In this document: piece by piece, positions 1-58,836 of the stretch
Layout: every line of letters begins with the position of its first letter
How positions within the stretch are numbered: the first letter of the stretch is position 1
Notes under the pieces: model-generated
Seen by the model: the letters and a program-made list of their open reading frames with translations, nothing else
The model's database searches: none
Told to the model about the DNA's origin: nothing
From: a virus
Taxonomy: Duplodnaviria; Caudoviricetes
Length of the DNA stretch: 58,836 nucleotides
Reading direction: 5' to 3' (one strand)
Virus record (IMG/VR): IMGVR_UViG_3300025120_000054
Location: 1-58,836 of that record
Program-made: the position numbers and the translations under genes

Positions 1-127
1 CGTTTTAGAATCAAATGAAATAATTTCAAATTGTACCAGAATTGTTAAAGGTGACCAGAGGCCTCTGCTGGTGTTACCAGATGTCTCTCCATCTGCGCTG
101 GAAGGGAAGGCCTTCCCCTAGAAACCA
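1..127. repeat. Terminal 127-bp direct repeat, copy 1 (circular assembly overlap)
   Basis: Identical to 58710-58836; 127 is a common assembler k-mer length. Confidence 0.95.
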
Positions 128-514
128 TACGTTTACGGGGTGCATGTGTACCAGATGCTCTCCAGTACAAATCCGCTGCAACATAGATCGCGGACAGCTG
201 TCAAATTTTAGGGATCGCAGACCGATGCCTGAAGAATCGCGTATGTCAATAGTGACGGGGGATGCGGGGTGACGGGGTGCTAGGGAGACGATGACGAGCA
301 GAGGGGGAGCAGAGGGGAAGCAGAGGGGGAGAGCATCCAGAGAGCAGGGAGCAGTACACCATCCGTTACACGCCATAGTAAAAACGCCAAAAAATCCGAG
401 GTGCGCCAACGAAAACATCACCCCCCCATCGAATATAAAATCAGTTTGCCCAGCGCGAGCGCGCGCGTATAGTCTATAATAACCCAATTACTAAAGTCAT
501 CTAAAAAAATTTTT

Positions 515-522
515 TACCTTTG
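515..522 (+). promoter_or_regulatory. Bacteroidetes-type -7 promoter element TACCTTTG
   Basis: Matches TAnnTTTG; ATG follows at 527 (near-leaderless). Confidence 0.7.
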
Positions 523-526
523 TATC

Positions 527-688
527 ATGTCAGTATGGGAACTAGAGATACAGAGTAGATTTCGTATAGGCCCTGCTGTCGGGTTCAGTATTTACTTGTC
601 GGATACTGAGTATAATTACTCAGAGTTTATACTGTTCTTATTATTTATAAGTATTCATTTTAAATGGGAAGAACCATGGACGGACTAA
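527..688 (+). CDS. Small hypothetical protein, 53 aa (MSVWELEIQSRF...), not in the ORF track
   Basis: Translated by hand; directly after promoter and overlaps next gene start. Confidence 0.6.
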   Translation: MSVWELEIQSRFRIGPAVGFSIYLSDTEYNYSEFILFLLFISIHFKWEEPWTD

Positions 689-864
689 GAATAAAAGATG
701 GCCGATTAATTAATGATCGCCCTGAACCTGTGATAGGTTTGTATGATATGGCTCGTGCTAAGAAGGCACGCAAGAGAGCTGACAAAGTTGCAATGATAGC
801 TGAGGGTAATGCGATGGGTGAAGTATTAGAAATGATGCGTCCATCTATGCCGAAAAGGAGGTAG
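676..864 (+). CDS. Hypothetical protein (MDGLRIKDGRLIN...)
   Basis: ORF followed by terminator; ATG 676 preferred over 664. Confidence 0.7.
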   Translation: MDGLRIKDGRLINDRPEPVIGLYDMARAKKARKRADKVAMIAEGNAMGEVLEMMRPSMPKRR

Positions 865-886
865 AATTTACATTGATTATAATTTG

Positions 887-911
887 AGGGAGGTTCGTCC
901 TCCCTTTTTTT
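887..911 (+). terminator. Rho-independent terminator
   Basis: AGGGAGG-TTCGT-CCTCCCT followed by T-run. Confidence 0.85.
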
Positions 912-960
912 ATGTTTACTATTTTGTATTTTTTCTTTTACTATATACTATTATGTTAAT

Positions 961-1130
961 TTTCGACATAACTATGTTAATAATATGTCAATAATATATA
1001 GTTAAGTAATTGATAATCAAAGCCATGACAAAAATGTCGATTTTAAACCTACTCTGAAGAAATAAATTTACAATAAATAATAGTAATATATATATATATA
1101 ATAGAGAGATAATTTTCGACATTCGACATA
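961..1130. promoter_or_regulatory. Iteron/IHF-like element copy A (candidate replication origin)
   Basis: ATGTCRA/TCGACAT repeats, WATCAANNNNTTR match, AT-rich (TA)n core; same layout as 48388-48551. Confidence 0.6.
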
Positions 1131-1139
1131 AGCAAAATC

Positions 1140-1180
1140 TTTTTCCCATTAGGGGAAGTTTTTTCCCATTTAGGGGAATT
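1140..1180. repeat. Two tandem imperfect palindromes TTTTTCCCATT(T)AGGGGAA (operator-like)
   Basis: Seen directly upstream of the groEL promoter element. Confidence 0.6.
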
Positions 1181-1185
1181 TTTAT

Positions 1186-1193
1186 TACCTTTG
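1186..1193 (+). promoter_or_regulatory. -7 promoter element TACCTTTG for groEL operon
   Basis: TAnnTTTG about 20 bp before ATG 1215. Confidence 0.7.
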
Positions 1194-1214
1194 ACCAAAT
1201 CAAATCCAATACAT

Positions 1215-2828
1215 ATGAATCCATCAGGTTACAATCCTAAAGACCTAATCTTCGATGATGTTGCCAGAGGCAAGTTGATTTCGGGGATAGAGAAAATCGC
1301 CAAAGCAGTAAAGAGTACACTAGGCCCTATGGGGCAGACTGTGCTAATTGAATCTCCGGAGCATACTCATTCGGTTACAGTTACCAAGGACGGTGTGACT
1401 GTTGCCAAGAGTATTGACCTCTTAGATCCTGTCGAGAACCTTGCGGTTAGAATAATGAAAGATGCCGCTAATAGTACAGCGAGTAGTGCTGGTGATGGCA
1501 CGACCACAGCAATTGTGTTAGCAGAAGCGATAGCTACCCTTGGTCTAAATGAGGAGACTCTTCGAGACTATGACAAGACTGAGGTGATACGCCACATTCA
1601 AAAGTGGACAGATGCCACCATCAATAGATTAACTTCTATGAGTAAAAAGCTAACGAAGTCTAAGATGCGAGACGTTGCTACAATCTCTGCGAACAATGAC
1701 AAGGAGATAGGTGCATTAATAACAGACGCATATACTGAGGTTGGCGTTGATGGGATAGTTACCGTTGAGAAGTCAATGACTGAGGATACATACTCCGAGG
1801 TTACCCATGGTATCAAGATAGACCGGGGGTATAGTTCAAACCTATTTGTCAACAATCAAAAGAAGGACGAGTGCATTATGGAGAATGTATATGTGATGAT
1901 GACCGATCACCCCATTGAGAACATACTACAGATTGAGGGGATATTGAAACCAATCGTTGAGAACCGAGCGTCATTACTAATAATAGGAAACTGCTCTCAG
2001 GGTGTGACCAATACCTTGGCTGCAAACGTGGTGAAGAATGGACTAAAATTTTGCAGTGTGATACCACCGCAGTTTGGTTACAAGTCTCACGAGCTGATGA
2101 GCGACATGGCGGTGGCACTAGGTGGGAAATATTTCCAGGAAGGTATGGGTGATGACCTCAGCCTTATGACCATCGATGACCTTGGTGTAGCATCAAAGGT
2201 GATAGTGGGTACAGGCTCAACTGTCATCATCAGAGAATCTGAGAAGGACGATGAGGTGATAGAGAGAGTAAAAGAGTTGGAGGTGCAATACAACAACACC
2301 ACTACTCCCAACGAGAAGAAATTTATCAAGGAGCGTATTGCGTGTTTGAATGGTGGGATAGGTGTGATATATGTTGGGGGTAACTCTGACGTAGAGCAAA
2401 AAGAAAAATTTGACCGCATCGATGATGCGGTGTGTGCTGTAAGATCAGCACAAGAAGAGGGGATTGTTGCCGGAGGAGGCGTAGCACTATTTGAGTGTTC
2501 CGAGCATTTGGCATCAGTACTCCCTACACTCTCAGGATCAGAGGCTCAGGCGATTGAGATATTAATGGAGGCGTATCAAGCACCCTTCCGTCAGATACTA
2601 GAGAACGCTGGCAAAGACCCCAACGAGGTGATAAACTCTATCATGTACAAAGACTCAGACACAGGATACAATTTAAAGACTGGTGAGTATGGTGATATGT
2701 TCAAGATGGGTGTTGTTGATCCATTGAAGGTTACAAAGAACGCATTAAAAAATGCAGTGAGTGTTGCCACCACAATCCTAAGTACTAATGCCATTGTGAC
2801 GATGGCGCGATCATACGAGACTGAATGA
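1215..2828 (+). CDS. groEL: Chaperonin GroEL (Cpn60), phage-encoded
   Basis: TLGP, VTKDGVTVAK, AGDGTTTA, EEGIVAGGG, GVVDP motifs; ATG 1215 preferred because the TTG at 1191 lies inside the promoter. Confidence 0.97.
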   Translation: MNPSGYNPKDLIFDDVARGKLISGIEKIAKAVKSTLGPMGQTVLIESPEHTHSVTVTKDGVTVAKSIDLLDPVENLAVRIMKDAANSTASSAGDGTTTAIVLAEAIATLGLNEETLRDYDKTEVIRHIQKWTDATINRLTSMSKKLTKSKMRDVATISANNDKEIGALITDAYTEVGVDGIVTVEKSMTEDTYSEVTHGIKIDRGYSSNLFVNNQKKDECIMENVYVMMTDHPIENILQIEGILKPIVENRASLLIIGNCSQGVTNTLAANVVKNGLKFCSVIPPQFGYKSHELMSDMAVALGGKYFQEGMGDDLSLMTIDDLGVASKVIVGTGSTVIIRESEKDDEVIERVKELEVQYNNTTTPNEKKFIKERIACLNGGIGVIYVGGNSDVEQKEKFDRIDDAVCAVRSAQEEGIVAGGGVALFECSEHLASVLPTLSGSEAQAIEILMEAYQAPFRQILENAGKDPNEVINSIMYKDSDTGYNLKTGEYGDMFKMGVVDPLKVTKNALKNAVSVATTILSTNAIVTMARSYETE

Positions 2829-2935
2829 GTGAGGCAATGATAATTGCATTGATGGAGAAGTATCCCAACGATGCAGACCTAGGTAAGGAGATACGAAAGA
2901 TAGCAACCAGTCTTAAAAAACAAAAAGCAAAATGA
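2825..2935 (+). CDS. Small hypothetical protein, 36 aa (KYPNDADLGKEIR)
   Basis: Fills the gap with ATGA overlaps at both ends. Confidence 0.7.
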   Translation: MSEAMIIALMEKYPNDADLGKEIRKIATSLKKQKAK

Positions 2936-3192
2936 GCAAAGTACTAGAAGGAATAATAGAGCATTATGCGGAAGAAACATTTTTAAAAGCTGATGGGTTT
3001 GACGATGCTGTGATTGGTGTTGAAGAGCCTTCACTGCGACTAATATATTCGGTAGGCAAATGCATAGAGATTCTTATTACTGAGGAGGACATGGAACTGG
3101 AGGATGCCCTTGAGCATTTTAATTACAATGTGTCTGGCTCATATGTTGGAGAGAAGACTCCAATCTGGTCACAAGATATGTTCTTATTATAA
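2932..3192 (+). CDS. Conserved phage hypothetical protein
   Basis: ADGFDDAVIG and FNYNVSGSYVGEKTP motifs typical of aquatic phage proteins. Confidence 0.75.
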   Translation: MSKVLEGIIEHYAEETFLKADGFDDAVIGVEEPSLRLIYSVGKCIEILITEEDMELEDALEHFNYNVSGSYVGEKTPIWSQDMFLL

Positions 3193-3639
3193 ATGAGTGG
3201 TCTGTACATTGTTCCTATAAAGCAAAGAGAAGCTAAAGATTTTATAAACAAAAATCACCGCCATCATAAAGCACCTGCTGGAAGCATATTTCAAATTGCA
3301 GTTGCTAAAGATAAAAACATCGTTGGTGTAGCTATGGTTGGAAGACCTGTATCTAGAAATCTAGACAACGGTTGGACGTTAGAAGTAAATAGACTTTGTA
3401 CTGATGGAACAAGAAATGCATGTTCAATGTTGTACAGTGCTAGCTGGAGAGTTGCAAAAAACTTAGGATATAAAAAACTAATAACATATATTTTAAAATC
3501 TGAGTCAGGTGTCAGTCTTAAAGCATCAGGATGGAAACTTATCGGTGAAGCGGGAGGCGGGAGCTGGAATAAAAAATCTAGACCCAGGGTTGATAAACAT
3601 CCCACTCAGTTAAAATTAAAATTTGAAAAATCAATTTAA
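3193..3639 (+). CDS. XF1762-family protein (GNAT/Mom-like fold, possible DNA modification)
   Basis: HRHH, VGVAMVGRPVSR, LEVNRLCTDG, NACSMLY, ITYIL..ESG.SLKASGW. Confidence 0.8.
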   Translation: MSGLYIVPIKQREAKDFINKNHRHHKAPAGSIFQIAVAKDKNIVGVAMVGRPVSRNLDNGWTLEVNRLCTDGTRNACSMLYSASWRVAKNLGYKKLITYILKSESGVSLKASGWKLIGEAGGGSWNKKSRPRVDKHPTQLKLKFEKSI

Positions 3640-3640
3640 T

Positions 3641-3898
3641 ATGAAAGCAATAAACAAATACCTAATCATCGATCCGATAACTGAGGAGATGAAAACAGAG
3701 TCAGGGTTATTGATGACCTCTACTGACACGAAGCAGATTCGATACAAGAAGGCAAAGGTAGTGTCACCTGGTAGCGAGGTGAATGTAATCAAGGAAGGAG
3801 ATGTAGTATACTACGATGGTCATGCTGGTCACACGATGCTATTGAACGAGCATCCATATACCATCATTCAAGAGCGTGACGTTGTTGTTGTTGAATAG
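3641..3898 (+). CDS. groES: Co-chaperonin GroES (Cpn10)
   Basis: KTESGLLM mobile loop, KVVSPG, IKEGDVVYY, IIQERDVV. Confidence 0.9.
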   Translation: MKAINKYLIIDPITEEMKTESGLLMTSTDTKQIRYKKAKVVSPGSEVNVIKEGDVVYYDGHAGHTMLLNEHPYTIIQERDVVVVE

Positions 3899-4337
3899 AT
3901 GCATTGATCTTCATAATATATTCCCGGTAGGCTCTATCATTATATCCGACATCTGATTTAAACATAGGTGCATTTTCTGAGAACTCTTTACCATTGAGTT
4001 TGTCATAGACATTTGACACCATACGTTTACCTTTGAACGACAATTCATATAGTGCCTTTTCATTGTGCGTATGGTTTCTCCACTTGACAATCCAATCTCT
4101 AGAGAGTAATGACTTGAATCTATTCTTATTCCAACCAACAAGTTTATTGAACTCATCGAACTGATCCTTATTAAATATTCCTTCGCTATAAAGAAAGAGC
4201 ATCATATCTAGTTCACCTAATGTGATGTCATACTTATTGCGAGTCCAATACTTCACGACTCGCCAGTACTTCATATAATCTCTAGGGGGTTCAGTTCTAT
4301 CGTAGTTTTTTCTACGTCTTGTTTTATACTTAGCCAT
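3864..4337 (-). CDS. Winged-helix (MarR-like) DNA-binding protein
   Basis: ITLGELDMMLFL...LLSRDWI...LYELSFKGK pattern; has its own promoter. Confidence 0.65.
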   Translation of the reverse strand: MAKYKTRRRKNYDRTEPPRDYMKYWRVVKYWTRNKYDITLGELDMMLFLYSEGIFNKDQFDEFNKLVGWNKNRFKSLLSRDWIVKWRNHTHNEKALYELSFKGKRMVSNVYDKLNGKEFSENAPMFKSDVGYNDRAYREYIMKINASIQQQQRHALE

Positions 4338-4352
4338 TAAATTTTAATTTAT

Positions 4353-4371
4353 TAAATTTGTAACAAAGATA
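4353..4371. promoter_or_regulatory. Closely spaced opposing -7 elements (TAAATTTG on +, TATCTTTG on -)
   Basis: 4353-4360 (+) and 4364-4371 (-) in the 40-bp gap between divergent genes. Confidence 0.7.
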
Positions 4372-4377
4372 GTTAAT

Positions 4378-4887
4378 ATGGCTAAGAGTGGTAGAGTAAA
4401 GAAAAAGAAGAAACGTGTAACGCGTACAACTAATTCGGACGGTAATGTTACTAAGAGAAGAACAAAGCGAAGTGGTGATGTCGTTATAAAAACTGTAAAA
4501 AAGCCAAACCGTGTTAAGAGCGACCCAACCCCTAAGCCTCCTGTTCCAAAGGATAATCGAACAAAAGAACAGAAGAAATCAGATAAAGAATTGCAGAAAA
4601 AAATAGCTGCTGATTTAAAAGCTAAGGCTGATGCCAACCCTAAACCAAAAAAGAAAAAAATTAAATACGCATCCCCACAAAAAGTTAAAAAAGATAAAAG
4701 AAGTGTTAATAAAGTAGTTATTGAAGCTGAAGATAATTCATCTCCAAAACCAAAAGGAAAATATAAACCTATAAAAAGAGGGATTCAAATTAACCGTTCT
4801 AAAACAGGAGGCGGAGGTAGAAGAAGAAATAACACCGCTATCCAAAGAGGTAAAGGTTTTTTTGGTAAAAATAAAAGAATAAAATAA
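4378..4887 (+). CDS. Lys/Arg-rich basic protein
   Basis: 169 aa, low complexity, first gene after promoter. Confidence 0.75.
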   Translation: MAKSGRVKKKKKRVTRTTNSDGNVTKRRTKRSGDVVIKTVKKPNRVKSDPTPKPPVPKDNRTKEQKKSDKELQKKIAADLKAKADANPKPKKKKIKYASPQKVKKDKRSVNKVVIEAEDNSSPKPKGKYKPIKRGIQINRSKTGGGGRRRNNTAIQRGKGFFGKNKRIK

Positions 4888-4891
4888 GAAT

Positions 4892-5062
4892 ATGGCAGTA
4901 GCAAAGAGAGGTAGAGTAAAAAAGAAAAGTAATAAGATATGCCCCGCGGGTATTGCTTGGGCCAAGAGAACTTTTGACACCTATCCATCGGTATATGCTA
5001 ATCTTGCTGCAAGTAAATATTGTAAAGACCCAAACTACGCTAAGGGTTCAAAAAATAAATAA
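4892..5062 (+). CDS. Small basic protein, 56 aa (ICPAGIAWAKRTFDTYPSVYAN)
   Basis: Translated by hand; YPSxYAN motif recurrent in aquatic phage small proteins. Confidence 0.75.
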   Translation: MAVAKRGRVKKKSNKICPAGIAWAKRTFDTYPSVYANLAASKYCKDPNYAKGSKNK

Positions 5063-5064
5063 CT

Positions 5065-5307
5065 ATGGCTACTAAAAAATTTAAGAAGCACAATATGTAT
5101 AGTAAGACAGGTGTAACAAAAGTTGCCTCTACCTTAGCTCAGCATAATGCTCTAAAGAAAAAGGGATATACGCACACAAAAAAAAATGACGCAATGAATC
5201 TAAAGCAAATGAAGGAAGTTGTAAAGCAACTGAAGGGAGCCTCTAAGATGCACGCTCAGCAAGCTGCAAAAATTGAGAAGATGATTAAATCTCAAACAAA
5301 AAAATAA
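5065..5307 (+). CDS. Small basic protein (possible fusion of two small genes)
   Basis: ORF in tightly packed cluster. Confidence 0.7.
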   Translation: MATKKFKKHNMYSKTGVTKVASTLAQHNALKKKGYTHTKKNDAMNLKQMKEVVKQLKGASKMHAQQAAKIEKMIKSQTKK

Positions 5308-5427
5308 ATGAGTAAGTTAAGTAAAAAGCAGAGAAAGATTGCAAGGGCAGCAATGCCATTCGATAAAATTACTGCTGATGATTTTAAAATTTTAAAACAA
5401 AAAACAAATGCCAACAGTAAATTATAA
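5308..5427 (+). CDS. Small basic protein, 39 aa (KITADDFK)
   Basis: Translated by hand; abuts upstream stop. Confidence 0.65.
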   Translation: MSKLSKKQRKIARAAMPFDKITADDFKILKQKTNANSKL

Positions 5428-5578
5428 GTGTGGAGACACAGGAAAGATGAAGACTAAAGTATTCCCATATAATGCAGTGGGTAAAGCTCAAGCTAGTGAG
5501 TTTGCAAAGACTATGAAGGGTTCTATGAAAAACAACCCCGGTTATGGTATGGAGAAAAAAATGAAGTCCTCATACTAA
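5408..5578 (+). CDS. Small basic protein, 56 aa (KVFPYNAVGK)
   Basis: Translated by hand; A-rich leader; ends 1 bp before next ATG. Confidence 0.7.
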   Translation: MPTVNYKCGDTGKMKTKVFPYNAVGKAQASEFAKTMKGSMKNNPGYGMEKKMKSSY

Positions 5579-5579
5579 T

Positions 5580-5831
5580 ATGGGTGAGCTTAAGAAGTGG
5601 CTAGAGGAGAAATGGGTACGCATAGGTACTGATGGCTCTATCAAGGGTGCTTGTGGCACAAGCAAGAACAAGAAGAATCCCGATAGGTGTTTACCATTGA
5701 AGAAGGCTCAGAGTATGACTAAGGCAGAGCGTAGAAGAACTGCTCGTAAAAAGAAACGTGAAGGTCGAAAAGGTAAGCAGGTCGTGTCTAACACTCCGGC
5801 AGGCAAAGTCACAAAACAATACACTAAGTAA
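5580..5831 (+). CDS. Small basic Cys-containing protein (DUF5872-like)
   Basis: LKKWLEEKWV...CG...RCLP motif. Confidence 0.7.
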   Translation: MGELKKWLEEKWVRIGTDGSIKGACGTSKNKKNPDRCLPLKKAQSMTKAERRRTARKKKREGRKGKQVVSNTPAGKVTKQYTK

Positions 5832-6121
5832 TGGCACAGAAGAGTAAGATGAAATGCAACCGAGTGGTTGCTTCTGATCGTGCAGGTAAGAAGAAGATGG
5901 TGAAAGCCTGTGAGGCTGGCAAGGAGAAGTTAATTCACTTTGGTGCTAAGGGCTATGGTCACAACTATTCTGCGGCAGCTCGCAAGTCATTCAAGGCACG
6001 CCACAAGTGTAACACCGCTAAGTCAAAACTTACTGCACGCTACTGGTCGTGTAAAAATCTATGGGCTGGTAAAGGTGGAAGCACAAAGTCATCACCAAAA
6101 AATCGCCAAGGAAAATATTAG
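5831..6121 (+). CDS. Small basic protein (DUF6321/DUF5754-like)
   Basis: KLIHFG...RKSFKARHKC...TARYWSC motif. Confidence 0.75.
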   Translation: MAQKSKMKCNRVVASDRAGKKKMVKACEAGKEKLIHFGAKGYGHNYSAAARKSFKARHKCNTAKSKLTARYWSCKNLWAGKGGSTKSSPKNRQGKY

Positions 6122-6129
6122 TATATTTG
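6122..6129 (+). promoter_or_regulatory. -7 promoter element TATATTTG
   Basis: TAnnTTTG 15 bp before ATG 6145. Confidence 0.65.
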
Positions 6130-6144
6130 TAAAAACAAAAAACA

Positions 6145-6354
6145 ATGAAGCAAGGATATAACGCAAGACTCGATGAGTCATTAGGAATGAAGCACAGAGG
6201 TGCTAAGAGTCAGTCAATGAAATCTCGTAGAGACGAATCTAAAGGAATGGCTAAGGCTATGACTGGTCACGCCTACAGTGGAGATCATGCTATGAAAGAA
6301 AATGCTTACCCAAAAAGCGTAAAGTCTCACTTAGGCGGGTTAATCCGTAAGTAA
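6145..6354 (+). CDS. Small basic protein (QGYNARLDESLG...SRRDESKG)
   Basis: ORF with promoter and A-rich leader. Confidence 0.75.
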   Translation: MKQGYNARLDESLGMKHRGAKSQSMKSRRDESKGMAKAMTGHAYSGDHAMKENAYPKSVKSHLGGLIRK

Positions 6355-6461
6355 TGGGCAAGGCTTTAGTATGGTTAGGTAATAAAATCATTTCATTTGG
6401 ATTGAAGTGTAAGAGAACTTGGAATAAGTTCATTAGAAAGTTAATGTTTAAAAATATATAA
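6354..6461 (+). CDS. Small amphipathic basic peptide, 35 aa
   Basis: Translated by hand (MGKALVWLGNKIISFGLK...); TAATG coupling. Confidence 0.6.
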   Translation: MGKALVWLGNKIISFGLKCKRTWNKFIRKLMFKNI

Positions 6462-6462
6462 G

Positions 6463-7173
6463 ATGGCATATAGAATATCAATACCGTTAGCCGAAACTCA
6501 GTTTCCGGGTGATGACAAACCTAAGAAGAAGAAAATCAAGAGAAAGGATAGAAAAGTATTATCTAAAGCTACATCTTCCGGTAAAGCCGCTGATTATAAA
6601 TATACTATGCCTGTACCGGGTTCTGTCAAGGGAGACGCAGTAACGGTAAAGAAAAAGAAATACAAAGGTGAATTAACTCCTAAGCAAAAAAAGAGAATTT
6701 CACGGATTGAAAAGAGTGACAAGAATAAAGAGAAAAGAAATCCAAGTATTAAGTCTAACCGTGCAAAAATTAAACAAAACAAGATAAAAGAAAAAAATCT
6801 TAAAAAAGATACCGATAAAAAAAACAAAGCAAAACAAAAAGCCGCGTTTGAGTATTTTAAACAAAACAAGATAAAAGAAAAAAATCTTAAAAAAGATACC
6901 GATAAAAAAAACAAAGCAAAACAAAAAGCCGCGTTTGACAGATTGACTCCGGAAGAAAAAAAACGAGCAAAGAAAACATCACGTCAACAAACGTTTGGAG
7001 GAATACGAAATACAATTACAAAAGACTTAGGCATTAGGTTTAAAAAATCTGACCAAGCGGGTAAGAAAAATATGAAAGGCAGAAACGACCCCAATAAAGG
7101 TACAGCAGGACAGAACACAAGAAAAACAAAACAAAGCTGTAAAAAAAATAGAAGTGCTTCGGGTTGTAAGTAA
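6463..7173 (+). CDS. Lys-rich basic protein with internal duplication
   Basis: 236 aa; 29-aa period duplication. Confidence 0.75.
   Translation: MAYRISIPLAETQFPGDDKPKKKKIKRKDRKVLSKATSSGKAADYKYTMPVPGSVKGDAVTVKKKKYKGELTPKQKKRISRIEKSDKNKEKRNPSIKSNRAKIKQNKIKEKNLKKDTDKKNKAKQKAAFEYFKQNKIKEKNLKKDTDKKNKAKQKAAFDRLTPEEKKRAKKTSRQQTFGGIRNTITKDLGIRFKKSDQAGKKNMKGRNDPNKGTAGQNTRKTKQSCKKNRSASGCK
6770..6938 (+). repeat. 82-bp perfect direct duplication with 87-bp period
   Basis: 6770-6851 is identical to 6857-6938; frame preserved. Confidence 0.9.
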
Positions 7174-7183
7174 TATATAAAGT

Positions 7184-7369
7184 ATGGCATACAAACAGAA
7201 ACCAACTTTTAATCAACCAAGCCGAGGTCTTGGAGATAGCATTGAGAAGTTTACAAAAGCTACAGGAATAAAAACTGTAGTCAATAAAGTTTCAAATGCT
7301 ATTGGTAAAGACTGTGGGTGTGATGAACGTAGAGATTCTTTGAATAGAGTATTTCCTTTTAAAAAATAA
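7184..7369 (+). CDS. Conserved small phage protein (GLGDSIEKFTKATGIK...DCGC)
   Basis: Motif typical of flavobacterial phages. Confidence 0.8.
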   Translation: MAYKQKPTFNQPSRGLGDSIEKFTKATGIKTVVNKVSNAIGKDCGCDERRDSLNRVFPFKK

Positions 7370-7380
7370 AAAAAAACAAA

Positions 7381-7857
7381 ATGGCTTATCAAAAATTACA
7401 GGCTTACAGAGCTTTAGAGGTAATAAAAAATAACACTGTAGATATTCCAAACCCTGCAATGCTTGCGGTTAGCAGTACCACTACCTCTAACTCACCAACA
7501 AAGCTTATAGACACTTCGCAAAATTTTACCACCAATGGAGTAAATATCGGTGACATTGTGTATACAGGCGGTGTTGCTATGACAGTAACCGCTATAGACA
7601 GTGCAGACACTTTGACTGTTACAGGAGTGGTAGCCTCCGGAGCTGCTTATATTATATATAATAATTCAGGAGATCCCAACAATGGTTGTGTTCTTTATGT
7701 TGGAACAGCAGGAGACTTAAAAGTAATTACAGCGGGAGGTGACACAGTTGAATTTATTGGCGTGTTAGCAGGTTCTTTTATACCGGTGCAAGTAACAAGA
7801 GTTTTTAAAACAGGAACAACAGGAACGTCAGCCGCAGATATTTTAGCGTTGTGGTAG
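7381..7857 (+). CDS. Head spike base-like structural protein (Rcc01079-like C-terminus)
   Basis: LYVGTAGDLKV...GSFIPVQVTRVFKTGTT. Confidence 0.7.
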   Translation: MAYQKLQAYRALEVIKNNTVDIPNPAMLAVSSTTTSNSPTKLIDTSQNFTTNGVNIGDIVYTGGVAMTVTAIDSADTLTVTGVVASGAAYIIYNNSGDPNNGCVLYVGTAGDLKVITAGGDTVEFIGVLAGSFIPVQVTRVFKTGTTGTSAADILALW

Positions 7858-7911
7858 TATTCTATTCCACCGTATCGGTGGATGTAAAAATAAATTATGA
7901 AATAGTTAGTG

Positions 7912-8175
7912 ATGGAGACGATTAGTGAGAATACAAAGATAAAACTTTCACCAAGGAATTTTATTTTTATTGCAGGGTTAATAGGAACCTTTGTAAGTAT
8001 GTACTTCTCTCTCCAATCTCAGATTGAGGAAGCTAAACAACTACCCGTCCAAGACCAAGAGGTTAAAGAGGCGGTAATAAAAACCTCCAACGAGCTTACG
8101 TTTATCAAGGAGGAAATCACAGACATAAAGGGACAACTTCAGACTATGGAGAATCGTCTGTACCAACTTCAATAG
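7912..8175 (+). CDS. Membrane-anchored coiled-coil protein (lysis-associated?)
   Basis: One N-terminal TM segment plus heptad C-terminus; precedes amidase. Confidence 0.6.
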   Translation: METISENTKIKLSPRNFIFIAGLIGTFVSMYFSLQSQIEEAKQLPVQDQEVKEAVIKTSNELTFIKEEITDIKGQLQTMENRLYQLQ

Positions 8176-8181
8176 TAAATT

Positions 8182-8859
8182 ATGGCAAAAGTATGTAGAT
8201 GCTGTGGTCAAGAAATCAAGAGCGATTCAAAATATATTTGGATTCTTGATAATGGTCATGGTGGAATTATTGATGGTGTGTATCAGACAGCCGGAAAGCG
8301 TAGCCCTATTTGGTCAGATGGTACTCAGTTATTTGAGGGAGAGTTTAATCGTGCTATTGTAGAAAGGATCGCAAAGTATTGCGATAAGAATAATATTGAG
8401 TACATAAACCTAGTAGATACCAATGAGGATGTGTCTTTATCTACAAGGGTAAAGATGGCTAATGAGGTTTATCGTGAGTCAGACAAGCCTTGTATATATG
8501 TAAGCATACACGCAAATGGATTTACTGATGAGTCGGCAAATGGTTGGTGTGTATACACTTCTGAAGGACAAACCAAGTCAGATGAGATAGCGACAGTGTT
8601 GTATACAGAAGTGGAAAAAGAGTTTACGAATTCTTATAACGAAAGCATTACAATGAGACCAGACACTTATAGAGATGGAGATGTAGACCAAGAATCTAAT
8701 TTCTATGTTCTTATACACACAGCTATGCCTGCTATATTGTCGGAGAACTTCTTTATGACAAATGAAAAGGAATGCAAGACATACCTGTTGAGCGAGGAGG
8801 GTAGAGATAGAATTGCAAAGGTTCACATTGAAATGATAAATAAAATCGAAAACGAATGA
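8182..8859 (+). CDS. Endolysin, N-acetylmuramoyl-L-alanine amidase (Amidase_3)
   Basis: LDNGHGG, EGEFN, SIHAN, PAILSENFFMTN. Confidence 0.92.
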   Translation: MAKVCRCCGQEIKSDSKYIWILDNGHGGIIDGVYQTAGKRSPIWSDGTQLFEGEFNRAIVERIAKYCDKNNIEYINLVDTNEDVSLSTRVKMANEVYRESDKPCIYVSIHANGFTDESANGWCVYTSEGQTKSDEIATVLYTEVEKEFTNSYNESITMRPDTYRDGDVDQESNFYVLIHTAMPAILSENFFMTNEKECKTYLLSEEGRDRIAKVHIEMINKIENE

Positions 8860-9251
8860 AAGAAATATTAGCAAGACTATTTGGAAAAGGTTCAGGAGTT
8901 GTTGAGCAGGTCGGAGGAGTTGTAGACAAATTCATTAGAACCAAAGATGAGAAGGCTCAGTTCGAGAAAGAGATGGCAGAGATACTTATCAAAGCCGAGG
9001 CTGATATGCAGAATAACGTCACCGAGAGGTGGAAGGCAGATATGACTTCAGACTCTTGGCTGTCAAAAAATGTCCGACCATTGGTGTTGATGTTCTTAGT
9101 TTTTTGTACAATGCTATTAATATTTATTGATGCAGGTCAGATTAATTTTAAGGTTGAAGCGAATTGGGTAGACCTCCTACAGATTCTTTTACTAACAGTT
9201 ATAGCTGCATACTTTGGTGGAAGAACAGTTGAGAAGACAAGAAAGAAATAA
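8856..9251 (+). CDS. Holin (GTA 3TM-type)
   Basis: RWKADM.SDSWLSKNVRP, TM helices, AYFGGR. Confidence 0.85.
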   Translation: MKEILARLFGKGSGVVEQVGGVVDKFIRTKDEKAQFEKEMAEILIKAEADMQNNVTERWKADMTSDSWLSKNVRPLVLMFLVFCTMLLIFIDAGQINFKVEANWVDLLQILLLTVIAAYFGGRTVEKTRKK

Positions 9252-9255
9252 TTCC

Positions 9256-9263
9256 TATCTTTG
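9256..9263 (+). promoter_or_regulatory. -7 promoter element TATCTTTG
   Basis: TAnnTTTG 16 bp before ATG 9280. Confidence 0.7.
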
Positions 9264-9279
9264 TTAAAAATTAAATCAA

Positions 9280-9507
9280 ATGGCAAAATTAACTGACAAT
9301 GAGTTGTCGCAGATTCAAGAATTAAATTCTGAGTTTGCAAAAAACAAATCAGCGATTGGAGATTTAGAACTTCAAAAGCGAAGTATTTTTGAGAGGATGG
9401 ATGTTATCCAAAATGAGTTCTCAAAGGTAGAAAAGAAACTGATGAAAAAATATGGTGAGGACTCCGTTGTAAATTTACAAACAGGAGAGGTTACTAAAAA
9501 AGAATAA
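9280..9507 (+). CDS. Hypothetical coiled-coil protein
   Basis: KKYG...VNLQTGEV ending; upstream of fibre gene. Confidence 0.75.
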   Translation: MAKLTDNELSQIQELNSEFAKNKSAIGDLELQKRSIFERMDVIQNEFSKVEKKLMKKYGEDSVVNLQTGEVTKKE

Positions 9508-9509
9508 CC

Positions 9510-10661
9510 ATGGGCAAGATAAGTACATATGCAAATATAAGTCCGGTAACAATATCGGATAAAGTAATTGGAACAGATGTTGGAGGTTCTCCAGCAGATC
9601 AGACAAAGAACTTCTTAATAGGAGATATTCTTACTTTGTTTCAATCTAATATCACATTGCAGAATGTACTTGATGCTGGTAACACCGCAACACAGAGTAT
9701 TACTCTTACAGGTGCTATCACTCAGACAGGTGATTTTGGTATAACAGGTAACTTAACTCAGTCTGGTGGAGCTTTAACTTTGGGCGGAACGGTAAAAGAT
9801 TTCAATGGCAGTCTTGGGAATAATGGAGAGACTCTTGTATGTAATGCAAGTGGTCAACTTGTTTTTGGATCGGGGCTTACTAATCAAAACCTTGACCAAG
9901 TTTTAGCTATAGGTAATACTGCAACAAACGATATAAACCTTACAGGTAATTTAAACCTTACAGGTAATATCGTAGAAACGGGGAATATAGGTCTTACGGG
10001 TAACCTTACTCAGACAGGAGACATAGGTCTGACAGGTAATATTACTCAGACAGGAGACATAGGTCTGACAGGTAATATTACTCAGACAGGAGGTAACTAC
10101 ACTCTTACAGGAAACATCTTGCAAACAGGTAACTATAGTCCTACAGGCGATATTGTTCATGTAGGAGGATATAATTTTAGTGGTGGTCAATTTACCATGG
10201 GTGCTACAGGAACAATGGTTCTTGGTGGAGCTTTGACCTGTAACAGTTCAATTAGTTTGACAGGGACGGTAAAAGACTATAACGACACATTAGGTGCAAA
10301 TAGACAAATACTTGTTTCAGATGCAAGTGGTCAAGTTACTTGGCAAAACAATAATTCTTCCGTTGCCTCAAGTGCCTTAACTACTATAAACTTAACTCTT
10401 TCAAATTCTGAAGGTGTGGTTGTAACCACAGCAGGTACTGTAACAGACGTTAGAATACCTACCAATGCAGGTGTAGCTTTTAATATAGGAACTAAGATTA
10501 CAATAATTCAAGAAGGAGCAGGACAGGTAACTATTGCTCCCTCCTCAGGTGTTACTTTAAATAGTGTAGTAGGTGCAAATCTCGCGGCTCAAAAGGCTGT
10601 CGCTCACATTGTAAAAACCGCAACGGATACTTGGTATGCCTATGGCAACTTGACACCATAA
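9510..10661 (+). CDS. Fibre-like structural protein with TG(N/D) repeats
   Basis: Two LQ/DxVLxxGNTAT repeats; Gly/Thr 6-residue repeats; C-terminal W..YG motif. Confidence 0.75.
   Translation: MGKISTYANISPVTISDKVIGTDVGGSPADQTKNFLIGDILTLFQSNITLQNVLDAGNTATQSITLTGAITQTGDFGITGNLTQSGGALTLGGTVKDFNGSLGNNGETLVCNASGQLVFGSGLTNQNLDQVLAIGNTATNDINLTGNLNLTGNIVETGNIGLTGNLTQTGDIGLTGNITQTGDIGLTGNITQTGGNYTLTGNILQTGNYSPTGDIVHVGGYNFSGGQFTMGATGTMVLGGALTCNSSISLTGTVKDYNDTLGANRQILVSDASGQVTWQNNNSSVASSALTTINLTLSNSEGVVVTTAGTVTDVRIPTNAGVAFNIGTKITIIQEGAGQVTIAPSSGVTLNSVVGANLAAQKAVAHIVKTATDTWYAYGNLTP
10006..10092 (+). repeat. 36-bp tandem repeat (about 2.4 copies) encoding TQTGDIGLTGNI
   Basis: actcagacaggagacataggtctgacaggtaatatt twice plus a partial copy. 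Confidence 0.9.
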
Positions 10662-10667
10662 AAATAA

Positions 10668-10886
10668 ATGATACGAAAGGTTTCTATAGGATCAGATTAT
10701 AAGGCCGCCATGCACTATGTGCTAGGTCAATCTGTGCTAGGAGGAAACTATACGATACATTTGATTCAGGTAGACGAGAAGTCTGGTAACACAAAAATTT
10801 GGATAGAAGCAAACAATGAAGTTGTACTTTGGAAAGAGTTCAGTTCATCGATGCCGATATCTATAGAGTACAATATAAATTTTTAA
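10668..10886 (+). CDS. Conserved hypothetical protein
   Basis: IRKVSIGSDYK..MHY..GQ; MPISIEYN. Confidence 0.75.
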   Translation: MIRKVSIGSDYKAAMHYVLGQSVLGGNYTIHLIQVDEKSGNTKIWIEANNEVVLWKEFSSSMPISIEYNINF

Positions 10887-10890
10887 TATA

Positions 10891-11454
10891 ATGAAATCAC
10901 CCCATTGCTTTATTGTAAAGCCAATCGGGGGTAGACGTTACGACAACCTAAAGAAAATAGGGGGTATAGATTTTATAACCTCATCTTCAAAAGAAGATCA
11001 TACTGTTTCAAATAGGTTTGCTGAAGTAATTGAGACACCCCTAAGATATTCCGGAGACATTCAAGTTGGAGATACCTTATTAGTTCACCACAATGCATTT
11101 AAGTTTTACAACGATATGCAAGGTAAGGAGCGAAGTGGTAAAAGTTTTTTCAAAGAAGATTTGTTTTTAATTGATGAGGATCAATACTTTGCACATTCAC
11201 ATAATGGAGTTTGGAAAAGTAGAGACAAGTTTTGTTTTGTAAAACCTGTACCTCCAAAAAATTACACAATAGATAAAGCCATAAAAGAAGAAGAGCTTGT
11301 TGGTGTGTTGAAGTATGGAAATAAATTTCTATCTTCAATGGGAGTGAGCGAAGGAGATGAGATAGGATTTCTTCCTGATTCAGAGTATGAATTTAAAATT
11401 GATGGCGAAAAGTTATACCGAATGTATAACCACGCCATATGCGTGAAGACATGA
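10891..11454 (+). CDS. Tandem GroES-like protein
   Basis: Two GroES-like units (FIVKP...IQVGDTLLVHHN; FVKP...VSEGDEIGF...GEKLYRM). Confidence 0.65.
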   Translation: MKSPHCFIVKPIGGRRYDNLKKIGGIDFITSSSKEDHTVSNRFAEVIETPLRYSGDIQVGDTLLVHHNAFKFYNDMQGKERSGKSFFKEDLFLIDEDQYFAHSHNGVWKSRDKFCFVKPVPPKNYTIDKAIKEEELVGVLKYGNKFLSSMGVSEGDEIGFLPDSEYEFKIDGEKLYRMYNHAICVKT

Positions 11455-11726
11455 ATGTAGATGAATTAAAAAAACAAATCATAGACGCTGGTGAAAGGGC
11501 AGTAAAGCAATTGATAAAAGTTGCTAAGGAAGATATTATCAAACCCGATCCCGATGACGAGCTTGCAGCAGATAGATTAAAGAATGCTGCTGCTACAAAG
11601 AAGCTAGCAATATTTGATGCGTTTGAGATACTCACAAGAATTGAGGGAGAGCGAGAGTTATTAAATAAAGGGGTTGACAAGGTGGCTGACTCTAAACAAG
11701 GATTTGCAGAAAGACGAGCTAAATAG
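11451..11726 (+). CDS. Probable terminase small subunit
   Basis: Small helical protein directly before TerL; positional inference. Confidence 0.5.
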   Translation: MNVDELKKQIIDAGERAVKQLIKVAKEDIIKPDPDDELAADRLKNAAATKKLAIFDAFEILTRIEGERELLNKGVDKVADSKQGFAERRAK

Positions 11727-13950
11727 TATATATAAAGAGGTGTTTGATGTAATACCCACTACTGTTCTAAAGAATAAGAACAGAGCGAAGTCTTGGCTCT
11801 ATGGTTACAATCAAAAATATGACATTGTCGTAATATCAAAGACAGGAGAGATAGGCCCGATATATAATATTAGTGGTTTACTTGTTGCCCTTCCTAAGCA
11901 ACCATCTAATCCAAATATTCGTAGTAAAACAAAGAGTGAACAATATTGGGAGAGGCAAGACTATCCTAAGCAATTATCTAAAATTAAATCAATATTCCAA
12001 TGGAACGAAATGCCTTCGGCATTTAAAAACTTATGGGTCGATTATATTGAGACAGAGTTTGACAGAAGAGAAGATGGTCACTGGTTCATGCGTAATGGAG
12101 AGCCTACTTATATTACTGGATCTCATTATATGTATTTACAATGGACAAAAATTGATGTGGGATATCCTGACTTCCGGGAAGCCAATAGAATCTTTTACAT
12201 ATTTTGGGAAGCCTGTAAGGCAGACTATAGATCATTTGGAATTTGTTATCTAAAAATAAGACGTTCAGGATTTTCATTTATGGCATCTGAAGAATGCACT
12301 AACATAGGTACTCTAGCAAAAGATGCTCGTATAGGCATCTTGTCTAAGACTGGAGCTGATGCCAAAAAAATGTTTACCGACAAGGTCGTTCCTATTTCTA
12401 ACAACTATCCATTCTTTTTCAGACCCATACAAGATGGTATGGATAAACCAAAAACTGAATTAGCATATAGAATACCAGCATCTAAGATTACAAAAAAGAA
12501 TATGTCTACCATAGATGAAAATGATATGGAGGGACTAGACACAACTATTGACTGGAAGAATACTTCGGACAACAGTTATGATGGTGAGAAGTTACAACTA
12601 CTAATTCACGATGAGAGTGGTAAGTGGGATAAGCCTGATAATATATTAAACAACTGGCGTGTAACAAAAACTTGTCTAAGGTTGGGAAGCAAAGTTATTG
12701 GTAAATGTATGATGGGTTCAACATCTAATGCTCTAGAGAAGGGAGGTGGTAACTTTAAAAATCTTTATAATGATTCGAATGTAAAAAATAGAAATGCGAA
12801 TGGTCAAACCAAAAGTGGCCTATATAGTTTGTTCGTACCAATGGAGTGGAACATGGAGGGGTTTATAGATTTATATGGCAACCCAATACTAAGAACACCT
12901 GAGAAACCTATTCAAGGTATTGATGGTATGTTGATTGATGTAGGTGCAATAGACTATTGGGAAAATGAGGTTGATTCTTTAAAGTCAGATCCTGATGCAT
13001 TAAATGAATACTATCGTCAGTTTCCTAGAAATGAATCGCACGCATTTAGGGATGAGAGTAAGCAGTCGTTGTTTAATCTAACAAAAATATATGCTCAGAT
13101 AGATTACAATGAAAGTTTGATACAGAAACATTTTTTAACTAGAGGTACATTCAAGTGGTTAAATGGAGAGAAAGATACTAAAGTGGTTTGGACTCCAGAC
13201 AATCGAGGCAGATTCTTGGTGTCTTGGTTGCCGAGCGCAGCGTTACAAAACAATATCATAACAAAGGGTGGTAGAAAACTACCAGGCAATGAACACATCG
13301 GTGCATTTGGATGTGACTCTTATGATATATCCGGAACAGTTGGTGGTGGTGCTTCTAATGGTGCGCTTCATGGATTAACAAAGTTTCATATGGACAATGC
13401 TCCGACCAATGAGTTCTTCTTACAATATATTGCTAGACCTCAGACTGCTGAGATATTTTTTGAGGAAGTATTAATGGCTTGTATCTTTTATGGTATGCCT
13501 ATACTTGTAGAGAACAACAAGCCTAGACTGCTATATCATTTCAAGAATCGGGGCTATAGGGGATTTAGTATTAATAGACCAGACAAACATATATCTAAAC
13601 TTTCAAAGACCGAGAAAGAACTAGGAGGTATACCTAACTCTAGTGAGGATGTAAAACAGGCACACGCCACAGCTATAGAGTCTTACATTGAGAAGTATGT
13701 TGGTATAGATATGGAGTCAACATATAGAGATTCCGATGAAATGGGGTCAATGTGTTTTACTAGAACTTTAGAGGATTGGGCGAAGTTTAATATAAATAAT
13801 AGAACAAAATTTGACGCTACTATAAGTTCAGGTTTAGCTATAATGGCTAATCAAAAACATATATACACCCCACAAAAATCAGAGTCAAAAATAAGTATTA
13901 ACTTTGCAAGGTATAGTAACACAGGTTCTATAAGTGAATTAAGGAAGTAA
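11674..13950 (+). CDS. terL: Terminase large subunit
   Basis: LKIRRSGFS Walker A variant, IHDESGKW Walker B, GCDSYD nuclease, LVENNK; exact start uncertain. Confidence 0.92.
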   Translation: MTRWLTLNKDLQKDELNSIYKEVFDVIPTTVLKNKNRAKSWLYGYNQKYDIVVISKTGEIGPIYNISGLLVALPKQPSNPNIRSKTKSEQYWERQDYPKQLSKIKSIFQWNEMPSAFKNLWVDYIETEFDRREDGHWFMRNGEPTYITGSHYMYLQWTKIDVGYPDFREANRIFYIFWEACKADYRSFGICYLKIRRSGFSFMASEECTNIGTLAKDARIGILSKTGADAKKMFTDKVVPISNNYPFFFRPIQDGMDKPKTELAYRIPASKITKKNMSTIDENDMEGLDTTIDWKNTSDNSYDGEKLQLLIHDESGKWDKPDNILNNWRVTKTCLRLGSKVIGKCMMGSTSNALEKGGGNFKNLYNDSNVKNRNANGQTKSGLYSLFVPMEWNMEGFIDLYGNPILRTPEKPIQGIDGMLIDVGAIDYWENEVDSLKSDPDALNEYYRQFPRNESHAFRDESKQSLFNLTKIYAQIDYNESLIQKHFLTRGTFKWLNGEKDTKVVWTPDNRGRFLVSWLPSAALQNNIITKGGRKLPGNEHIGAFGCDSYDISGTVGGGASNGALHGLTKFHMDNAPTNEFFLQYIARPQTAEIFFEEVLMACIFYGMPILVENNKPRLLYHFKNRGYRGFSINRPDKHISKLSKTEKELGGIPNSSEDVKQAHATAIESYIEKYVGIDMESTYRDSDEMGSMCFTRTLEDWAKFNINNRTKFDATISSGLAIMANQKHIYTPQKSESKISINFARYSNTGSISELRK

Positions 13951-16386
13951 ATGAAAGAGGTAACGATAAACATATCACCTACAGGATTCCCAAGTCAGTT
14001 TGTTTCAGATGGTGAAAAAAAAACCGATGAGTTCGGTTTACAAATTGGTCAAGCTATTCAATATGAGTGGTTTAAAAAAGATGGAACTAACTGTAGATTC
14101 TATAGCCAATGGGCAGAGTTTAATAGATTGAGACTGTATGCAAGAGGCGAGCAGTCAGTTGCAAAGTACAAGAATGAGATTGCTATAGATGGTGATTTAT
14201 CTTACATCAACTTAGATTGGACACCTGTTCCTATCCTTCCGAAATTCGTAGACATTGTTGTTAATGGAATGTCAGATAGATTGTTTCATGTGCGTGCATA
14301 TTCTCAAGATGCATTGTCAGCAGAGAAGCGTTCACAATACCAAGACATGATTGAGGCAGATATGGTTGCTCGCCCTGTATTGGAACAAATAAGTAAAGAC
14401 TTTGGAGTTGATCCTTTTATGACCAATCCACAAGAGCTTCCAACTAATGACCAAGAGCTGTCATTGTATATGCAACTGAATTATAAACCAGGGATAGAGA
14501 TAGCAGAAGAAGAGGCTATCAATACTGTGCTAGAGGAGAATCATTATCAAGATGTTCGAAAGAGAGTCGATTATGACCTTACGGTACTTGGTATAGGATG
14601 CACCAAACATCAATTCTTACCCGGTCAAGGTATTCAAGTTGAATATGTAGACCCTGCTAATATTGTATACAGTTATACTGAAGACCCTCACTTTAAAGAT
14701 TGTTTTTATTGGGGAGAAGTAAAGACTGTTCCAATTACAGAGTTGGTAAAGATTAATCCTGACATTACTAATGAGCAAATGAAAGAGGTTAGTAGTTATA
14801 GCCAATCATGGTATGACTATTACAATGTTGCTCAACAGTATCAGAACGATATATTCTATAGAGACTCTTGCACCTTATTATACTTTAACTATAAAACTAC
14901 AAATACTTTTACTCACAAAAAGAAAAGACTTGAGTCTGGTGGGTACAAGGTAATTGAGAAGGATGACCAGTTCAACCCACCTGCTGAAATGATGGAAGAG
15001 GGAAGATTTGAAAAGGTCGAAAAGAAAATCGAGGTTTGGTATGAAGGCATTATGGTAATGGGTACAAACATTGTCTTAAAATGGGAGATGATGGAGAACA
15101 TGGTTCGCCCAAAGTCTGCTAGTCAATTTGCAATGCCTAGCTATGTAGCTTGCGCCCCAAGAATGTACAAAGGAAACATTGAGTCTTTGGTTAGGCGTAT
15201 GATTCCTTTTGCTGATCTTATTCAAATCACACATTTAAAGCTGCAACAAGTAATATCTAAAGTCGTACCAGACGGTGTGTTTATAGATGCTGATGGTCTT
15301 AACGAAGTGGATTTAGGAACTGGTCAAGCATACAATCCTGAAGACGCATTACGAATGTATATGCAAACTGGTAGTGTTATTGGAAGAAGTTACACTCAAG
15401 AGGGGGACTATAATCAGGCAAAAGTACCAATTACCCAGCTTACTGCTAATTCAGGACAAGCAAAGATGGGAGCATTGATTGGTAACTACAATCATTATTT
15501 AGATATGATTCGTTCAGTTACAGGATTGAATGAAGCGAGAGATGGTTCTACACCTGATCCAAACTCTTTAGTTGGTGTTCAGAAGCTAGCTGCATTAAAT
15601 TCAAACACTGCAACTAGACACATACTAGATGCTAGTCTTTATATTACACGAACAATTGCTGAAGGGCTTTCTTGTCGTATCTCTGACCTGTTAGAGTATG
15701 CTGATTTCAAAGATGAGTTTGCAATGCAGATAGGTAAGTATAATGTTGGTATACTAGATGAGATTAAAGACTTGTATATCTATGACTTCGGAGTGTTTAT
15801 TGATGTTGCACCTGATGAGGAGCAAAAGCAAAAACTAGAAGAGAATATTCAGATGGCTTTGTCTAAGGGAGATATAAACTTAGAAGATGCTATAGATATT
15901 CGTGAGCTTAGAAATATTAAGTTAGCAAATCAATTGCTAAAAGTTAAACGTACACAAAAGGCTGAGAAGGATCAGCAGATGGCGATGCAACAGCAACAGC
16001 AGCAAGCTGAGATTAATATGCAGTCACAACAGATGGCGGCACAAACTTCTATGCAAAAGCTAGAGGCAGAAACTCAGTCTAAAATGCAAATCAAACAAGC
16101 AGAGATTGCATTCGAGATTGATAAAATGCAACAAGAAGCTCAATTGAAATTCTCACTAATGCAAAAGGAGTTTGATTTAAATATGCAAATTAAAGGTGTA
16201 GAACAAAATGGATTAGAAAATAGAGAAAGTCAGCGTGAAGACGCAAAAGCATCTCGTATTAGTCAACAAAATACTCAGCAGTCTAAATTAATTGATCAGC
16301 GTAAAAAAGATTTGCCGCCTATTAATTTTGAATCCAACGAAGATTCGTTAGATGGTTTTGATTTTGCTGAATTTAACCCTAGATAG
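13951..16386 (+). CDS. Portal protein
   Basis: 811 aa after TerL; PILPKFVDIVVNG, TGLNEARDG, Q-rich coiled C-terminus. Confidence 0.88.
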   Translation: MKEVTINISPTGFPSQFVSDGEKKTDEFGLQIGQAIQYEWFKKDGTNCRFYSQWAEFNRLRLYARGEQSVAKYKNEIAIDGDLSYINLDWTPVPILPKFVDIVVNGMSDRLFHVRAYSQDALSAEKRSQYQDMIEADMVARPVLEQISKDFGVDPFMTNPQELPTNDQELSLYMQLNYKPGIEIAEEEAINTVLEENHYQDVRKRVDYDLTVLGIGCTKHQFLPGQGIQVEYVDPANIVYSYTEDPHFKDCFYWGEVKTVPITELVKINPDITNEQMKEVSSYSQSWYDYYNVAQQYQNDIFYRDSCTLLYFNYKTTNTFTHKKKRLESGGYKVIEKDDQFNPPAEMMEEGRFEKVEKKIEVWYEGIMVMGTNIVLKWEMMENMVRPKSASQFAMPSYVACAPRMYKGNIESLVRRMIPFADLIQITHLKLQQVISKVVPDGVFIDADGLNEVDLGTGQAYNPEDALRMYMQTGSVIGRSYTQEGDYNQAKVPITQLTANSGQAKMGALIGNYNHYLDMIRSVTGLNEARDGSTPDPNSLVGVQKLAALNSNTATRHILDASLYITRTIAEGLSCRISDLLEYADFKDEFAMQIGKYNVGILDEIKDLYIYDFGVFIDVAPDEEQKQKLEENIQMALSKGDINLEDAIDIRELRNIKLANQLLKVKRTQKAEKDQQMAMQQQQQQAEINMQSQQMAAQTSMQKLEAETQSKMQIKQAEIAFEIDKMQQEAQLKFSLMQKEFDLNMQIKGVEQNGLENRESQREDAKASRISQQNTQQSKLIDQRKKDLPPINFESNEDSLDGFDFAEFNPR

Positions 16387-16403
16387 GAATAAGTTTTTTA
16401 TTG

Positions 16404-16411
16404 TACCTTTG
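16404..16411 (+). promoter_or_regulatory. -7 promoter element TACCTTTG (scaffold/capsid operon)
   Basis: TAnnTTTG 15 bp before ATG 16427. Confidence 0.75.
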
Positions 16412-16426
16412 TAAAAATATAATTAA

Positions 16427-17566
16427 ATGGAAATTAAAGTAAGAGCAGTAGAGGATCAAGGAGAAAAATCAGTTCAAGAAGTTGAACAAGAATTACTTGA
16501 AAAGCATGAAGAGCAACTTGAAGGAGATAATGGTAACGAATCAGTAAATGAATCAAGCCCTCCGAGTACCGCCTCTACGCAAGAGCAAGAAGATATACAG
16601 CCGCAAGGCGAAACACAAACTCAATCCTCAGAGTTGAATGAGGAAGACGTTCTTTCATATATAGGAAAAAGATATGGTAGAGAGATATCATCATTAGATG
16701 AACTCGCTGAAGCTCGTAAAGAGAATGAAGAGTTGCCTGAAGATGTTGCTACCTATCTTAAATTTAAAAAAGAAACTGGTAGAGGTTTAAATGATTTTGT
16801 TAGTGCTAACAAAAATTATGATGACCTTGATCCAGACCAACTCTTAGTAGAGTATTATCGTCAGACTGAAAAGGAACTAGATGGAGAAGATATTAGTTAC
16901 CTCATCAAGGACAAGTTTGGTTATGACGAAGAGTATGACGAAGATGATGTCGTTAAGAAAAAAAATATTGCTAAGAAAAAGGAGCTTGCAAAAGCTAAAA
17001 ATTTCTTTGAGGATTACAAACAGAAATACTCCACCCCACTAGAGTCTAGTGTTGGGTCGGCTTCTGTGGAAAACCAAGAAGAGGTTAAAGCTTACAAGAA
17101 ATATATAGATGATGCAAAGACGTATCAAGAGGAGCTAGAGAGAAAGTCAAATTGGTTTGTAAATAAAACCGAAGAGGTGTTCAACGATGAATTCAAAGGT
17201 TTTGATTTCAAGATTGGAGAGCAGCAAATAACATTCTCACCTGGTGAAAAGTCTGAGTTAAAGAAGAATCAACTAGATGTAAATAACTTTGTAAATAAGT
17301 TTCTAGATGAGTCGGGAATGATGAAGGATGCCAAAGGATATCATCGAGCATTATCGATTGCAATGAACCCTGAAAAGTTTGCTCAATTTTTTTATGAGCA
17401 AGGGAAAGCTGATACGGTTACGGATTCCGCAAAGAAGTCGAAGAATATAAACTTCAATTCTGTGCGATCTACACCAGAGGTTTCTAACAAGGGGGGAACG
17501 CAAATTAAGGCACTTAGTTCGACATCGAGTCGTGGCCTTACAATAAGATCAAAAAAAAACAATTAA
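16427..17566 (+). CDS. Probable capsid scaffolding protein
   Basis: Highly acidic, helical; between portal and capsid. Confidence 0.7.
   Translation: MEIKVRAVEDQGEKSVQEVEQELLEKHEEQLEGDNGNESVNESSPPSTASTQEQEDIQPQGETQTQSSELNEEDVLSYIGKRYGREISSLDELAEARKENEELPEDVATYLKFKKETGRGLNDFVSANKNYDDLDPDQLLVEYYRQTEKELDGEDISYLIKDKFGYDEEYDEDDVVKKKNIAKKKELAKAKNFFEDYKQKYSTPLESSVGSASVENQEEVKAYKKYIDDAKTYQEELERKSNWFVNKTEEVFNDEFKGFDFKIGEQQITFSPGEKSELKKNQLDVNNFVNKFLDESGMMKDAKGYHRALSIAMNPEKFAQFFYEQGKADTVTDSAKKSKNINFNSVRSTPEVSNKGGTQIKALSSTSSRGLTIRSKKNN
16548..16637 (+). CDS. Nested +1-frame basic peptide, 29 aa (ArfA-like YSRKAKHK motif)
   Basis: Translated by hand: MNQALRVPPLRKSKKIYSRKAKHKLNPQS. Confidence 0.4.
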   Translation: MNQALRVPPLRKSKKIYSRKAKHKLNPQS

Positions 17567-17603
17567 TAAAGTCCTCTGAATAAAATAGGAGGCATTTAAA
17601 AAA

Positions 17604-19022
17604 ATGGCTGGAAATTTAGTCGCTGGTGGAGTTGCATTGCAACCGTCAGCAGAACAGGTAGCATTGTCTACCAATTACATTACAAACTTTGATTTCTTGA
17701 ATCAGTATCTTCCTGATACTTACGAGAAGGAGTTTGAGAGATATGGTAACCGTACCATCTCTGGATTTTTAAGAATGGTTGGCGCAGAGATGCCATCCAA
17801 CTCTGACCTCATCAAGTGGGCAGAACAAGGGCGTTTGCACACAAAGTATGCTGCGTGTACATTAGCTACTTACACTGGTGCTGAAACAGTTCAAACAGTT
17901 ACAGTTCCACTTGCACAGTTAGTTCCTGGTACAGGGGCAATCGCTGTTCGTGTTGGTCAGACAATTTTCCTTACAGACGAGACTGCTGCTTCAACATTCT
18001 CTAACAAAGCAATTGTTACTGCTGTTGGGCCTACTGCTGCGCTTGCAGCTAATGAATTTACAATTGCATACTACGAAGCTACTCAGGCTGCTTACGCTGC
18101 TGCAAGTACTATTACTATGTTTGCATATGGTTCTGAGTTCCAAAAAGGAACAAGTGGAATGGTAGGTTCATTAGAAGCTGATGATCTTTTCTTATCTAAC
18201 AACCCTATCATCCTTAAAGACACATATACTGTCAATGGTTCTGATATGGCGCAGATTGGATGGGTTGAAGTTACAACTGAGAATGGAGCAAATGGATACC
18301 TTTGGTACTTGAAGTCTGAGCATGAAACAAGATTACGTTTCGATGATATGCTAGAGACTGCAATGATTGAGGCTGTTCCTGCTGCTGTTGGTTCAGGTGC
18401 AACTGCTGCTGGATTTATTGGTTCTGAAGGTATCTTTAGTGCTGTAGGCGCAAGAGGTAATGTTTGGAACGGTGGTTTCCCAGTAGCATTGGCAGATTTT
18501 GATGCTATCATTTCACGACTTGACAAGCAAGGTGCAATTGAAGAAAACGCAATCTTCTTAAATAGAGATTTCGGTTTTGCAATCGATGATATGCTTGCTG
18601 CTCAAAACTCTTATGGAGCAGGTGGTACATCTTACGGACTGTTTGACAATGACGAAGAGATGGCACTTAACCTTGGATTCTCAGGATTCCGAAGAGGTTA
18701 TGACTTCTACAAGACAGATTGGAAATACCTAAATGACCCAACAATGCGGGGTGGTTTAGTTGGTGGTAAAATAAGTGGACTTTTAGTTCCTGCTGGTTCA
18801 ACTAGCGTTTACGACCAAGTGTTAGGAAAGAACGCAAAGCGTCCATTCCTTCATGTTCGTTACCGAGCTTCTCAGACTGAGGACAGACGATACAAAACTT
18901 GGATGACTGGTTCTGCTGGTGGTGCAAGAACATCTTCTCTAGATGCAATGGAAGTTAACTTCCTTTCTGAGAGAGCTGTTTGTGTCATGGGAGCAAACAA
19001 CTTTGTATTATTCCAAGGATAA
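17604..19022 (+). CDS. Major capsid protein
   Basis: 472 aa after scaffold, followed by strong terminator; WAEQGRLH, FRRGYDFYKTDWKYLND. Confidence 0.88.
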   Translation: MAGNLVAGGVALQPSAEQVALSTNYITNFDFLNQYLPDTYEKEFERYGNRTISGFLRMVGAEMPSNSDLIKWAEQGRLHTKYAACTLATYTGAETVQTVTVPLAQLVPGTGAIAVRVGQTIFLTDETAASTFSNKAIVTAVGPTAALAANEFTIAYYEATQAAYAAASTITMFAYGSEFQKGTSGMVGSLEADDLFLSNNPIILKDTYTVNGSDMAQIGWVEVTTENGANGYLWYLKSEHETRLRFDDMLETAMIEAVPAAVGSGATAAGFIGSEGIFSAVGARGNVWNGGFPVALADFDAIISRLDKQGAIEENAIFLNRDFGFAIDDMLAAQNSYGAGGTSYGLFDNDEEMALNLGFSGFRRGYDFYKTDWKYLNDPTMRGGLVGGKISGLLVPAGSTSVYDQVLGKNAKRPFLHVRYRASQTEDRRYKTWMTGSAGGARTSSLDAMEVNFLSERAVCVMGANNFVLFQG

Positions 19023-19035
19023 TATAAAACCAAAT

Positions 19036-19063
19036 AGGGGGAGGTTCGCCTCCCCTTTTTTTT
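19036..19063 (+). terminator. Rho-independent terminator
   Basis: GGGGAGG-TTCG-CCTCCCC followed by T8. Confidence 0.9.
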
Positions 19064-19081
19064 AAACTTTAATTAAATCAA

Positions 19082-19837
19082 ATGAAAAAAAATAATAACA
19101 TTCCAAAAGACATGATATTTGTCTTGAATCAAACAAACCCCCCATTGAGTTTTATGTTGAACTCTAGAAACTCTTCAAGTAATCCCCTTATGCATTGGGA
19201 CGGTTCTCAGAATAGAGCCTTACGTTATGCAAAGAATCAGAAATCTGTTTTTGAGGATGAGCAAGATGGCAACTTTATATTAGAGCCTATTGTATTTGAA
19301 GATGGTTCTTTAGTTGTTCCAAAGACTAATCCAGCATTACAAAAATTCTTAATGTATCACCCTGGTTTTAATAAGACATTTAGTCTGTTAGACCACGAGA
19401 AGGATGCTAAAGAAGATGTAGATGTTTTAAATATGGAGGTAGATGCTTTAATAAAAGCAAAAGAATTAAGTCTAGACATGATGCTTAGTATTGCACGAGT
19501 AGAGTTAGGATTGAATGTAGATAAAATTAGTACTGTTGAAATCAAAAGAGATGTTTTAGTTTTTGCTAGAAACTATCCAGAAGATTTTCTAATTGCTCTT
19601 CAAGATCCAAGTCTTTCTGTTCAAGATACTATTGCTAGATGTTTTGACGAAACTATTCTTCGTTTACGAAATAAGAATAGAGATGTTTTCATTAACCTTC
19701 CTAATAATAAAACAAAGTTATTGACCCTTCCTATTGGAGAAGATAAGAATTATGCGGTTGCAACATTTTTAAAAACTGATGATGGATTGCCAACTTTGAA
19801 AATGTTAGAGAAGCACTTAGAAAAAATAGAAGTATAG
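19082..19837 (+). CDS. Conserved hypothetical protein in head module
   Basis: LRYAKNQKS, IVFEDGSL, LQKFL..HP. Confidence 0.75.
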   Translation: MKKNNNIPKDMIFVLNQTNPPLSFMLNSRNSSSNPLMHWDGSQNRALRYAKNQKSVFEDEQDGNFILEPIVFEDGSLVVPKTNPALQKFLMYHPGFNKTFSLLDHEKDAKEDVDVLNMEVDALIKAKELSLDMMLSIARVELGLNVDKISTVEIKRDVLVFARNYPEDFLIALQDPSLSVQDTIARCFDETILRLRNKNRDVFINLPNNKTKLLTLPIGEDKNYAVATFLKTDDGLPTLKMLEKHLEKIEV

Positions 19838-19838
19838 T

Positions 19839-20597
19839 ATGCCAATGCAGATATCCATATCAAACGTCATTGGTGGTGACGGTGGTGTACAGGGCGGTTC
19901 ACCTGCTTTTGCAAACACGAAATCAATCTTACTTGACAGCAGCAATAGTGACTTTGTAACAATGGGCAATGCCTCAAGTTTAGACTTTGACATTACAGAT
20001 GCGTTTACAATTTCTGCTTGGATCAAATCAAATGGCAGCGGTCAAATGACTATTGCAAGTAAGGCACTTAGAGCAGCAGGTAGAGAAAAGGGATACCAAT
20101 TTTATGAAATAGATGGAAAACTTGTTTTTATAATGACTCCAAACATATCTTCATTTGCTAAACTGCAAATTAGAACAGGCGCAGAGATAGTAGATAATAC
20201 TTGGCAACACGTTGCAGTTACTTATAATGGTAATGGATTAAACACAGGTCTTAACTTGTATGTAAATGGCGCATCTCCAACAGTAGTGAGAAGCGGAACT
20301 TTAACTCTTTCTGTTGCTAACACAAGCGAATTTAATTTAGGCGCAAGAGCAAATACCGAAGTATTTTGGAACGGAAACCTTGATGAAGTATCTGTATTTA
20401 ATTCAGAGCTTTCTGCAAGTGATATTACCACAATATATGGAACAGGTGTTCCTAATGATATCGCATCATTAAATCCACTTAGTTGGTGGAGATGCGGTGA
20501 CGGTGATGTCAGTCCGATTTTGACGGACAATGGTTCGGGAGGAAACAACGGAACAATGACAAACTTTACAACATTTAGTACAGACGTACCAACATAG
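19839..20597 (+). CDS. LamG/concanavalin A-like lectin domain structural protein
   Basis: FTISAWIK, WQHVAVTY, LYVNG, GNLDEVSVFNSELS. Confidence 0.88.
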   Translation: MPMQISISNVIGGDGGVQGGSPAFANTKSILLDSSNSDFVTMGNASSLDFDITDAFTISAWIKSNGSGQMTIASKALRAAGREKGYQFYEIDGKLVFIMTPNISSFAKLQIRTGAEIVDNTWQHVAVTYNGNGLNTGLNLYVNGASPTVVRSGTLTLSVANTSEFNLGARANTEVFWNGNLDEVSVFNSELSASDITTIYGTGVPNDIASLNPLSWWRCGDGDVSPILTDNGSGGNNGTMTNFTTFSTDVPT

Positions 20598-20622
20598 AGT
20601 AAAAAATAATAATTAACATTTG

Positions 20623-20656
20623 AAAGGGGGGCTTTTTTATAGCCCTCTTTTTTTTT
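20623..20656 (+). terminator. Rho-independent terminator
   Basis: AAAGGGGGGCT...AGCCCTCTTT followed by T-run. Confidence 0.8.
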
Positions 20657-20659
20657 GTT

Positions 20660-20667
20660 TATCTTTG
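20660..20667 (+). promoter_or_regulatory. -7 promoter element TATCTTTG (tail operon)
   Basis: TAnnTTTG before ATG 20685. Confidence 0.7.
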
Positions 20668-20684
20668 TGTAAAGAATACACGAG

Positions 20685-21416
20685 ATGATTAACTCAGTAC
20701 GAAACACAGTTCTATCCATACTAAATAAGAACAATTACGGATACATTTCTCCTTCAGATTTTAACTTGTTTGCAAAGCAGGCTCAGTTAGATATATTCGA
20801 GAACTACTTTTTTGATTACAACTATCAGATAAATAAAGAGAATGCTAGACAGTCAGGTACAGGTTACGCTGATTTAAAACAGAATGATGAGGAGGTTATA
20901 GATTCTTTCTCGGTAACATCAAACCTAACGCTAGTAGCAGCAACAAACACATTTACATTACCTTCTGATTGGTATTTATTAAATAGTATTTTTTACGATG
21001 CTCAAGCAACACCTGCTGTTCCATTAAGACAGATGGAGAGAGTATCTCAAAAGAAAATTAGATTGCTTTTGAATTCAAATATTACTTCTCCAAACACTTT
21101 GTATCCTGCGTATACTATGGAGGCAAATCTATTGACAGCATATCCTATTACAATAAATACTCAAGATGATGTGGTATGTCAGTATATCAGATACCCTAAA
21201 GATCCTAAGTGGACATATGTAGATGTGCCTACTTCAACGGGAGAGCCATTGTTTGATTCTACAGCGGCAGACTATCAAGACTTTGAGATTCCTGTTTCGG
21301 ATGAGCCTACTTTAGTTGTTAGGATATTAGAGTATGCTGGGTTATCTATAAGAGAGGGTGATGTTGTAAAAGTAGCATCAAGTATGGACACTAGAGAAAC
21401 TACTTCAGAAAAATAA
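20685..21416 (+). CDS. Tail adaptor/ring protein
   Basis: LNKNNYGYISP..FN..AKQAQ, YIRYPKDPKW; position. Confidence 0.65.
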   Translation: MINSVRNTVLSILNKNNYGYISPSDFNLFAKQAQLDIFENYFFDYNYQINKENARQSGTGYADLKQNDEEVIDSFSVTSNLTLVAATNTFTLPSDWYLLNSIFYDAQATPAVPLRQMERVSQKKIRLLLNSNITSPNTLYPAYTMEANLLTAYPITINTQDDVVCQYIRYPKDPKWTYVDVPTSTGEPLFDSTAADYQDFEIPVSDEPTLVVRILEYAGLSIREGDVVKVASSMDTRETTSEK

Positions 21417-21421
21417 TAATT

Positions 21422-22345
21422 ATGGCTTATATATCAGCATATCAATATTACGAAAATGGCGGAGCTGCACCGGAGAATGCCAATTGGGGTTCATATCAAT
21501 ACATATCTTTACAAGACATTGTAAACAACTTCTTGTTGATGTATGATGGTAATCATTCTTTAGTAAATAACGAGGAGAGGTATAAGATATTGTTCCATGC
21601 TAAGAGAGCAGTTCAAGAATTAAACTATGATGCGTTTAAAGAGATTAAAATTTTAGAGTTGGACGTATGTGATAACTTGCGTTTTGTTCTTCCTCCTGAC
21701 TACGTCAATTGGGTTAGAATATCTATGTACAAAGATAATGTGTTGATGCCTCTAACTGAAAACATTCAGACCAACTATAGCGATGCTTATCTTCAAGATA
21801 ACAATTGTAAGATTTTATTTGATCAGGATGGAAATGTTTTAAAACCGGAGTACTCAAACTTAGACATTGAGAGAATTACAAGTCAGCAGAAGAGTATATA
21901 CTTAAATGAGAACAGTCCTTTTGATCAGACGCTAGGATACTGTTGTGACGGGTATTGGTATTTCGATTATGCTATTGGAGCAAGGTATGGTCTCAACACC
22001 GAGACAGCAAACATTAACCCTACGTTTAAGATTGATAATAAGGGTGGTGTCATAAACTTTAGTTCTGGTATGGCAGGTGAACTGTGCATATTGGAGTATG
22101 TAAGCGATGGCTTATACAATGGAGATGATTCTCAGATTACAGTAAACAAGTTATTTGAGAGTTATGTGTATGCATACATAAAGTATGAGATACTTACAAA
22201 TAAGTTAGGCGTTCAAGAGTATGTGATAGCAAGGGCAAAGAAAGAAAAGACTGCGCTTCTTAGAAACGCTAAGATTAGAATCAGCAACATTCACCCAGGT
22301 AGACTATTGATGAACCTGCGTGGACAAAGCAAGTGGATAAAATAA
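21422..22345 (+). CDS. Tail ring/tubular protein
   Basis: LPPDYVNWV, LEYVSDG; position before stabilisation gene. Confidence 0.65.
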   Translation: MAYISAYQYYENGGAAPENANWGSYQYISLQDIVNNFLLMYDGNHSLVNNEERYKILFHAKRAVQELNYDAFKEIKILELDVCDNLRFVLPPDYVNWVRISMYKDNVLMPLTENIQTNYSDAYLQDNNCKILFDQDGNVLKPEYSNLDIERITSQQKSIYLNENSPFDQTLGYCCDGYWYFDYAIGARYGLNTETANINPTFKIDNKGGVINFSSGMAGELCILEYVSDGLYNGDDSQITVNKLFESYVYAYIKYEILTNKLGVQEYVIARAKKEKTALLRNAKIRISNIHPGRLLMNLRGQSKWIK

Positions 22346-22346
22346 A

Positions 22347-25300
22347 ATGAAAATAGAAAGAAGTTTTGTTAGGGGTCGCATGAATAAAAGTGTTGACGAA
22401 AGATTATTGCCTCAAGGCGAGTATGTTGACGCAATGAACATCCGACTAGGGTCTACAGAAGAGAGTGAGATAGGTGCGGTAGAAAACGCTAGAGGGAATG
22501 AACTTATCGCTGAGGTAAAGTATAGTGGTCAGGCTCTATCTTCTAAAGCAGTATGCCTAGGGTCTCTTGAGGATTCTGAAAACGAAACAATCTATTGGTG
22601 CGTACACGATCCTGACAACACGCCAAGCGCAACCAACAAGGTGGATTTAATTGTTTCTTATGATGCTTTAAATGATGTATTAATATATCATGTAATATCT
22701 ACGAATGATGGCGGTGGTGTAAACACAGCCTTAAACTTTAGTAAAACATATAGAGTAAATGCAATGACATTTATCGATAGCTTATTGTTTTTCACAGATA
22801 ACAATAATCAACCGATGCGTATAAATGTAGATAGGGTTTACAATGAGCCTTCAGTAAATGATTTGCTTGTTATTGTAAAACCTCCATCTGAGTCTCCAAC
22901 TGTTTCTTTACAAAATGTTCCTGGTGGAGAAAATTATATGGACACTAGATTTATATCATTTGCATATAGATATAAGTATCGAGATGGAGAGTACTCTGCA
23001 TTGTCTCAGTTCTCTGAAATAGCGTTTGACCCCAAGCCATTTTCTTTAAGTGTTGACACTTATCAAAATGAAGGTATGGTCAATGAGTTTAATTCTGCAT
23101 CTATAGGTATAGATACTGGTGACGAGAATGTTACTGAGATTGATGTGGTTTTTAAACTATCAAATCAGTCAGTAATAAATGTCATAGAAAAGTTTAATAA
23201 AGAGTCTCAGGGATGGTTAGACAATCAGACATATACAATAAACTTTACCAATCGTAAAATATATACTACTCTAGGTACAAATGAAATCCTTAGAGTATTT
23301 GACAATGTGCCACGAAAAGCACAGGCTCAAACTATAATGGGTAATAGATTAATGTATGGTAACTATGTCGATGGTTACGACTTGATTGATTCTAATGGTA
23401 ATGATTGTTCGTTGTTATACAACACAGAATTAGTTAGCCAAGACGTAGCTCCAATAGAACTAGGAGTTTCATTTGATCCATTTGATTTTACGATAGACCC
23501 TGTTGTAACTAGGACAGTTAGTCAGGGTCAAATAGATATTGATTGTAGTACTATTGCTTCAAATTTGGTAGAGGGAGCAAGTCTTGATTTTACAATTAGA
23601 ATAACTCATGATAGCTTTTCTGGAGCAGGTACGCCTAGCACAACACAAGCTCCTTTTACAATTACATTTAGCGTAGTATTAGATCAGCCATATGCAAATA
23701 TAGATAACTTGGTTGTTAGTACTGTTTTTTTAGACGCTCTTCGAGGTGTTACAATACCAACGGATTTAACTCAATGTGGTACGACTAGTCAAGGTTTCTC
23801 TACTACCGACCAATTTAACTGCACTATACAAGCCCCTTTAGACCCCTCAATAACTTGGAATAAAGACATGAGTAGTAGGAATACTACCCCCGGCTTGCCG
23901 ATTACTGCTACTGTATTAGCAGGAAGTCCCACCATTAGACTTACATTAATTGCGATGAGGTTTGTAGATGCTGCAACTCCTGGAGCATATTTATATGAGT
24001 ATTTTACAGCCACTGCTGCTGCTGCAACTTTTAACATTTCTGCTAATAACAGAAGCCTTCATAGCGATAGGGATTATGAAGTTGGTATTGTTTACATGGA
24101 TGAATTTAATCGTTCAACTACAGCGTTAGTAAGTACAGATAATACTGTTTTTGTTCCTCCTGGTCAGTCTATAAGTAAGAATAGCATTAAAGTTACTATT
24201 CCTCCTAATCAAAAGCCACCATCGTGGGCAACTAGATATAAATTTGTAGTAAAGCCTTCTAGTATTGACTATGAAGTTATATATAGTGATCTGTTTTTTA
24301 TAGACCCCGCTGACAACGCTACATATGTAAAGTTAGAGGGAGACAATCAAACAAAAGCTGCTAAAGGAGATAGGCTTAGGGTAAAGAGAGATACCGATGG
24401 CGCATTGAGCGAGCGTATAGAGACTGTAATTTTAGAGCTAGATTCTGAACCTGCTAATTTTATTAGCGATAATACCGATCCTGATGGCGATCCTATTTCA
24501 GAACCAGGTGGGTTATATATGAAAATAAAACCTAATGGGTTTAACACTCAGTATGACCCTAATAGTTTTTTAGGAGGTGAATCAGTAGTTAATAGTTCTG
24601 ACATTCCTAACACTATGGGAATCCCATCTGCTGACCGACCTAACTATATGCCTGTTGTAAATTATTTATGTTCAATACCTAATCCTAATTTTTCAGGTAC
24701 TCCATCATTGACAAATCTTCCATTTTTACCTTGGACTATTCCGGCTAATAGTAGAGTTGTATTTAATATAAAGTTTAGAAGAAACAGAAGAAATAATGCT
24801 TGTGACCAATATATTTATAGGTTTCAAAAAGAGTTTGTTGCTTCAGACAATTACACAAGTTTACATGCTTTTATAATAGGCCAGAATATAGATTTTAACA
24901 CTGGGGAAAATGATCCTAATAATGGTGAAGGCCCTAATCAAAATATTTTTGATCCTAATATTGTGCAGTTACCTTTTGATATATCTACATCTCCAGGTAT
25001 GCCTATAGGCCCAGCCGCTACCCCAGCAGCTCCTGCTCCTATAACAGGAACAAATCAATACGGTTTTGTGGGTAGTGCTACAGATTGGACAGGTACTGGT
25101 GGAAGTTCTACTGCGGATTATTATGCGGGAAAACAATTTTTTCAAATAAGAAGTGGTATGCAGCCTTGCGATAGCGCAACAATAATTAACAATCCTAGGC
25201 AATCGATAGTTAAAGCGTCCATTAGAGTATTTACCTCTGAAAATTTGTTGATATTTGAAACAATTCCCGTTGAGAGTGATGCAAATATATATTACGAGGG

Positions 25301-26897
25301 TAGTGATAGCTATGCAATTACTAATGGTAATCATATGTCTGGAGGCTCTGTTGGTGATGTAAATCAAGTTATTAGCTCCGACCCTGCTCTTGCGGTTTCA
25401 GGAGTAGTAAACTCATCCTTCTTTAATTGCTTCTCATTTGGTAATGGAGCTGAGAGTTATAAGATTAGAGATGGCTTGGCTAGTCCATTATTTAGATTGG
25501 GTGAGCGTAGCACATCAGTATCGGAGCAAGACTTTAAGGAAGCGCATAGATTTGCTGATATCACCTATAGTGGCATATACAATGAGGACACGAATGTTAA
25601 TAGGTTAAATGAGTTCAACCTAGGGACAGCTAATTTTAAGGAGTTAGAAAAGAGCTTTGGGCCTATCCGAGTACTTAATGCTAGGCAGAATGATATACTT
25701 ACATTGCAAGAAGATAAGATATCTTATGTGCTATCTAGTAAAACTTTACTTTCTAGTCCTTCTGGAGGAGGTAATGTTGCAGCAGTGCCACAAGTTCTAG
25801 GTAATCAGGTGTCAAGAATTGAGAAGTATGGTATTAGTAGCAACCCTGAGAGTTTTGTGTCTTGGGGATTTGATAAGTTTTTTACTGATGTTAAACGAGG
25901 CGCAGTACTTCAGTTGAAAGGAAGCGGTCAGCAAGAACAGCTTAATGTTATATCAGACACAGGAATGGGGTCATGGTTTAGAGATTACTTTATTCTTACC
26001 CCTAACACTCAAAAGTTAGGTGGATACGATCCATACATGAATGAGTATGTGTTGTCTGGAAACTTAACACAGTTGCCTGTAGGATTAACTAAAGTACCCT
26101 GTGGTTTAGATTATGAGGTGCTAGGAACAACCGAGGCTTCTACTACATGGGAAGTATTATTAGGACAAGAAACAGGATTGTCTACTGTAACTTGGACTGC
26201 GTCATTTAAAGACCCTGCTACAACAATAACTGTAAATGTAACTTATAATGGCGTAGTATATACATCAGGAGCAACAAGCGCAAGTTCAGGAACTTTTACA
26301 TTTAATAAAATTGGTGGTGTAAATAATGCACAAGTAGAAGTATTAATTAGCACAGGTGTAGCAGACTTTAGTGTTCTTGTAAGTTGTCCTATAAAAACAA
26401 CCTTAAATGTTACTCAGGTTTGTGTGAATAGTAATGATAATAGTGGTAAATACATACATAATGAATATTACTGGACGCAAGGTAATTATGATAGTCCTAC
26501 AAAAAGCGAGTTAGTTTTACTACAAGCACAAGATAATAGTCCTTCTGCAACCTTTTCAATATCTCAATACGATGCAATAAGCGGCCCTTCAGGAAGAGGT
26601 ACTATACCTCCAGTGCCATCAGCAGGAAATCCTATAACAATTAGAATTCAATCTAACAAAATCGGATTTGATAATTTTGTTTTTGATCCGTCTATTCACA
26701 CACTAAGATATTATTTATCTGCTACTGAAATTATTAATACTCCAGCTAAGATTTCTCAATTGTTAATAGATTCAACAAATGCAACGCCTTTGGTAAACCC
26801 TACAACAGGAGTATACTACTTTGATATTGATTATGATTTAATTCAGACTGGGGCATTTAAGCCTTACTTATATCTTATTTACGAATACATAAACTAA
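22347..26897 (+). CDS. Tail stabilisation/muzzle protein (P22 gp10 / crAss-like), main part
   Basis: GRMNKSVDERLLPQGEY.DAMN, GNRLMYGNY, YGISSNPESF. Confidence 0.8.
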   Translation: MKIERSFVRGRMNKSVDERLLPQGEYVDAMNIRLGSTEESEIGAVENARGNELIAEVKYSGQALSSKAVCLGSLEDSENETIYWCVHDPDNTPSATNKVDLIVSYDALNDVLIYHVISTNDGGGVNTALNFSKTYRVNAMTFIDSLLFFTDNNNQPMRINVDRVYNEPSVNDLLVIVKPPSESPTVSLQNVPGGENYMDTRFISFAYRYKYRDGEYSALSQFSEIAFDPKPFSLSVDTYQNEGMVNEFNSASIGIDTGDENVTEIDVVFKLSNQSVINVIEKFNKESQGWLDNQTYTINFTNRKIYTTLGTNEILRVFDNVPRKAQAQTIMGNRLMYGNYVDGYDLIDSNGNDCSLLYNTELVSQDVAPIELGVSFDPFDFTIDPVVTRTVSQGQIDIDCSTIASNLVEGASLDFTIRITHDSFSGAGTPSTTQAPFTITFSVVLDQPYANIDNLVVSTVFLDALRGVTIPTDLTQCGTTSQGFSTTDQFNCTIQAPLDPSITWNKDMSSRNTTPGLPITATVLAGSPTIRLTLIAMRFVDAATPGAYLYEYFTATAAAATFNISANNRSLHSDRDYEVGIVYMDEFNRSTTALVSTDNTVFVPPGQSISKNSIKVTIPPNQKPPSWATRYKFVVKPSSIDYEVIYSDLFFIDPADNATYVKLEGDNQTKAAKGDRLRVKRDTDGALSERIETVILELDSEPANFISDNTDPDGDPISEPGGLYMKIKPNGFNTQYDPNSFLGGESVVNSSDIPNTMGIPSADRPNYMPVVNYLCSIPNPNFSGTPSLTNLPFLPWTIPANSRVVFNIKFRRNRRNNACDQYIYRFQKEFVASDNYTSLHAFIIGQNIDFNTGENDPNNGEGPNQNIFDPNIVQLPFDISTSPGMPIGPAATPAAPAPITGTNQYGFVGSATDWTGTGGSSTADYYAGKQFFQIRSGMQPCDSATIINNPRQSIVKASIRVFTSENLLIFETIPVESDANIYYEGSDSYAITNGNHMSGGSVGDVNQVISSDPALAVSGVVNSSFFNCFSFGNGAESYKIRDGLASPLFRLGERSTSVSEQDFKEAHRFADITYSGIYNEDTNVNRLNEFNLGTANFKELEKSFGPIRVLNARQNDILTLQEDKISYVLSSKTLLSSPSGGGNVAAVPQVLGNQVSRIEKYGISSNPESFVSWGFDKFFTDVKRGAVLQLKGSGQQEQLNVISDTGMGSWFRDYFILTPNTQKLGGYDPYMNEYVLSGNLTQLPVGLTKVPCGLDYEVLGTTEASTTWEVLLGQETGLSTVTWTASFKDPATTITVNVTYNGVVYTSGATSASSGTFTFNKIGGVNNAQVEVLISTGVADFSVLVSCPIKTTLNVTQVCVNSNDNSGKYIHNEYYWTQGNYDSPTKSELVLLQAQDNSPSATFSISQYDAISGPSGRGTIPPVPSAGNPITIRIQSNKIGFDNFVFDPSIHTLRYYLSATEIINTPAKISQLLIDSTNATPLVNPTTGVYYFDIDYDLIQTGAFKPYLYLIYEYIN

Positions 26898-26901
26898 AGA
26901 C

Positions 26902-27765
26902 ATGGCAATACCAGTTATACCCCCAAGCACCGAGCCTAGTCTTCAGGCGTACACTCTAACTTATAGTGAGAATGTTAAAGGATTCCCTTCGTTCTATTCT
27001 TATTTTCCAGAGCAGATACAGGGTATGAATCAATATTTATATACTTTTAGCAATGGTAGTCTTTATCGACACAACTCTAAGACCACAAATAGATGTACGT
27101 TCTATGGCACGTTTACACCTTGTAGTGTGCAGAGTATTATAAATGTTGAGTCTACTGTAGTAAAAGTATTTAAGACCATTGAGTTGGAGTCTGATGATAG
27201 TTGGTCATTTGCTGGGCAGACAGATTTGGAGAGTGGTAATATTGAAGGTACAAGTGACGATCCTCACATCACACCTCCACCATCATACGCAGGTGAGAAT
27301 TACTTTGAACTAAAAGAGGGGAGTTACTTTTCATACATCAGGGGTATCAGTTCAGTACCTGTGCTAAATGCTGAACTAGCACTTAGGTCAGCTCAGGGTA
27401 TTGGAGCGATAACATCTGTAGATACATCAACGCCATCAGCCATTGTTATTACATATCCTGCAAATGTATTAGATTCAATAATAAGTGTAGGAGATTTATT
27501 TTATTTTGTTCAATCTAATGCTACTGTCTTGGGTGGAAAGATTACAGCAGTCAACTTTACAAACAATACAATCACAGTAGATTCTACGATTACAGGGGGT
27601 AGTTCTGCAATGGTGGCAACAAACTATTCATTTTACATTAAGAACGCTGTCGCTGAGTCTCATGGACTTCGTGGCTACTATCTAGAGTTTTTGGTCGAGA
27701 ACGTGAGCATTTCAAAAGTAGAGTTGTTTACGTTGTCATCAGACATCATGAAAAGTTTTCCATAA
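26902..27765 (+). CDS. Tail stabilisation protein C-terminal part (separate gene)
   Basis: TLTYSENVKGFPSFYSY.PE, KVFKTIELE, KEGSYF, GLRGYY. Confidence 0.65.
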   Translation: MAIPVIPPSTEPSLQAYTLTYSENVKGFPSFYSYFPEQIQGMNQYLYTFSNGSLYRHNSKTTNRCTFYGTFTPCSVQSIINVESTVVKVFKTIELESDDSWSFAGQTDLESGNIEGTSDDPHITPPPSYAGENYFELKEGSYFSYIRGISSVPVLNAELALRSAQGIGAITSVDTSTPSAIVITYPANVLDSIISVGDLFYFVQSNATVLGGKITAVNFTNNTITVDSTITGGSSAMVATNYSFYIKNAVAESHGLRGYYLEFLVENVSISKVELFTLSSDIMKSFP

Positions 27766-27772
27766 TTTTTTT

Positions 27773-27780
27773 TAACTTTG
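27773..27780 (+). promoter_or_regulatory. -7 promoter element TAACTTTG
   Basis: 5 bp before ATG 27786 (near-leaderless). Confidence 0.65.
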
Positions 27781-27785
27781 CATTA

Positions 27786-28196
27786 ATGCAATTCACTATT
27801 CGACCCCTTGAATATAAAGACTATGACGAGCTTTTATTAAAGTGGTGGAAAGATTGGCGAGTTGTTGCACCAAGTAGAGACTTCTTACCTAGCAATGGTT
27901 TAGGAGGATACATAGTATACGATGGAGACGTTCCTGTATGCGCTGGATTTATTTATAACACAGATTCAAATGTTGCTTGGTGTGAATTTATTGTATCAAA
28001 CTTCGACTATAAAGATAAGGATCGCAAGAAAGAATGCTTAAATATTTTTGCTTCTAAAGTGTCTATGATAGCAAAGGATGCGGGTAAGAATTATCTGATG
28101 ACAATGCTAAAAAGTAAATTGTTGATGGATGTTTGTGCAGATCAAGGATATATGAAAATGAGTGGAGGGTATACTCAAATGACAAAAATTTTATAA
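27786..28196 (+). CDS. GNAT-fold protein preceding ejection genes
   Basis: IRPL..DY, PVCAGFIY.T, AWCEFIVSN; position like T7 gp13 / P22 gp14. Confidence 0.6.
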   Translation: MQFTIRPLEYKDYDELLLKWWKDWRVVAPSRDFLPSNGLGGYIVYDGDVPVCAGFIYNTDSNVAWCEFIVSNFDYKDKDRKKECLNIFASKVSMIAKDAGKNYLMTMLKSKLLMDVCADQGYMKMSGGYTQMTKIL

Positions 28197-28197
28197 T

Positions 28198-29088
28198 ATG
28201 GGAGCAGCAGCAGTAGCACAATTAGTACCATTGGTAGCAACTACAGGAATGAGTTTTTACCAAATGGCTCAAGCAAAAGAATCACAAAGAAAAGGACGTA
28301 AAAAGTTTAATAAAGGAGTTCAAAAGACTAGAGACCTTCTTGAGCAGAATGTAATGGAAGAGCTTAATGTTAATGATGAGGCTACTCGATTAAAGGGTCA
28401 GCAAAATCTTGCAGCACTTCAACAACTAAGTGACGTAACTGCCGGAGCAGGACAACGTGCAGTGTTAGGTGCAACACCTGGACTGATGACAGCCGCTGAT
28501 GCAGCCAATGAAGCAGAGCGAGCAAACCTACAGCAAAGACTTGAGGCTAGGCAAAAAGCTATATTAAGTCAAGATGAGGTTAATCGTGTAGGCAAGATGG
28601 ATTTAGAATTAGAACTTGCTGCTGTGGCAAAAGAACAGGAATTAGCTGCTGAAGCACAAAAGAATGAGATGATGGGGCAGGTTATAGGAGGTTTAGGTGA
28701 TATTGCTTCTGCCGGAATATCGTCCGCTGCTTTGTACAAAAAAGGAGGCAATGCTCGTAGGGCAGGTAGATTTGTTGACTCATTAGGAAAGGATCAGTTA
28801 GGTGGTTTATCTAGAGGTCAAGCGACTGATGCGATAATGGAACAAAACTATGACCGAGGAGTTATAAATAATGCTAGGCGTGGAGGCTTTGTTCCTGATG
28901 AAGATATATTCGCAAACTATAGAATGAACTTGGCTGGCGCAGCTGATCCATTGCTACAAACCACAGGTGTTTTAAGCAACACTGCATACAATCAATTAGG
29001 CGGCAACACAGGACAGCAACCTAACTCTTATGGGAGTGCATCTATGCAACAAGCAAATAATTACTTTCCTAGTTGGTTAAGACAATAA
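28198..29088 (+). CDS. Ejection/internal virion protein 1
   Basis: Ala/Gly/Gln-rich, hydrophobic N-terminus. Confidence 0.6.
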   Translation: MGAAAVAQLVPLVATTGMSFYQMAQAKESQRKGRKKFNKGVQKTRDLLEQNVMEELNVNDEATRLKGQQNLAALQQLSDVTAGAGQRAVLGATPGLMTAADAANEAERANLQQRLEARQKAILSQDEVNRVGKMDLELELAAVAKEQELAAEAQKNEMMGQVIGGLGDIASAGISSAALYKKGGNARRAGRFVDSLGKDQLGGLSRGQATDAIMEQNYDRGVINNARRGGFVPDEDIFANYRMNLAGAADPLLQTTGVLSNTAYNQLGGNTGQQPNSYGSASMQQANNYFPSWLRQ

Positions 29089-29098
29089 ACAAAACATA

Positions 29099-31009
29099 AT
29101 GGCAGATTTTTTTAAGTACGTTGGCAAGGCTGATAGAGGAATACAGGATTGGTCTAAGATAGGTAAAGACATTAGCGATGATCTTAAAGAGGTTATTGAT
29201 AAAAGGCAAGCTGAACGTGCTAGAATTGACAAGCTAACTTCTGATGCAATCAATGAGATTAATAATGTTCAGCTAGGTCAGAACAAAACTTTCAATCAGT
29301 TTATACTTAATGGATCGGGACAAACAAAAGAATTCTTGTTGATGCAAGAAAAACTTTTAAAGCAAGGAGTCTTAAAGCCACAAGAATATTTAAACTCTAG
29401 ACAAATAATTTCTGATGATTGGAAAAATTTAAGTGATGCATCCAAGTCTTTTAATGAGGACTATGCTGAGGCGATGACAAGATTACAAGATGGTAAGGCA
29501 GCAATGCAAGAGATGTATCAGAATGAGAAGTACGATGCGTTTATGAATGTGCAAGATAAGGATGTATTTGTAAATCCTGTAGATGGTAGAATTTATTTGA
29601 CAACAACCGATGGTGATGGTAACATTGAAAGAGACCCAGCATCTATGATGAATGTAAATGCAATCAACGCTAGGCGTAAGGACAAGATAAATAAGTTCAA
29701 CGTCCAAGCAGAGGTGCAAAAGGCAACAGGCGCATTAGGAGAGGTTGTAAAGGCTTTAAATGCCGATGGTGTCATTACTCGTGATGACAAGAGATTAAAT
29801 GAGTATTCTATGCTTATTGATGGTGTTGAGATGACATTTGCTGATGCCAAGAATGACATCATTGATTCATTGATGACATCTCCTCGTAACAATGCTAGTA
29901 TCCTTACCGATGATGTGGGGGGATACACATTTACAGAGGTGGAGTCTGAGGCTGGAGGCAAGGTGATATACCTAAAGGAGAATGGTATGGGTCTTCTAGA
30001 GCCACAACTTACTGACGAGCAGTTGGGTGTTGTAAGAAACAATCTTGACATGGAGATTGAGAAGCAGTTAGGATTTAAAGAGAAAAGTTCATACGAGGCA
30101 GACTTGCGTAAGAGAACTGCTGATGCTGATCGTGCAGAAAGAAGAGCTGCTAGAATAGCTAAAGAAGAAGATTTCTCTGACGTATATAGTTATGCTGTTG
30201 ACTTAGCATCGGGTGACTCTAAAGGTGTAAGAAGGGTAGTGCAGTCTTTAAAACAAACACACCCTCATTTAAGCTTTACTCCAAGCGAGGGGGACACTCC
30301 TGGTTGGGATGTATATAACAGTAAAACAGGTGTAGAAGATACGATTGAGATAGTTGATGGAGATGTTGCAGGATTTTCTGATGCATTATTTAATGTAATT
30401 GTAGGTGATCAAGGAGTCAAAGGAATACAAATAACTTCTAAAGCTAAAGATCAATATCTAAAAGGAAACACCTTACCTACTGATGTTGTCAAAGCTACGT
30501 CAGGGAGTACAAGAAAAAAGCTAGCAGTTATATCTGGAGGGGGTATTCCCTCTACAGGTGTTGAAGATGACAAAGGTAAACCTATTACTATAAGTGATGC
30601 TATTAATGAAAAGGGAGAAAAGAAAGGTTATAAATTAAAAACTCGTTCAGACTTTGAGAAAGCAGTTCACACTATGCAGTTACCTGCTGAATATAGAGCT
30701 ATTCAGAATAAAATACCTAAAGAGTTTAGATTTAGAGAGGTAGATGGAAAGATGATGATGTATTATCCAGGCCCAGGAGGCAAAAGATACCAGGCTGATG
30801 TCTCTTCTGATTCAGATCTTAGGGGTGATATGTTGAAGTATGTCAACGAGGGATTAAGGAATTTAATACTAAATGAAAACGCTCGTATAGATAAAATAAA
30901 TAACAGAGCAATGGGCAAGACATCATCCAAGAAAACTTTAGCTCAGTTAAAAAAAGAAAATCCTAATATGTCTGTTGCAGAATTGACAGCACTATTTAAA
31001 AACCAATAA
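29099..31009 (+). CDS. Ejection/internal virion protein 2
   Basis: DWSKIG N-terminal motif, helical, position. Confidence 0.6.
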   Translation: MADFFKYVGKADRGIQDWSKIGKDISDDLKEVIDKRQAERARIDKLTSDAINEINNVQLGQNKTFNQFILNGSGQTKEFLLMQEKLLKQGVLKPQEYLNSRQIISDDWKNLSDASKSFNEDYAEAMTRLQDGKAAMQEMYQNEKYDAFMNVQDKDVFVNPVDGRIYLTTTDGDGNIERDPASMMNVNAINARRKDKINKFNVQAEVQKATGALGEVVKALNADGVITRDDKRLNEYSMLIDGVEMTFADAKNDIIDSLMTSPRNNASILTDDVGGYTFTEVESEAGGKVIYLKENGMGLLEPQLTDEQLGVVRNNLDMEIEKQLGFKEKSSYEADLRKRTADADRAERRAARIAKEEDFSDVYSYAVDLASGDSKGVRRVVQSLKQTHPHLSFTPSEGDTPGWDVYNSKTGVEDTIEIVDGDVAGFSDALFNVIVGDQGVKGIQITSKAKDQYLKGNTLPTDVVKATSGSTRKKLAVISGGGIPSTGVEDDKGKPITISDAINEKGEKKGYKLKTRSDFEKAVHTMQLPAEYRAIQNKIPKEFRFREVDGKMMMYYPGPGGKRYQADVSSDSDLRGDMLKYVNEGLRNLILNENARIDKINNRAMGKTSSKKTLAQLKKENPNMSVAELTALFKNQ

Positions 31010-31021
31010 AGCAATAACTAT

Positions 31022-34000
31022 ATGTTTGAAGTAAAAGACCTTTACGATTTAACTTTACCAGGCGCATTTGCTTCGGCAGAAGAGTGGGTACAGTTTTCAT
31101 CATCTGCTAGTCCTGAAGACTTATATAGTTTATTGCAAGATGGTGCATTTAGTTCAGTAGAGGAATTTCAACAGCAAGTTAATTTTGGAGCATCTCCTGT
31201 AAAAAAAAAAGAAGATACGGTATCCGTATTGGAGGATGGTTCTTCGGGCTTACAAGAGCCTAGTGTTCAGGTTGAGGAAGAGCAGATTGACTTTGATCCT
31301 ATTGCAGGAGTAACAGCAATAGAAGAAACAGGGGTGCTACCCACACCACCACCACGAGATTTTACACAGCCTTTCTTAGGCCCGGTTGGAATGGACGATC
31401 CTATGTCCGTTGAGGAGCAACAGGAATTATTAAATAGATATTCTGGAGTAGAGCCTGAGAAACCTAAGCCTACAATGGTAGAGGAGGAGAGCGTTATTCA
31501 ATCTCCTTTTGGTTCACGAATGGGAGGAGGGAAACTAAAACTTCCGTCTAAAGAAGTAACTCAAAAGTACGAGCAAGAAAAAACAAAGCGAGATTTAACT
31601 AGAGATAAAGATAGAAAGATTGGATATGTCTTAAACAATTTAGATGAGAATGAAGGCGTAGCATTATTTCAAAATCTAGCATCGACACGAGGAGAGATTG
31701 CAGATGAGGAACTACAACAAATGGTAGATGTAGTTGATAAAAAAATAATAGACAACTACGGTCAAGAGGAGTATAACCTTGTTCAAAAGATTGGAGGGAA
31801 TGTAACACCTGAAGATTTATTTTATGGAGGCAACATAAGCACTTCGCCATCAGTTGTTGATAACTTAATTGTTGAAGGCGATGAGACTGCTACAGTAACG
31901 AACTTAAACAATGAGTTTGATGGAACACCATTTACTTTTTCAGAAGCTATATGGGGGTCAGATGCATTGGAGGTTAACGTGACAGATGGTGATGGCAGGG
32001 TTATAAATAGTAAAATTGTACGGATAGATGATGCTGCTAAAGCGAGCCAACAGCTAAGAGATTTTATGGCAAAGACCAATCTCTCAAAGGGTAATAAAGA
32101 ATTTTTGAATGAAGGTAAAATTAATGGTAAAGACATTAAAAAACTTTCAAGCGAGGAACAGAGTTTAGCCGAGTATAAGTATATGTTAGAGAACAAAGAT
32201 AAGTTCTCCGCAGGTAAGGGTACAGGATTTAGTATGGATGCAAATGCCATCATGCGTTTCGTGGAAGACAACCCTAACTTCTTTCCTCCTGAAGAATTGC
32301 AAAGCATAAAGCTACAACTTGATGAAGCATTGGCAGACCAATACAAAGAAGATGAGCAACTAGAAGGTTCATTTTTTGGTTCATTGGGGGAGTCTTTTGT
32401 TAAAGGCTTAATGCAGACTCCTAAGTTTGCCACTAACCTTGCGATTGATATAGGAGGGGCTTTGATGCCTAGTATGTTTATACCTGCTAATCCAAATAGT
32501 GCTATAAACTTTGACAAGAATGGTAATCGATTGTCGGATAGTGAGATTGTAGACAGAGTCAAAAAGCGAGCAAAAAGAGATATGATAGCCGCAATGGACA
32601 ACGCTGTTGAATCATCCTTTACTGGTACTACCCAAGCGTGGATGAATAGTGAGGAGAGAAATGATTATGCAAAAGCATTAAACTTTTTGTTTGAAAGTCT
32701 TGGAGTTGTGGCTTCTACAGGTGGTAGATTTTTAAAAGTAAAGCCTGGGATGACAGCGAAACAGATAGCAGCTATACAAAAAACTGCTAAAACACGAAAT
32801 GCTTTAGCGTTCTTTGCATATGCCGCCAATGGTATCGAAGATGAAATGGCAGGTACTGAATACGATGAATTGTCTGAGTGGAAAAAGAAACTTATATCAT
32901 TTCCATATGGAGTAATGATTGGTGCTTTAGAAAATTTAGGATGGGAGGCATCAACAGGTGCGTTTGGAAATAAGGTGTTCGACAAGATTTCTAGAAATAT
33001 AATCAGTAAGGCGTTAAAGAGTGTCCCTAAAGATGCATCTGAAGAAGTTATTAAAACAGCAATAGAAAATAGCACTAGGGCAGCAATAGCAGATGGTACA
33101 ATTAAAATTATTAGTGGTGCTTTAAGTGAAGGATTTGTTGAAGGAACTCAAGAGTTTGGCGATGTTGGTTTAAAGAATATAGTCAATGGTATGATGGAGA
33201 AGGATTACTTTGCTGACGCTCCTGATTTAACTACACTAAAAGGAGTGAGAGAAACTTATGATCAAGCAAAAGAGTCTGGGTATTATGGCTTTATGGCAGG
33301 TTCTGGTGCAGCAGGTGGTGGAGGCTTGATTCAATCAGGTAAAAAAGCATTGCGAAGAGATGCTGACATCCGAGAGTATAATGAGCGAAAGGAGGCACAT
33401 ACCAACGAGACTCAAAGAAACAAATTAATTTATAATATTACTAACGCACAAAGACAGGGACAATTAACTGCCGAACAAGCAGAGGCTGCAAAAGAAAAAG
33501 TTCTTGAGGATGCTGCTACCTTTGAACAGATACCTAATGAGGGGCTATCTAATAAAAATAAATTAGAATCATTTGATTTAATTACTGAAAGAAACAATCT
33601 AGAGAAAGAGATTGCCGGAAAGAATGAAGAGCTTGTTACGAAACAGAAGGATCGTATACGAGATATTAATGCACAACTAACAATAATAGGAACACAAGAT
33701 GCCACTACAGAGCAAGAATCAAGCGACTTGGATGAGGATCAACAAGCCTCAGATGTACAAGGAATGGAGGAAGGAACACCCCAACCAGAACCTGAGCAAG
33801 TTACCGCTGAAGAAGTTGAAGTCAAAGAAGAATTAAAACCTACCGAGGAACAACGTGAGAAGCTAGAGAAGAAGGCAGTACGAGAGTTAAAGAGAGAGAA
33901 TCGTCAGACTAGAAGAAAAGGATTTAAGGGGGATAGAGTTAAAGGTACTCGTAAGAAGTATGAGCCTACTCAAAAAGATATTGATGCTAGAGTTGATGAG

Positions 34001-37000
34001 TTATTTCAAGCACAGCAACAAGAAGACCAAGAGGTATTAGACCTTGAGGCTGCGATTGAGGGTGAGGTCAAAGAGGGTAGGGTATTGCCTAGCGAGACTA
34101 CTGCTGTTGAAGAAGTAACTACTGAGGAAGCACCTGTAGCTGAGACAGTGGTTGAGGAAGAGGTGACTACCGAGGAAGCACCTGTTGCTGAAGAGGAGAA
34201 AAAAATAGTAGATGGGGAAGTAGGTGATACATTTAAAAGTAATAGGGGTACAGAAGTTATTGTTAAGAAAACTAAAAACAACATTATAACTCAAAGCAAA
34301 ACTGAAATGATTGACCCTGCCAATCAAAAAGATTTTGGGTTAAAAAACGTCACTAAAATTTATGAGCAGATTTATGGTGACAAAATGAATGAAACTAATT
34401 CTGTTCCAAAACTTAATGTATATTCAAACACATCGATAGTTACTGGTAAAAAAATAAGCAAACAGCGAGAAGAAACTCCTACAAAGAAAGCACCCACCAA
34501 GACAAAGGTTGATGGTGTAGTGATGAGCGATAAGAAGCGAAGCAAGAAGGAGCAGGCTCTTGTAGACAGAGCCAAGCGAGCTGCTAAGTCATTGACAAAG
34601 ATTGGTGAGGGAGGTGTAACCGTAGAGGTGCATGATGACACCGATAGCTTTAAGAACGTTACAGGGCAAGATGGGCGTGGTGCATACGACAAGACTAGCA
34701 ACACAATCCATATCAACTTATCCAAGGCTAACAATACCACCGTTGCACACGAGGCGTTTCACGCAGTGCTACTACAGAGGGTAAGTAATACCGCTGATGT
34801 AACCAAGACAATGTTCGATGCTGTGCGTAAGGCAGGTAAGGGAGACACGAGAGTGATGGAGTACACCACTACTAAAGTGGTTGATGGAAAGACTGAGACT
34901 GTGACTGAAACCTCTACAGTTGAGGAGTACTTAGAAGACTTTGCTAGCAAATATGAGGAGAACATTCAAGACGAAGAGAAGCTCGCTGAGTTGACAGGTC
35001 TACTCGCCTCAAGTTATGTTAACCTTGCACCTGCACCGAAGTCAAAGGTGCGTCAATGGGTGGACAAGGTGATGACTCCTATCGCAAAAAGACTAGGTAT
35101 AAAGGTTGAAGAGTTTACCGATACTGATCAGGGCGTTGTTGATTTGTTGAATGCAATCTCTGCCAAGGTAACAATAGGTGAAGAGATTCAAGAGGGAGAT
35201 GTTAAGGTGCTTGAGGAGATAGAGACTAAACCTGAGACCAAGAAGAAAGGTAAGACAAAGAAAATAAGCTGGACTAAAAAGCAATCTAAGCCACAGGGGG
35301 AGTCAACTCAAAAAACAAAAGAGGTTCAAGCAAAGATAAGAGACTTGGTTAAAAGGTATGAGGGTGGTGAGATTACCATTGAGGAATACAATAAGCAAGC
35401 CGATGATATCATTCCTGTTAAAATGAAGGAAGTGTTTGTCGATCCCGTAACACAAGAGGAACTGATGGTTGGTTTGAAATCTAAAAACACTCAAACAAAT
35501 TCTCCTATAAAAGAAGGCGCGGATGTAAGTCTTAGAATAGACATACCATTTATGAAGCGTACAGGAAAGGCTTCGGTTACAATACACGAAAGAAAAAGTC
35601 CAAAAGATATAACAGGTCGTGTGCTTTCTTATAGAGGCTCTGCTGTTATAAAGGATGTAGAGTTCTTGGTTAATCCAAAGCAATCACTTGCATTTGCTAC
35701 AGATAATAAAGTACACAAGAGTAGTAACTTAGGACGAATGGGTGGTAAGTTAGTTGACATTGGTAAGACTATTGAGGAGCAGAACGAGGCGGCTAAGAAG
35801 TTATCTCAACAAGCAATTGACGAAGGGTGGACACAGGTTGGTATTAACCCTGCAAAACATTCATACTTCTATGACCGATCCACCGGGAAACCTTTGAAGA
35901 GTGCTGACAGAGTTGTTCAGGTAGGAGACCTCATCTATGCAGAGAATGCTAAGACCACTACAGTATATGACGATAGATTTATTGTCAAGGGCAAGACCGA
36001 TAAGAAGGGAGACCCACTACGTTTCCAGAAGGAGGGGGTGAGTGTTAGTGAGGACGCACAGACAGATCCTGAAGAGCAAGGAGAGGGTGGTGAAGTAGGT
36101 ACTATTAGACTACAAAAAGCAAACATACAATTCAAACCAGCTCCAGGAATAGGGACAGACACAAGATCATTTGCAAAATTCTATGAGGAAAAAAGCCTGA
36201 GAGATTTTAATGGTAAGAAGTTTGTGACTAATATGTATGACTTTACCAACGCTGGAGAAGTGGATTTGGGGAATGGATATGTTATTAATCTATGGGGTGG
36301 TAAAAGTTATGTCCCATATATGTTAGAAAAAAGAGGTAAGAATTTAGGAGAGGTTTCTAATCTTGCTGCTTTTAATACAAAAGAACAGGCTGAAACTTTT
36401 ATCAGAAATTCTAAAGAAGAAAATGCTTCTTTGTTCATACCACACTCTGGTACTACTGAAGGTTCATGGCAGTTTCAGCAATCAATATTTCAAGAGCTTA
36501 CAAATTTAGCACTAGACAAAAAGATTCTAAGCAAAAAACAATTAATATCATTGTTTAATGAATCTATTAAAAGTAAGGATGGTAAGAAAGCGTTTAAAAC
36601 TTTTGTAGAGAACTACAATAAGAAGAGAGAAAAAGAAGGAAAGAAACCAAAAAATATAAGAAACTTTAATTCTTTTATAACTAATCCTAAAGAAATAATT
36701 GAACTGCTTGACATAGAAAACAATATGTCTCCAGACTTAAGAAAGATTTTAAACTCTAAGTTTTCTACAAACAAAGCATTTAAAAAAGCGTTAGGTGTGA
36801 ATAACGCTGTTGACTTTGCATTAAGAATGGAAGACCCGTTGAATAATGGTATATCGGGGGGAGACCTTATGGGTATAATTGAGTTCGATAATACTTCTTT
36901 TAAAATAAGAAAGCCTAACAAGAACGACCCTGATTATCATCCATCGTTTGCATATACTGTTGAGGCAAAGATAAAGGGAGTGTATCAACCTACAGAGTTT

Positions 37001-40000
37001 TATAAGTCTAATGAAGTTACTGATTCCTATACAAAAAACAATAAGGATGGCACGAAGGTGTCAAGAAAAACTGACTTTACTTTAGAAGAGTATGAGCTAG
37101 CTAAAAAAGGTATTACTATTAATGATGAAGGCAAGAAAGTTAAAATGAAATCAGGGCCATTCAAAGGTACACTAGAAGAGTTTCAGGAAATGAAATTTGA
37201 AAAGGCTAATGTATCTAGTAGTGCTGGTTCAATACCAAAGGTAGCAGAGTTGTCAGAGACTGCGATGCGAGAGCAGAAGAGTCTGATGCAGATAGGTAGG
37301 TATTACAATGCCAACAACCAAGGGTTCTTCCCGTCACAAGTAAATTCATATCAACTCAAGAGAGACTTGGAGCAGATAGGATTTGGTTTGAAGCGTGCAA
37401 AGAATGGAGCGTACTACGCCACAAGAGGAGGACGTAAAGTAAATCCATTCCCACCTGAGCCAAGTAGATATAGATTCCAAAGAGATGACATTGGTATCGT
37501 AGAAGAAAAGAGTTTTACAAGTAAGAACACCGTAGCAGATATCATCATTGCTGCTAGAAGAGAAGGGTTCAAAGATAAAGCCATTAGATTCTATATACTA
37601 AAGAGGCGATCAGATATCAAGGAGGAGAATGGTAAGCCTTTGCGAGCGAAGACTGTAGATGATATGCTTAGACTACCTGCAAATATATTAGAGAATGTTC
37701 CGGATAGTTTCAAGGAGATTGAAGGTGGAGCAGCAGCAGGTCTAAGGTTGTATCAAAAGGTTGAGCAACTTAGAGATAAACTTCTTGCCGCCAACGCTAG
37801 AATAAAATCTCCTAAGTTGTCTGACGCTGGTATCAAACAAAAGATAAAGGAGAAGAGAGAGGAGTTAAAAAAGAAAAAACTTTCAGACGAGCAACTCGCC
37901 AAAGAGTTAGATGCTTTCACTAAAAGAGAATACAAGAACAACAAAGCTCGTAAAGAGATGAAGACCGAGAGTGAAATCATGGATGAGGTTATTGAGTTCT
38001 TAGAGAAACAACCTGAGTACATCGAAGCTGGTGACAAGGGTAAGAAGACACCATCTCTACTTCAGTCTAAGATGCAAGCAGAACTTCAAGCAACGATTGC
38101 CTTCCGACCCTCTAGAGAGGTGGCTCAGAATCTTTCTAAGTTAAAGAATAGAGCAAGAGCAATGGATAAGGCAGGTAGAGACCTTCAAGAAATAAAGCGC
38201 CAGCTTAGAGCAACACTTCGTAAGTCACTGCCAAAGGCTGAGTACTCTAAGCCAGAGGTGATGAGACTTATAAGTGAGATTGCAAAAGTAGATGCAAGTA
38301 ATTTACAAGACGTAATTGGAGAGATAGAAAGTCTTATTGTTAAAAAGAACGTACAAATACTAGAGGCTCAGATAGACAAGCTATTAGGGACTAAGGTTGC
38401 TAAGAGTGAGGCTGGAAGACGTAAGGGTAAGTTTGGATATGATGAAGCGGCTAGACTCGAAGCGATCAATAACAATATCGTCAAGAATAAAGATGTTGAT
38501 GGTAAGGTAGTTAAGTATACTGCTGAAGAAATCATGGAGAAAAATGAAACACTTCGAAAAGAGTTTAATGAACTGATGCGTAACCCTGACGGATTAAGCA
38601 CAGAGAATATAAATAAGCTCACCGATCTTCAGATAGCAATCAACATCAACAGTGCCAATCTAATGAAGGCAGAGTTGGCGAAGAAGGAAAGAATCAGTCC
38701 TAACATCATTGCACCATTGGTGTCAGCACAAGAGTCACTACAAGAATTAATCGAAGAGGGTCGCTCTAAATTTAAAGCAGAACTTCAAGAGGCGCATGAA
38801 GAATACCAACGTCAGTTTGCTGTGCTTTGGGAAGAGATGACAGGACAAAAGTTAGATATGTCTGACCCTGAAGTTCAGAAAACAATCAACGAAAAAATTA
38901 AAGAAAAAGAAAGTAGAGAAAGTATTAACGCTAAGAAGACTAAGTTTAGACAAAAAGTTATTAGTATTGCTGACTCTATAGGATTAGGTTTTAATAAGGC
39001 TGAAGCATTGTTTGGTTTAATGGATAAGATATCTATTATGCCAGGTGATTTAGCAGGTGGGCGTATTCAAGAAGAGATTACTGATAGGGTTAATGAATCT
39101 AGTAGGATTTATAAAGGTAGGATGTTAGTTCAAGAAGAGAACCTTGAGGATAAGATGAAAGAAATATTTGGTAAAAAGTGGAGAAAGAAAACTACTGAGT
39201 TTAACAAACTAACAATTCCATTTAAGACTTCAAATAAAAATGAAACCATATCTCAAAACCAATTAGCGTACTTATACAATCAGTATAAAGACCCGGCTAA
39301 TGCAGGTTCATTTAAAACAATGTTCGGAGAAAACTATGAGCAAGAAATGGATAAGCTCATATCAAAGTTAGATCCTCAATTAAAAGAGTGGGCAGACTGG
39401 CAGGTTGATGAATTCTTTCCATCAGTTTATGAGTACTATAATGACACATACAGAAAGATATATCGAACTGATATGCCATGGAATCAATTCTATGCAGGTA
39501 GAATATATAGAGACGGTATAGTAGATGAGCCATTAGACTTGTTAGCAAACGCTTCAATACTTAGAACCTCAGTAGGTGCAGCTTCGACATTAGAAAGAAA
39601 GAAGAATACAAACCCCATCACTGCAATGAATATCAATAATGCTTTGACAAGTTATGTTCAGGACATGGAATACTTTGCGGCATACGCAGAAACAATCAGA
39701 GATATTGATAAGATGTTTACGAATAAAAATACTACAGAATTTTTAAAGAGTAGATATGGTAATGATATAAATGATTTGATTAAGAACTCAATTCAAAAAA
39801 TCGCAGGTAAAGGGCCACAGAAATTCAAGATGGCTCGGTTCATAAATTGGAGTACCAATGCGTACATATTATCTAAACTAGCAATTAATCCTGTTGTATT
39901 TATAAAGCAGCTTACATCTATACTTACATATGCTAATGACATTGGTTATGCAAATTGGATTAGATACTCTAAAATTGGAGACACAATCGCAGGTGAACGT

Positions 40001-41077
40001 AATAAAATGAAACAAGATTATGATGAAATTATAGAGAACTCCATATACCTAAAGGATAGAGCTAAAGGATTAAGTATTAGAGATGCAATTGCTAACTATA
40101 GTAAAGGCCAAAGCAATTTTATTGAGAAAGAAAAAAGAGAGCGTATAAAAGAGTATGCAATGATGATGACCAAGGCTGGTGATAAAGCAGCGATTATGTT
40201 AGGAGGTCTTCCAAACTACAGATACTACAAAGCTCAATACAAGAAAGAGAATCCAAAGGCTACTGAGCAAGAGGTGATTGATTATGCTATTAGAAAGTTT
40301 GAGCGTGACACCAAGAATACTCAGCAGTCTAGTGACCTTCAAGATCGTGACTATTACCAAACTGATGATGGCTTAATGAGAGCATTCAATATGTTCATGA
40401 CTACACCAAAACAGTATCTAAGAAAAGAAATAGTAGCGGCTAGAAACTTAGGTAGAAAAATTAAAGCAAGAGATAGTAAAGCGGGTAAAGGAACAATAGG
40501 TGAAAACATACGTCAGTTGGTAACGTATCATGTAATGATGCCAGCATTATTTCAATGGGCAACGCTAGGATTCCCAATGGATTTTGATGATGAAGATAAA
40601 ATGGATATGATCAGAGCTGTAGTATTAGGAAACTTTAATGCTATATTTCTTGTTGGAGATGCCATTACTATGTTCGCAGATTATCTTACAGATAAGCCTT
40701 GGGCCGCAGATGCTGAATCAATACCTTTTTTAGAGTCAATAACACAGATAATAAAAGCGTTGAATAAGTGGGAAACAAAAACAAATGCTGCAAACCCAGA
40801 CCCTGACAAAATATATGATGCACAAAAAAATGTTTTTATATCGGTAGGTGAAACTTTTGGTGTGCCATTGAAACAACTTGATAGGTTTTCACAGAACTAC
40901 TACAAGCTATTTACTGAGGACATGGATAATCCTGAAAAAGTAAGGCGTGTATTAAACTATTCTGATTACACTATAGAAGGTAAGAAGGATGACAAGAAGA
41001 AGAAAGACTCAGGTAGGTCATCAGGTAGGTCATCAGGTAGGTCATCAGGTAGATCATCAGGTAGGTCTAGCAACTAG
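31022..41077 (+). CDS. Giant internal virion / polyvalent protein with zincin (HEAFH) motif
   Basis: 3351 aa; IHINL...TVAHEAFH...EEKLAE; hydrophobic Gly/Ala segments; last gene of late arm. Confidence 0.8.
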   Translation: MFEVKDLYDLTLPGAFASAEEWVQFSSSASPEDLYSLLQDGAFSSVEEFQQQVNFGASPVKKKEDTVSVLEDGSSGLQEPSVQVEEEQIDFDPIAGVTAIEETGVLPTPPPRDFTQPFLGPVGMDDPMSVEEQQELLNRYSGVEPEKPKPTMVEEESVIQSPFGSRMGGGKLKLPSKEVTQKYEQEKTKRDLTRDKDRKIGYVLNNLDENEGVALFQNLASTRGEIADEELQQMVDVVDKKIIDNYGQEEYNLVQKIGGNVTPEDLFYGGNISTSPSVVDNLIVEGDETATVTNLNNEFDGTPFTFSEAIWGSDALEVNVTDGDGRVINSKIVRIDDAAKASQQLRDFMAKTNLSKGNKEFLNEGKINGKDIKKLSSEEQSLAEYKYMLENKDKFSAGKGTGFSMDANAIMRFVEDNPNFFPPEELQSIKLQLDEALADQYKEDEQLEGSFFGSLGESFVKGLMQTPKFATNLAIDIGGALMPSMFIPANPNSAINFDKNGNRLSDSEIVDRVKKRAKRDMIAAMDNAVESSFTGTTQAWMNSEERNDYAKALNFLFESLGVVASTGGRFLKVKPGMTAKQIAAIQKTAKTRNALAFFAYAANGIEDEMAGTEYDELSEWKKKLISFPYGVMIGALENLGWEASTGAFGNKVFDKISRNIISKALKSVPKDASEEVIKTAIENSTRAAIADGTIKIISGALSEGFVEGTQEFGDVGLKNIVNGMMEKDYFADAPDLTTLKGVRETYDQAKESGYYGFMAGSGAAGGGGLIQSGKKALRRDADIREYNERKEAHTNETQRNKLIYNITNAQRQGQLTAEQAEAAKEKVLEDAATFEQIPNEGLSNKNKLESFDLITERNNLEKEIAGKNEELVTKQKDRIRDINAQLTIIGTQDATTEQESSDLDEDQQASDVQGMEEGTPQPEPEQVTAEEVEVKEELKPTEEQREKLEKKAVRELKRENRQTRRKGFKGDRVKGTRKKYEPTQKDIDARVDELFQAQQQEDQEVLDLEAAIEGEVKEGRVLPSETTAVEEVTTEEAPVAETVVEEEVTTEEAPVAEEEKKIVDGEVGDTFKSNRGTEVIVKKTKNNIITQSKTEMIDPANQKDFGLKNVTKIYEQIYGDKMNETNSVPKLNVYSNTSIVTGKKISKQREETPTKKAPTKTKVDGVVMSDKKRSKKEQALVDRAKRAAKSLTKIGEGGVTVEVHDDTDSFKNVTGQDGRGAYDKTSNTIHINLSKANNTTVAHEAFHAVLLQRVSNTADVTKTMFDAVRKAGKGDTRVMEYTTTKVVDGKTETVTETSTVEEYLEDFASKYEENIQDEEKLAELTGLLASSYVNLAPAPKSKVRQWVDKVMTPIAKRLGIKVEEFTDTDQGVVDLLNAISAKVTIGEEIQEGDVKVLEEIETKPETKKKGKTKKISWTKKQSKPQGESTQKTKEVQAKIRDLVKRYEGGEITIEEYNKQADDIIPVKMKEVFVDPVTQEELMVGLKSKNTQTNSPIKEGADVSLRIDIPFMKRTGKASVTIHERKSPKDITGRVLSYRGSAVIKDVEFLVNPKQSLAFATDNKVHKSSNLGRMGGKLVDIGKTIEEQNEAAKKLSQQAIDEGWTQVGINPAKHSYFYDRSTGKPLKSADRVVQVGDLIYAENAKTTTVYDDRFIVKGKTDKKGDPLRFQKEGVSVSEDAQTDPEEQGEGGEVGTIRLQKANIQFKPAPGIGTDTRSFAKFYEEKSLRDFNGKKFVTNMYDFTNAGEVDLGNGYVINLWGGKSYVPYMLEKRGKNLGEVSNLAAFNTKEQAETFIRNSKEENASLFIPHSGTTEGSWQFQQSIFQELTNLALDKKILSKKQLISLFNESIKSKDGKKAFKTFVENYNKKREKEGKKPKNIRNFNSFITNPKEIIELLDIENNMSPDLRKILNSKFSTNKAFKKALGVNNAVDFALRMEDPLNNGISGGDLMGIIEFDNTSFKIRKPNKNDPDYHPSFAYTVEAKIKGVYQPTEFYKSNEVTDSYTKNNKDGTKVSRKTDFTLEEYELAKKGITINDEGKKVKMKSGPFKGTLEEFQEMKFEKANVSSSAGSIPKVAELSETAMREQKSLMQIGRYYNANNQGFFPSQVNSYQLKRDLEQIGFGLKRAKNGAYYATRGGRKVNPFPPEPSRYRFQRDDIGIVEEKSFTSKNTVADIIIAARREGFKDKAIRFYILKRRSDIKEENGKPLRAKTVDDMLRLPANILENVPDSFKEIEGGAAAGLRLYQKVEQLRDKLLAANARIKSPKLSDAGIKQKIKEKREELKKKKLSDEQLAKELDAFTKREYKNNKARKEMKTESEIMDEVIEFLEKQPEYIEAGDKGKKTPSLLQSKMQAELQATIAFRPSREVAQNLSKLKNRARAMDKAGRDLQEIKRQLRATLRKSLPKAEYSKPEVMRLISEIAKVDASNLQDVIGEIESLIVKKNVQILEAQIDKLLGTKVAKSEAGRRKGKFGYDEAARLEAINNNIVKNKDVDGKVVKYTAEEIMEKNETLRKEFNELMRNPDGLSTENINKLTDLQIAININSANLMKAELAKKERISPNIIAPLVSAQESLQELIEEGRSKFKAELQEAHEEYQRQFAVLWEEMTGQKLDMSDPEVQKTINEKIKEKESRESINAKKTKFRQKVISIADSIGLGFNKAEALFGLMDKISIMPGDLAGGRIQEEITDRVNESSRIYKGRMLVQEENLEDKMKEIFGKKWRKKTTEFNKLTIPFKTSNKNETISQNQLAYLYNQYKDPANAGSFKTMFGENYEQEMDKLISKLDPQLKEWADWQVDEFFPSVYEYYNDTYRKIYRTDMPWNQFYAGRIYRDGIVDEPLDLLANASILRTSVGAASTLERKKNTNPITAMNINNALTSYVQDMEYFAAYAETIRDIDKMFTNKNTTEFLKSRYGNDINDLIKNSIQKIAGKGPQKFKMARFINWSTNAYILSKLAINPVVFIKQLTSILTYANDIGYANWIRYSKIGDTIAGERNKMKQDYDEIIENSIYLKDRAKGLSIRDAIANYSKGQSNFIEKEKRERIKEYAMMMTKAGDKAAIMLGGLPNYRYYKAQYKKENPKATEQEVIDYAIRKFERDTKNTQQSSDLQDRDYYQTDDGLMRAFNMFMTTPKQYLRKEIVAARNLGRKIKARDSKAGKGTIGENIRQLVTYHVMMPALFQWATLGFPMDFDDEDKMDMIRAVVLGNFNAIFLVGDAITMFADYLTDKPWAADAESIPFLESITQIIKALNKWETKTNAANPDPDKIYDAQKNVFISVGETFGVPLKQLDRFSQNYYKLFTEDMDNPEKVRRVLNYSDYTIEGKKDDKKKKDSGRSSGRSSGRSSGRSSGRSSN
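33699..33836 (+). CDS. Nested +1-frame basic protein, 45 aa (MPLQSKNQATWMRINKP...)
   Basis: Translated by hand; resembles MPFKSxxQ small phage proteins; A-rich leader. Confidence 0.6.
   Translation: MPLQSKNQATWMRINKPQMYKEWRKEHPNQNLSKLPLKKLKSKKN
41009..41068 (+). repeat. 12-bp tandem repeat x5 (tcaggtaggtca) encoding (SGRS)5
   Basis: Seen directly at the C-terminus of the giant gene. Confidence 0.9.
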
Positions 41078-42102
41078 AACAAGTGGGTGAGTCTTGCGAC
41101 TTGCCCATGTAGTTTGCTATGAAGGAAGCCTTCGCAAGCCTGTGGAGCGTGCTGATATCCTTTCTTGTGATGCCATGAGTCTGTCGCTGATGGGGATCGG
41201 AGCGACTCTATAGTACATCCCGCCATATCTTTAGAAAATTTGTGATGCACATGATGAGTGTAAACATATCTATGCTTGGTCTTTGCCCACTCAAGAGGGA
41301 ACTCAGTAGCCATTAGCAGTGGTAAGTCCTGAGTCTTTGCACCATCTCCATGGGTAGTGCCGATAAGGTTCTTACCATAGGTGTAGGATTTGCGATGAGC
41401 CATACTACAATCGAATGTCATATCATCACAGTTCTTGAACCAAGTCTTTATCACATCGGATAGAAAAAACCCTGACATCATATCGTGGTTACTAGGGTTA
41501 AAAGTAAAATGCACCGGAGCTATAGCAAGAAGAATCTCAAGCACATCCACATATAAATTCTTGGCTATCAAGAAGTTACTGTACCACATACCATCAACGT
41601 CCTGCCTCGTCCCCTTTGACGTAGCACCTGGTTGGTCTATGTGTAGGATGTCATTGCCTCCAATGAAAAGTATCTGGTCGATGTTAAATCCTGTGGCCTT
41701 GTCAAGTATTCCTTGCACGCCCTCCTTAACTCTCTTCACTGCAATCTGATTGTTATAATCCTCACCCGTCTCAAAAGAATCTGCGAGCTTACCGATATGA
41801 ATGTCAGCAGGGTCTACCACCAATAGGTGTCCATCTTTGGATGGGGATCGTAAAATCTTAGGGAAGGAAGGAGAGTACTGCTTGATGTCTTCTAGCATTG
41901 AGTCCTTCAGTTTTTGTAACTGTTGGAATCTTTCGTCCTTGAATGAGGGGTTGTTAAAGAATAGACTTGCCTCCTTAGTTTTAAGCCAGCCATGTTTAAC
42001 GTCTTCAACACTTACTCCGGCTTCCTTGGATGCTCTTTTAATTCCTCTATACTTCTTGATTAATTCGTACTCATCTTTTTTAAGTCGTGGTCTCCAGGTC
42101 AT
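41074..42102 (-). CDS. Calcineurin-like metallophosphoesterase (putative nuclease)
   Basis: DIHIGK, GNDILH, SNHD, HGD, HHVHH. Confidence 0.85.
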   Translation of the reverse strand: MTWRPRLKKDEYELIKKYRGIKRASKEAGVSVEDVKHGWLKTKEASLFFNNPSFKDERFQQLQKLKDSMLEDIKQYSPSFPKILRSPSKDGHLLVVDPADIHIGKLADSFETGEDYNNQIAVKRVKEGVQGILDKATGFNIDQILFIGGNDILHIDQPGATSKGTRQDVDGMWYSNFLIAKNLYVDVLEILLAIAPVHFTFNPSNHDMMSGFFLSDVIKTWFKNCDDMTFDCSMAHRKSYTYGKNLIGTTHGDGAKTQDLPLLMATEFPLEWAKTKHRYVYTHHVHHKFSKDMAGCTIESLRSPSATDSWHHKKGYQHAPQACEGFLHSKLHGQVARLTHLF

Positions 42103-42280
42103 CTTGTATTGATTGGTTTAACTCTTGTAGGATTTTTTGCAACTTAGTAATATTACTTTCAACCTCCTTGTAGTTTGCATCTACAAGTTCTTCATAGATG
42201 TTATCAGAACAGTCGTTGATCTGCTTCATTAAAAAATTTATGAAGATGATATTGATTCCGTCTGAGGATGGTTGTATCAC
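42080..42280 (-). CDS. Hypothetical protein
   Basis: ORF overlapping next gene start. Confidence 0.55.
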   Translation of the reverse strand: MIQPSSDGINIIFINFLMKQINDCSDNIYEELVDANYKEVESNITKLQKILQELNQSIQDDLETTT

Positions 42281-42412
42281 GTTACTTGTCTTTATCCATT
42301 ACAGATATTAAAGTAATCCCTAGACCAGGGTTGATTAAAATGGTGTCTTTCCATTAGAAAGAATTGTATTTATACTTTTACTCTGCTTATCGTTTGCAGT
42401 AATATAAGGTTT

Positions 42413-42625
42413 TTATTTTACTTGATGTCGTTTTTTATAGATTTTTTTTTCTGATTCGCTTAGTGATGCAAAGTTGTAAATCTTATCTTCAAGCATTTCT
42501 TTTTCCGTTTTATAATATGGTTCGTCTTTATGTCCTAAAACTGAATCTATTCTTACCCATACCCTTCGCTTAGTACTTTTGCTGTTGCCTATTTTATACT
42601 CCTTATATTTCATTCCTTTAGTCAC
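42413..42625 (-). CDS. Hypothetical protein
   Basis: ORF coupled to upstream gene. Confidence 0.6.
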   Translation of the reverse strand: MTKGMKYKEYKIGNSKSTKRRVWVRIDSVLGHKDEPYYKTEKEMLEDKIYNFASLSESEKKIYKKRHQVK

Positions 42626-42948
42626 AACTTTATTTTTTTTAAATATTTATTTTTTATGATTAAATCTAGGTAGTCATCTGAGTCGATGAGGTTAAAGTCT
42701 AGTAGGTAGGGTGATTCTTCTTGGCTATTAAATATTTCAATGCTAAAGAATACTGCTTCCTTTTTATAGTGAATAACACCCCCATATACTTGGCTATCCA
42801 TCTCGTCATATGGAATATTTGGGAAGCACTCATCAATAATCCTAGCCACACTAAGAGATATTGATAGAGGTACTTCTTTAATCTTGTCAATAAACTCTTG
42901 TCCCACATCATAGCTATTCGCCTCTGTATATTTCTGTCCTGCATCCAT
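42622..42948 (-). CDS. Hypothetical acidic protein
   Basis: ORF in operon. Confidence 0.65.
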   Translation of the reverse strand: MDAGQKYTEANSYDVGQEFIDKIKEVPLSISLSVARIIDECFPNIPYDEMDSQVYGGVIHYKKEAVFFSIEIFNSQEESPYLLDFNLIDSDDYLDLIIKNKYLKKIKL

Positions 42949-43156
42949 GTTTTTCTAACTCTTTAATTCTATACTCCTGAAGTTTCGACACCTTCCCATT
43001 GGATGTCTTGACCTCCACAAAAAGAACCTTGGTCTTGGGTGGTATCGCAATAATATCTGGTATCCCATTCTTATTAGTGCGTACCAATTTGATTACATAG
43101 TATCCTTGCTCCTCTAACTCTTTAATACGTTTGCTCTGTATCTGCTGCTCCGTCAT
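42914..43156 (-). CDS. VRR-NUC domain nuclease
   Basis: E..IQ, GIPDII, FVEVKT..GKVSKLQ. Confidence 0.88.
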   Translation of the reverse strand: MTEQQIQSKRIKELEEQGYYVIKLVRTNKNGIPDIIAIPPKTKVLFVEVKTSNGKVSKLQEYRIKELEKHGCRTEIYRGE

Positions 43157-43163
43157 TATGCTA

Positions 43164-44396
43164 TTACAAATTTAAGAATTCTCGTTTAAAGTGTCTGACC
43201 GTATAGTTCTTCTTCTTAGACACCGCCTTATAAATATCAGACTCAATACCATCGATGGAGAATATCCAGTACACCTGGTTATGTAACCTATCCTTGGTAC
43301 TCATCCTATCTCTTGCCTGCCAGTAACTTGTGGCACTAAAGTCAATGTTAAAGAACACAAGACAGTCGGCTTGGCGTAGTGATATACCCTCACGCCCAGA
43401 GACAATCTGTAAGGCAATGTTCTTATCGGTGGTGTTGAACTCTTCAAGATCCGTAGTGAGACTATCCTTGTACACCTTCTTCAATACGTTCAGCTCCTCC
43501 TTAAACTTATAGAAGATACCAATCTTCTTACCCTCAAACTTCTTCTTGATGAACTGCCCCTTACTTAAATCCATCACCATTGAGTTGCCACTCTCAAACT
43601 TTATAGTCCCGGAGTATATTTGGTGTAGCTTAGACATCAGCTTGACTGCGGTATCGGCAAGTATTACTTCCTCACTTCCCTCCACCACCAAGTCCTTCTT
43701 GAGTCTATTGGCTAGGTTATAAGTCTCTCGGCTCATAGCACAATGCAACACTGTCTCCTTGGTCTCTACCTTAAAGCCTGCTTCCTTCTGACTATAGCTA
43801 ATCATATAAGGTTGCATCACATCTAATATCTTTGTGCTTCCCCTAGAGTAATCATTAATCATGTGGCTACCTATCTTCCTTTGAAAGACATTAACAAACT
43901 CAGAGGCAAACTTATAGAAGCTCTTGTGATGACTGAATGGATTCGTTGTTATGCTATACACCTGGTGATACATCTGAGAGAAACTCTCAGGGGTAGGCGT
44001 ACCTGATAAGAGGATAACCTTAGAGTTGCAATCTCTTACAATGTCTCTTACTTGCTTCGCTCTTTTGCTAGGCTTAGGGAATGCTCCCATCGTATGGGCC
44101 TCATCACATATCACCATATCCCAAGTCAACTTAGGTAGTTTATGTAGACTCTCATAGTTGATTACATACAAAGGGAATCTAGGTTTTAGATTGTCATAGT
44201 CTTCAATGATACTTTGCATCGCCTTCTTCTTGGTAATAAACAAAGCATTTACTGCTCCAACCTTATCCACTATGCCAAGACTCGTAAGTGTCTTCCCGGT
44301 ACGCACCTCCATCGCTAGGTATAGGAAGCCATGGTCTCTTATGACCTCCGTACCCTTGGCTATGATATCACTCTGATAATCTCTAAACTCTATCAT
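43164..44396 (-). CDS. SNF2-like (SF2) helicase
   Basis: RTGKT, INYE, DEAH, LSGTP, EGISL, YWQARDR. Confidence 0.9.
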   Translation of the reverse strand: MIEFRDYQSDIIAKGTEVIRDHGFLYLAMEVRTGKTLTSLGIVDKVGAVNALFITKKKAMQSIIEDYDNLKPRFPLYVINYESLHKLPKLTWDMVICDEAHTMGAFPKPSKRAKQVRDIVRDCNSKVILLSGTPTPESFSQMYHQVYSITTNPFSHHKSFYKFASEFVNVFQRKIGSHMINDYSRGSTKILDVMQPYMISYSQKEAGFKVETKETVLHCAMSRETYNLANRLKKDLVVEGSEEVILADTAVKLMSKLHQIYSGTIKFESGNSMVMDLSKGQFIKKKFEGKKIGIFYKFKEELNVLKKVYKDSLTTDLEEFNTTDKNIALQIVSGREGISLRQADCLVFFNIDFSATSYWQARDRMSTKDRLHNQVYWIFSIDGIESDIYKAVSKKKNYTVRHFKREFLNL

Positions 44397-44407
44397 CTCT
44401 TTTCATT

Positions 44408-44740
44408 TTAATCAGCATCATAATGATCATTAAGAACTACTACTATCTTATTATCTTCTGTATAGTATCTTACAAATTGTACATAGAAAAAATCACCCAA
44501 ATCTAGGTAATCTTTACCTCTAGACATCCATTCTTTTCCTGTTTCATCATTCCATTCGCTCAAGTAGTATTGTTTATTTTCTGATTCGAAAGCCTTGGTT
44601 TCAAGAAGGCGCAAATGCTCTTGGCTTAATATTAAACATGTATCAAGTTGAGGTACAAATGGTAACTCTATAGTGATTCCATCTTTTTTCTCGAATCCAA
44701 TAGCGGGATGTAATATACAGAAGGTTATTTTATAATTCAT
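44408..44740 (-). CDS. Hypothetical protein
   Basis: ORF in operon. Confidence 0.65.
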   Translation of the reverse strand: MNYKITFCILHPAIGFEKKDGITIELPFVPQLDTCLILSQEHLRLLETKAFESENKQYYLSEWNDETGKEWMSRGKDYLDLGDFFYVQFVRYYTEDNKIVVVLNDHYDAD

Positions 44741-44835
44741 CTTCTTTGTTTTGGTTTTAATATTGCTTTAAACTTTAACCATACAATGTTAGGGTGATTT
44801 CTACACCACCAAAAAAAGTTTCTAATCTTACTCAT
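44737..44835 (-). CDS. Small basic/aromatic peptide, 32 aa (MSKIRNFFWWCRNHP...)
   Basis: Translated by hand; overlaps both neighbours. Confidence 0.5.
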   Translation of the reverse strand: MSKIRNFFWWCRNHPNIVWLKFKAILKPKQRR

Positions 44836-45031
44836 CTTTGTTTTGGTTTAGTTGTTTTACAATTGAATCAACACCCTCAATAAGGTCTACCTTCCTGCTC
44901 TTGACAAGCATTACCGCTTCATTGATTGCCTCTCTGTCTCCAATGACATAGCCGAGCTTTAGTAGAAGCTGTATAGCTTCCTGCTCCTTCTTCTTTAGTT
45001 CTCTGTAGTGTGCAAAAATTTGATTTTCCAT
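44828..45031 (-). CDS. Hypothetical protein
   Basis: ORF with A-rich leader. Confidence 0.65.
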   Translation of the reverse strand: MENQIFAHYRELKKKEQEAIQLLLKLGYVIGDREAINEAVMLVKSRKVDLIEGVDSIVKQLNQNKDE

Positions 45032-45069
45032 ATTATTTATTTTATTTGTTTTTAATTTATATTTATTTT

Positions 45070-45957
45070 TTATATACTATCATTATCCCAATTTAAATCT
45101 AACTCAGTCTGAGATCTAGCAGATAAGTCATTAATACCACACATACCATTGCAGTCAAATAGAGGTTCAACATTTCTCTCAGGCATATCATCTAAGCATT
45201 TGTTGTTAGGATACAATGGATGCTTCTTTAAGAAAACTAAATGAGCTTTCTTATCAGTCTTCATCTTTTCCTTTGCTTCATTTGACTGATCCTTTAGCAT
45301 CGTAACAGGACTACCTCTTAACTCAGTAAGCTCATGCTCTAAGTCAGACATCACCTCGAACTTTTCGGGAAAGTTCTTACGCATCTTCTGCCAATAACCT
45401 ATACCTCCTTGAACACATCCTGTTGAAAAGCAATTATTGTTTTTAAAACCTAGCTTATACATCTCAGGTATCTCAATGCCTGCTTCCTGAACTATGTCAA
45501 TGCACTTCTGTTTGTCATATCCAAGTAGAAGCAATGGGTATATAGGCTTTGCTCTATCGTAATAGTTCTTGGTCATAGACAAAGCACGAGCGAACTCCTT
45601 CTTGTCAAATTCAAATCCAAACACTTGATGTTTAAAATCATTCTTCTTCTCCCACTTCTGTCTGACCAACCTCTTTAAATGTGTAGAACATATTGCTCCA
45701 GTCGCTGTGTTAAGAGACTTGAACTTTCTCCATACGTCAAATATGTTTCCATACTTCTCACCTATCCCTGAGATAGTTTCAATAGACAATCCATACCACT
45801 GCTCACAGTCCTCCTTAAATCTATAGGTGTCGGGATGTTCATTCTTAGTATCAATCATAATGACTCTACAATTATCAACACCATACATATCAATAGCAAT
45901 CTTACACGCTACTGCTGATGTTATACCACCACTCCACCAACCAATTATCTTCTCCAT
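45070..45957 (-). CDS. PAPS-reductase-like (PP-loop) protein
   Basis: WSGGITS, CSTHLKR, YPL, NNNC..GCV.GG.GYW, C-terminal CxxxC. Confidence 0.85.
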   Translation of the reverse strand: MEKIIGWWSGGITSAVACKIAIDMYGVDNCRVIMIDTKNEHPDTYRFKEDCEQWYGLSIETISGIGEKYGNIFDVWRKFKSLNTATGAICSTHLKRLVRQKWEKKNDFKHQVFGFEFDKKEFARALSMTKNYYDRAKPIYPLLLLGYDKQKCIDIVQEAGIEIPEMYKLGFKNNNCFSTGCVQGGIGYWQKMRKNFPEKFEVMSDLEHELTELRGSPVTMLKDQSNEAKEKMKTDKKAHLVFLKKHPLYPNNKCLDDMPERNVEPLFDCNGMCGINDLSARSQTELDLNWDNDSI

Positions 45958-45960
45958 ATC

Positions 45961-48396
45961 TTAAAATTCAAAGTCGTTATTGTCTATAGTAGGACTAGCC
46001 TTGATCTTCCTAATCTTTATCCATCTACCACTCATATCACGACCCTCTTCTGGTGCGAGCTTGGTGTGGTACATACAGAAAGCGTGAAGCCATTTATAAA
46101 ATTTGGTTCGGCTCACAGTCATCTTTGCCTTGGGAGCAAAGTCAGGATTGTCTTGAATGAAATCAAAGTATAAGTCCTGCTTCAATGTCCTTGTTCCTAA
46201 TGAGAAGTTTTTAAACACCTCGTTAGGCTCATTGCCATCCACCAATCCACACCACTCTATAAACTCGTGACAAGTCTCGGCAGATAACTTACGGATGCTA
46301 AGGTTTACGAAGGTAGACTTTATCAATCCAGTGTCTAGGTATCTACTCAAGCATCGGATCATGTAGTTATCAAACTGACACCACTCATTGTCATCCCACT
46401 CACCGAACATTAACTTACCGAACTCATCCATCGGAGTGTAGTCCTTGGTATAGTATTGATTCAGCTCCAGTTCCCACTTACGTCTCTCGAAACTATTCCC
46501 AGCACCCTTGATGGCGTAGTTGGTTGTAATTGTAATCTTAGGAGACTTACTGAATGGTATCTTGATAGCGTCCTTATTCTTCTTCTCAAGCGTTAATCCT
46601 TCGGTGACCACACTAAACAACCTCTCGAAGTCAAAGTGCTTTCTAACGTCATCAAAACATAGTATCTGAGTGTCTGCACTAACCAATTGATATGCAAAGC
46701 TACGCTCAAAGTTAAATGACTTACCATCTATGACCACCAACTTCTTCAGTTGAGAGAGTGCATTCATAAACAACCCCTTCCCTGTACCTCCTTCGGGGTG
46801 ATCACTAATCACCTCATCATTAAGAATTACAGCTGGGCAATATCCCAAATCTTTATATGCGTGCATAAGAAATCCTATCGTAGACTCCATAGACTTAGCT
46901 CTCTCCTCATCCGATCCGCATATGTTGTACACAAACTTTTGAAAGTCGCACTTGACAATGTCACATATGCTAAACACCCTGTCAATCACATGGTCTTTCC
47001 AAACGTATCCACCCAGGTCTAGGTAGTCAATCATCTCCACCCCCACCTTGGTCACCTTCACTGCCGCATTGCGATAGTAAAGATAAGCAGCACTCTTGGT
47101 GTCCTCGATAAAGAACACATCAATGCTACCCAGAAGTGTCAAGAACTCCTCTCGAAAGTATCTAGTGTTATCGGCAAAGTAATTGTACACCTGAGCATCA
47201 TCCAATTCCAATAGGTATTCTAGTATAAAATCTTTGATGTCCTTCTCAGATGTATGGTCGATGAGGTTGTTAGTAACCTTTACGAACACATAGTTCTTAC
47301 TACCCTCTGGGTTGTATTTGTAGAAGCCATTGTCCTCAAGAAACTTCTTGAAAGATATGTGTACAATTTTTATTACACCCCGGTCAGACTTTGTCCAGAA
47401 CTTTTGATTGGATGTCTCTTCTTCAAGCCTGCCAATGACAGCCTCGGCTACACCATCATCAATCGAAGAGTCTAGAAGTTGATGACGGATTTCTTTTTTT
47501 GATATTCCCCTCCTCATTTGAGACTTGACAGTATTTATCTTGTCCTCATCCTCATAGTACTTTGTTCCAAACGCTTGTGTGTTTGTGTACGCAGAATCAA
47601 TAGTCCTCTTTATCTCTGAGGAATTAAAATCCTTTGTCGCATAGTTGGCTAACACATACTCAGTCAAGCTCTTGTTAACACCGAACTCATTCATAGCCAT
47701 AGCCAACACATATACGTTGTGGTTTCGTTGCCCCTCCACCATTGGATACTTTTTCTCCCACCATTTAACTAGGATGTCTACAATCTTATTCTCATCTGTG
47801 ATGGGTATGGTTGCTCGATCTTTAAACTTTACTACCTCTTTAAAGTTGTCATCCTTAATATCTGTCCATACACTAGATTGAGGATTGATATAAATTAAAG
47901 GATCATAACTCTCGTAACAAACTCGACTCACATTCTTGCTTGTCTTGTCAAAGTGTTCCGAGTTAAAGTGTTCGTCTAATGCATTGAAATAATTTTTGTG
48001 GTTGTCCCCATCGTCAGGAATCTTTACCAAGACCTTGAGTCCTTTACCAGATGGTGATATAAATATAGAGTACACATAGTTGTCCTTGCTATATAGTTCC
48101 TTTACCTCTAGCAAATCCTTCTGCTTCTTGTAGCCATCAAAGTCTAGGCATATCAATCCACTATGCTTCATCAATGATGAATCAGTTCTTTTGTTAAACT
48201 TTCCAGAGAAACATATTGCCGGGAGCTGTTGCTTTAGTTCATTGATTACTATCTTATCCTTCTCTTTTCTAATCCTCTTAATTAATTCCTTAGACGATCC
48301 TTCTTTTATTCTTTCTAAGATAAATTCTACATTTCTAAAGAATGGTTGCTCAGTAGTTTTGATGTCTCTGAATATAGTTATGTCGTTTTCTGTCAT
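45961..48396 (-). CDS. Primase-helicase (BT4734/VirE-N-like domain, PriCT-like domain, P-loop helicase)
   Basis: KQQLP, HSGLICLDFD, SPSGKGLK, GQRN, GGTGKG, FDD. Confidence 0.88.
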   Translation of the reverse strand: MTENDITIFRDIKTTEQPFFRNVEFILERIKEGSSKELIKRIRKEKDKIVINELKQQLPAICFSGKFNKRTDSSLMKHSGLICLDFDGYKKQKDLLEVKELYSKDNYVYSIFISPSGKGLKVLVKIPDDGDNHKNYFNALDEHFNSEHFDKTSKNVSRVCYESYDPLIYINPQSSVWTDIKDDNFKEVVKFKDRATIPITDENKIVDILVKWWEKKYPMVEGQRNHNVYVLAMAMNEFGVNKSLTEYVLANYATKDFNSSEIKRTIDSAYTNTQAFGTKYYEDEDKINTVKSQMRRGISKKEIRHQLLDSSIDDGVAEAVIGRLEEETSNQKFWTKSDRGVIKIVHISFKKFLEDNGFYKYNPEGSKNYVFVKVTNNLIDHTSEKDIKDFILEYLLELDDAQVYNYFADNTRYFREEFLTLLGSIDVFFIEDTKSAAYLYYRNAAVKVTKVGVEMIDYLDLGGYVWKDHVIDRVFSICDIVKCDFQKFVYNICGSDEERAKSMESTIGFLMHAYKDLGYCPAVILNDEVISDHPEGGTGKGLFMNALSQLKKLVVIDGKSFNFERSFAYQLVSADTQILCFDDVRKHFDFERLFSVVTEGLTLEKKNKDAIKIPFSKSPKITITTNYAIKGAGNSFERRKWELELNQYYTKDYTPMDEFGKLMFGEWDDNEWCQFDNYMIRCLSRYLDTGLIKSTFVNLSIRKLSAETCHEFIEWCGLVDGNEPNEVFKNFSLGTRTLKQDLYFDFIQDNPDFAPKAKMTVSRTKFYKWLHAFCMYHTKLAPEEGRDMSGRWIKIRKIKASPTIDNNDFEF

Positions 48397-48551
48397 TTTA
48401 ATGCTAATTAAATGTCAATTATATTTATTTAACTTATTGATTATCAATACTTATGTCGATTATGTCAATTTTATAGTCAGTTTGTAGTAAAAAAAACAAA
48501 GCTATAAAAGTATAATTTATATATAGTAGTGACGAATGTTTTTTCGGCATA
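48388..48551. promoter_or_regulatory. Iteron/IHF-like element copy B overlapping the primase-helicase start
   Basis: Same motif order and spacing as 961-1130. Confidence 0.6.
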
Positions 48552-48580
48552 AAGAAAAGAGGGGTAACCAAAAACCCCTC
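48552..48580 (-). terminator. Rho-independent terminator after SSB gene
   Basis: GAGGGGT-loop-ACCCCTC followed by TTTTCTTT on - strand. Confidence 0.8.
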
Positions 48581-48601
48581 CTCTTTACTACCAATTTAAA
48601 T

Positions 48602-48892
48602 TTAAAATGGTAGTTCCTCTTTGTCCTCATTCAACGTGGTTGGAACTTCTTGCTTCGGCTCAGCCTTCGGTTCTGACTTTGCCTCTGGTTTATAAGTATC
48701 GATGCTCACATGATGGGTTTTACCATACTGATCTGCACCATCCTTTTTTGTACCCACATTTAACTTGGTGTACTTCTTACCGTTATACTCAAAGATATGT
48801 TCCTTTGGTATGTCTGTAAGACACAGACTTACTGATATTAAGTTATCAAAAACTTGTTTACCATTTCCTACGAAAATTTTATCTTCCGCCAT
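48602..48892 (-). CDS. Probable single-stranded DNA-binding protein
   Basis: OB-fold-sized, DQYGKTH, acidic tail ending EELPF; near annealase/exonuclease. Confidence 0.7.
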   Translation of the reverse strand: MAEDKIFVGNGKQVFDNLISVSLCLTDIPKEHIFEYNGKKYTKLNVGTKKDGADQYGKTHHVSIDTYKPEAKSEPKAEPKQEVPTTLNEDKEELPF

Positions 48893-48910
48893 AAATTATA
48901 ATTTAAAAAA

Positions 48911-48968
48911 TTGCCTCTGATTAAAGAAGTCTACACCCTGGACAGAGGACAACCCAAGGATCAGACTA
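48911..48968 (-). promoter_or_regulatory. Structured (pseudoknot-capable) 5' leader of SSB gene
   Basis: CCTTGG/CCAGGG stem whose loop CCTCTG is complementary to downstream CAGAGG. Confidence 0.5.
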
Positions 48969-48971
48969 TTA

Positions 48972-49436
48972 TTAATTATTAAATGTCAATTTGTATTTAG
49001 AATATACGTCATTGTTTAGATGAGTCATGGTCATCGTATACATGCCTTCTTCTTTAATTGTACTTATAAATTGTTCGTACTCTACACCTTCAAAGTAAAT
49101 CATCCCATCTATACAAAAAGCCTCAATCGGACTTACCTTTCCTGATGGAGTTTTTATTATTGTCCATTGAAATGTTTCGTACTTCCATGCCACTGCTTCT
49201 GATTTTTTGTAAGGGTAAATAGTTATTGCAAATGTTTTATCTAATATATCATGCTCTAAAAAATAGCTACATGGTTTATTTTTCTTTCTGCCTCTACTAA
49301 ATTTACCCACAGCATCTTGATATAAAAATATATCACCTGTTTCATTATCGTTCTCGTCCACATAATCTCCTACTTCCCATTGAGAATATAGCGTAACTGA
49401 TAGCATCATCGATGCAAATAAAAATAATTGTTTCAT
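48972..49436 (-). CDS. Secreted protein with Bacteroidetes-style signal peptide
   Basis: MKQLFLFASMMLSVTLYS-QW. Confidence 0.7.
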   Translation of the reverse strand: MKQLFLFASMMLSVTLYSQWEVGDYVDENDNETGDIFLYQDAVGKFSRGRKKNKPCSYFLEHDILDKTFAITIYPYKKSEAVAWKYETFQWTIIKTPSGKVSPIEAFCIDGMIYFEGVEYEQFISTIKEEGMYTMTMTHLNNDVYSKYKLTFNN

Positions 49437-49440
49437 AAGA

Positions 49441-50196
49441 TTAAATTAATTCTTGTTGAATAATAAAATGCTCAGGGTCGTGGGTAGGACTTTCCCCCCA
49501 GAATTTTTCATACTGATCTAAGGCGGTCATCACCTTTTCCCTTCCTCCCTGAATGAAGGTGTCAGTTGGTGGAAATATTCCAAGATTGTGCGTCTGCTTA
49601 TCAACCACATAAAACACCAATGGCTTACCAAATATTTGTTGGTAGATGTAGCACTGGCTGTCGTAGTTGTATCGCTTTGCGGATCGTGGAAAGTTTTGAA
49701 TGTCACTCGTAGTCTTCAAATCGATGATGAAATTATTGGTGATGATATCTGCTTTACCCTTCCACCATACACCTCTGATTTTCTCTACCCCAGGAACTTC
49801 ATAAGTATTACCCGGTTCATATATGTCATCAAAGAATCTTATGTTGGACTTCATTGCCGACACCCATTCCATACATTCGCCTTGCTCCTTGGAAAGTAAT
49901 AACATCTCCTCAGAACTCTCATCAACCGCCTCCTTGTATAGTTTTGTGTTGCGACTTGCAACATCAATTACTTTATAGAGTCCAGTCTTGTTAGGCTCAA
50001 GCATTGCAGTATGAAAATATCTACCCAACAACATCGCCTTAGTCTGCTCAGTTGGCTTACCAAAATCCTTTGGGTTATTCAACAACACATCAACATTGGA
50101 GTTGGATAAAAACTTGCGTCCATACTCACCATAGTATTGGTCATCATTCTTCAGAACTTTCTTGACCTCTAGAAGCTCTTGCTCTGTGAACTGCAT
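49441..50196 (-). CDS. PD-(D/E)xK exonuclease (DUF3799 / RecE-like)
   Basis: LSNS, G..FH...LEP, KGKADI, IDLKTT, Y..Q..IY. Confidence 0.85.
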   Translation of the reverse strand: MQFTEQELLEVKKVLKNDDQYYGEYGRKFLSNSNVDVLLNNPKDFGKPTEQTKAMLLGRYFHTAMLEPNKTGLYKVIDVASRNTKLYKEAVDESSEEMLLLSKEQGECMEWVSAMKSNIRFFDDIYEPGNTYEVPGVEKIRGVWWKGKADIITNNFIIDLKTTSDIQNFPRSAKRYNYDSQCYIYQQIFGKPLVFYVVDKQTHNLGIFPPTDTFIQGGREKVMTALDQYEKFWGESPTHDPEHFIIQQELI

Positions 50197-50804
50197 TACT
50201 TCTTAATGCTTTTCATATATGAACTAATCTCCTTCTTTGCCTTCGCAGTTATGGTATACTTCTGACCTAGTTCTTTGGTGATTTGTGCTAGTGTCTTGCT
50301 GCTATTGTTTGCAATGTAAGCCAACACTCTCTCCATGTTTGGTGTACCTACCTCAAGAGTGACTAACTTCTTTTCCTCTACCTCTTTCGGAACTTCAATG
50401 GACAAGTCCTCTCCCGTCCACAACGATAAACCTATTCCATGCATCGCAATGGCTTTAGCTGTAGATCGTTGAATTGTCTTGTTCACATCGAACATATTCA
50501 CCTTGTCTACGGGTATTGCATTGTTACGAAAGTCCATGATAGGTAGGTAGTCAATATGCTCAATACCATTTGCAACTACACCGACCTTCACATAACAAGT
50601 GCGACCATCAGTAAAATAATTTAACCCTGTATGTTCATGCTCATACACTTTTCTTTGTGCATCAGGGCAATGGGTTTTTAATAAATCCCACGCAGAGGCC
50701 CAACTAATGTAGGACTGTGCGCCTTTCTTTTCAATGAAGCCTTTTACGTCAACGCTTTTGAGCGTCTCATAGGTAGACTTTACCTGTGTTTTTGTATTTG
50801 ACAT
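50196..50804 (-). CDS. Single-strand annealing protein (Sak/Rad52-like, DUF1071)
   Basis: EKKG..SYISWA.AW, LPIMDFRN, QR...KAIAMHGIGL....GED. Confidence 0.85.
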   Translation of the reverse strand: MSNTKTQVKSTYETLKSVDVKGFIEKKGAQSYISWASAWDLLKTHCPDAQRKVYEHEHTGLNYFTDGRTCYVKVGVVANGIEHIDYLPIMDFRNNAIPVDKVNMFDVNKTIQRSTAKAIAMHGIGLSLWTGEDLSIEVPKEVEEKKLVTLEVGTPNMERVLAYIANNSSKTLAQITKELGQKYTITAKAKKEISSYMKSIKK

Positions 50805-50808
50805 TTGA

Positions 50809-51204
50809 TTATAATTTACTTATTTGTTTGACAACCTTTAAGTAGCTGTCCATTATTCGTTGACGAGATGTTTTTAAACTTTTAAGGTGCTTATCATTTC
50901 GCCTTGTATTTACCTCATCCCTTATGTTGTCTGATATTCTAGATAGCTTATGCTGGTATGAATCTAATACTAATTTTAGCACTCCCTTGCGCCATCCATG
51001 TTTACATATGACATCATATTCATATGACCGAAGCTCCTTGTATACCTCCCCCATTGGTTTGTATATGTGAATTTGGTGCTTTTTATCGGACTCAATCTTA
51101 AATCCCTTGTAAACCAGGCACTCAGTATTTTTGTATGCATCCACCATGTGGAAGGCATCATGTTGACCGAAGGCATCGTCCCATATTTCGTCTAGTCTAC
51201 ACAT
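50809..51204 (-). CDS. Hypothetical protein
   Basis: ORF in operon. Confidence 0.65.
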   Translation of the reverse strand: MCRLDEIWDDAFGQHDAFHMVDAYKNTECLVYKGFKIESDKKHQIHIYKPMGEVYKELRSYEYDVICKHGWRKGVLKLVLDSYQHKLSRISDNIRDEVNTRRNDKHLKSLKTSRQRIMDSYLKVVKQISKL

Positions 51205-51503
51205 GAAGCAATGTGTTTAGCAACTGTTCTTATATCTCCATCGCTTCTCATTTTCTTCAGCATTGTAGTGTGGTGATGGATGATCGTAGAATGTGGTGTT
51301 GGCAACCCCATTTCTTCCATAAAATTTTCAATGTGCTTAATGCGAATTTTTCTTTTTACGCACAAGTAAAATAGCATCTGTCTAGCATCCGCTATCCTCC
51401 TTTGTTTTGTTTTAGAAAACATTTCTTCTTTAGATATTCCATGCGTCTTACAAACTTGAGACACATAATCCTTGAAGACCTTACCTTCTTGTAGATAAAT
51501 CAT
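51192..51503 (-). CDS. DnaA C-terminal-like HTH protein
   Basis: SKTKQRRIADARQMLFYL...HSTIIH. Confidence 0.75.
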   Translation of the reverse strand: MIYLQEGKVFKDYVSQVCKTHGISKEEMFSKTKQRRIADARQMLFYLCVKRKIRIKHIENFMEEMGLPTPHSTIIHHHTTMLKKMRSDGDIRTVAKHIASCVD

Positions 51504-51529
51504 ATTACTTTATTTTATTTAATTTATAG

Positions 51530-51606
51530 AGGGTATGAGGGGAATCGAACCCCCCTGTACCTCGCAGATTATTAAACCAGAAAACAAATCATTCTGCAAA
51601 TACCCT
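51530..51606 (-). ncRNA. tRNA-like RNA (acceptor stem and T arm; no D or anticodon arm)
   Basis: AGGGTAT/ATACCCT 7-bp stem, GGGGG-TTCGATT-CCCCT, single TTGCAGA/TCTGCGA arm. Confidence 0.65.
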
Positions 51607-51669
51607 AAACTATTATGAACATTTAAAACTACACAAATTATATCATTTGTACAAATCTTTTCTATAAAA

Positions 51670-52464
51670 TTATAGTTGTGACTCAGATAATTCCCATAGC
51701 ATTTTATTTATTCTGAGATTCTCATCGATGGATGTTACCTTTCTGGATTTGCTGTAGATAATTTTATCCCCATCCTTTCTGGTGGTATCTAATCCTCCAT
51801 TGATTAACTTCTCCTGTACCCTGTTAAATACAGTCCATAGATCGTTTCCTTTGTCGGCTGACCTATTTACTTTTAAAAGTTGTTCAATGTCTACAGCACG
51901 ACCATCATTCCATCTCTTGTTTACTGACTCAATACCAAACTTAAATCTTTCTTCAGCAGACAATTCAACAGACATCATTTCTTTTACTTTGTCAAACAAG
52001 CTGGGTATGTTGGATGTAATTTTGTCTACCGTTTCTATGATGTCAGTCTCCTTCAATCCCTTGTGGATGATTGTATGTTTGCCGAAAGTTTTGTCTGCAA
52101 TTACAAGCCCATTAGAACACACCAAACGAAAGAGTCCAATGTGAAATTTAAACGCTGACCGGCCATCATGTGAATTAGTTACCACGATCTCCGGGCAAGT
52201 GTCGCTAGACATTTCTGTATTTGAAAACATTTTGTTTGGGTTTCGAAATCTCAGGATGTGTTTTTTGAACGGAGCTGTATGCTCATTTCCTTTTCTGTTT
52301 CGTACCTGGATTGCATGTGTAGGCATCCAGTTTCTTTTCTTTAAAATGTCTACCACAGATGCAGTTGATATGTGGTTGTAGACTTTTGACAAGTGTTCTG
52401 ACTGTTCATTAGTGAACACTGAAGGGCATTCCTCCATGATTTGATTTGATTGTAAATAATCCAT
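51670..52464 (-). CDS. DUF932/DUF945 family protein
   Basis: KHILRFR, NSHDG, GLFRLVCSNGL, LWTVFNRVQE. Confidence 0.88.
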   Translation of the reverse strand: MDYLQSNQIMEECPSVFTNEQSEHLSKVYNHISTASVVDILKKRNWMPTHAIQVRNRKGNEHTAPFKKHILRFRNPNKMFSNTEMSSDTCPEIVVTNSHDGRSAFKFHIGLFRLVCSNGLVIADKTFGKHTIIHKGLKETDIIETVDKITSNIPSLFDKVKEMMSVELSAEERFKFGIESVNKRWNDGRAVDIEQLLKVNRSADKGNDLWTVFNRVQEKLINGGLDTTRKDGDKIIYSKSRKVTSIDENLRINKMLWELSESQL

Positions 52465-52465
52465 T

Positions 52466-52804
52466 TCAATTGATTTGTGAGGATGTGTTTTTTTTTCCTC
52501 TGGTTTGTTTTCTTTGCACCCACTTTGAGTACATTTTACTTGCTATCGCTAACCTTTGTGGTCGGAACGCATAGTTTCTTTTGATGATAGACATAGCTAT
52601 CCTTACAAAGTTTTCTCTTTCGTTACCTCCTCTTGGTCTTACATAATAGACTTCTCCATCTAATCCGTAGTCACAAGTCCATCCGATATGTTCGAGTTCT
52701 TTTTGTATTCGATGACACTCCTCGTATAGATTCTCATTGTCATCGTAGGTATCTACTATTGCTTTAACTTCCTGCGGAAAGTTATCGTATTCTATTTCTG
52801 TCAT
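52466..52804 (-). CDS. Hypothetical protein
   Basis: ORF in early operon. Confidence 0.65.
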   Translation of the reverse strand: MTEIEYDNFPQEVKAIVDTYDDNENLYEECHRIQKELEHIGWTCDYGLDGEVYYVRPRGGNERENFVRIAMSIIKRNYAFRPQRLAIASKMYSKWVQRKQTRGKKNTSSQIN

Positions 52805-53085
52805 TGGTTTAATTTAAATTCAAGTTGAATAAGTATTTCTGTTTTGTTCTCCAGATTCTTACCATGCGAATCGCCATTCTCGTCATATGTCGGTTGAATG
52901 TTGCTAGGCATGTAGTAATTGTCTCTGGTTGTAGTGCGTGTAATCTCATCGTTAAAGCCATTGAAGGAGACATTACGCTCTCTGGTATATCTCTGGACTT
53001 CAATGTCCGCACTATATTGATAGCCATGCACCCAAAAGAGTACATGACCATCGTGTAATTCATCATCGTAGAAGATAGCTTTCAT
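52801..53085 (-). CDS. Hypothetical protein
   Basis: ORF with ATGA coupling. Confidence 0.65.
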   Translation of the reverse strand: MKAIFYDDELHDGHVLFWVHGYQYSADIEVQRYTRERNVSFNGFNDEITRTTTRDNYYMPSNIQPTYDENGDSHGKNLENKTEILIQLEFKLNQ

Positions 53086-53087
53086 GA

Positions 53088-53603
53088 TTACTTTAGATTA
53101 ATTGAGTAATGATTGTGGCCTATCTCCAGTACGTCATCCTCAGACATATTGTATATGTCCCAGTTGAACTCAGAGTCTTGCTTTGCAATCTCCTTTATCT
53201 TTGCAATAGCTTCACTTCTGGAGTACTCAAATGTACCCTCAGCATGACCAGAGTCAATGTATGTCTCTGGTTCAATGCCTCTGTCTTTGCGCCACTTCGC
53301 AAACTCTTTGTCTGTCATCACTTCGTATCCCATCCACCCTTCAGCACTTTCAACACCTTTCATGTAGGCATCCAGCTCCGCTTGAGAATTGAAAGACTGA
53401 TGATCTAATTCAGCATCATCCTCTGGAGACGAACCCCAGAGAATTTTGACATCAAAGGTTTCATCAACAGTCTCTGTGACTGTCATCCTTTGTTTCTTGG
53501 CCTCTGCTTCCAGCATAGGTAAGCATTGGTTATACAATTCTTCGGTCTCAAATGTAGCGACCAATTCAGCATGTAAATAGCTTTCAAAATATACTCGTAC
53601 CAT
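53088..53603 (-). CDS. Hypothetical acidic protein
   Basis: ORF in early operon. Confidence 0.7.
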   Translation of the reverse strand: MVRVYFESYLHAELVATFETEELYNQCLPMLEAEAKKQRMTVTETVDETFDVKILWGSSPEDDAELDHQSFNSQAELDAYMKGVESAEGWMGYEVMTDKEFAKWRKDRGIEPETYIDSGHAEGTFEYSRSEAIAKIKEIAKQDSEFNWDIYNMSEDDVLEIGHNHYSINLK

Positions 53604-53606
53604 ATC

Positions 53607-54152
53607 TTATAATTTAATTTTGATTTCACAAATGTCTCCATCAGCATCCCTTCTACCCTTCACTTCGTATACGCCATCGCCATACTTCGTTCCAAAAACA
53701 ACACCTAAACCGTATCCTAGCTGAAACCTTTTGTTTAGATGCGTATGACATGCACCACCAAAATTGAAATCTCCAATTTCATAATCTGATTCAGAGAATT
53801 CTTCCCATCCCTTTTCATAGCGCAGTTCATTCATGCACTTACCATTAAATTCATCTAATGGTGTACTCCAAGTAATTATCTTACCATCAATCTTATCAAA
53901 GCATCCTAACTTACGACCATCAGATATTCTTACAATACCGTTTCTAAAACTATAGTTATTGTTAAATTCAACCTTCTTCAACATCTTTGAAGCCATTGTG
54001 TCGGCATCAATTTTACCCTCTTTAAAGTCTCGTAATAACTTGTGGATGTCTAGCATTCCACTAAACTGTTTTGCGTAACATGGGTCAATTACCATCAATG
54101 CCCCAGAGTCTACTCCGCATTCGCCAATGCGCTCAAATTTTCGTGTGTTCAT
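53607..54152 (-). CDS. DUF4241-like protein
   Basis: GVDSG.LMVIDPCY and TKYGDGVYEV; ATG 54152 preferred. Confidence 0.65.
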   Translation of the reverse strand: MNTRKFERIGECGVDSGALMVIDPCYAKQFSGMLDIHKLLRDFKEGKIDADTMASKMLKKVEFNNNYSFRNGIVRISDGRKLGCFDKIDGKIITWSTPLDEFNGKCMNELRYEKGWEEFSESDYEIGDFNFGGACHTHLNKRFQLGYGLGVVFGTKYGDGVYEVKGRRDADGDICEIKIKL

Positions 54153-54287
54153 AATAAATTTTATTAAAGTTTTATACCACCAAAAGCCGACCACTATTTC
54201 AAGGCCAGCTATTGTGGGAATTATATAATTAGTTTAATTTCCGTTCACTAAAGTATACATTCTTTTTCTATTAAGCAAATTTAGATC

Positions 54288-54539
54288 CTAATCATAGATT
54301 GGGAAATCAACATTGTGTCCTCTGTGAATGAATGAATTGTGTATCTCCTCATCCATCTCAATGCGTATCTCAATCTCTTTGTCTTTGAACATTCCAATAA
54401 GTCCTTGCAAATCAAAATGCTTACCATTGATGTTGTCATCATCTATAGGGCATAAACTCTCAATGGTTTCTTTATAAATTCTAAGAGCATCTACAACGAT
54501 GTCTTGTTGTTCTTGGGGTAGTTTAATTGTGTATTTCAT
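54288..54539 (-). CDS. Hypothetical protein
   Basis: ATG 54539 abuts upstream stop. Confidence 0.6.
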   Translation of the reverse strand: MKYTIKLPQEQQDIVVDALRIYKETIESLCPIDDDNINGKHFDLQGLIGMFKDKEIEIRIEMDEEIHNSFIHRGHNVDFPIYD

Positions 54540-54540
54540 G

Positions 54541-54729
54541 TTACCAGTTTTTTGCTTGTGAATATGCTTTGTCAAAGTTTCTTTCCATCCCTTCACTTAG
54601 GGGTGCTTGAAACCTTCCTTGCATATAATTTTCATTCGTCTTGTAAAAGTTTCCTTTTAGCTTCATAAGGATTTTTTTATCCTTGATAAAGTACGTTGCG
54701 TTTTCGCTTTTATAAATTCCGTTCTGCAT
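54541..54729 (-). CDS. Hypothetical protein
   Basis: ORF in early operon. Confidence 0.65.
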   Translation of the reverse strand: MQNGIYKSENATYFIKDKKILMKLKGNFYKTNENYMQGRFQAPLSEGMERNFDKAYSQAKNW

Positions 54730-54731
54730 TT

Positions 54732-54950
54732 CTATTTGTTTTTATCGGTTACTAAAAAGTCATTGTATTTCAATGACCCACTTACTATGTACTCATATAT
54801 CTCCTCCTTGTAAGCATGTTCCATCACGATGGATTTACCTTCCTCAGATTCTAAATTTAAAACGTATAACTTACGATCCTCATTCTTCTCATTCATTGGT
54901 TCTACCACTCCCGATAAAACCATGCATATAAAAATAATTTTTGTTAACAT
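54732..54950 (-). CDS. Hypothetical protein with hydrophobic N-terminus
   Basis: ORF in early operon. Confidence 0.6.
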   Translation of the reverse strand: MLTKIIFICMVLSGVVEPMNEKNEDRKLYVLNLESEEGKSIVMEHAYKEEIYEYIVSGSLKYNDFLVTDKNK

Positions 54951-54952
54951 CT

Positions 54953-55048
54953 CTATTTATTTTTAATTTGACAAATCCTTCGGTACAATCCATAATCAAA
55001 GTTGTTCCAATAGTCTATCCAATCTGCTATGTTAGTTGTGTTTCTCAT
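54953..55048 (-). CDS. Small protein, 31 aa (MRNTTNIADWIDYW...)
   Basis: Translated by hand; fills gap with 2-bp spacers. Confidence 0.6.
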   Translation of the reverse strand: MRNTTNIADWIDYWNNFDYGLYRRICQIKNK

Positions 55049-55050
55049 TG

Positions 55051-55236
55051 CTATTGTTTTAAGTTTCTAACCTTATCATATTCGATTAACAAAGAATCTA
55101 CTTTGTTTTGATATTCGTTTGTTAGTTTATTTATCTCAATATCAATCTTACGTCTTTGGTGTAGTTGTTCCTTTGTAAGAATCATTCCACATGATGTAAG
55201 TAAACTTATTACTATTAATGTTGCTATCTTTTTCAT
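55051..55236 (-). CDS. Small lipoprotein
   Basis: MKK-hydrophobic-LLTSC lipobox. Confidence 0.7.
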   Translation of the reverse strand: MKKIATLIVISLLTSCGMILTKEQLHQRRKIDIEINKLTNEYQNKVDSLLIEYDKVRNLKQ

Positions 55237-55238
55237 TT

Positions 55239-55562
55239 CTATTTGTTTTTATTGTATTGGTTTATAAATTCTACTACTTGTGCGTACACTATGTCTATAT
55301 CACAAGTGAATAGCGTGTCCATAATGTTATCCCATTCGTATGTGTCATCTCCTGCCTGAAAGCATTTCTTTACAACAGGCATCAACCAATTCCACGATTT
55401 GTGGTATTGTAGTTCGTGTACCTCGTAAAACTCTATTCTTATGTCGTTTAATTTAATAGGGCTTTGTTCTTTCCTAGCATAAACAAACAAACCCTCAAGG
55501 GTTTCTTCAAGTTCTAGACCCATAAATTCTGCTATCATTTTATTGTTTTCTTGATTGCTCAT
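55239..55562 (-). CDS. Conserved phage protein (NKMIAEFMG...YHKSWNWLMPVV)
   Basis: Motif typical of Bacteroidetes phages. Confidence 0.75.
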   Translation of the reverse strand: MSNQENNKMIAEFMGLELEETLEGLFVYARKEQSPIKLNDIRIEFYEVHELQYHKSWNWLMPVVKKCFQAGDDTYEWDNIMDTLFTCDIDIVYAQVVEFINQYNKNK

Positions 55563-55569
55563 TTTACTT

Positions 55570-55719
55570 TTAGTTTAAGTGAGATAACTTTATCTCGTTA
55601 ATAAATTTCTTTGCTTCTCCAGATGTTTTAAATGCATGTACTGAGATTGGTCTGTGGATGCTAATCACATGCACCATCCAGAGTAATCCACAAGGATTAA
55701 ATAATTCAAATTCGTTCAT
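55570..55719 (-). CDS. Small protein, 49 aa
   Basis: Translated by hand (MNEFELFNPCG...); AT-rich leader. Confidence 0.5.
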   Translation of the reverse strand: MNEFELFNPCGLLWMVHVISIHRPISVHAFKTSGEAKKFINEIKLSHLN

Positions 55720-55814
55720 AATAATTAATTAAAATTGTGCAAAGCAATATGCCTTGCACCCGAAAACCCCAAGCGTAATTAAACTACTTGGGGCGTTGAG
55801 ATTGGATGTGAATC

Positions 55815-55910
55815 CTACATCAGATAGTTAACTAAAATGTATCCAGATGCACCACATAAAATCCCACATGATGTTGACAATAAAACCAGTCTTGAAATCT
55901 TAATTCTCAC
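55815..55910 (-). CDS. Small hydrophobic peptide, 31 aa (GTG start)
   Basis: MRIKISRLVLLSTSCGILCGASGYILVNYLM; 3 bp after upstream stop. Confidence 0.4.
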   Translation of the reverse strand: MRIKISRLVLLSTSCGILCGASGYILVNYLM

Positions 55911-55913
55911 GAT

Positions 55914-56621
55914 CTAATGATTTAGGATGTAAATGGATTTCTTTCCTTTACCAGATGTTCCAGAACACAATCCACATTTAGAACAGCTAGATTTGTATCC
56001 AGATTCTTTACTAGCTGGACAATTTATGTACTGGCCTAGCTTTCTCTCTGTAGCAATAAAACTCCTGTATCCAAATTTCTCCGCTTTTAACTGTTGTGCT
56101 GGAGTATGTGTTGAGGCCATAAAGAAACGCCCTAAGGATTTATTTCGATGCCATTGATGAGTATACCCTGTCCAATTATCACATGCCTTTACAACGTCTT
56201 CAATTAATTCAACAGGATGTAACGATGGTTCGCCATATGTCCCAAAACGAACGAACGTGTTCTGAGACATGTCTATGATGCTGTTATATATCTTTTGATT
56301 GAATGTAGGTATATTCTCAAACGTCTTATACTCTTTTACAATTGAGCGCAACATACTTTTGAATCCTACATACTGGTTAAACTTATGCGTATAGCATAAG
56401 CCAAAACTATTAAATGGACAATCCATACAATTGGAATCCGCTTTATTGAAGAAATTCTTCATTCCAGATTCATCTTTTAAAATGCTCTGGAGCTGTGCTA
56501 AACTGAAGGTATACGTTTGCACAATTTTACGTTTCTTGTCGGATTCTATCTTGTCATTAGATGTCGTACCTAATCTGAATACTTGTATTGTATCCTTGTC
56601 TCTGAAAGTTACTCTTTTCAT
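55914..56621 (-). CDS. Cys-rich Gp88-like protein (possible Fe-S)
   Basis: C.DCP...CY, RFGTYGEP, WTGYTHQW, CP...CSKCGLC. Confidence 0.7.
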   Translation of the reverse strand: MKRVTFRDKDTIQVFRLGTTSNDKIESDKKRKIVQTYTFSLAQLQSILKDESGMKNFFNKADSNCMDCPFNSFGLCYTHKFNQYVGFKSMLRSIVKEYKTFENIPTFNQKIYNSIIDMSQNTFVRFGTYGEPSLHPVELIEDVVKACDNWTGYTHQWHRNKSLGRFFMASTHTPAQQLKAEKFGYRSFIATERKLGQYINCPASKESGYKSSCSKCGLCSGTSGKGKKSIYILNH

Positions 56622-56630
56622 GTCTCTGGT

Positions 56631-56807
56631 TTATCTGGTTCTAAATAATAATTGCTCTTGTCTCTTAGCATATCTACCAGATGGTGTTCTGGATGCTAAC
56701 ATTCTGCATTTTGCTTCCTTCAAAATACGCATGTGCTGAATGGATTTTTGCCCATTGTAATCGAATGCTTTTGTTCTTAATCTGTTAACTAATTTTTGGT
56801 AATTCAT
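56631..56807 (-). CDS. Small basic protein, 58 aa, directly downstream of the hammerhead
   Basis: Translated by hand (MNYQKLVNRLRTKAF...). Confidence 0.6.
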   Translation of the reverse strand: MNYQKLVNRLRTKAFDYNGQKSIQHMRILKEAKCRMLASRTPSGRYAKRQEQLLFRTR

Positions 56808-56821
56808 AACATTTTATATTT

Positions 56822-56884
56822 GGTTAAGACATCCCCGATTCACATCGGTAATGTTTCGGATACTGAATCCATCTTCAGTTAACC
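56822..56884 (-). ncRNA. Hammerhead ribozyme (type I)
   Basis: GGUUAA-CUGAAGA-U-GGAU(UCAGU)AUCC-GAAA-CAU..CCGAU(GUGA)AUCGG..AUG-UC/UUAACC: full core and three stems. Confidence 0.9.
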
Positions 56885-57370
56885 TTCCTTCTCCAGCAAA
56901 ACCGTATGCAATGTCACTGGTGTATGTGGTACAGGGGTTTGGCCTCCATGAAAACCTATGATGTTGAAATCATCTTTACCGTTGTGATATTTGACATCAA
57001 CACAGGTATTAAAGAGAACACTGAACGTGATTAATTCGCCATTACTGGTCTTTATACTAATCGTCTCTGATTTGTCAGTACATTCAATGTATGTATGCTT
57101 ATGCTGGGCATTGAATACTGCGAATCCTTTTACCTCTCCTATGATGGTGTTTAACGTATATTTGAAATCGTCTCCTACCGTTTCATCATGGCTTAGGATG
57201 TTTCCGAATACATCTGGACAAATATCCGTATCTGGTTTGTTGATGTAGTTAACGAATTCTCTTAGATTGCGTACCGTAGCAGTATAGTTACGATTCATCT
57301 GGATATGGAATCCGTTTTTAGCATTATAGTCTTCCAGATGCGCTGGAAATCGCTTTGTTGATTTGTTCAT
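56879..57370 (-). CDS. Hypothetical early protein
   Basis: ORF; its stop codon forms part of hammerhead stem I. Confidence 0.7.
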   Translation of the reverse strand: MNKSTKRFPAHLEDYNAKNGFHIQMNRNYTATVRNLREFVNYINKPDTDICPDVFGNILSHDETVGDDFKYTLNTIIGEVKGFAVFNAQHKHTYIECTDKSETISIKTSNGELITFSVLFNTCVDVKYHNGKDDFNIIGFHGGQTPVPHTPVTLHTVLLEKEG

Positions 57371-57392
57371 TTCTTTGTTTTTGTTGTTGTTA

Positions 57393-57533
57393 TTATTTAG
57401 TTTCTACTAACTCTTCTATCTCCTCAAGTACATCGTACATCTCGCTTCTTACATTTCCATCTGATACGTTGTCTTGTATTAAGTAGTACATTTTTTTAGT
57501 TAATTCTTCTAGTGTTAATTCTTTAGTTGTCAT
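57393..57533 (-). CDS. Small acidic protein, 46 aa
   Basis: Translated by hand (MTTKELTLEELTKKM...). Confidence 0.6.
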   Translation of the reverse strand: MTTKELTLEELTKKMYYLIQDNVSDGNVRSEMYDVLEEIEELVETK

Positions 57534-57780
57534 TGTGTGTTTTTAGATCGTTGTTTTTTTCCATCTGGTTAAGCAGATTTTCAATGCTCTCCAGATGCTT
57601 CTGGATTCCCGTATAACTTTCTTCTGTTGCATCATCATTGGCTAATGTAAATGATTCTTCATTCAGCACAATGCAGTCAATTGTCTGCGAGATATCATCT
57701 ACCCAAAGCGCAGTGCTATTCTTGTCAATTGCATCCAGTAATCCCTTTACCAGATGTACTAATTCTTCCTGTTTTTTCAT
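57523..57780 (-). CDS. Hypothetical acidic early protein
   Basis: ORF in early operon. Confidence 0.65.
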   Translation of the reverse strand: MKKQEELVHLVKGLLDAIDKNSTALWVDDISQTIDCIVLNEESFTLANDDATEESYTGIQKHLESIENLLNQMEKNNDLKTHNDN

Positions 57781-57790
57781 ATGGTTTATT

Positions 57791-58012
57791 TTATGTTAAC
57801 GATTCAAATGTAATATCTCCATCTTCGCTCCATAACACTTGGTACAATTCTGTCCATGTGCTAATTTCATTTATCATGTATACATCGTCTTCAGTATACC
57901 TGTATAATGCGTACTCTTTCGTAATATGGATTTCTTCTCCAGATTCGATTCGTTTTAACTGGTCAATGGTAATTGAATCCAGTACTTTGTCTAATTGTGA
58001 TTCGTGTTTCAT
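57791..58012 (-). CDS. Hypothetical acidic early protein
   Basis: ORF in early operon. Confidence 0.65.
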   Translation of the reverse strand: MKHESQLDKVLDSITIDQLKRIESGEEIHITKEYALYRYTEDDVYMINEISTWTELYQVLWSEDGDITFESLT

Positions 58013-58084
58013 AATATGTGTTTTTTTTAACCAGAAATGCCCGTATTTATTTCAGTACGGGCCTCTGGAGAAAATCAGCTGATT

Positions 58085-58330
58085 TTAATCGGTTACATAC
58101 ATCTTTTCGCGCTCTGGATTAGCAGTGTTCAAATATGTATGCAAAACAGTCTTAACTTGCTCTGCTGAGAACAATCCAAATGACTGCGCTCCAGATTCAT
58201 TTAAAGCATCTAATCTTCGCTCTAATGCATCAGCTATTTCAATGGTTAATATTGTAGATGCGATTGCACCTAAATTCTGCACATCTTTGTGCGCCTTTCT
58301 TAACTTCTGGTCATTGTTTAATCTACTCAT
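58085..58330 (-). CDS. Hypothetical early protein
   Basis: ORF in early operon. Confidence 0.65.
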   Translation of the reverse strand: MSRLNNDQKLRKAHKDVQNLGAIASTILTIEIADALERRLDALNESGAQSFGLFSAEQVKTVLHTYLNTANPEREKMYVTD

Positions 58331-58347
58331 TTTGTTCTGGTTTTTGG

Positions 58348-58584
58348 TTATAATTTTTTGTATAATCTGTTAATAAAATCTACTTCGTGTTCCTGTACCA
58401 TTAAATGTCCAGGATGAATATACTCTCCATGCAACATAGATGGTGTTCTTTTTAATGCCCATTTCAAATCTTCAATGTGGGATTCTACTTCCTTTCTGCT
58501 TCTGGTTAAAAATGCTTTCTTACTTGCATTTGTCGAATATTCCTTAAGAGTATTCGTGTAAAAATCAACGGTTTCTTGCCTCAT
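58348..58584 (-). CDS. Hypothetical early protein (first gene of - arm)
   Basis: ORF directly after consensus promoter. Confidence 0.7.
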   Translation of the reverse strand: MRQETVDFYTNTLKEYSTNASKKAFLTRSRKEVESHIEDLKWALKRTPSMLHGEYIHPGHLMVQEHEVDFINRLYKKL

Positions 58585-58614
58585 AATTAATTTTGTTTTC
58601 GTTCATATATGGTA

Positions 58615-58645
58615 CAAATATAGTCTAATTCTTTATATAAACAAA
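58615..58645 (-). promoter_or_regulatory. Consensus Bacteroidetes promoter TTTG-N19-TATATTTG (early promoter)
   Basis: -33 at 58645-58642, -7 at 58622-58615. Confidence 0.8.
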
Positions 58646-58709
58646 CATGTGCGCTCCAGTATAATATATACACCAGTATAAAATCATGCTCAAAGCCAGT
58701 AATAACCAA

Positions 58710-58836
58710 CGTTTTAGAATCAAATGAAATAATTTCAAATTGTACCAGAATTGTTAAAGGTGACCAGAGGCCTCTGCTGGTGTTACCAGATGTCTCTCCA
58801 TCTGCGCTGGAAGGGAAGGCCTTCCCCTAGAAACCA
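58710..58836. repeat. Terminal 127-bp direct repeat, copy 2
   Basis: Identical to 1-127. Confidence 0.95.

What the first reader, a model, noticed from the sequence alone, without database searches (positions are those of the whole stretch)
51530..51606. tRNA-like RNA in which D and anticodon arms are replaced by one hairpin
Seen on the - strand: a 7-bp acceptor-like stem (AGGGUAU/AUACCCU), a canonical T arm (GGGGG-UUCGAUU-CCCCU), and between them one arm UUGCAGA...UCUGCGA enclosing AUGAUUUGUUUUCUGGUUUAAUAA. There is no D arm, no 7-nt anticodon loop and no encoded CCA. It ends 26 nt before the DnaA-CTD-like gene. Established: acceptor stem plus T arm is what RNase P, RNase Z and CCA-adding enzyme recognise. 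Inference: a tRNA mimic released as a stable small RNA, a decoy, or a processing signal.
Basis: partly seen in the sequence, partly recalled or inferred. Interest (0 to 1): 0.75.

Follow-up and report, generated by a model that had tools for sequence, protein, structure and literature searches.

The report
Anticodon-less tRNA-like RNA in phage leader
A marine flavobacterial phage carries, right behind a promoter and in front of its replication genes, a small RNA fold that keeps the top half of a tRNA but has no anticodon, and its shape has been preserved by evolution, so it probably serves as a handle for the host's tRNA-cutting enzymes rather than for decoding.

Summary
On the minus strand at 51606-51530 lies a 77-nt fold: a 7-bp acceptor-like stem, a T arm with loop UUCGAUU, and one 7-bp hairpin with a 24-nt loop. 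It has no D arm, no anticodon loop and no CCA. It ends 26 nt before a DnaA_C-HTH gene. ARAGORN and Rfam call nothing. A strict scan finds it once in the window and 0 times in 1500 simulated windows. Eight distinct versions exist in close relatives. All 160 stem cells pair, and two acceptor pairs show compensatory double changes. The T loop and the GGUACA junction never vary. The element follows a Bacteroidota-type promoter-like box by about 17 nt, so it would be the first structure of the transcript for the replication/recombination genes. Four relatives lack it and have nothing in its place. None carries a normal tRNA there. One relative keeps the cassette although the genes on both sides were exchanged. 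Best reading (0.5): a tRNA-derived module cut out by host RNase P and RNase Z. This would release a non-decoding tRNA mimic and set the mRNA 5' end, like plant mitochondrial t-elements. Expression and processing are untested. No antisense target was found in the phage.

The parts
51652..51655 (-). TTTG, candidate -33 promoter box (part of the palindrome TTTGTACAAA)
   Evidence: Read. Kept in relatives with and without the element; L027 has CTTG here. The Bacteroidetes -33/-7 consensus TTTG/TANNTTTG is taken from passages of PMC6847099. Promoter activity is inferred.
51624..51631 (-). TAGTTTTA, candidate -7 promoter box, 20 nt after the TTTG
   Evidence: 7 of 8 matches to TANNTTTG in the window. 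It is TAGTTTTG (8 of 8) in L027, TAATTTTA in L002 and TATATTTA in the element-less L017. The generic sigma-70 scan instead proposes TAGAAA-16-TATAAT at 51664-51637, but that TATAAT is not kept in L027.
51607..51623 (-). Short 5' leader (AAUGUUCAUAAUAGUUU) between the promoter-like box and the element
   Evidence: The core GTTCATAATAG is identical in all 8 element-bearing variants. The transcription start is inferred, not mapped.
51600..51606 (-). Acceptor-like stem, 5' strand AGGGUAU
   Evidence: Pairs 3:78 (GC, GU, AU) and 5:76 (UA, CG) co-vary.
51593..51599 (-). Hairpin stem, 5' strand UUGCAGA
   Evidence: 7 of 7 pairs are kept in 8 variants; 2 pairs change only between wobble and Watson-Crick.
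51569..51592 (-). Hairpin loop of 24 nt (24-27 nt in relatives), with conserved core AUUUGUUUUCURGUU and variable, indel-rich flanks
   Evidence: Alignments A2 and A5. A possible weak 4-bp inner helix is predicted by RNAalifold.
51562..51568 (-). Hairpin stem, 3' strand UCUGCGA
51556..51561 (-). Single-stranded junction GGUACA between the hairpin and the T arm
   Evidence: Invariant in all 8 variants.
51537..51555 (-). T arm: GGGGGG / UUCGAUU / CCCCUC (6 bp, or 5 bp plus a junction pair)
   Evidence: matches the tmRNA T arm. GGTTCRANYCC lies at 51541-51551. The loop is invariant. One stem pair switches between G-U and A-U.
51530..51536 (-). Acceptor-like stem, 3' strand AUACCCU, followed by C then UAUAAA (no CCA)
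51504..51529 (-). A-rich 26-nt spacer up to the start codon, with no Shine-Dalgarno sequence and A at -3
   Evidence: Predicted unpaired in the consensus fold of the 172-column alignment. Bacteroidetes initiation features are taken from passages of PMC6847099.
51192..51503 (-). First gene behind the element: 103-aa DnaA C-terminal HTH protein. It is followed on the same strand by a 131-aa ORF, a Sak annealing protein and a PD-(D/E)XK exonuclease.
   Evidence: Pfam: Bac_DnaA_C 5.9e-09, SSAP_Sak 1.1e-29, DUF3799 6.8e-20. ORF map.
51670..52464 (-). Upstream gene, DUF932 protein (264 aa). It is context only and not a fixed partner of the element.
   Evidence: Pfam DUF932 2.9e-30. In L027 a C-5 cytosine methylase gene takes its place.

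Best explanation
The element is a tRNA-derived RNA module that no longer decodes. It keeps the part of a tRNA that processing enzymes read: a 7-bp acceptor stem stacked on a T arm with a canonical T loop. One long hairpin replaces the D and anticodon arms. It would be transcribed as the first structure of the phage's replication/recombination operon, about 17 nt after a Bacteroidota-type promoter-like box and 26 nt before the first start codon. The most likely mechanism has three steps. Host RNase P cuts at the 5' side of the acceptor stem. Host RNase Z cuts just after the acceptor stem, and the host CCA-adding enzyme may then extend the 3' end. This excises an RNA of about 78 nt that resembles a tRNA but cannot decode, and it also creates the mature short A-rich 5' end of the downstream mRNA. 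Shown here: the fold, its orientation, its position, purifying selection on its stems, and its persistence as a cassette. Inferred: transcription, the two cuts, CCA addition, and any role of the released RNA.
For: The fold is real and unlikely by chance: 1 hit in the window against 0 in 1500 simulated windows. All seven variants folded singly give the three-helix MFE; L027 was not folded on its own.

Selection acts on the fold. In 8 distinct sequences, 160 of 160 stem cells pair. With the 3' partners slid by 1-3 columns only 44-65% pair. Two acceptor pairs have double compensatory changes, and three further pairs change only between wobble and Watson-Crick (7-sequence version). Columns 5 and 76 occur only as U..A or C..G. 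Column 56, which lies between them, is found in all four combinations with each of them (read). The T loop and the GGUACA junction are invariant, while the hairpin-loop flanks carry substitutions and indels.

It is tRNA-like only on the strand on which all neighbouring genes are read. In a 172-column context, RNAalifold recovers the element as a self-contained module and leaves the start-codon region unpaired.

The promoter-like box is kept in relatives with and without the element. In L027 the box, leader, element and spacer are almost unchanged (102.9 bits). Yet the upstream gene there is a methylase instead of DUF932, and the DnaA_C gene is only 43% identical. Sak further downstream is 91% identical.

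The host is very probably a flavobacterium: all 86 of 87 TerL matches that are named phages infect Flavobacteriia; the 87th is an uncultured virus. The Bacteroidota control genome matches the RNase Z model (which of the 9 genomes pass its cut-off is not given) and passes the cut-off of the CCA-enzyme model; the phage has neither. Two of three tRNA genes in a Flavobacterium phage also lack an encoded CCA, so a missing CCA is normal for this group.

A precedent exists. Plant mitochondrial t-elements carry the same GGTTCRANYCC motif and sit upstream of mRNA 5' ends, which RNase Z is thought to create (passages of PMC1920247). RNase P cuts several non-tRNA phage RNAs (passage of PMC11143913).
Against: There is no evidence of transcription, of RNA ends or of a CCA tail. 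The comparative set is small and close: 8 sequences with mean column identity 92%. Only 2 pairs have double changes, and 208 of 500 column shuffles reach that count, although only 4 of 500 reach the observed pairing percentage and covariation score.

The single-sequence z-score is modest (-1.80). In a 163-nt context the single-sequence MFE replaces the acceptor stem with other pairings, although that structure has a frequency of only 0.0066.

The stacked acceptor plus T helix is 13 bp (7+6) instead of the canonical 12. Alternatively it is 12 with a U-C mismatch at 7:66 in the other register. There is no D loop to form the elbow that RNase P also reads. Both features could weaken recognition.

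The element is dispensable: 4 of 12 metagenome relatives (DUF932 85% and 64% identical) lack it.
Confidence: 0.5

Rival explanations
1. The fold stays on the mRNA as a cis-acting 5'-terminal structure. It would protect the transcript from 5'-end-dependent decay or tune initiation at the nearby start codon, and it would not be cut out.
For: It lies about 17 nt behind the promoter-like box and 26 nt before the ATG. The consensus fold keeps the start region unpaired. In Flavobacterium, translation initiation depends on structure and A-rich sequence near the start (passages of PMC6847099). The cassette always precedes a DnaA_C gene, even after that gene was exchanged for another allele.
Against: A plain hairpin would be enough to stabilise a 5' end. 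It would not explain an invariant canonical T loop, a flush 7-bp acceptor stem or an invariant junction. Those are the features tRNA enzymes read, so escaping cleavage would itself need explaining.
Confidence: 0.2
2. It is a decaying tRNA gene or a neutral remnant of a captured tRNA, with no function of its own.
For: The acceptor stem, U8-like position, T arm and an AGGU-type stretch before the T stem look tRNA-derived. The only genome hit for its T arm plus 3' acceptor strand is a real tRNA-His. The element has a narrow distribution and is missing from close relatives. The loop flanks are rich in indels.
Against: No stem pair is broken in any of 8 variants. All 7 variable stem columns preserve pairing, including one double change. 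Sites 5 and 76 remain linked although the site between them has been shuffled. No relative has an intact tRNA at this locus from which it could be decaying. The cassette survived gene replacement on both sides.
Confidence: 0.1
3. It is a base-pairing regulator of the P1 C4 / P4 CI type. In that case it would be cut from the head of the operon, and its conserved U-rich loop would pair with a target in a phage or host mRNA.
For: The layout matches the P1 immI operon, where c4 precedes icd and ant and C4 RNA acts on that operon (passages of PMC8198154). C4 is an RNase P substrate (PMC11143913). The loop core AUUUGUUUUCURGUU is conserved.
Against: The best complementarity to the loop anywhere else in the window is 15 bp with score 29. 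Eight shuffled loops reach 27-39. The one candidate at a start codon (56633-56623) does not change with the loop in L005. Rfam shows no C4 match at E<=10. Host targets could not be searched.
Confidence: 0.07
4. It acts at the DNA level as an attachment site, an origin or priming signal, or a recombination hot spot at a mosaic joint.
For: Phage attachment sites often copy tRNA 3' parts (general knowledge). The intergenic region is a mosaic joint: in L017 DUF932 is 85% identical but DnaA_C only 54%, and in L027 the genes on both sides are exchanged. A DnaA-box-binding-type HTH gene and a primase-helicase gene are nearby.
Against: The complete genome has no tyrosine or serine recombinase. An attachment site needs only one tRNA half, not a compensated 5' acceptor strand. 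The junction plus T arm pattern is absent from one genome of each of 185,579 species. The tRNA-like reading exists only on the transcribed strand.
Confidence: 0.05
5. It is a working but aberrant decoding tRNA, for example D-armless or intron-bearing.
For: The total length of 77 nt is tRNA-like. At thresholds lowered to 80%, ARAGORN does draw tRNAs over it.
Against: ARAGORN calls nothing in 3 of 3 variants in standard, intron and two mitochondrial modes. The relaxed calls disagree with each other: an undefined 2-nt anticodon in the window, Thr in L002, Asn in L012. The supposed anticodon region is the most variable and indel-rich part. No 7-nt loop is conserved.
Confidence: 0.02

Closest known systems
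Plant mitochondrial t-elements (tRNA-like processing signals)
   Same: Both are non-canonical tRNA-like folds with the T-arm motif GGTTCRANYCC. Both sit next to mRNAs in the same transcript, including upstream of mRNA 5' ends thought to be made by RNase Z. The excised t-elements were detected with non-encoded C or CCA-type additions (passages of PMC1920247). This is the closest analogue in how it would work.
   Different: t-elements occur in a eukaryotic organelle and share no ancestry with this element. Here the host would be a bacterium with RNA-based RNase P, the element is the first structure behind a promoter in a phage, and no cleavage has been shown.
YrlA / bacterial Y RNA tRNA-like domain
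   Same: It is a bacterial and phage non-coding RNA that mimics the acceptor stem and T arm and lacks a working anticodon arm. M. smegmatis YrlA is cut by RNase P and receives CCA (passages of PMC4201824).
   Different: YrlA is encoded next to Ro60/Rsr, carries a Ro-binding helix and the GNCGAAN0-1G motif, and has a D arm. This window has no TROVE gene, no Rfam match, no such motif in the 77 nt and no D arm.
tRNA-like domain of tmRNA
   Same: An acceptor stem plus T arm without an anticodon arm. The T arm is the only part of the element that matches an Rfam model.
   Different: The scores are 9.4 and 14.4 bits against a cut-off of 47. The element is 77 nt, with no pseudoknots. G3:U70 is present in only 3 of 8 variants and absent in the window. 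The 6-codon reading frame in the window's loop has its ATG in only 2 of 8 variants (window and L014).
C4 antisense RNA of phages P1/P7 (and, from recall, CI RNA of P4)
   Same: A small phage RNA at the head of an operon, matured by RNase P (PMC11143913; PMC8198154). Its length of about 77 nt is recalled, not read.
   Different: C4 works by loop-to-mRNA pairing inside its own operon. No such complementarity was found here. There is no Rfam match, and C4 has no canonical T arm (recalled).
mascRNA (MALAT1-associated tRNA-like RNA)
   Same: A tRNA-like small RNA cut from a longer transcript that does not decode (abstract shown in the listing; processing by RNase P and RNase Z with CCA addition is recalled).
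   Different: It is eukaryotic and nuclear, lies at the 3' end of a long non-coding RNA, and has a full cloverleaf-like fold.
Ordinary tRNA-mRNA co-transcripts (for example tRNA genes ahead of tufB in E. coli; recalled)
   Same: A tRNA-shaped unit transcribed ahead of an mRNA from one promoter and separated from it by tRNA-processing nucleases.
   Different: Those are real decoding tRNAs. This unit has no anticodon arm.

Membership tests
tRNA (canonical or organellar) | 7-bp acceptor stem directly stacked on a T arm with a UUCRANY loop | tested here: met
   The stacked helix is 7+6 bp, or 7+5 with a U-C mismatch in the alternative register.
tRNA (canonical or organellar) | Anticodon arm with a 5-bp stem and a 7-nt loop | tested here: not met
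   The only other arm has a 7-bp stem and a 24-27-nt loop that varies in length.
tRNA (canonical or organellar) | D arm, or a D-replacement loop together with an anticodon arm | tested here: not met
   No second arm exists between the acceptor and T stems. The GG in the loop is AG in 6 of 8 variants.
tRNA (canonical or organellar) | Recognised by tRNA finders or covariance models | tested here: not met
   ARAGORN: 0 in the window. It also gives 0 of 3 variants in standard, intron, -mt and -mtmam modes. Rfam: nothing at gathering score.
tmRNA | Match to the Rfam tmRNA models at gathering score | tested here: not met
   9.4 and 14.4 bits against 47, over the T arm only. ARAGORN tmRNA mode gives 0.
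tmRNA | G3:U70 alanine identity pair and a conserved tag reading frame | tested here: not met
   Pair 3:70 is GC in 4 variants, GU in 3 and AU in 1. The ATG of the loop mini-frame is present in only 2 of 8 variants.
YrlA / Y RNA | Encoded beside a Ro60 (TROVE) gene | tested here: not met
   PF05731 has 0 matches in the complete 58,836-nt genome. The control genomes D. radiodurans and B. thetaiotaomicron do match.
YrlA / Y RNA | Ro-binding helix with the GNCGAAN0-1G motif, and an Rfam match | tested here: not met
   The motif is not present in the 77 nt. There is no Rfam hit even at E<=10.
C4 antisense RNA (P1/P7 type) | Loops complementary to a target in the downstream operon | tested here: not met
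   The best non-self pairing scores 29, within the range 27-39 reached by 8 shuffled loops. The candidate at 56633 does not co-vary.
C4 antisense RNA (P1/P7 type) | Maturation by RNase P | not testable with these tools
   This needs an enzyme assay or RNA end mapping.
t-element-like processing signal (a functional class, not a homologous family) | Non-canonical tRNA-like fold containing GGTTCRANYCC | tested here: met
   GGTTCGATTCC at 51541-51551. Motif definition from PMC1920247.
t-element-like processing signal (a functional class, not a homologous family) | Lies in the same transcript, immediately next to an mRNA end | tested here: inconclusive
   The position between the promoter-like box and the ATG fits. 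The transcript and its ends are not mapped, and the public runs gave only contigs.
t-element-like processing signal (a functional class, not a homologous family) | Cleaved by RNase P and/or RNase Z; non-templated C or CCA on the excised RNA | not testable with these tools
   No raw RNA reads were available.

The most novel reading that the evidence does not exclude
The excised RNA is the point of the element, not a by-product. In this reading the phage makes, as the very first product of its replication operon, an anticodon-less tRNA mimic that acts in trans on a host factor that reads the tRNA acceptor/T-arm 'top half'. Candidates are a tRNA-directed defence nuclease or a tRNA-modifying, processing or sensing protein, which the mimic would titrate or mislead during infection. 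The conserved U-rich loop and the invariant GGUACA junction would be the specific contact surface. This would be a non-coding tRNA-decoy counter-measure in a bacteriophage, carried as an exchangeable promoter-plus-RNA cassette.
Probability: 0.15. Interest if true: 0.85.

Novelty: new variant of a known kind. Interest (0 to 1): 0.55.

Why it matters
tRNA-shaped RNAs that do not decode are known from organelles, eukaryotic nuclei, plant viruses and a few bacterial systems (tmRNA, Y RNAs). I found no description of one in a bacteriophage 5' leader. This rests on six answered full-text searches with tRNA-like, phage, RNase P, anticodon, leader, Cellulophaga and pseudo-tRNA terms. If host RNase P and RNase Z do cut the element, it would show that phages of Bacteroidota use the host tRNA-processing machinery to shape an early mRNA, in a phylum where mRNA leaders work without Shine-Dalgarno sequences. 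It would also supply a compact natural RNA of about 78 nt for asking what the tRNA top half alone can recruit. Relatives exist with the element, without it, and with different neighbouring genes, so a comparative test is already available.

Tried and rejected
**Expression.**
- One run search listed 4 coded runs holding 9-12% of the sampled words.
- Laying them gave only Logan contigs at depth 3.5 or less. Two short contigs cross part of the element: X3 covers 51483-51606 and X1 covers 51555-52010. Two of the runs, X3 among them, are flagged 'probably DNA'; X1 is flagged only as a guess at RNA.
- Nothing can be said about transcription, ends or strand.

**Antisense target.**
- A whole-window scan with the loop and a covariation check of four candidates found nothing above shuffled controls.
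- A first, heavier RNAduplex script returned no answer.

**Other copies.**
- Model R1 finds only the element itself in the window (the next hit is 12.8 bits, E 1.3).
- It finds nothing in G001, MW202828 or MW202701, and a real tRNA-Ser at 17.9 bits in a Flavobacterium phage.

**Distant relatives.**
- Phages with a DnaA_C gene 37-38% identical (L004, MW202828) and phages with a DUF932 gene 32-36% identical have no element at the matching place.

**Pattern scans.**
- Junction plus T arm: 1-2 viral contigs and 0 of 185,579 species genomes.
- T arm plus 3' acceptor strand: 1 genome hit, a tRNA-His(GUG) of an uncultured gammaproteobacterium at 22.1 bits to R1. I treat this as a chance resemblance.
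- Hairpin plus loop core: 8 viral stretches, of which 2 are true members (L005, L027).
- The other 6 lack an acceptor stem and T arm. L026, L028, L029, L030 and L032 gave weak R1 matches of 14.6-20.1 bits; L031 gave no match at E<=1.
- ORF position was checked for three of them. L026 and L028 lie antisense inside ORFs of 702 and 779 aa. L031 overlaps no ORF of 60 aa or more.

**Other ideas rejected.**
- tmRNA-like mini-frame: rejected, because its ATG is present in only 2 of 8 variants.
- Internal sigma-70 promoter TTGCAG-N17-TTTAAT inside the element: rejected by eye, because neither the spacing nor the -10 box is kept in relatives.
- Long-range pairing of the 5' leader with the start-codon region: it appears in a single-sequence MFE but not in the consensus fold, and its outer GUAG/CUAC pairs are not kept in L002.
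- Attachment site: no integrase or resolvase gene.
- Phage-encoded tRNA enzymes: no RNase Z or CCA-enzyme domain. Nothing tRNA-related appeared among the 26 window ORFs scanned.

**Not available.**
- Hartmann et al. 1995 on C4 and RNase P is not held. I cite only its title as listed in PMC11143913.

Full report
**What is there**

The window is a complete 58,836-nt virus record with direct terminal repeats. On the minus strand, 51606-51530 reads AGGGUAU-UUGCAGA-(24-nt loop)-UCUGCGA-GGUACA-GGGGGG-UUCGAUU-CCCCUC-AUACCCU, followed by CUAUAAA.
- a 7-bp acceptor-like stem;
- one 7-bp hairpin with a 24-nt loop;
- a 6-nt junction;
- a T arm with a canonical T loop, placed flush against the 3' acceptor strand;
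- no D arm, no 7-nt anticodon loop and no CCA.

It ends 26 nt before the ATG of a 103-aa protein with a DnaA C-terminal HTH domain (Pfam 5.9e-09). RNAfold gives this fold as the MFE (-23.8 kcal/mol) with a modest z-score of -1.80.

Standard finders do not call it. ARAGORN finds 0 genes in the window. Rfam finds 0 families at gathering score. At E<=10 only the T arm matches tmRNA models, far below their cut-off.

A second numbering is possible: G1-C72 with a U7-C66 mismatch and a 5-bp T stem. The single genome hit for the T arm plus 3' strand, a tRNA-His, aligns in that register. I cannot decide between the two registers.

**Is it more than chance?**

The T-arm motif alone is not significant: 1 match against 0.19 expected. 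The combination is. A strict scan for motif, T stem and flush 7-bp acceptor stem finds this element and nothing else in the window, and finds 0 hits in 1500 simulated windows. A relaxed scan produced three further weak hits. The best of those lies antisense in a coding gene and does not fold better than shuffles.

**Relatives**

- A protein-based scan of metagenome contigs with the upstream DUF932 protein returned 12 loci.
- The 8 loci with DUF932 at least 91% identical carry the element.
- The 4 others lack it (three at 85%, one at 64%). In those, the same promoter-like box is followed within about 20 nt by the ATG of the DnaA_C gene.
- No locus has a normal tRNA there.
- In the viral collection the element occurs on two further contigs: L002/L005 and L027.
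- After duplicates are removed there are 8 distinct sequences.
- More distant phages with homologous DnaA_C or DUF932 genes have no such element.
- The junction plus T arm is absent from one genome of each of 185,579 species.

**Selection on the fold**

On the 8 sequences, 160 of 160 stem cells form standard pairs. With the 3' partners slid by 1-3 columns, only 44-65% pair.
- Two acceptor pairs show changes on both sides: 5:76 is UA in 4 variants and CG in 4. 3:78 runs GC, GU, AU.
- Three further pairs switch only between wobble and Watson-Crick. None is broken (the same picture on 7 sequences).
- Columns 5 and 76 occur only as U..A or C..G. Column 56, which lies between them, occurs in all four combinations with each (read). 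The two halves of the pair have therefore stayed matched despite recombination or recurrent change between them.
- The T loop and the GGUACA junction never vary. The hairpin loop has a conserved core (AUUUGUUUUCURGUU) with variable, indel-rich flanks.
- All seven variants folded singly (window, L002, L011-L015) give the three-helix fold as MFE, with z from -1.61 to -3.47. L027 was not folded on its own.

Caveats: the set is small and close (92% mean column identity). Only two pairs are truly compensatory, and 208 of 500 column shuffles reach that count. In a 163-nt context the single-sequence MFE replaces the acceptor stem with other pairings, although the consensus fold over the same context restores it and leaves the start region open.

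**Context**

- All neighbouring genes are on the minus strand. The element is tRNA-like only on that strand.
- Upstream lies TTTG (51652-51655), then 20 nt, then TAGTTTTA (51624-51631).
- The second box is TAGTTTTG in L027, an exact match to the Bacteroidetes -33/-7 consensus TTTG/TANNTTTG (consensus from passages of PMC6847099; sequences).
- The generic sigma-70 scan proposes a different, overlapping site, but its -10 box is not kept in L027.
- On either reading the element is the first structure of the transcript, after a leader of roughly 17-25 nt.
- It is followed by a 26-nt A-rich, Shine-Dalgarno-free spacer with A at -3.
- The genes behind it are the DnaA_C protein, a 131-aa ORF, a Sak annealing protein, a PD-(D/E)XK exonuclease and, further on, a primase-helicase.
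- All 87 large-terminase matches among cultured phages are Flavobacteriia phages or one uncultured relative. The host is therefore very probably a marine flavobacterium.
- In L027 the box, leader, element and spacer are nearly identical to those of L012. Yet the upstream gene is a C-5 cytosine methylase, and the DnaA_C gene is a 43%-identical allele. Sak downstream is 91% identical.
- In L017 DUF932 is 85% identical but DnaA_C only 54%, and the element is absent.

The region is therefore a mosaic joint. The promoter-plus-RNA cassette behaves as a unit that can be kept or lost.

**What it most likely does**

The conserved parts are the stacked acceptor/T helix and the T loop. These are exactly what RNase P, RNase Z and the CCA-adding enzyme read on a tRNA (established knowledge). 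The variable part is where an anticodon would be.

I therefore favour (0.5) a tRNA-derived module that host enzymes cut out of the nascent operon transcript. This would release a non-decoding tRNA mimic and leave the mRNA with a short A-rich leader. It is the working principle of plant mitochondrial t-elements, which share the GGTTCRANYCC motif and sit at mRNA ends (PMC1920247). RNase P is known to cut other phage non-tRNA RNAs (PMC11143913).

A Bacteroidota control genome matches the RNase Z model and passes the CCA-enzyme model's cut-off, and the phage has neither. Flavobacterium phage tRNA genes often lack an encoded CCA.

All steps after 'the fold is conserved and sits behind a promoter-like box' are inference.

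**Rivals**

- A structure that stays on the mRNA as a stabiliser or initiation tuner: 0.2.
- A neutral tRNA remnant: 0.1. The unbroken, compensated stems and the survival of the cassette through gene swaps argue against it.
- A C4-like antisense RNA: 0.07. No target was found above shuffled controls.
- A DNA-level site: 0.05. There is no integrase, and a compensated 5' strand would not be needed.
- A true aberrant tRNA: 0.02. ARAGORN calls nothing in four modes, and its relaxed calls disagree with each other.

**Comparison with known kinds**

The element is not a member of the tRNA, tmRNA, YrlA or C4 families, because defining features were tested and not met (see the membership table). It works most like a t-element or mascRNA-type excised tRNA mimic.

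I found no report of such an element in a phage leader in six answered full-text searches.

**Verdict**

This is a real, conserved, tRNA-derived structured element with a narrow distribution. Its function is unproven, it is a new variant of a known kind, and it is of moderate interest.

Noticed in passing
window 51637-51655 (-) and the same place in L002, L012, L017: The candidate -33 box is part of a perfect palindrome, TTTGTACAAA. In L002 the nearby inverted repeat ACAAAT..ATTTGT becomes ACACAT..ATGTGT, changing on both arms. This could be an operator for a dimeric regulator overlapping the promoter.
   Followed up: partly
L017:2001-3162, L016, L018, L019, L027:5423-6801: The DUF932 / DnaA_C intergenic region is a mosaic joint. 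In L017 DUF932 is 85% identical but DnaA_C only 54%. L016 shares only about the first 18 codons of L017's DnaA_C-like gene and then diverges into unrelated sequence. L027 has a C-5 cytosine methylase in place of DUF932 and a 43%-identical DnaA_C allele.
   Followed up: partly
window 51569-51591 (-): In the window and in L014 the hairpin loop begins with ATG. In the window it reads as a 6-codon frame ending in TAA TAA. The ATG is missing in the other 6 variants, so it is probably not a gene.
   Followed up: yes
window 1191-2828 (+): The phage encodes a 545-aa GroEL-type chaperonin (PHROG 5725, 2e-136). Its nearest cultured matches are in Flavobacterium, Cellulophaga, Vibrio and Bacteroides phages.
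   Followed up: no
window 31022-41077 (+): A single open reading frame of 3351 aa lies in the structural gene block. It was not analysed.
   Followed up: no
window 45070-48396 (-): A PAPS-reductase-domain protein sits directly after an 811-aa primase-helicase-like protein (BT4734-like N domain, DUF5906) in the replication block. This may be a DNA-modification function.
   Followed up: no
window 45107-45191 (+): A relaxed scan picks up a weak tRNA-like pattern (7-bp stem plus a TTCAACA loop) antisense inside the PAPS-reductase gene. Its z-score is -0.66 and model R1 does not hit it, so it looks like chance.
   Followed up: yes
L028:3058-3083, L029, L030, L032, L026:4024-4050: The hairpin 5' strand plus loop core (TTGCAG..ATTTGTTTTCTRGTT) also occurs in other viral contigs with no T arm or acceptor stem. 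In L028 and L026, the two checked, it lies antisense inside long ORFs of 779 and 702 aa. This is more hits than a uniform-composition estimate would give, but it is probably T-rich coincidence.
   Followed up: partly

Follow-up and report, generated by a model that had tools for sequence, protein, structure and literature searches.

A short DNA word selected across the early module of a phage genome and the factors that may read it

Why would a phage crowd one short word into a single block of its genome, within genes and between them and on either strand? The question is raised by the window analyzed here, a 58,836-nt stretch representing a circularly assembled marine phage genome of 58,709 nt, in which positions 58710-58836 duplicate 1-127 as a 127-nt assembly overlap. 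A first-pass annotation, counting by hand across the junction (55619-58709 plus 1-160), had claimed about 32 copies of CCAGA/TCTGG where about 4 would be expected, about 12 of them in the extended form CCAGATG/CATCTGG where fewer than one would be expected, and about one pentamer in groEL. The figures hold up well: the interval contains exactly 32 copies (28 in 55619-58709 and 4 in 1-160) against approximately 3.8 expected from its own composition, and 12 copies of the 7-mer, each where it had been placed, against 0.21, and groEL (1191-2828) has 1. The enrichment also exceeds what the remaining genome predicts, with 33 sites in a 3.6-kb region against 3.7 expected (p ~2e-20), and CCAGA, CCAGAT and CCAGATG are the top-enriched 5-, 6- and 7-mer among all k-mers tested. 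By scan statistic, CCAGA ranks second among 5-mers, the first rank belonging to a poly-A/T run at 4.3 kb.

The enrichment is real in the interval first described, but the domain is larger. It extends from 51655 to 58709 and through 1-356, a total of 7,411 nt (~7.4 kb) whose limits are homology breakpoints against the related contig L125, and it comprises approximately 25 small minus-strand (leftward) ORFs mostly with no assigned function (51655..58709) and the module's share of a divergent non-coding control region (1..356, plus strand). This early module holds 46 CCAGA/TCTGG sites against 8.8 expected from its own composition, with 19 CCAGAT against 2.7 and 12 CCAGATG against 0.5, and CCAGAT is scarce outside it (5 vs. 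11.7 expected under a Markov model or 20.2 from composition). The promoter-proximal cluster, which is the interval first described (55619..58709), consists predominantly of WCCAGATG, and in a second, promoter-distal cluster (52499..54107) 9 of 11 sites are CCAGAG; the related genome G004 keeps all 11 sites.

CCAGA density peaks beside the leftward promoter, at the control region. For the leftward early operon, a candidate promoter lies at 58615..58645 (minus strand). It has the form TTTG-N19-TATATTTG, a Bacteroidota-type consensus, and is the sole full match to it on both strands of 50001-58709 plus 1-1500. The densest CCAG stretch (58646..58709, plus strand) runs on into 1-170; its 234 nt contain 10 CCAG/CTGG, 8 of which are plus-strand, and three CCAGTA(T/A)AA repeats. 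Within 1-356, CCAGA occurs at 36, 55, 77, 151 and 337, every time on the plus strand, and in G004 two sites fall within the stretch homologous to the promoter. The final gene of the module (51670..52464, minus strand) encodes a 264-aa DUF932-like protein that matches DUF932 clusters in the protein atlas (scores 0.97-0.98) and PHROG 12094; G004 and L127 have this gene, and L125 lacks it.

Codon usage does not account for the word. Nine CDSs carry 23 sites, whereas synonymous shuffling gives a mean of 7.3 and a maximum of 15 and permutation of codon order a mean of 5.1 and a maximum of 14, so that the enrichment persists in the codon-preserving control that had been proposed for it (0 of 2000 reach 23 in each case). 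The 46 sites divide into 20 sense, 16 antisense and 10 non-coding, and they occupy all three codon phases. So do those of the shorter interval, for which different codon frames had been reported along with two inverted pairs, at 57591-57604 and 56677-56692, both of which exist. An equally rich block is found in nine related contigs (G004, L127, L130, L137, L134, L129, L126, L135 and L131), at 5.2-11.3 sites per kb, even with many non-homologous cassettes or swapped genes; the signal is tied to the module and not to particular genes. The sites are under purifying selection: when aligned, they are kept in 125 of 146 cases, compared with 418 of 596 for control 5-mers of the same composition (Fisher p = 1e-4, over aligned pairs that are phylogenetically non-independent). 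Because of the codon shuffles, the independence of strand and frame, the conservation above control 5-mers and the equal richness of non-homologous cassettes, the CCAGA enrichment is selection at the DNA level, and the first-pass proposal of a region-specific code at that level is borne out.

A functionless origin would instead lie in biased repair (a very-short-patch-like change of CTAG to CCAG) or in the compositional legacy of an acquired module. CTAG is indeed halved in the module (1.62 vs. 3.06 per kb outside) and CCAG raised (10.1 vs. 3.0), and the early region is a pronounced mosaic in which whole genes have been swapped and the module exchanged horizontally. The two shifts do not balance, however, with a deficit of approximately 11 CTAG sites against an excess of approximately 47 CCAG (75 vs. 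27.5 expected), and the bias is specific to W-CCAGA-D rather than general to CCAGN, is accompanied by conservation above controls and is seen in all unrelated cassettes. The 235-aa Cys-rich protein of PHROG 2554 (55914..56621, minus strand) is the product of the only module gene in common with the distant relatives G001-G003. Compared with those relatives, the five CCAGA/TCTGG of its gene coincide with 2 synonymous and 3 non-synonymous differences. Sites thus arose at the cost of amino-acid changes, in one case through replacement of all three bases of a codon, GAA to TCT. A functionless origin is already disfavored, and we leave it little probability.

The form of the word constrains what might read it. 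A logo of 133 unique-context sites from 10 modules gives the consensus W-CCAGA-D, with W 5' of the core in 122 sites and C 3' of it in only 4, and the best forms of WCCAGAD are WCCAGATG and WCCAGAGA. Sites average about one per 100-160 bp across approximately 7 kb, on either strand, and close neighbors are mostly co-oriented (59 vs. 35). Neighbors in the same orientation lie 9-11 or 19-22 bp apart in 16 of 31 pairs where 6.2 would be expected (p = 9e-5), and in 5 of 9 pairs in this genome, G000, alone (p = 0.02), where both values refer to post hoc bins picked after inspection of G000 and G004 and diverged homologous pairs are possibly double-counted. Pairs in opposite orientation are without phasing, with 5 of 23 in these bins.

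Among the roles suggested at first pass was that of nuclease-attenuating Chi-like sites, placed on a probably first-injected genome end. A host RecBCD/AddAB-type nuclease might be attenuated on entering DNA in this way, and the word is short, has one G/T-rich strand (CATCTGG), shares CTGG with E. coli Chi, and clusters near a possible genome end. The 46 sites are nonetheless split 23+/23−, with orientation mixed along the module and in 4-kb bins, and sister phages eliminate CCAG/CTGG, although a protective Chi should be retained. A Chi-like role is unlikely because there is no strand polarity, and we give it next to no weight. The first-injected end itself finds no backing in a circular assembly for which contig-based placement of reads gave no molecule ends, and the earlier interpretation as a whole is partly supported. 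Chi, KOPS and uptake sequences are likewise short oligomers over-represented by DNA-level selection, also inside genes, but they are genome-wide words, and Chi and KOPS are polar, whereas CCAGA is regional and non-polar.

The explanation that we tentatively favor is that the W-CCAGA-D array consists of binding sites for a putative module-specific DNA-binding factor. The WCCAGAD words would then be cis-acting recognition sites through which a sequence-specific factor acts on the early module as a unit, in an array that begins in the control region beside the leftward early promoter and continues through approximately 7 kb of small early genes. Its likely purpose would be to mark the block for collective regulation, which could mean early transcription shut-off or silencing, or the assembly of a nucleoprotein domain. 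We infer both that a protein reads the sites and what that reading would bring about.

Arrays read by monomers are familiar from plasmid iterons and from the ori/crr octamers of phage P4. The module resembles iteron or operator arrays and DnaA-box clusters in its short asymmetric word repeated many times in either orientation, in having, by the post hoc bins, some neighbors one or two helical turns apart, in the density peak at the control region and in the DNA-binding gene, here of the DnaA domain IV type, that adjoins the array. It differs from a compact origin or operator in that 46 sites are spread over 7.4 kb, mostly within coding sequence, and this counts against a binding array, since most sites are intragenic and far from any promoter, which is unusual for operators. 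In phi29 and SPO1, the phage proteins p6 and TF1 organize early-region DNA and repress early promoters, and such coating resembles the proposed reading of the early-region array. However, p6 responds to bendability and TF1 to hmU-containing DNA at a few sites, unlike the dense 6- to 8-bp word that runs through coding sequence here.

Comparison with relatives shows both exchange of the block and an opposite treatment of its core. In the close lineage L125/L109, the entire block 51655..356 has been exchanged, with 1-356 swapped along with the early genes, and the alternative has 0 sites in 3.5 kb, although L125 is near-identical to this genome elsewhere over the 21.6 kb seen; the sites are confined to the module and move with it on exchange. 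The first-pass annotation had asked whether related phages enrich the same k-mer, and the answer is divided: the same word is rich in the nine contigs and G005 is also CCAGA-rich, but distant relatives are depleted in CCAG, to the extent that the complete genome G001 has 0 where 263 are expected. In L111, L113 and L114 only the early module is depleted, and early modules show the strongest CCAG selection in the phage family. Since sister phages have purged CCAG, a CCAG-reading agent acts on the phage family. Kept in dozens of copies in the early block here and purged by sister phages, the word has the look of a signal under selection at the DNA level, of a sort so far undescribed for phages, and the purging of its core is left unexplained by a binding array alone.

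Phage genomes can avoid restriction sites, above all in early or first-entering DNA; examples are staphylococcal phage K, T7 and the first-step-transfer DNA of T5. The same phage family shows such avoidance for the same core, CCAG (G001; L111, L113 and L114), whereas the clade of this genome has a 5-fold excess of conserved sites in the same region. The main rival to the binding array holds that an enzyme of the restriction-modification or hypermodification type targets the sites, which could be the phage's own Mom-family GNAT or SspD-like protein or a host CCAGA/CCAG system. If so, the early module would be densely modified and epigenetically marked, whether for protection or as a timer by which incoming DNA is told apart from newly replicated DNA. 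A short asymmetric word in either orientation without obligatory pairing has the form of a restriction-modification site, and CCAG has been purged by sister phages, some of them from the early module alone. 5'-CCAGA-3' is the documented specificity of a Type IIS m5C restriction-modification system of Neisseria meningitidis (PMC7973814), and C-A-G fits the target context of Mu Mom, SAS or SASNY (PMC13219725). With the purging, the Neisseria match keeps the defense link of the first pass alive as a lead; the decoys for a restriction or defense system that were also suggested there would be one hypothetical mechanism.

Two genes could supply the enzyme. A 148-aa protein encoded between groEL and groES (3193..3639, plus strand) matches Pfam Mom (E = 4e-11, 43.4 bits vs. 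a cut-off of 27.1) and NCBIfam XF1762 (E = 2e-63), and its AF2 model (pLDDT 88.5) has Mu Mom 8bv8 as best PDB match (E = 7e-9, TMq 0.80); by the Pfam match and the predicted GNAT fold, it belongs to the Mom family. A PAPS-reductase-fold protein (45070..45957, minus strand) matches PHROG 424 (E = 5e-49) and Pfam PAPS_reduct (E = 4.6e-7), and its best defense-library match is SspD (PADLOC, E = 1.2e-9). Both the Mom-like and the SspD-like gene are present in the enriched G000, G004 and G005 and neither is in the complete genomes G001 and G002, a distribution of which a binding array gives no account.

However, the Mom-like ORF is a precise single-gene indel, lacking in the CCAGA-rich L127 and L130 and likewise missing at the groEL-groES junction of L131, L134 and L135 (incomplete contigs in which the gene could sit elsewhere), and these five match the others in CCAGA richness, with 7-11 sites per kb; by this comparison it is probably dispensable. 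Conversely, G006 and G007 have the Mom-like gene and avoid CCAG nonetheless. The 148-aa protein is without the HTH-like insertion of approximately 35 aa (Mu residues ~175-209), with only an 18-aa basic loop (122-139, pLDDT ~61) between the last strands, and that insertion is essential for DNA modification in Mu Mom (PMC13219725). Among the ORFs scanned there is no methyltransferase and no other Ssp component; neither the Mom-like gene, as judged at the groEL-groES junction, nor a methyltransferase, as judged in the scanned ORFs, accompanies the sites in the way expected of a cognate enzyme. Extra restriction sites would be an expected liability without benefit, a helical-phase spacing such as the post hoc bins suggest would be unexpected for enzyme targets, and other Mom-bearing contigs have just tandem or coding repeats and no comparable clusters of SAS words. 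Clusters of modification targets do serve as epigenetic switches, among them the oriC GATC clusters that SeqA reads, the pac hexamers of P1 and the mom promoter of Mu, and the likeness lies in a modifying-enzyme-type word concentrated at a regulatory region of a genome with a Mom-family gene; unlike those, the word here is asymmetric rather than palindromic, the domain is far larger and the candidate writer is probably dispensable. Modification is a possible explanation, somewhat less likely than a binding array. Just upstream of the Mom-like gene, a strongly acidic ORF of 86 aa (2932..3192, plus strand) is present in 7 of 7 CCAGA-rich genomes or loci covering the groEL-groES junction and not in L125 or L109; it has no Pfam or NCBIfam match and only viral hypothetical clusters in the protein atlas.

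If the array is instead a set of binding sites, our first choice of binder, itself unlikely to be the right one, is a 103-aa DnaA domain IV-only helix-turn-helix protein whose gene abuts the module (51192..51503, minus strand). The protein matches Pfam Bac_DnaA_C (E = 5.9e-9, 36.3 bits vs. a cut-off of 31.5) and the NCBIfam DnaA C-terminus. Against L125 the gene forms an island of 57-60% nucleotide identity between flanks of 81-98%, and this divergent allele is found exactly in the motif-free lineage. Against this choice, the recognition helix HSTIIH is nearly identical in alleles of motif-free phages, and the CCAGA-rich G005 has a very different allele (32% identity). The motif core TCCAGA is one position off the DnaA-box core TCCACA, and the box consensus is TTWTNCACA, with weak boxes of 5- to 7-mers also described (PMC5043019). 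The motif is not itself a DnaA box, as it has G in place of C at position 8 of the 9-mer and its positions 1-3 are unconserved, and unlike DnaA-type initiators the phage protein is without an AAA+ domain, its binding here being putative. Other candidates for the binder are a small early protein and one delivered from the virion.

The last of these could also act on its own terms, as the first pass had suggested, with the sites as loading or protective sites for a virion-delivered protein that would coat first-entering DNA, such as the product of the 3351-aa ORF or some other cargo. The phage encodes a crAss-type muzzle-like protein and the giant 3351-aa virion-arm ORF, the array is dense, in either orientation and limited to the early block, and it is in early modules that CCAG selection in the family is strongest. 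However, there is no evidence that the block enters first, given a circular assembly with no ends seen, and L125 combines its motif-free module with a genome that is near-identical elsewhere (21.6 kb seen). No DNA-binding or polymerase motif is detectable in the 3351-aa ORF, which also lacks conservation against G001 or G004-type data. We consider this reading quite unlikely. As for the ORF being a crAss-like virion RNA polymerase, the catalytic motif of those enzymes is DFDxD (bioRxiv 10.1101/2020.03.07.982082), and there is no D[FYW]DxD in its sequence.

The mosaic character of the region could also mean that the sites, as short homologies or as signals for nuclease entry, help to shuffle cassettes in a hyperplastic early region rich in whole-gene swaps. 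By hand comparison several breakpoints lie 0-25 bp from a site, and the median distance is approximately 23 bp where approximately 38 bp would be expected (n = 13), a proximity that is not significant. Breakpoints match gene boundaries in any case and the majority of sites are intragenic, so this role seems very improbable, and the phage has a general recombinase pair of its own, Sak-like and RecE-like.

The pentamer CCAGA and its complement TCTGG are strongly enriched in the early region of this genome. The first-pass annotation had counted 32 copies in 55,619-58,709 plus 1-160, 12 of them within CCAGATG, and these counts proved exact; from the base composition of this interval, 3.8 and 0.21 would be expected, respectively. 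Measured against the rest of the genome, CCAGA (33 versus 3.7 expected), CCAGAT (18 versus 0.43), and CCAGATG (12 versus 0.10) are the most enriched 5-, 6-, and 7-mers among all words tested. Nine coding sequences contain 23 sites, a number reached in none of 2000 synonymous shuffles (mean 7.3, maximum 15) and in none of 2000 codon-order permutations (mean 5.1, maximum 14), so the codon-preserving control that had been named as capable of overturning the enrichment leaves it standing. The region is saturated as originally claimed, but its extent was understated, and the domain begins at 51,655, crosses the junction, and ends at 356. This whole module of 7,411 nt holds 46 sites versus 8.8 expected and 19 copies of CCAGAT versus 2.7 expected, whereas outside it CCAGAT occurs 5 times against a Markov expectation of 11.7 and a composition expectation of 20.2.

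The window is the entire genome of its virus record, and because its first 127 bases recur as its last 127, it is a circular assembly of 58,709 nt. Rightward genes, with groEL, groES, an amidase, and structural genes among them, run from ~500 to 41,077, and leftward genes run from 58,584 down to 41,074, with ~580 nt of noncoding DNA separating the two arms. The leftward arm opens with ~25 small ORFs without assigned function (58,584 down to 51,670) and continues into a replication and recombination set comprising a DnaA domain IV-only HTH protein, a Sak-like annealase, a RecE-like exonuclease, a primase-helicase, a PAPS-reductase-fold protein, a SNF2 helicase, and an exonuclease. The sole full match to the Bacteroidota-type promoter consensus on either strand of 50,001-58,709 plus 1-1500 lies at 58,645-58,615 and points leftward. 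Pfam, PHROG, NCBIfam, and PADLOC profile searches left nearly all of the early ORFs without a known family, Rfam and tRNA scans over the whole window returned no match, and a DNA search of phage GenBank found no close relative. The rightward half of the noncoding control region (170-520) is rich in G+C and purines, with GACGGGG and AGCAGAGGGG(A/G)AG-type repeats at ~240-350 and a GCGCGAGCGCGCGCG run at ~452-466.

Sites in the module are divided evenly between the strands (23+/23−), with 20 in sense orientation, 16 antisense, and 10 noncoding, and with codon phases of 15/11/10. If the sites acted like Chi, as had been suggested at first, a polarity would be expected; it is absent, and this is the least probable of the readings we weighed. 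Across ten related module copies, 133 pooled unique-context sites give the consensus W-CCAGA-D (W in 122/133, D in 129/133), the favored 8-mers being WCCAGATG (34) and WCCAGAGA (21); CCAGT is also raised in these modules and CCAGG is nearly missing. CCAGAG predominates in a promoter-distal subcluster at 52,499-54,107, and density peaks in the control region immediately before the leftward promoter on its upstream side, where a stretch of 234 nt contains 10 CCAG, with 8 on the same strand. Same-orientation neighbors lie 9-11 or 19-22 bp apart in 16 of 31 pooled cases and in 5 of 9 in the window genome, a partial phasing that is suggestive only, because the bins were set after inspection and diverged homologous pairs may have been counted twice. 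Close neighbors share orientation in 59 cases and oppose it in 35, so they are not preferentially inverted, and we rejected hairpins as an explanation.

Close relatives carry and conserve the same array. The related genome G004 is 92-97% identical in common DNA and mosaic in its early block, where 3.2 kb hold 25 sites, a good number of which lie in cassettes nonhomologous to the window. Among clade members found by a metagenome scan with groEL, where the clade is set at 79% groEL identity or above, loci L126, L127, L129, L130, L131, L134, L135, and L137 hold 7.0-11.6 sites per kb, counted over 3.5 kb, or as much sequence as there was, on the upstream side of the conserved control region. The corresponding values are 0-0.9 for 17 more distant family loci (groEL 55-60%) and 0.3-1.9 for 13 viral-contig family loci, except one with 2 sites in 696 nt, and some loci are present in both collections. 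Alignable sites are intact in 125 of 146 cases versus 418 of 596 for control 5-mers of identical composition, and in the comparison with G004 from 52.0 kb to 400, changes fall on 1 of 125 motif nucleotides versus 192 of 3,539 other positions; outside that zone, 2 of 6 sites are kept. Even amino acids are affected, since in the gene for a 235-aa protein (55914-56621; PHROG 2554) the five sites of the window amount to two synonymous and three nonsynonymous differences from distant relatives, one of the latter being GAA to TCT. This is the sole early-module gene that the window shares with the distant relatives G001-G003 (61-68% identity), and its product has CxxC...C and C-X12-CxxCxxC cysteine patterns.

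The first-pass annotation had proposed to see whether related phages enrich the same word or a different one. The close clade enriches the same word. No equivalent other word emerged, with nothing comparable in the same region of G001-G003, and words enriched in loci L125, L140, L163, and L198 were set aside as either one-stranded (coding or start-codon context) or reflecting depletion in the rest of the locus. Separately, the early region of G001 (L001) has ATGCG/CGCAT 31 times on both strands, a weaker local enrichment in a CCAG-free relative (dinucleotide shuffles give 16.7, and 0 of 200 reach 31). L140 has CGAAT/ATTCG 16 times (8+/8−) in its early 7 kb (3001-10000), while the remaining 6.1 kb lack it altogether against ~12 predicted by composition, which amounts to a purge of the late part and not of the early part.

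Loci L125 (from a 61-kb contig) and L109 form one close lineage with 83-97% identity on both flanks of a swapped block. The exchange covers all of 51,655..356, taking in the early genes along with their leftward promoter and the half of the control region that is dense in CCAG, and the replacing DNA has 0 CCAGA in 3.5 kb. Motif state is therefore bimodal and a property of the module. The control region from position 357 on is kept in this motif-free lineage. The same single lineage (n = 1) differs at two further, unlinked places: the 86-aa acidic ORF after groEL is missing, and the DnaA-IV-like gene of L125 is an island of 57-60% identity inside a replication module otherwise 81-98% identical. 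Parts of the window stretch occur in 24 public sequencing runs from 10 studies of marine, seawater, and estuary metagenomes, with no RNA datasets among the matches listed, and contigs of 4 of these runs show module swaps when compared with the window. Between 52000 and 58836, the environmental variants in these four runs differ by whole-gene cassette swaps, for example 441-447 other letters in place of 57372|57789, a skip of 58345|58588, and a loss of 53269|53449 that leaves 8 letters in between, amid which small intergenic islands are conserved. That the sites are themselves signals for shuffling is a reading to which we give very little credence.

Sister phages treat the core of this word in the opposite way. 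The complete relative G001 (64,114 nt) has zero CCAG/CTGG versus a Markov expectation of 263, G002 has 203 versus 392 expected, G003 has 110 versus 183, G006 has none in 11.1 kb, and G007 has no CCAGH, only CCAGG being left (12 copies). In loci L111, L113, and L114, depletion of CCAG places it between first and third among 120 asymmetric 4-mers, but only in the early module (upstream of groEL), at 0.13-0.43 of expectation there versus 1.2-1.7 from groEL onward, a site avoidance specific to the early region. From these purges, it follows that a CCAG-reading agent acts on this phage family, and hardest on early modules; most simply, the agent is restriction. One published account (PMC7973814) documents CCAGA as the specificity of a Type IIS system in a different bacterium. 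In the window's clade the reverse holds at the same place, where the early module is CCAG-rich. As for a bias without function, the CTAG deficit of ~11 cannot supply the CCAG excess of ~47, and we consider this explanation quite improbable.

Selection acts on the sites, which lie within a single module whatever the strand or frame, are conserved, reach their highest density at the promoter-side control region, and are exchanged with the module. Together with the suggested partial phasing, this is why we read them, tentatively and as the leading explanation, as an array that a putative module-specific DNA-binding factor would recognize. That the sites instead load a protein delivered by the virion, as was also proposed at first, we judge improbable. 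The first candidate for a module-specific binder is the 103-aa DnaA-IV-like HTH protein adjoining the module (51192-51503, minus strand). TCCAGA is one base off the DnaA-box core TCCACA, and PMC5043019 describes DnaA sites that are only 5- to 7-mers. Its recognition helix, however, hardly differs from the alleles of motif-free phages, and G005, a distantly related and also CCAGA-rich phage, has another DnaA-IV-like allele, both of which count against it. The protein is conserved across the family as highly divergent alleles (31-48% identity), and a PDB sequence search with it gave no match at E up to 0.01.

The main rival explanation, possible though we lean away from it, is that the words are enzyme targets that form a modified patch. 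A 148-aa protein encoded between groEL and groES (3193-3639, plus strand) matches Pfam Mom and NCBIfam XF1762, and its structure model is closest to Mu Mom among PDB chains. Mu Mom is described in PMC13219725 as modifying A in SAS/SASNY, a context that C-A-G-A-T fits. A Mom-like gene and an SspD-like PAPS-reductase-fold gene are present in the window genome, G004, and G005 and not in G001 or G002. Mom as an obligatory partner of the motif is nonetheless refuted by metagenome loci that lack it at the groEL-groES junction and are as CCAGA-rich: L127 and L130 align with the window on both sides and are without exactly 3193-3639, and the ORF is also missing at this junction in L131, L134, and L135. 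G006 and G007 have a Mom-like gene and avoid CCAG, and the 148-aa protein is without an insertion that is essential in Mu. Among 78 Mom-bearing viral loci, scanned where their length was 12 kb or more, SAS-context words formed their top clusters in tandem or coding repeats, and a general link to Mom-like genes was rejected. The Mom-like gene is therefore at most accessory, and its enzyme may cover a liability created by the sites.

As an observation on the locus itself, the XF1762-family ORF is a precise single-gene presence/absence polymorphism between the 86-aa acidic ORF (2932-3192) and groES. The 86-aa ORF has a net charge of ~ −14 and occurs in every CCAGA-rich strain seen and not in the motif-free lineage. 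Two other Mom-bearing viral contigs (L034, 880-1673, and L091, 2863-3511) carry ~20 copies of AGCGAGCCA on one strand with an exact 36-bp period and variable 27-bp spacers. A literature search on "XF1762" gave 0 matches.

A broader proposal, speculative and in our view unlikely, is that early modules of this family carry a swappable DNA "address code," with W-CCAGA-D every ~100-160 bp in coding and noncoding DNA alike, by which a reader or writer would treat the module as a unit. The core word would then be caught in an arms race in which sister lineages erase it, some only in their early modules, the window's clade saturates the module with it, and a Mom-type adenine-modifying enzyme provides additional cover in some strains. 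If true, this would be a new cis-encoded, module-wide signal where early gene control meets anti-restriction, distinct from ordinary operators, origins, Chi sites, and sets of restriction-modification sites. We know of no account of a phage early module filled in this manner with one short word, and a limited literature search, which is not proof of absence, found no description of early-region motif saturation. The nearest known systems are iteron or weak DnaA-box arrays, epigenetic clusters of the GATC type, oligomers of the Chi type, and the avoidance of restriction sites, and each of them departs from this array in a defining respect.

No part of a phage genome is less well understood than its early region, which is also where defense and counter-defense are settled. 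Here, a 6- to 8-bp word is kept by selection across an entire early module, overriding codon and even amino-acid choice, and persists through exchanged gene cassettes in at least 10 environmental strains, and it contains exactly the 4-mer purged by related phages. Should a protein read the word, this would be a new mode of regulating or protecting an entire gene block, and the word would offer a way to find that protein; should an enzyme write on it, the module would be a case from nature of DNA hypermodification limited to one region. In both cases, the word is a simple sequence marker of module type in uncultured marine Bacteroidota-type phages, and the contrast between purging and saturating is an evolutionary experiment open to direct testing.

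Elsewhere in the window, a 3351-aa ORF (31022-41077) is without a Pfam, PHROG, or PDB sequence match, and we rejected it as a crAss or N4-type virion RNA polymerase, given that it has no such family, PDB match, or DFDxD motif. A nearby 1516-aa protein (22347-26897) has a crAss muzzle-like N-terminus, and together the two point to a possible crAss-related tail in a 59-kb genome. GGACC/GGTCC (expected 28), ACGGC (15), CGACG (14), CGCCG (13), GAGCAC (16.5), and GGTACC (8) are absent from the whole window, and GATC and CATG occur at about half of expectation, the typical mark of restriction avoidance against several systems.

Follow-up and report, generated by a model that had tools for sequence, protein, structure and literature searches.

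The window, that is, the whole 58,836-bp stretch of DNA analysed here, is a complete IMG/VR record with direct terminal repeats. Its PHROG matches are to a large terminase, a portal, a GroEL-like chaperonin (1191-2828 on the + strand, phrog_5725, E 2e-136), a primase/helicase and an exonuclease, and it also contains an ORF of 3351 aa (31022-41077, +). The terminase is 73% identical to that of the uncultured phage MW202828, and shares 46% identity with the terminases of the Flavobacterium elemo phages and 33-37% with those from Cellulophaga and Tenacibaculum phages. On the strength of these likenesses the virus, which is podophage-like and of a marine type, probably infects a host among the Flavobacteriia.

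Near the right end of the window lies, in the leftward arm of the phage, a 2-kb run of small genes on the - strand, which would be early genes judging from their position near that end, ahead of the replication genes. Within this run, an ORF of 163 aa is followed by one of 58 aa after a gap of 71 nt, the largest in the run, the remaining gaps ranging from a 22-nt gap to an 11-nt overlap (Table 1). A search of viral contigs with the upstream 163-aa protein returned no relative. The second gene downstream of the 71-nt gap encodes a 235-aa cysteine-rich protein (55914-56621, -) that matches phrog_2554 (unknown function) and has no Pfam match; many phages of Mycobacterium and Gordonia encode relatives 25-33% identical to it close to their right ends.

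The gap between the 163-aa and 58-aa ORFs contains a complete type I hammerhead ribozyme of 63 nt on the - strand (56884..56822), identical letter for letter to the element described in an earlier sequence-only reading of this DNA: a 6-bp stem I, CUGAAGA, an extra U, a 4-bp stem II, GAAA, a long stem III with a GUGA loop, and the triplet GUC. All the defining core features were found in the window copy (C3 U4 G5 A6 N7 G8 A9, G12 A13 A14, the pair A15.1-U16.1, and an H17 that is not G), which departs from the strict consensus, in which the core has no inserted nucleotides, by the one U between A9 and G10.1. The sequence-only reading had called the element a complete hammerhead with a CUGANGA and GAAA core and a GUC triplet, and this description holds: the sequence is exact, the core is invariant and the three stems covary across 63 distinct copies. 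It had also described three closed stems, of which the three stems and the GUGA loop on stem III stand, but stem I is open-ended, as befits type I, and has no closing loop. What it had taken for a UA/GG interruption of stem III is a U-G wobble together with one A-G mismatch, so that stem III is a helix of 11 pairs with one mismatch.

Table 1. Features of the hammerhead locus, in order of transcription (copy numbers refer to distinct members of the family described in the text)
Feature	Position	Strand	Evidence or remark
Upstream 163-aa ORF, stop codon in stem I	56879..57370	-	No Pfam or PHROG match; absent from L031
Invariant A directly 5' of stem I	56885	-	A in 61/61 distinct copies
Whole type I hammerhead	56822..56884	-	Sole descriptor match in the window; model R1, 70.1 bits, E 1.8e-15 (window copy is one of the sequences from which R1 was built)
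Stem I, 5' strand GGUUAA	56879..56884	-	Ends with the TAA stop codon of the 163-aa ORF; 6/6 pairs with compensatory changes in relatives
Core CUGAAGA (C3 U4 G5 A6 A7 G8 A9)	56872..56878	-	C3, U4, G5, A6, G8 and A9 invariant in 61/61 distinct copies
Extra U between A9 and G10.1	56871	-	Present in 42/61 distinct copies
Stem II GGAU/AUCC with 5-nt loop UCAGU	56858..56870 (strands 56870-56867 / 56861-56858)	-	3/4 pairs covary in model-found copies
Core G12 A13 A14	56855..56857	-	Invariant in 61/61 copies
Stem III, A15.1 to U16.1, 11 pairs, one A-G mismatch, GUGA loop	56829..56854	-	Basal pairs 15.2 to 15.4 covary
Predicted cleavage site, 3' of C17 (56828) and 5' of U1.1 (56827)	56827..56828	-	From hammerhead geometry
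Stem I, 3' strand UUAACC; predicted 5' end of the downstream RNA after cleavage	56822..56827	-	Sequence; covariation in relatives
Conserved AA directly 3' of stem I	56820..56821	-	First A in 60/61 copies, second A in 49/61
Remainder of the 20-nt A/U-rich leader	56808..56821	-	No Shine-Dalgarno-like 4-mer
Downstream 58-aa ORF	56631..56807	-	No Pfam or PHROG match; conserved in L031

A descriptor consisting of CUGANGA, zero or one inserted base, stem II, GAAA, stem III, U, H and stem I matched nothing else on either strand of the window, even with stems as short as 3 bp. Among 1000 dinucleotide-preserving shuffles of the window, the same descriptor gave 29 matches with stems of at least 3/3/3 bp, one at 4/4/4 bp or more, none at 5/4/4 bp or more, and none with the observed stems of 6/4/5 bp. 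This result is insufficient alone against a chance origin because very many windows were examined at first, so that rare chance motifs are expected somewhere; it is the relatives of the element that settle the question.

The sequence-only reading had proposed an Infernal search with the Rfam hammerhead models as a check, and this check failed for the window copy and for every relative tested. No Rfam family matched the whole window at the gathering score, no hammerhead family matched the 151 nt around the site at E ≤ 10, and RF00163 and RF02276, each queried alone on the window copy, returned nothing at E ≤ 10. Twelve relative loci holding many copies yielded only two tRNAs and no hammerhead at the gathering score, and the shortest relative gave no hammerhead match at E ≤ 10. 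Because the defining hammerhead features were tested directly and found, we take this failure for a gap in the models and not for evidence against the fold. As for predicted folding, the minimum-free-energy structure pairs CUGAA with UUCAG and lacks stem II (-18.6 kcal/mol, versus -16.5 kcal/mol for the hammerhead fold), a preference of 2.1 kcal/mol by nearest-neighbour energies, which ignore tertiary contacts, and the overall fold z-score of the element is only -2.46. The competing pairing is permitted by a G at position 4 of loop II, which is found in 4/61 copies (family consensus U-N-A-A-U), and the window copy may therefore be slower than its relatives. A scan for promoters and terminators near the site found nothing above shuffled sequence.

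A search pattern comprising the core, the extra U and stem II, run on the viral contigs of IMG/VR, identified at least 40 stretches holding 43 copies; relaxing the pattern's last base brought the number to 46 copies including that of the window (33 distinct), and all 46 can form a complete hammerhead that has a 6-bp stem I, 4-12 basal pairs in stem III, U16.1, and C or A as H17. A covariance model, R1, was built from 28 sequences, the window copy among them, and searched against the window and 40 loci (430 kb). It recovered 76 copies (63 distinct) in the 40 viral contigs and the window, all at E ≤ 4.5e-6, of which 30 had not been selected by the pattern. Nine of these 30 have the extra U and 21 lack it, and their stems II are as varied as GGCU/AGCC, GACU/AGUC, GGCC/GGCC, GCAU/AUGC, GGUC/GACC, GUCU/AGAC and GCUG/CAGC, among others. 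The relatives carry up to five copies per locus, always on one strand (e.g. L009, L013, L014, L016 and L028), and the window has one copy only; its next best match to R1 (57837-57904, 15.9 bits, E 0.2) was considered as a second ribozyme and treated as noise, being weak and located inside an ORF. Some relatives have an insert of 55-69 nt within stem III (L013 3336-3449, L014 10495-10608, L010 10232-10340, L029 3961-4069 and L036 8850-8956, all on the - strand), and in the insert-bearing copies of L013 and L014 H17 is A.

How seldom chance produces the pattern can be gauged empirically from 596 Gb of prokaryote genomes, in which it occurred in just three stretches: two full members of the family in small contigs of metagenome-assembled genomes (MAGs), and one chance match that does not close. 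The two members (approximately L049 6348-6410 and L050 3751-3815, both +) are in small contigs of bacterial MAG bins, one of which bears the label Streptomycetaceae; the contigs probably come from phages and were drawn into the bins. Neither 1 kb of the window nor the 71-nt element found a match by blastn in a collection of named phages.

Covariation was evaluated in two alignments. The one made with MAFFT took in 28 of the 32 distinct copies whose flanks are complete and left out the four with a stem III longer than 26 nt. All of its 392 cells are paired, compensatory changes are present in 6/6 pairs of stem I and 3/4 basal pairs of stem III, none of 500 shuffles reached the covariation score, and sliding the partner by 1-3 columns left only 16-41% of cells paired; stem II is invariable in this alignment, having been fixed by the search pattern. 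The second alignment, of the 63 distinct R1 rows, was fitted to the R1 structure and leans towards it, and is the only one in which variation in stem II is seen; here 99.8% of 874 cells pair, 12/14 pairs have changes on both sides, 0/500 shuffles reach the covariation score, and sliding the partner again leaves few cells paired (15-41%). G10.1-C11.1 and A15.1-U16.1, the only pairs without variation, are conserved in hammerheads generally.

Conservation was tabulated for 61 distinct copies, two misaligned ones with a very long stem III being left out. Beyond the core bases listed in Table 1, A15.1 and U16.1 are invariant (61/61), H17 is C in 53/61 copies, A in 8/61 and never G, and loop II has U in 61/61, any base at its second position, A in 59/61, A in 45/61 and U in 59/61. 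The extra U, which the sequence-only reading had described as a tolerated variant, is indeed tolerated within this family: it is a polymorphism, absent from 19/61 distinct copies, and both forms occur within one genome. The same reading had suggested looking for covariation and a conserved core in related phage genomes, and both were found. These patterns of substitution show a hammerhead whose RNA structure is strongly selected, and no chance motif. The invariant A at 56885 may have a role in a tertiary contact, and the conserved loop II together with the invariant A residues flanking stem I suggests a contact between loop II and stem I. A pseudoknot between loop II and the 3' flank was considered and rejected, no Watson-Crick covariation between loop and flank being apparent by eye in the listed copies.

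The genes around the ribozymes were surveyed in 63 distinct contexts, after four of the 76 rows had been left out (two cut by locus ends and two misaligned). An open frame of at least 40 codons on the same strand ends near the ribozyme in 58/63 contexts. Relative to the first base of stem I, its stop codon falls within the interval from -5 to +7 in 51/58 copies and 6-30 nt upstream in the other 7/58; it starts at the fourth base of stem I in 19 copies, including that of the window, coincides with the UGA of the CUGA box in 9, and precedes stem I by 2-5 nt in 20. From the predicted cut to the next ATG that opens at least 25 codons, the median distance is 23 nt (interquartile range 22-28, range 1-63, n=62). 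Thus the UAA stop within stem I (TAA at 56881-56879) and the 20-nt leader before the start codon at 56807, to which the sequence-only reading had drawn attention, were correctly identified and are typical of the family. The leaders are 55% A, and 17/62 contain a Shine-Dalgarno-like 4-mer. Flavobacteriia make little use of Shine-Dalgarno pairing, and a host in this class would fit leaders that have no such motif.

A close relative, locus L031, matches the window at 92-96% identity along about 11 kb, and in this otherwise well-conserved backbone the right-end region is a mosaic of unrelated small genes. Homology between the two starts at 56885-56890, at the 5' edge of the ribozyme, and the genes upstream of this point are unrelated (163 aa in the window versus 76 aa in L031); the other end of the shared block, at 56617, has no ribozyme. 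Where the window has 56822-56890, L031 (11865-12309, -) has an extra ribozyme and a gene of 101 aa between the equivalents of the upstream gene and of the ribozyme, and this second ribozyme has compensatory changes in the basal pairs of stem III. The shared ribozyme differs at 1/63 bases (position 4 of loop II), the leader at 2/14, and the 58-aa ORF at 10/177 nt (4 synonymous and 6 non-synonymous codons).

Hammerheads cleave themselves 3' of H17, which leaves a 2',3'-cyclic phosphate and a 5'-OH. The reading preferred here, which we regard as quite probable from the conservation and covariation of the element, is that a genuine type I hammerhead on the coding strand splits the polycistronic transcript by constitutive self-cleavage. 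The 63-nt element would fold on the transcript and cut 3' of C17, either co- or post-transcriptionally. The upstream mRNA would keep its stop codon intact, followed by the body of the ribozyme (stems II and III) as a structured 3' end, and would terminate in a 2',3'-cyclic phosphate; the A/U-rich stem I, only 6 bp long, would then melt and release a downstream mRNA that starts with a 5'-OH and has 20 nt of unstructured, A/U-rich leader before the ATG. The adjoining cistrons would be uncoupled in stability and translation, making the element a natural insulator. Cleavage in vivo and an effect on expression are presumed in this scheme, and the chemistry of the ends is taken from hammerheads in general. 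Because the window has a single copy, it cannot free a gene on both sides. No RNA data set was listed among the sequencing runs that contain this DNA, and contigs from four runs that may be of RNA do not cover 56804-56947, which is neutral towards both expression and cleavage.

Regulation might be layered upon this cutting, as the sequence-only reading had proposed: a ribosome terminating on the UAA of stem I would keep the ribozyme unfolded, so that cleavage is gated by translation. The position of the stop inside or adjoining the 5' edge of the ribozyme in 51/58 copies favours such gating, as does the known footprint of the ribosome, which at that stop should cover stem I and the core. However, genes packed as tightly as those of the 2-kb run predict the same position of the stop, a few copies have it well upstream, and after the ribosome leaves, an irreversible cut is still possible, so that cleavage would only be delayed; we consider this added layer decidedly unlikely. 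A broader proposal, that the ribozyme acts as a device for translation starts beyond cutting, includes stop-gated cutting and the re-ligation of circles in arrays, and is unlikely as well. Under it, cleavage would create a 5'-OH, A-rich leader of approximately 20-25 nt, roughly the length of RNA that a small ribosomal subunit covers, and each internal cistron would become its own short-leadered mRNA, an effect that would be of greatest consequence in hosts such as Flavobacteriia; with the stop codon inside stem I, cutting would be delayed until translation of the upstream gene had terminated; and, in arrays, an identical stem I would let an excised single-gene RNA pair its ends and re-ligate into a circle. 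Stem I is identical in 32/44 pairs of copies within loci versus 420/1909 between loci, and RNA excised between two copies could pair its own two ends, but recent duplication or gene conversion are simpler explanations of this identity. Copies on the same contig (e.g. L009, L013, L014, L016 and L028) mostly share stem I and differ in stems II and III.

The same identity of stem I within loci is compatible with a role at the level of DNA, in which ribozyme sequences of about 60 bp would serve as patches of homology for the exchange of early-gene cassettes between phages, with RNA cleavage secondary. The edge of window/L031 homology at the 5' edge of the ribozyme, the different genes upstream of it, and the extra ribozyme and 101-aa gene of L031 are what such exchange would be expected to leave behind; furthermore, over all loci, 38/563 ends of homology blocks are located within 15 nt of a ribozyme versus 12.0 expected, under uniform placement that does not separate ribozymes from other intergenic DNA. 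Nevertheless, only these 38 of the 563 ends are at ribozymes, the far end of the block shared with L031 is without one, and a patch serving recombination would have no need to keep its catalytic core unchanged or to compensate mutations in three helices. Exchange at DNA level may coexist with a role in RNA, of which it cannot explain the invariant core, and we doubt that it is the principal function. Finally, the motif could be due to chance or be a decayed, inactive relic, for which the number of windows examined, the lack of an Rfam match, the competing fold and the modest z-score might be cited; but it is a full-length member of a 63-member family (R1 70.1 bits, a score high by construction as the window copy is among the 28 sequences of R1), all its core bases are intact, and it differs by a single base from the L031 copy while the flanks diverge, all of which make this explanation highly improbable. 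Self-cleavage that splits the transcript is thus retained as the preferred reading.

When R1 was applied to five whole phage records, there was one match, in Flavobacterium phage vB_FspP_elemoA_7-9A (17286-17351, -, 39.9 bits, E 1.2e-7), whose laboratory host is Flavobacterium sp. BAL314, and none in MW202828, phi19:3, phi38:1 or Gundel_1. The copy of elemoA_7-9A (NC_055852.1) forms a full hammerhead; it lacks the extra U, and a GUGA loop closes its stem III. Across all 68 elemo phage records, identity in the 261-bp region that contains it is 95% or more. In RefSeq, this hammerhead is overlain on the opposite strand by a CDS of 35 aa (KNV10_gp68, NC_055852.1 17275-17382, +, corresponding to L048 1776-1883), which stands alone on the + strand among - strand neighbours and was probably called as a gene in error.

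That hammerheads occur between phage genes has been known since 2010-2011; the present analysis adds a well-defined type I family of at least 63 distinct copies. Since the Rfam models miss the window copy and every relative tested, annotation pipelines are likely to miss the family. The literature searches, which covered published text, located no paper on this family, which may already be listed in the supplementary alignments of PMC3088659, and no paper joining hammerheads and a Flavobacterium phage; 12-nt strings of the core and stem II matched only unrelated primers. Likewise, the Rfam miss, the geometry of stop codon and leader, and the presence of a member in a cultured Flavobacterium phage were not found in print within the same scope. 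The regular context, in which the stop sits at the 5' edge and the leader measures about 23 nt, narrows the possible mechanisms, and the occurrence of the family in cultured elemo phages (68 records), for which a laboratory host is named, makes the question testable by ordinary phage genetics.

Among known systems, synthetic insulators of the RiboJ type place an engineered hammerhead before a gene to remove the upstream RNA context, and the ribozyme stays on the downstream fragment, whereas the type I topology of the window element would leave it on the upstream fragment. Regarding the insertion in the core, De la Pena & Flores are said to have described in 2001 that the (+) hammerhead of CChMVd has an extra nucleotide, reportedly an A, between A9 and G10.1; that hammerhead belongs to a viroid RNA and has type III topology, in contrast to the extra U that is polymorphic in this family of DNA phages. 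Rfam Hammerhead_1 (RF00163) has in common with the window element the type I topology, the core and the three-helix junction, and the other Rfam hammerhead families the core and the junction.

According to the accessible text of PMC3088659, HHphage of the haloviruses HF1 and HF2 resembles the window element in its location in the early region shortly upstream of a start codon (13 nt, versus 20 nt here), and the 5' end of a transcript was mapped within 3 nt of its cleavage site; it differs in having insertions near C3 and stem I, where the insertion here is between A9 and G10.1, in its need for high salt, and in its archaeal host. The fusarivirus type I hammerhead, as described in the available portion of PMC13725137, likewise fills an intergenic region (66 nt), cuts 7 nt before the start of the next ORF and yields a separate RNA for the downstream gene, but belongs to a eukaryotic RNA virus and is missing the usual loop-loop contacts.

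Close parallels are the hammerheads of phages and prophages (Perreault et al. 2011, PMC3088659; de la Pena 2017, PMC6155905), which, in the parts of those papers available, are similarly intergenic, on the coding strand, beside small non-conserved ORFs, and proposed to cut long transcripts into gene-length mRNAs. In prophages, they flank single genes and cleave transcripts of about 2 kb in vitro (PMC3088659). Self-processing of polycistronic mRNA is the standard reading for phage hammerheads (PMC3088659) and is likely for the window element; in the text consulted from PMC6765202 this role is suggested and unproven, the function of hammerheads in bacteria and phages still being called open there and in PMC6155905. 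These hammerheads often occur in several copies per gene array (PMC3088659, PMC6155905), and the multi-hammerhead arrays of Perreault et al. (2011) have several ribozymes on one strand; the window, with its one copy, is not of this sort, and its relatives have up to five copies on one strand. Type I hammerheads in intergenic regions of phages are already in print, as the available text of PMC13725137 and PMC3088659 indicates, and the window element therefore belongs to a known kind. In contrast to the common bacterial form in the available text of PMC3088659 and PMC6155905, which is type II with a pseudoknot, the family to which the window element belongs is of type I: its 6-bp stem I is open, its loop II is conserved as U-N-A-A-U, and the A residues that flank stem I are invariant.
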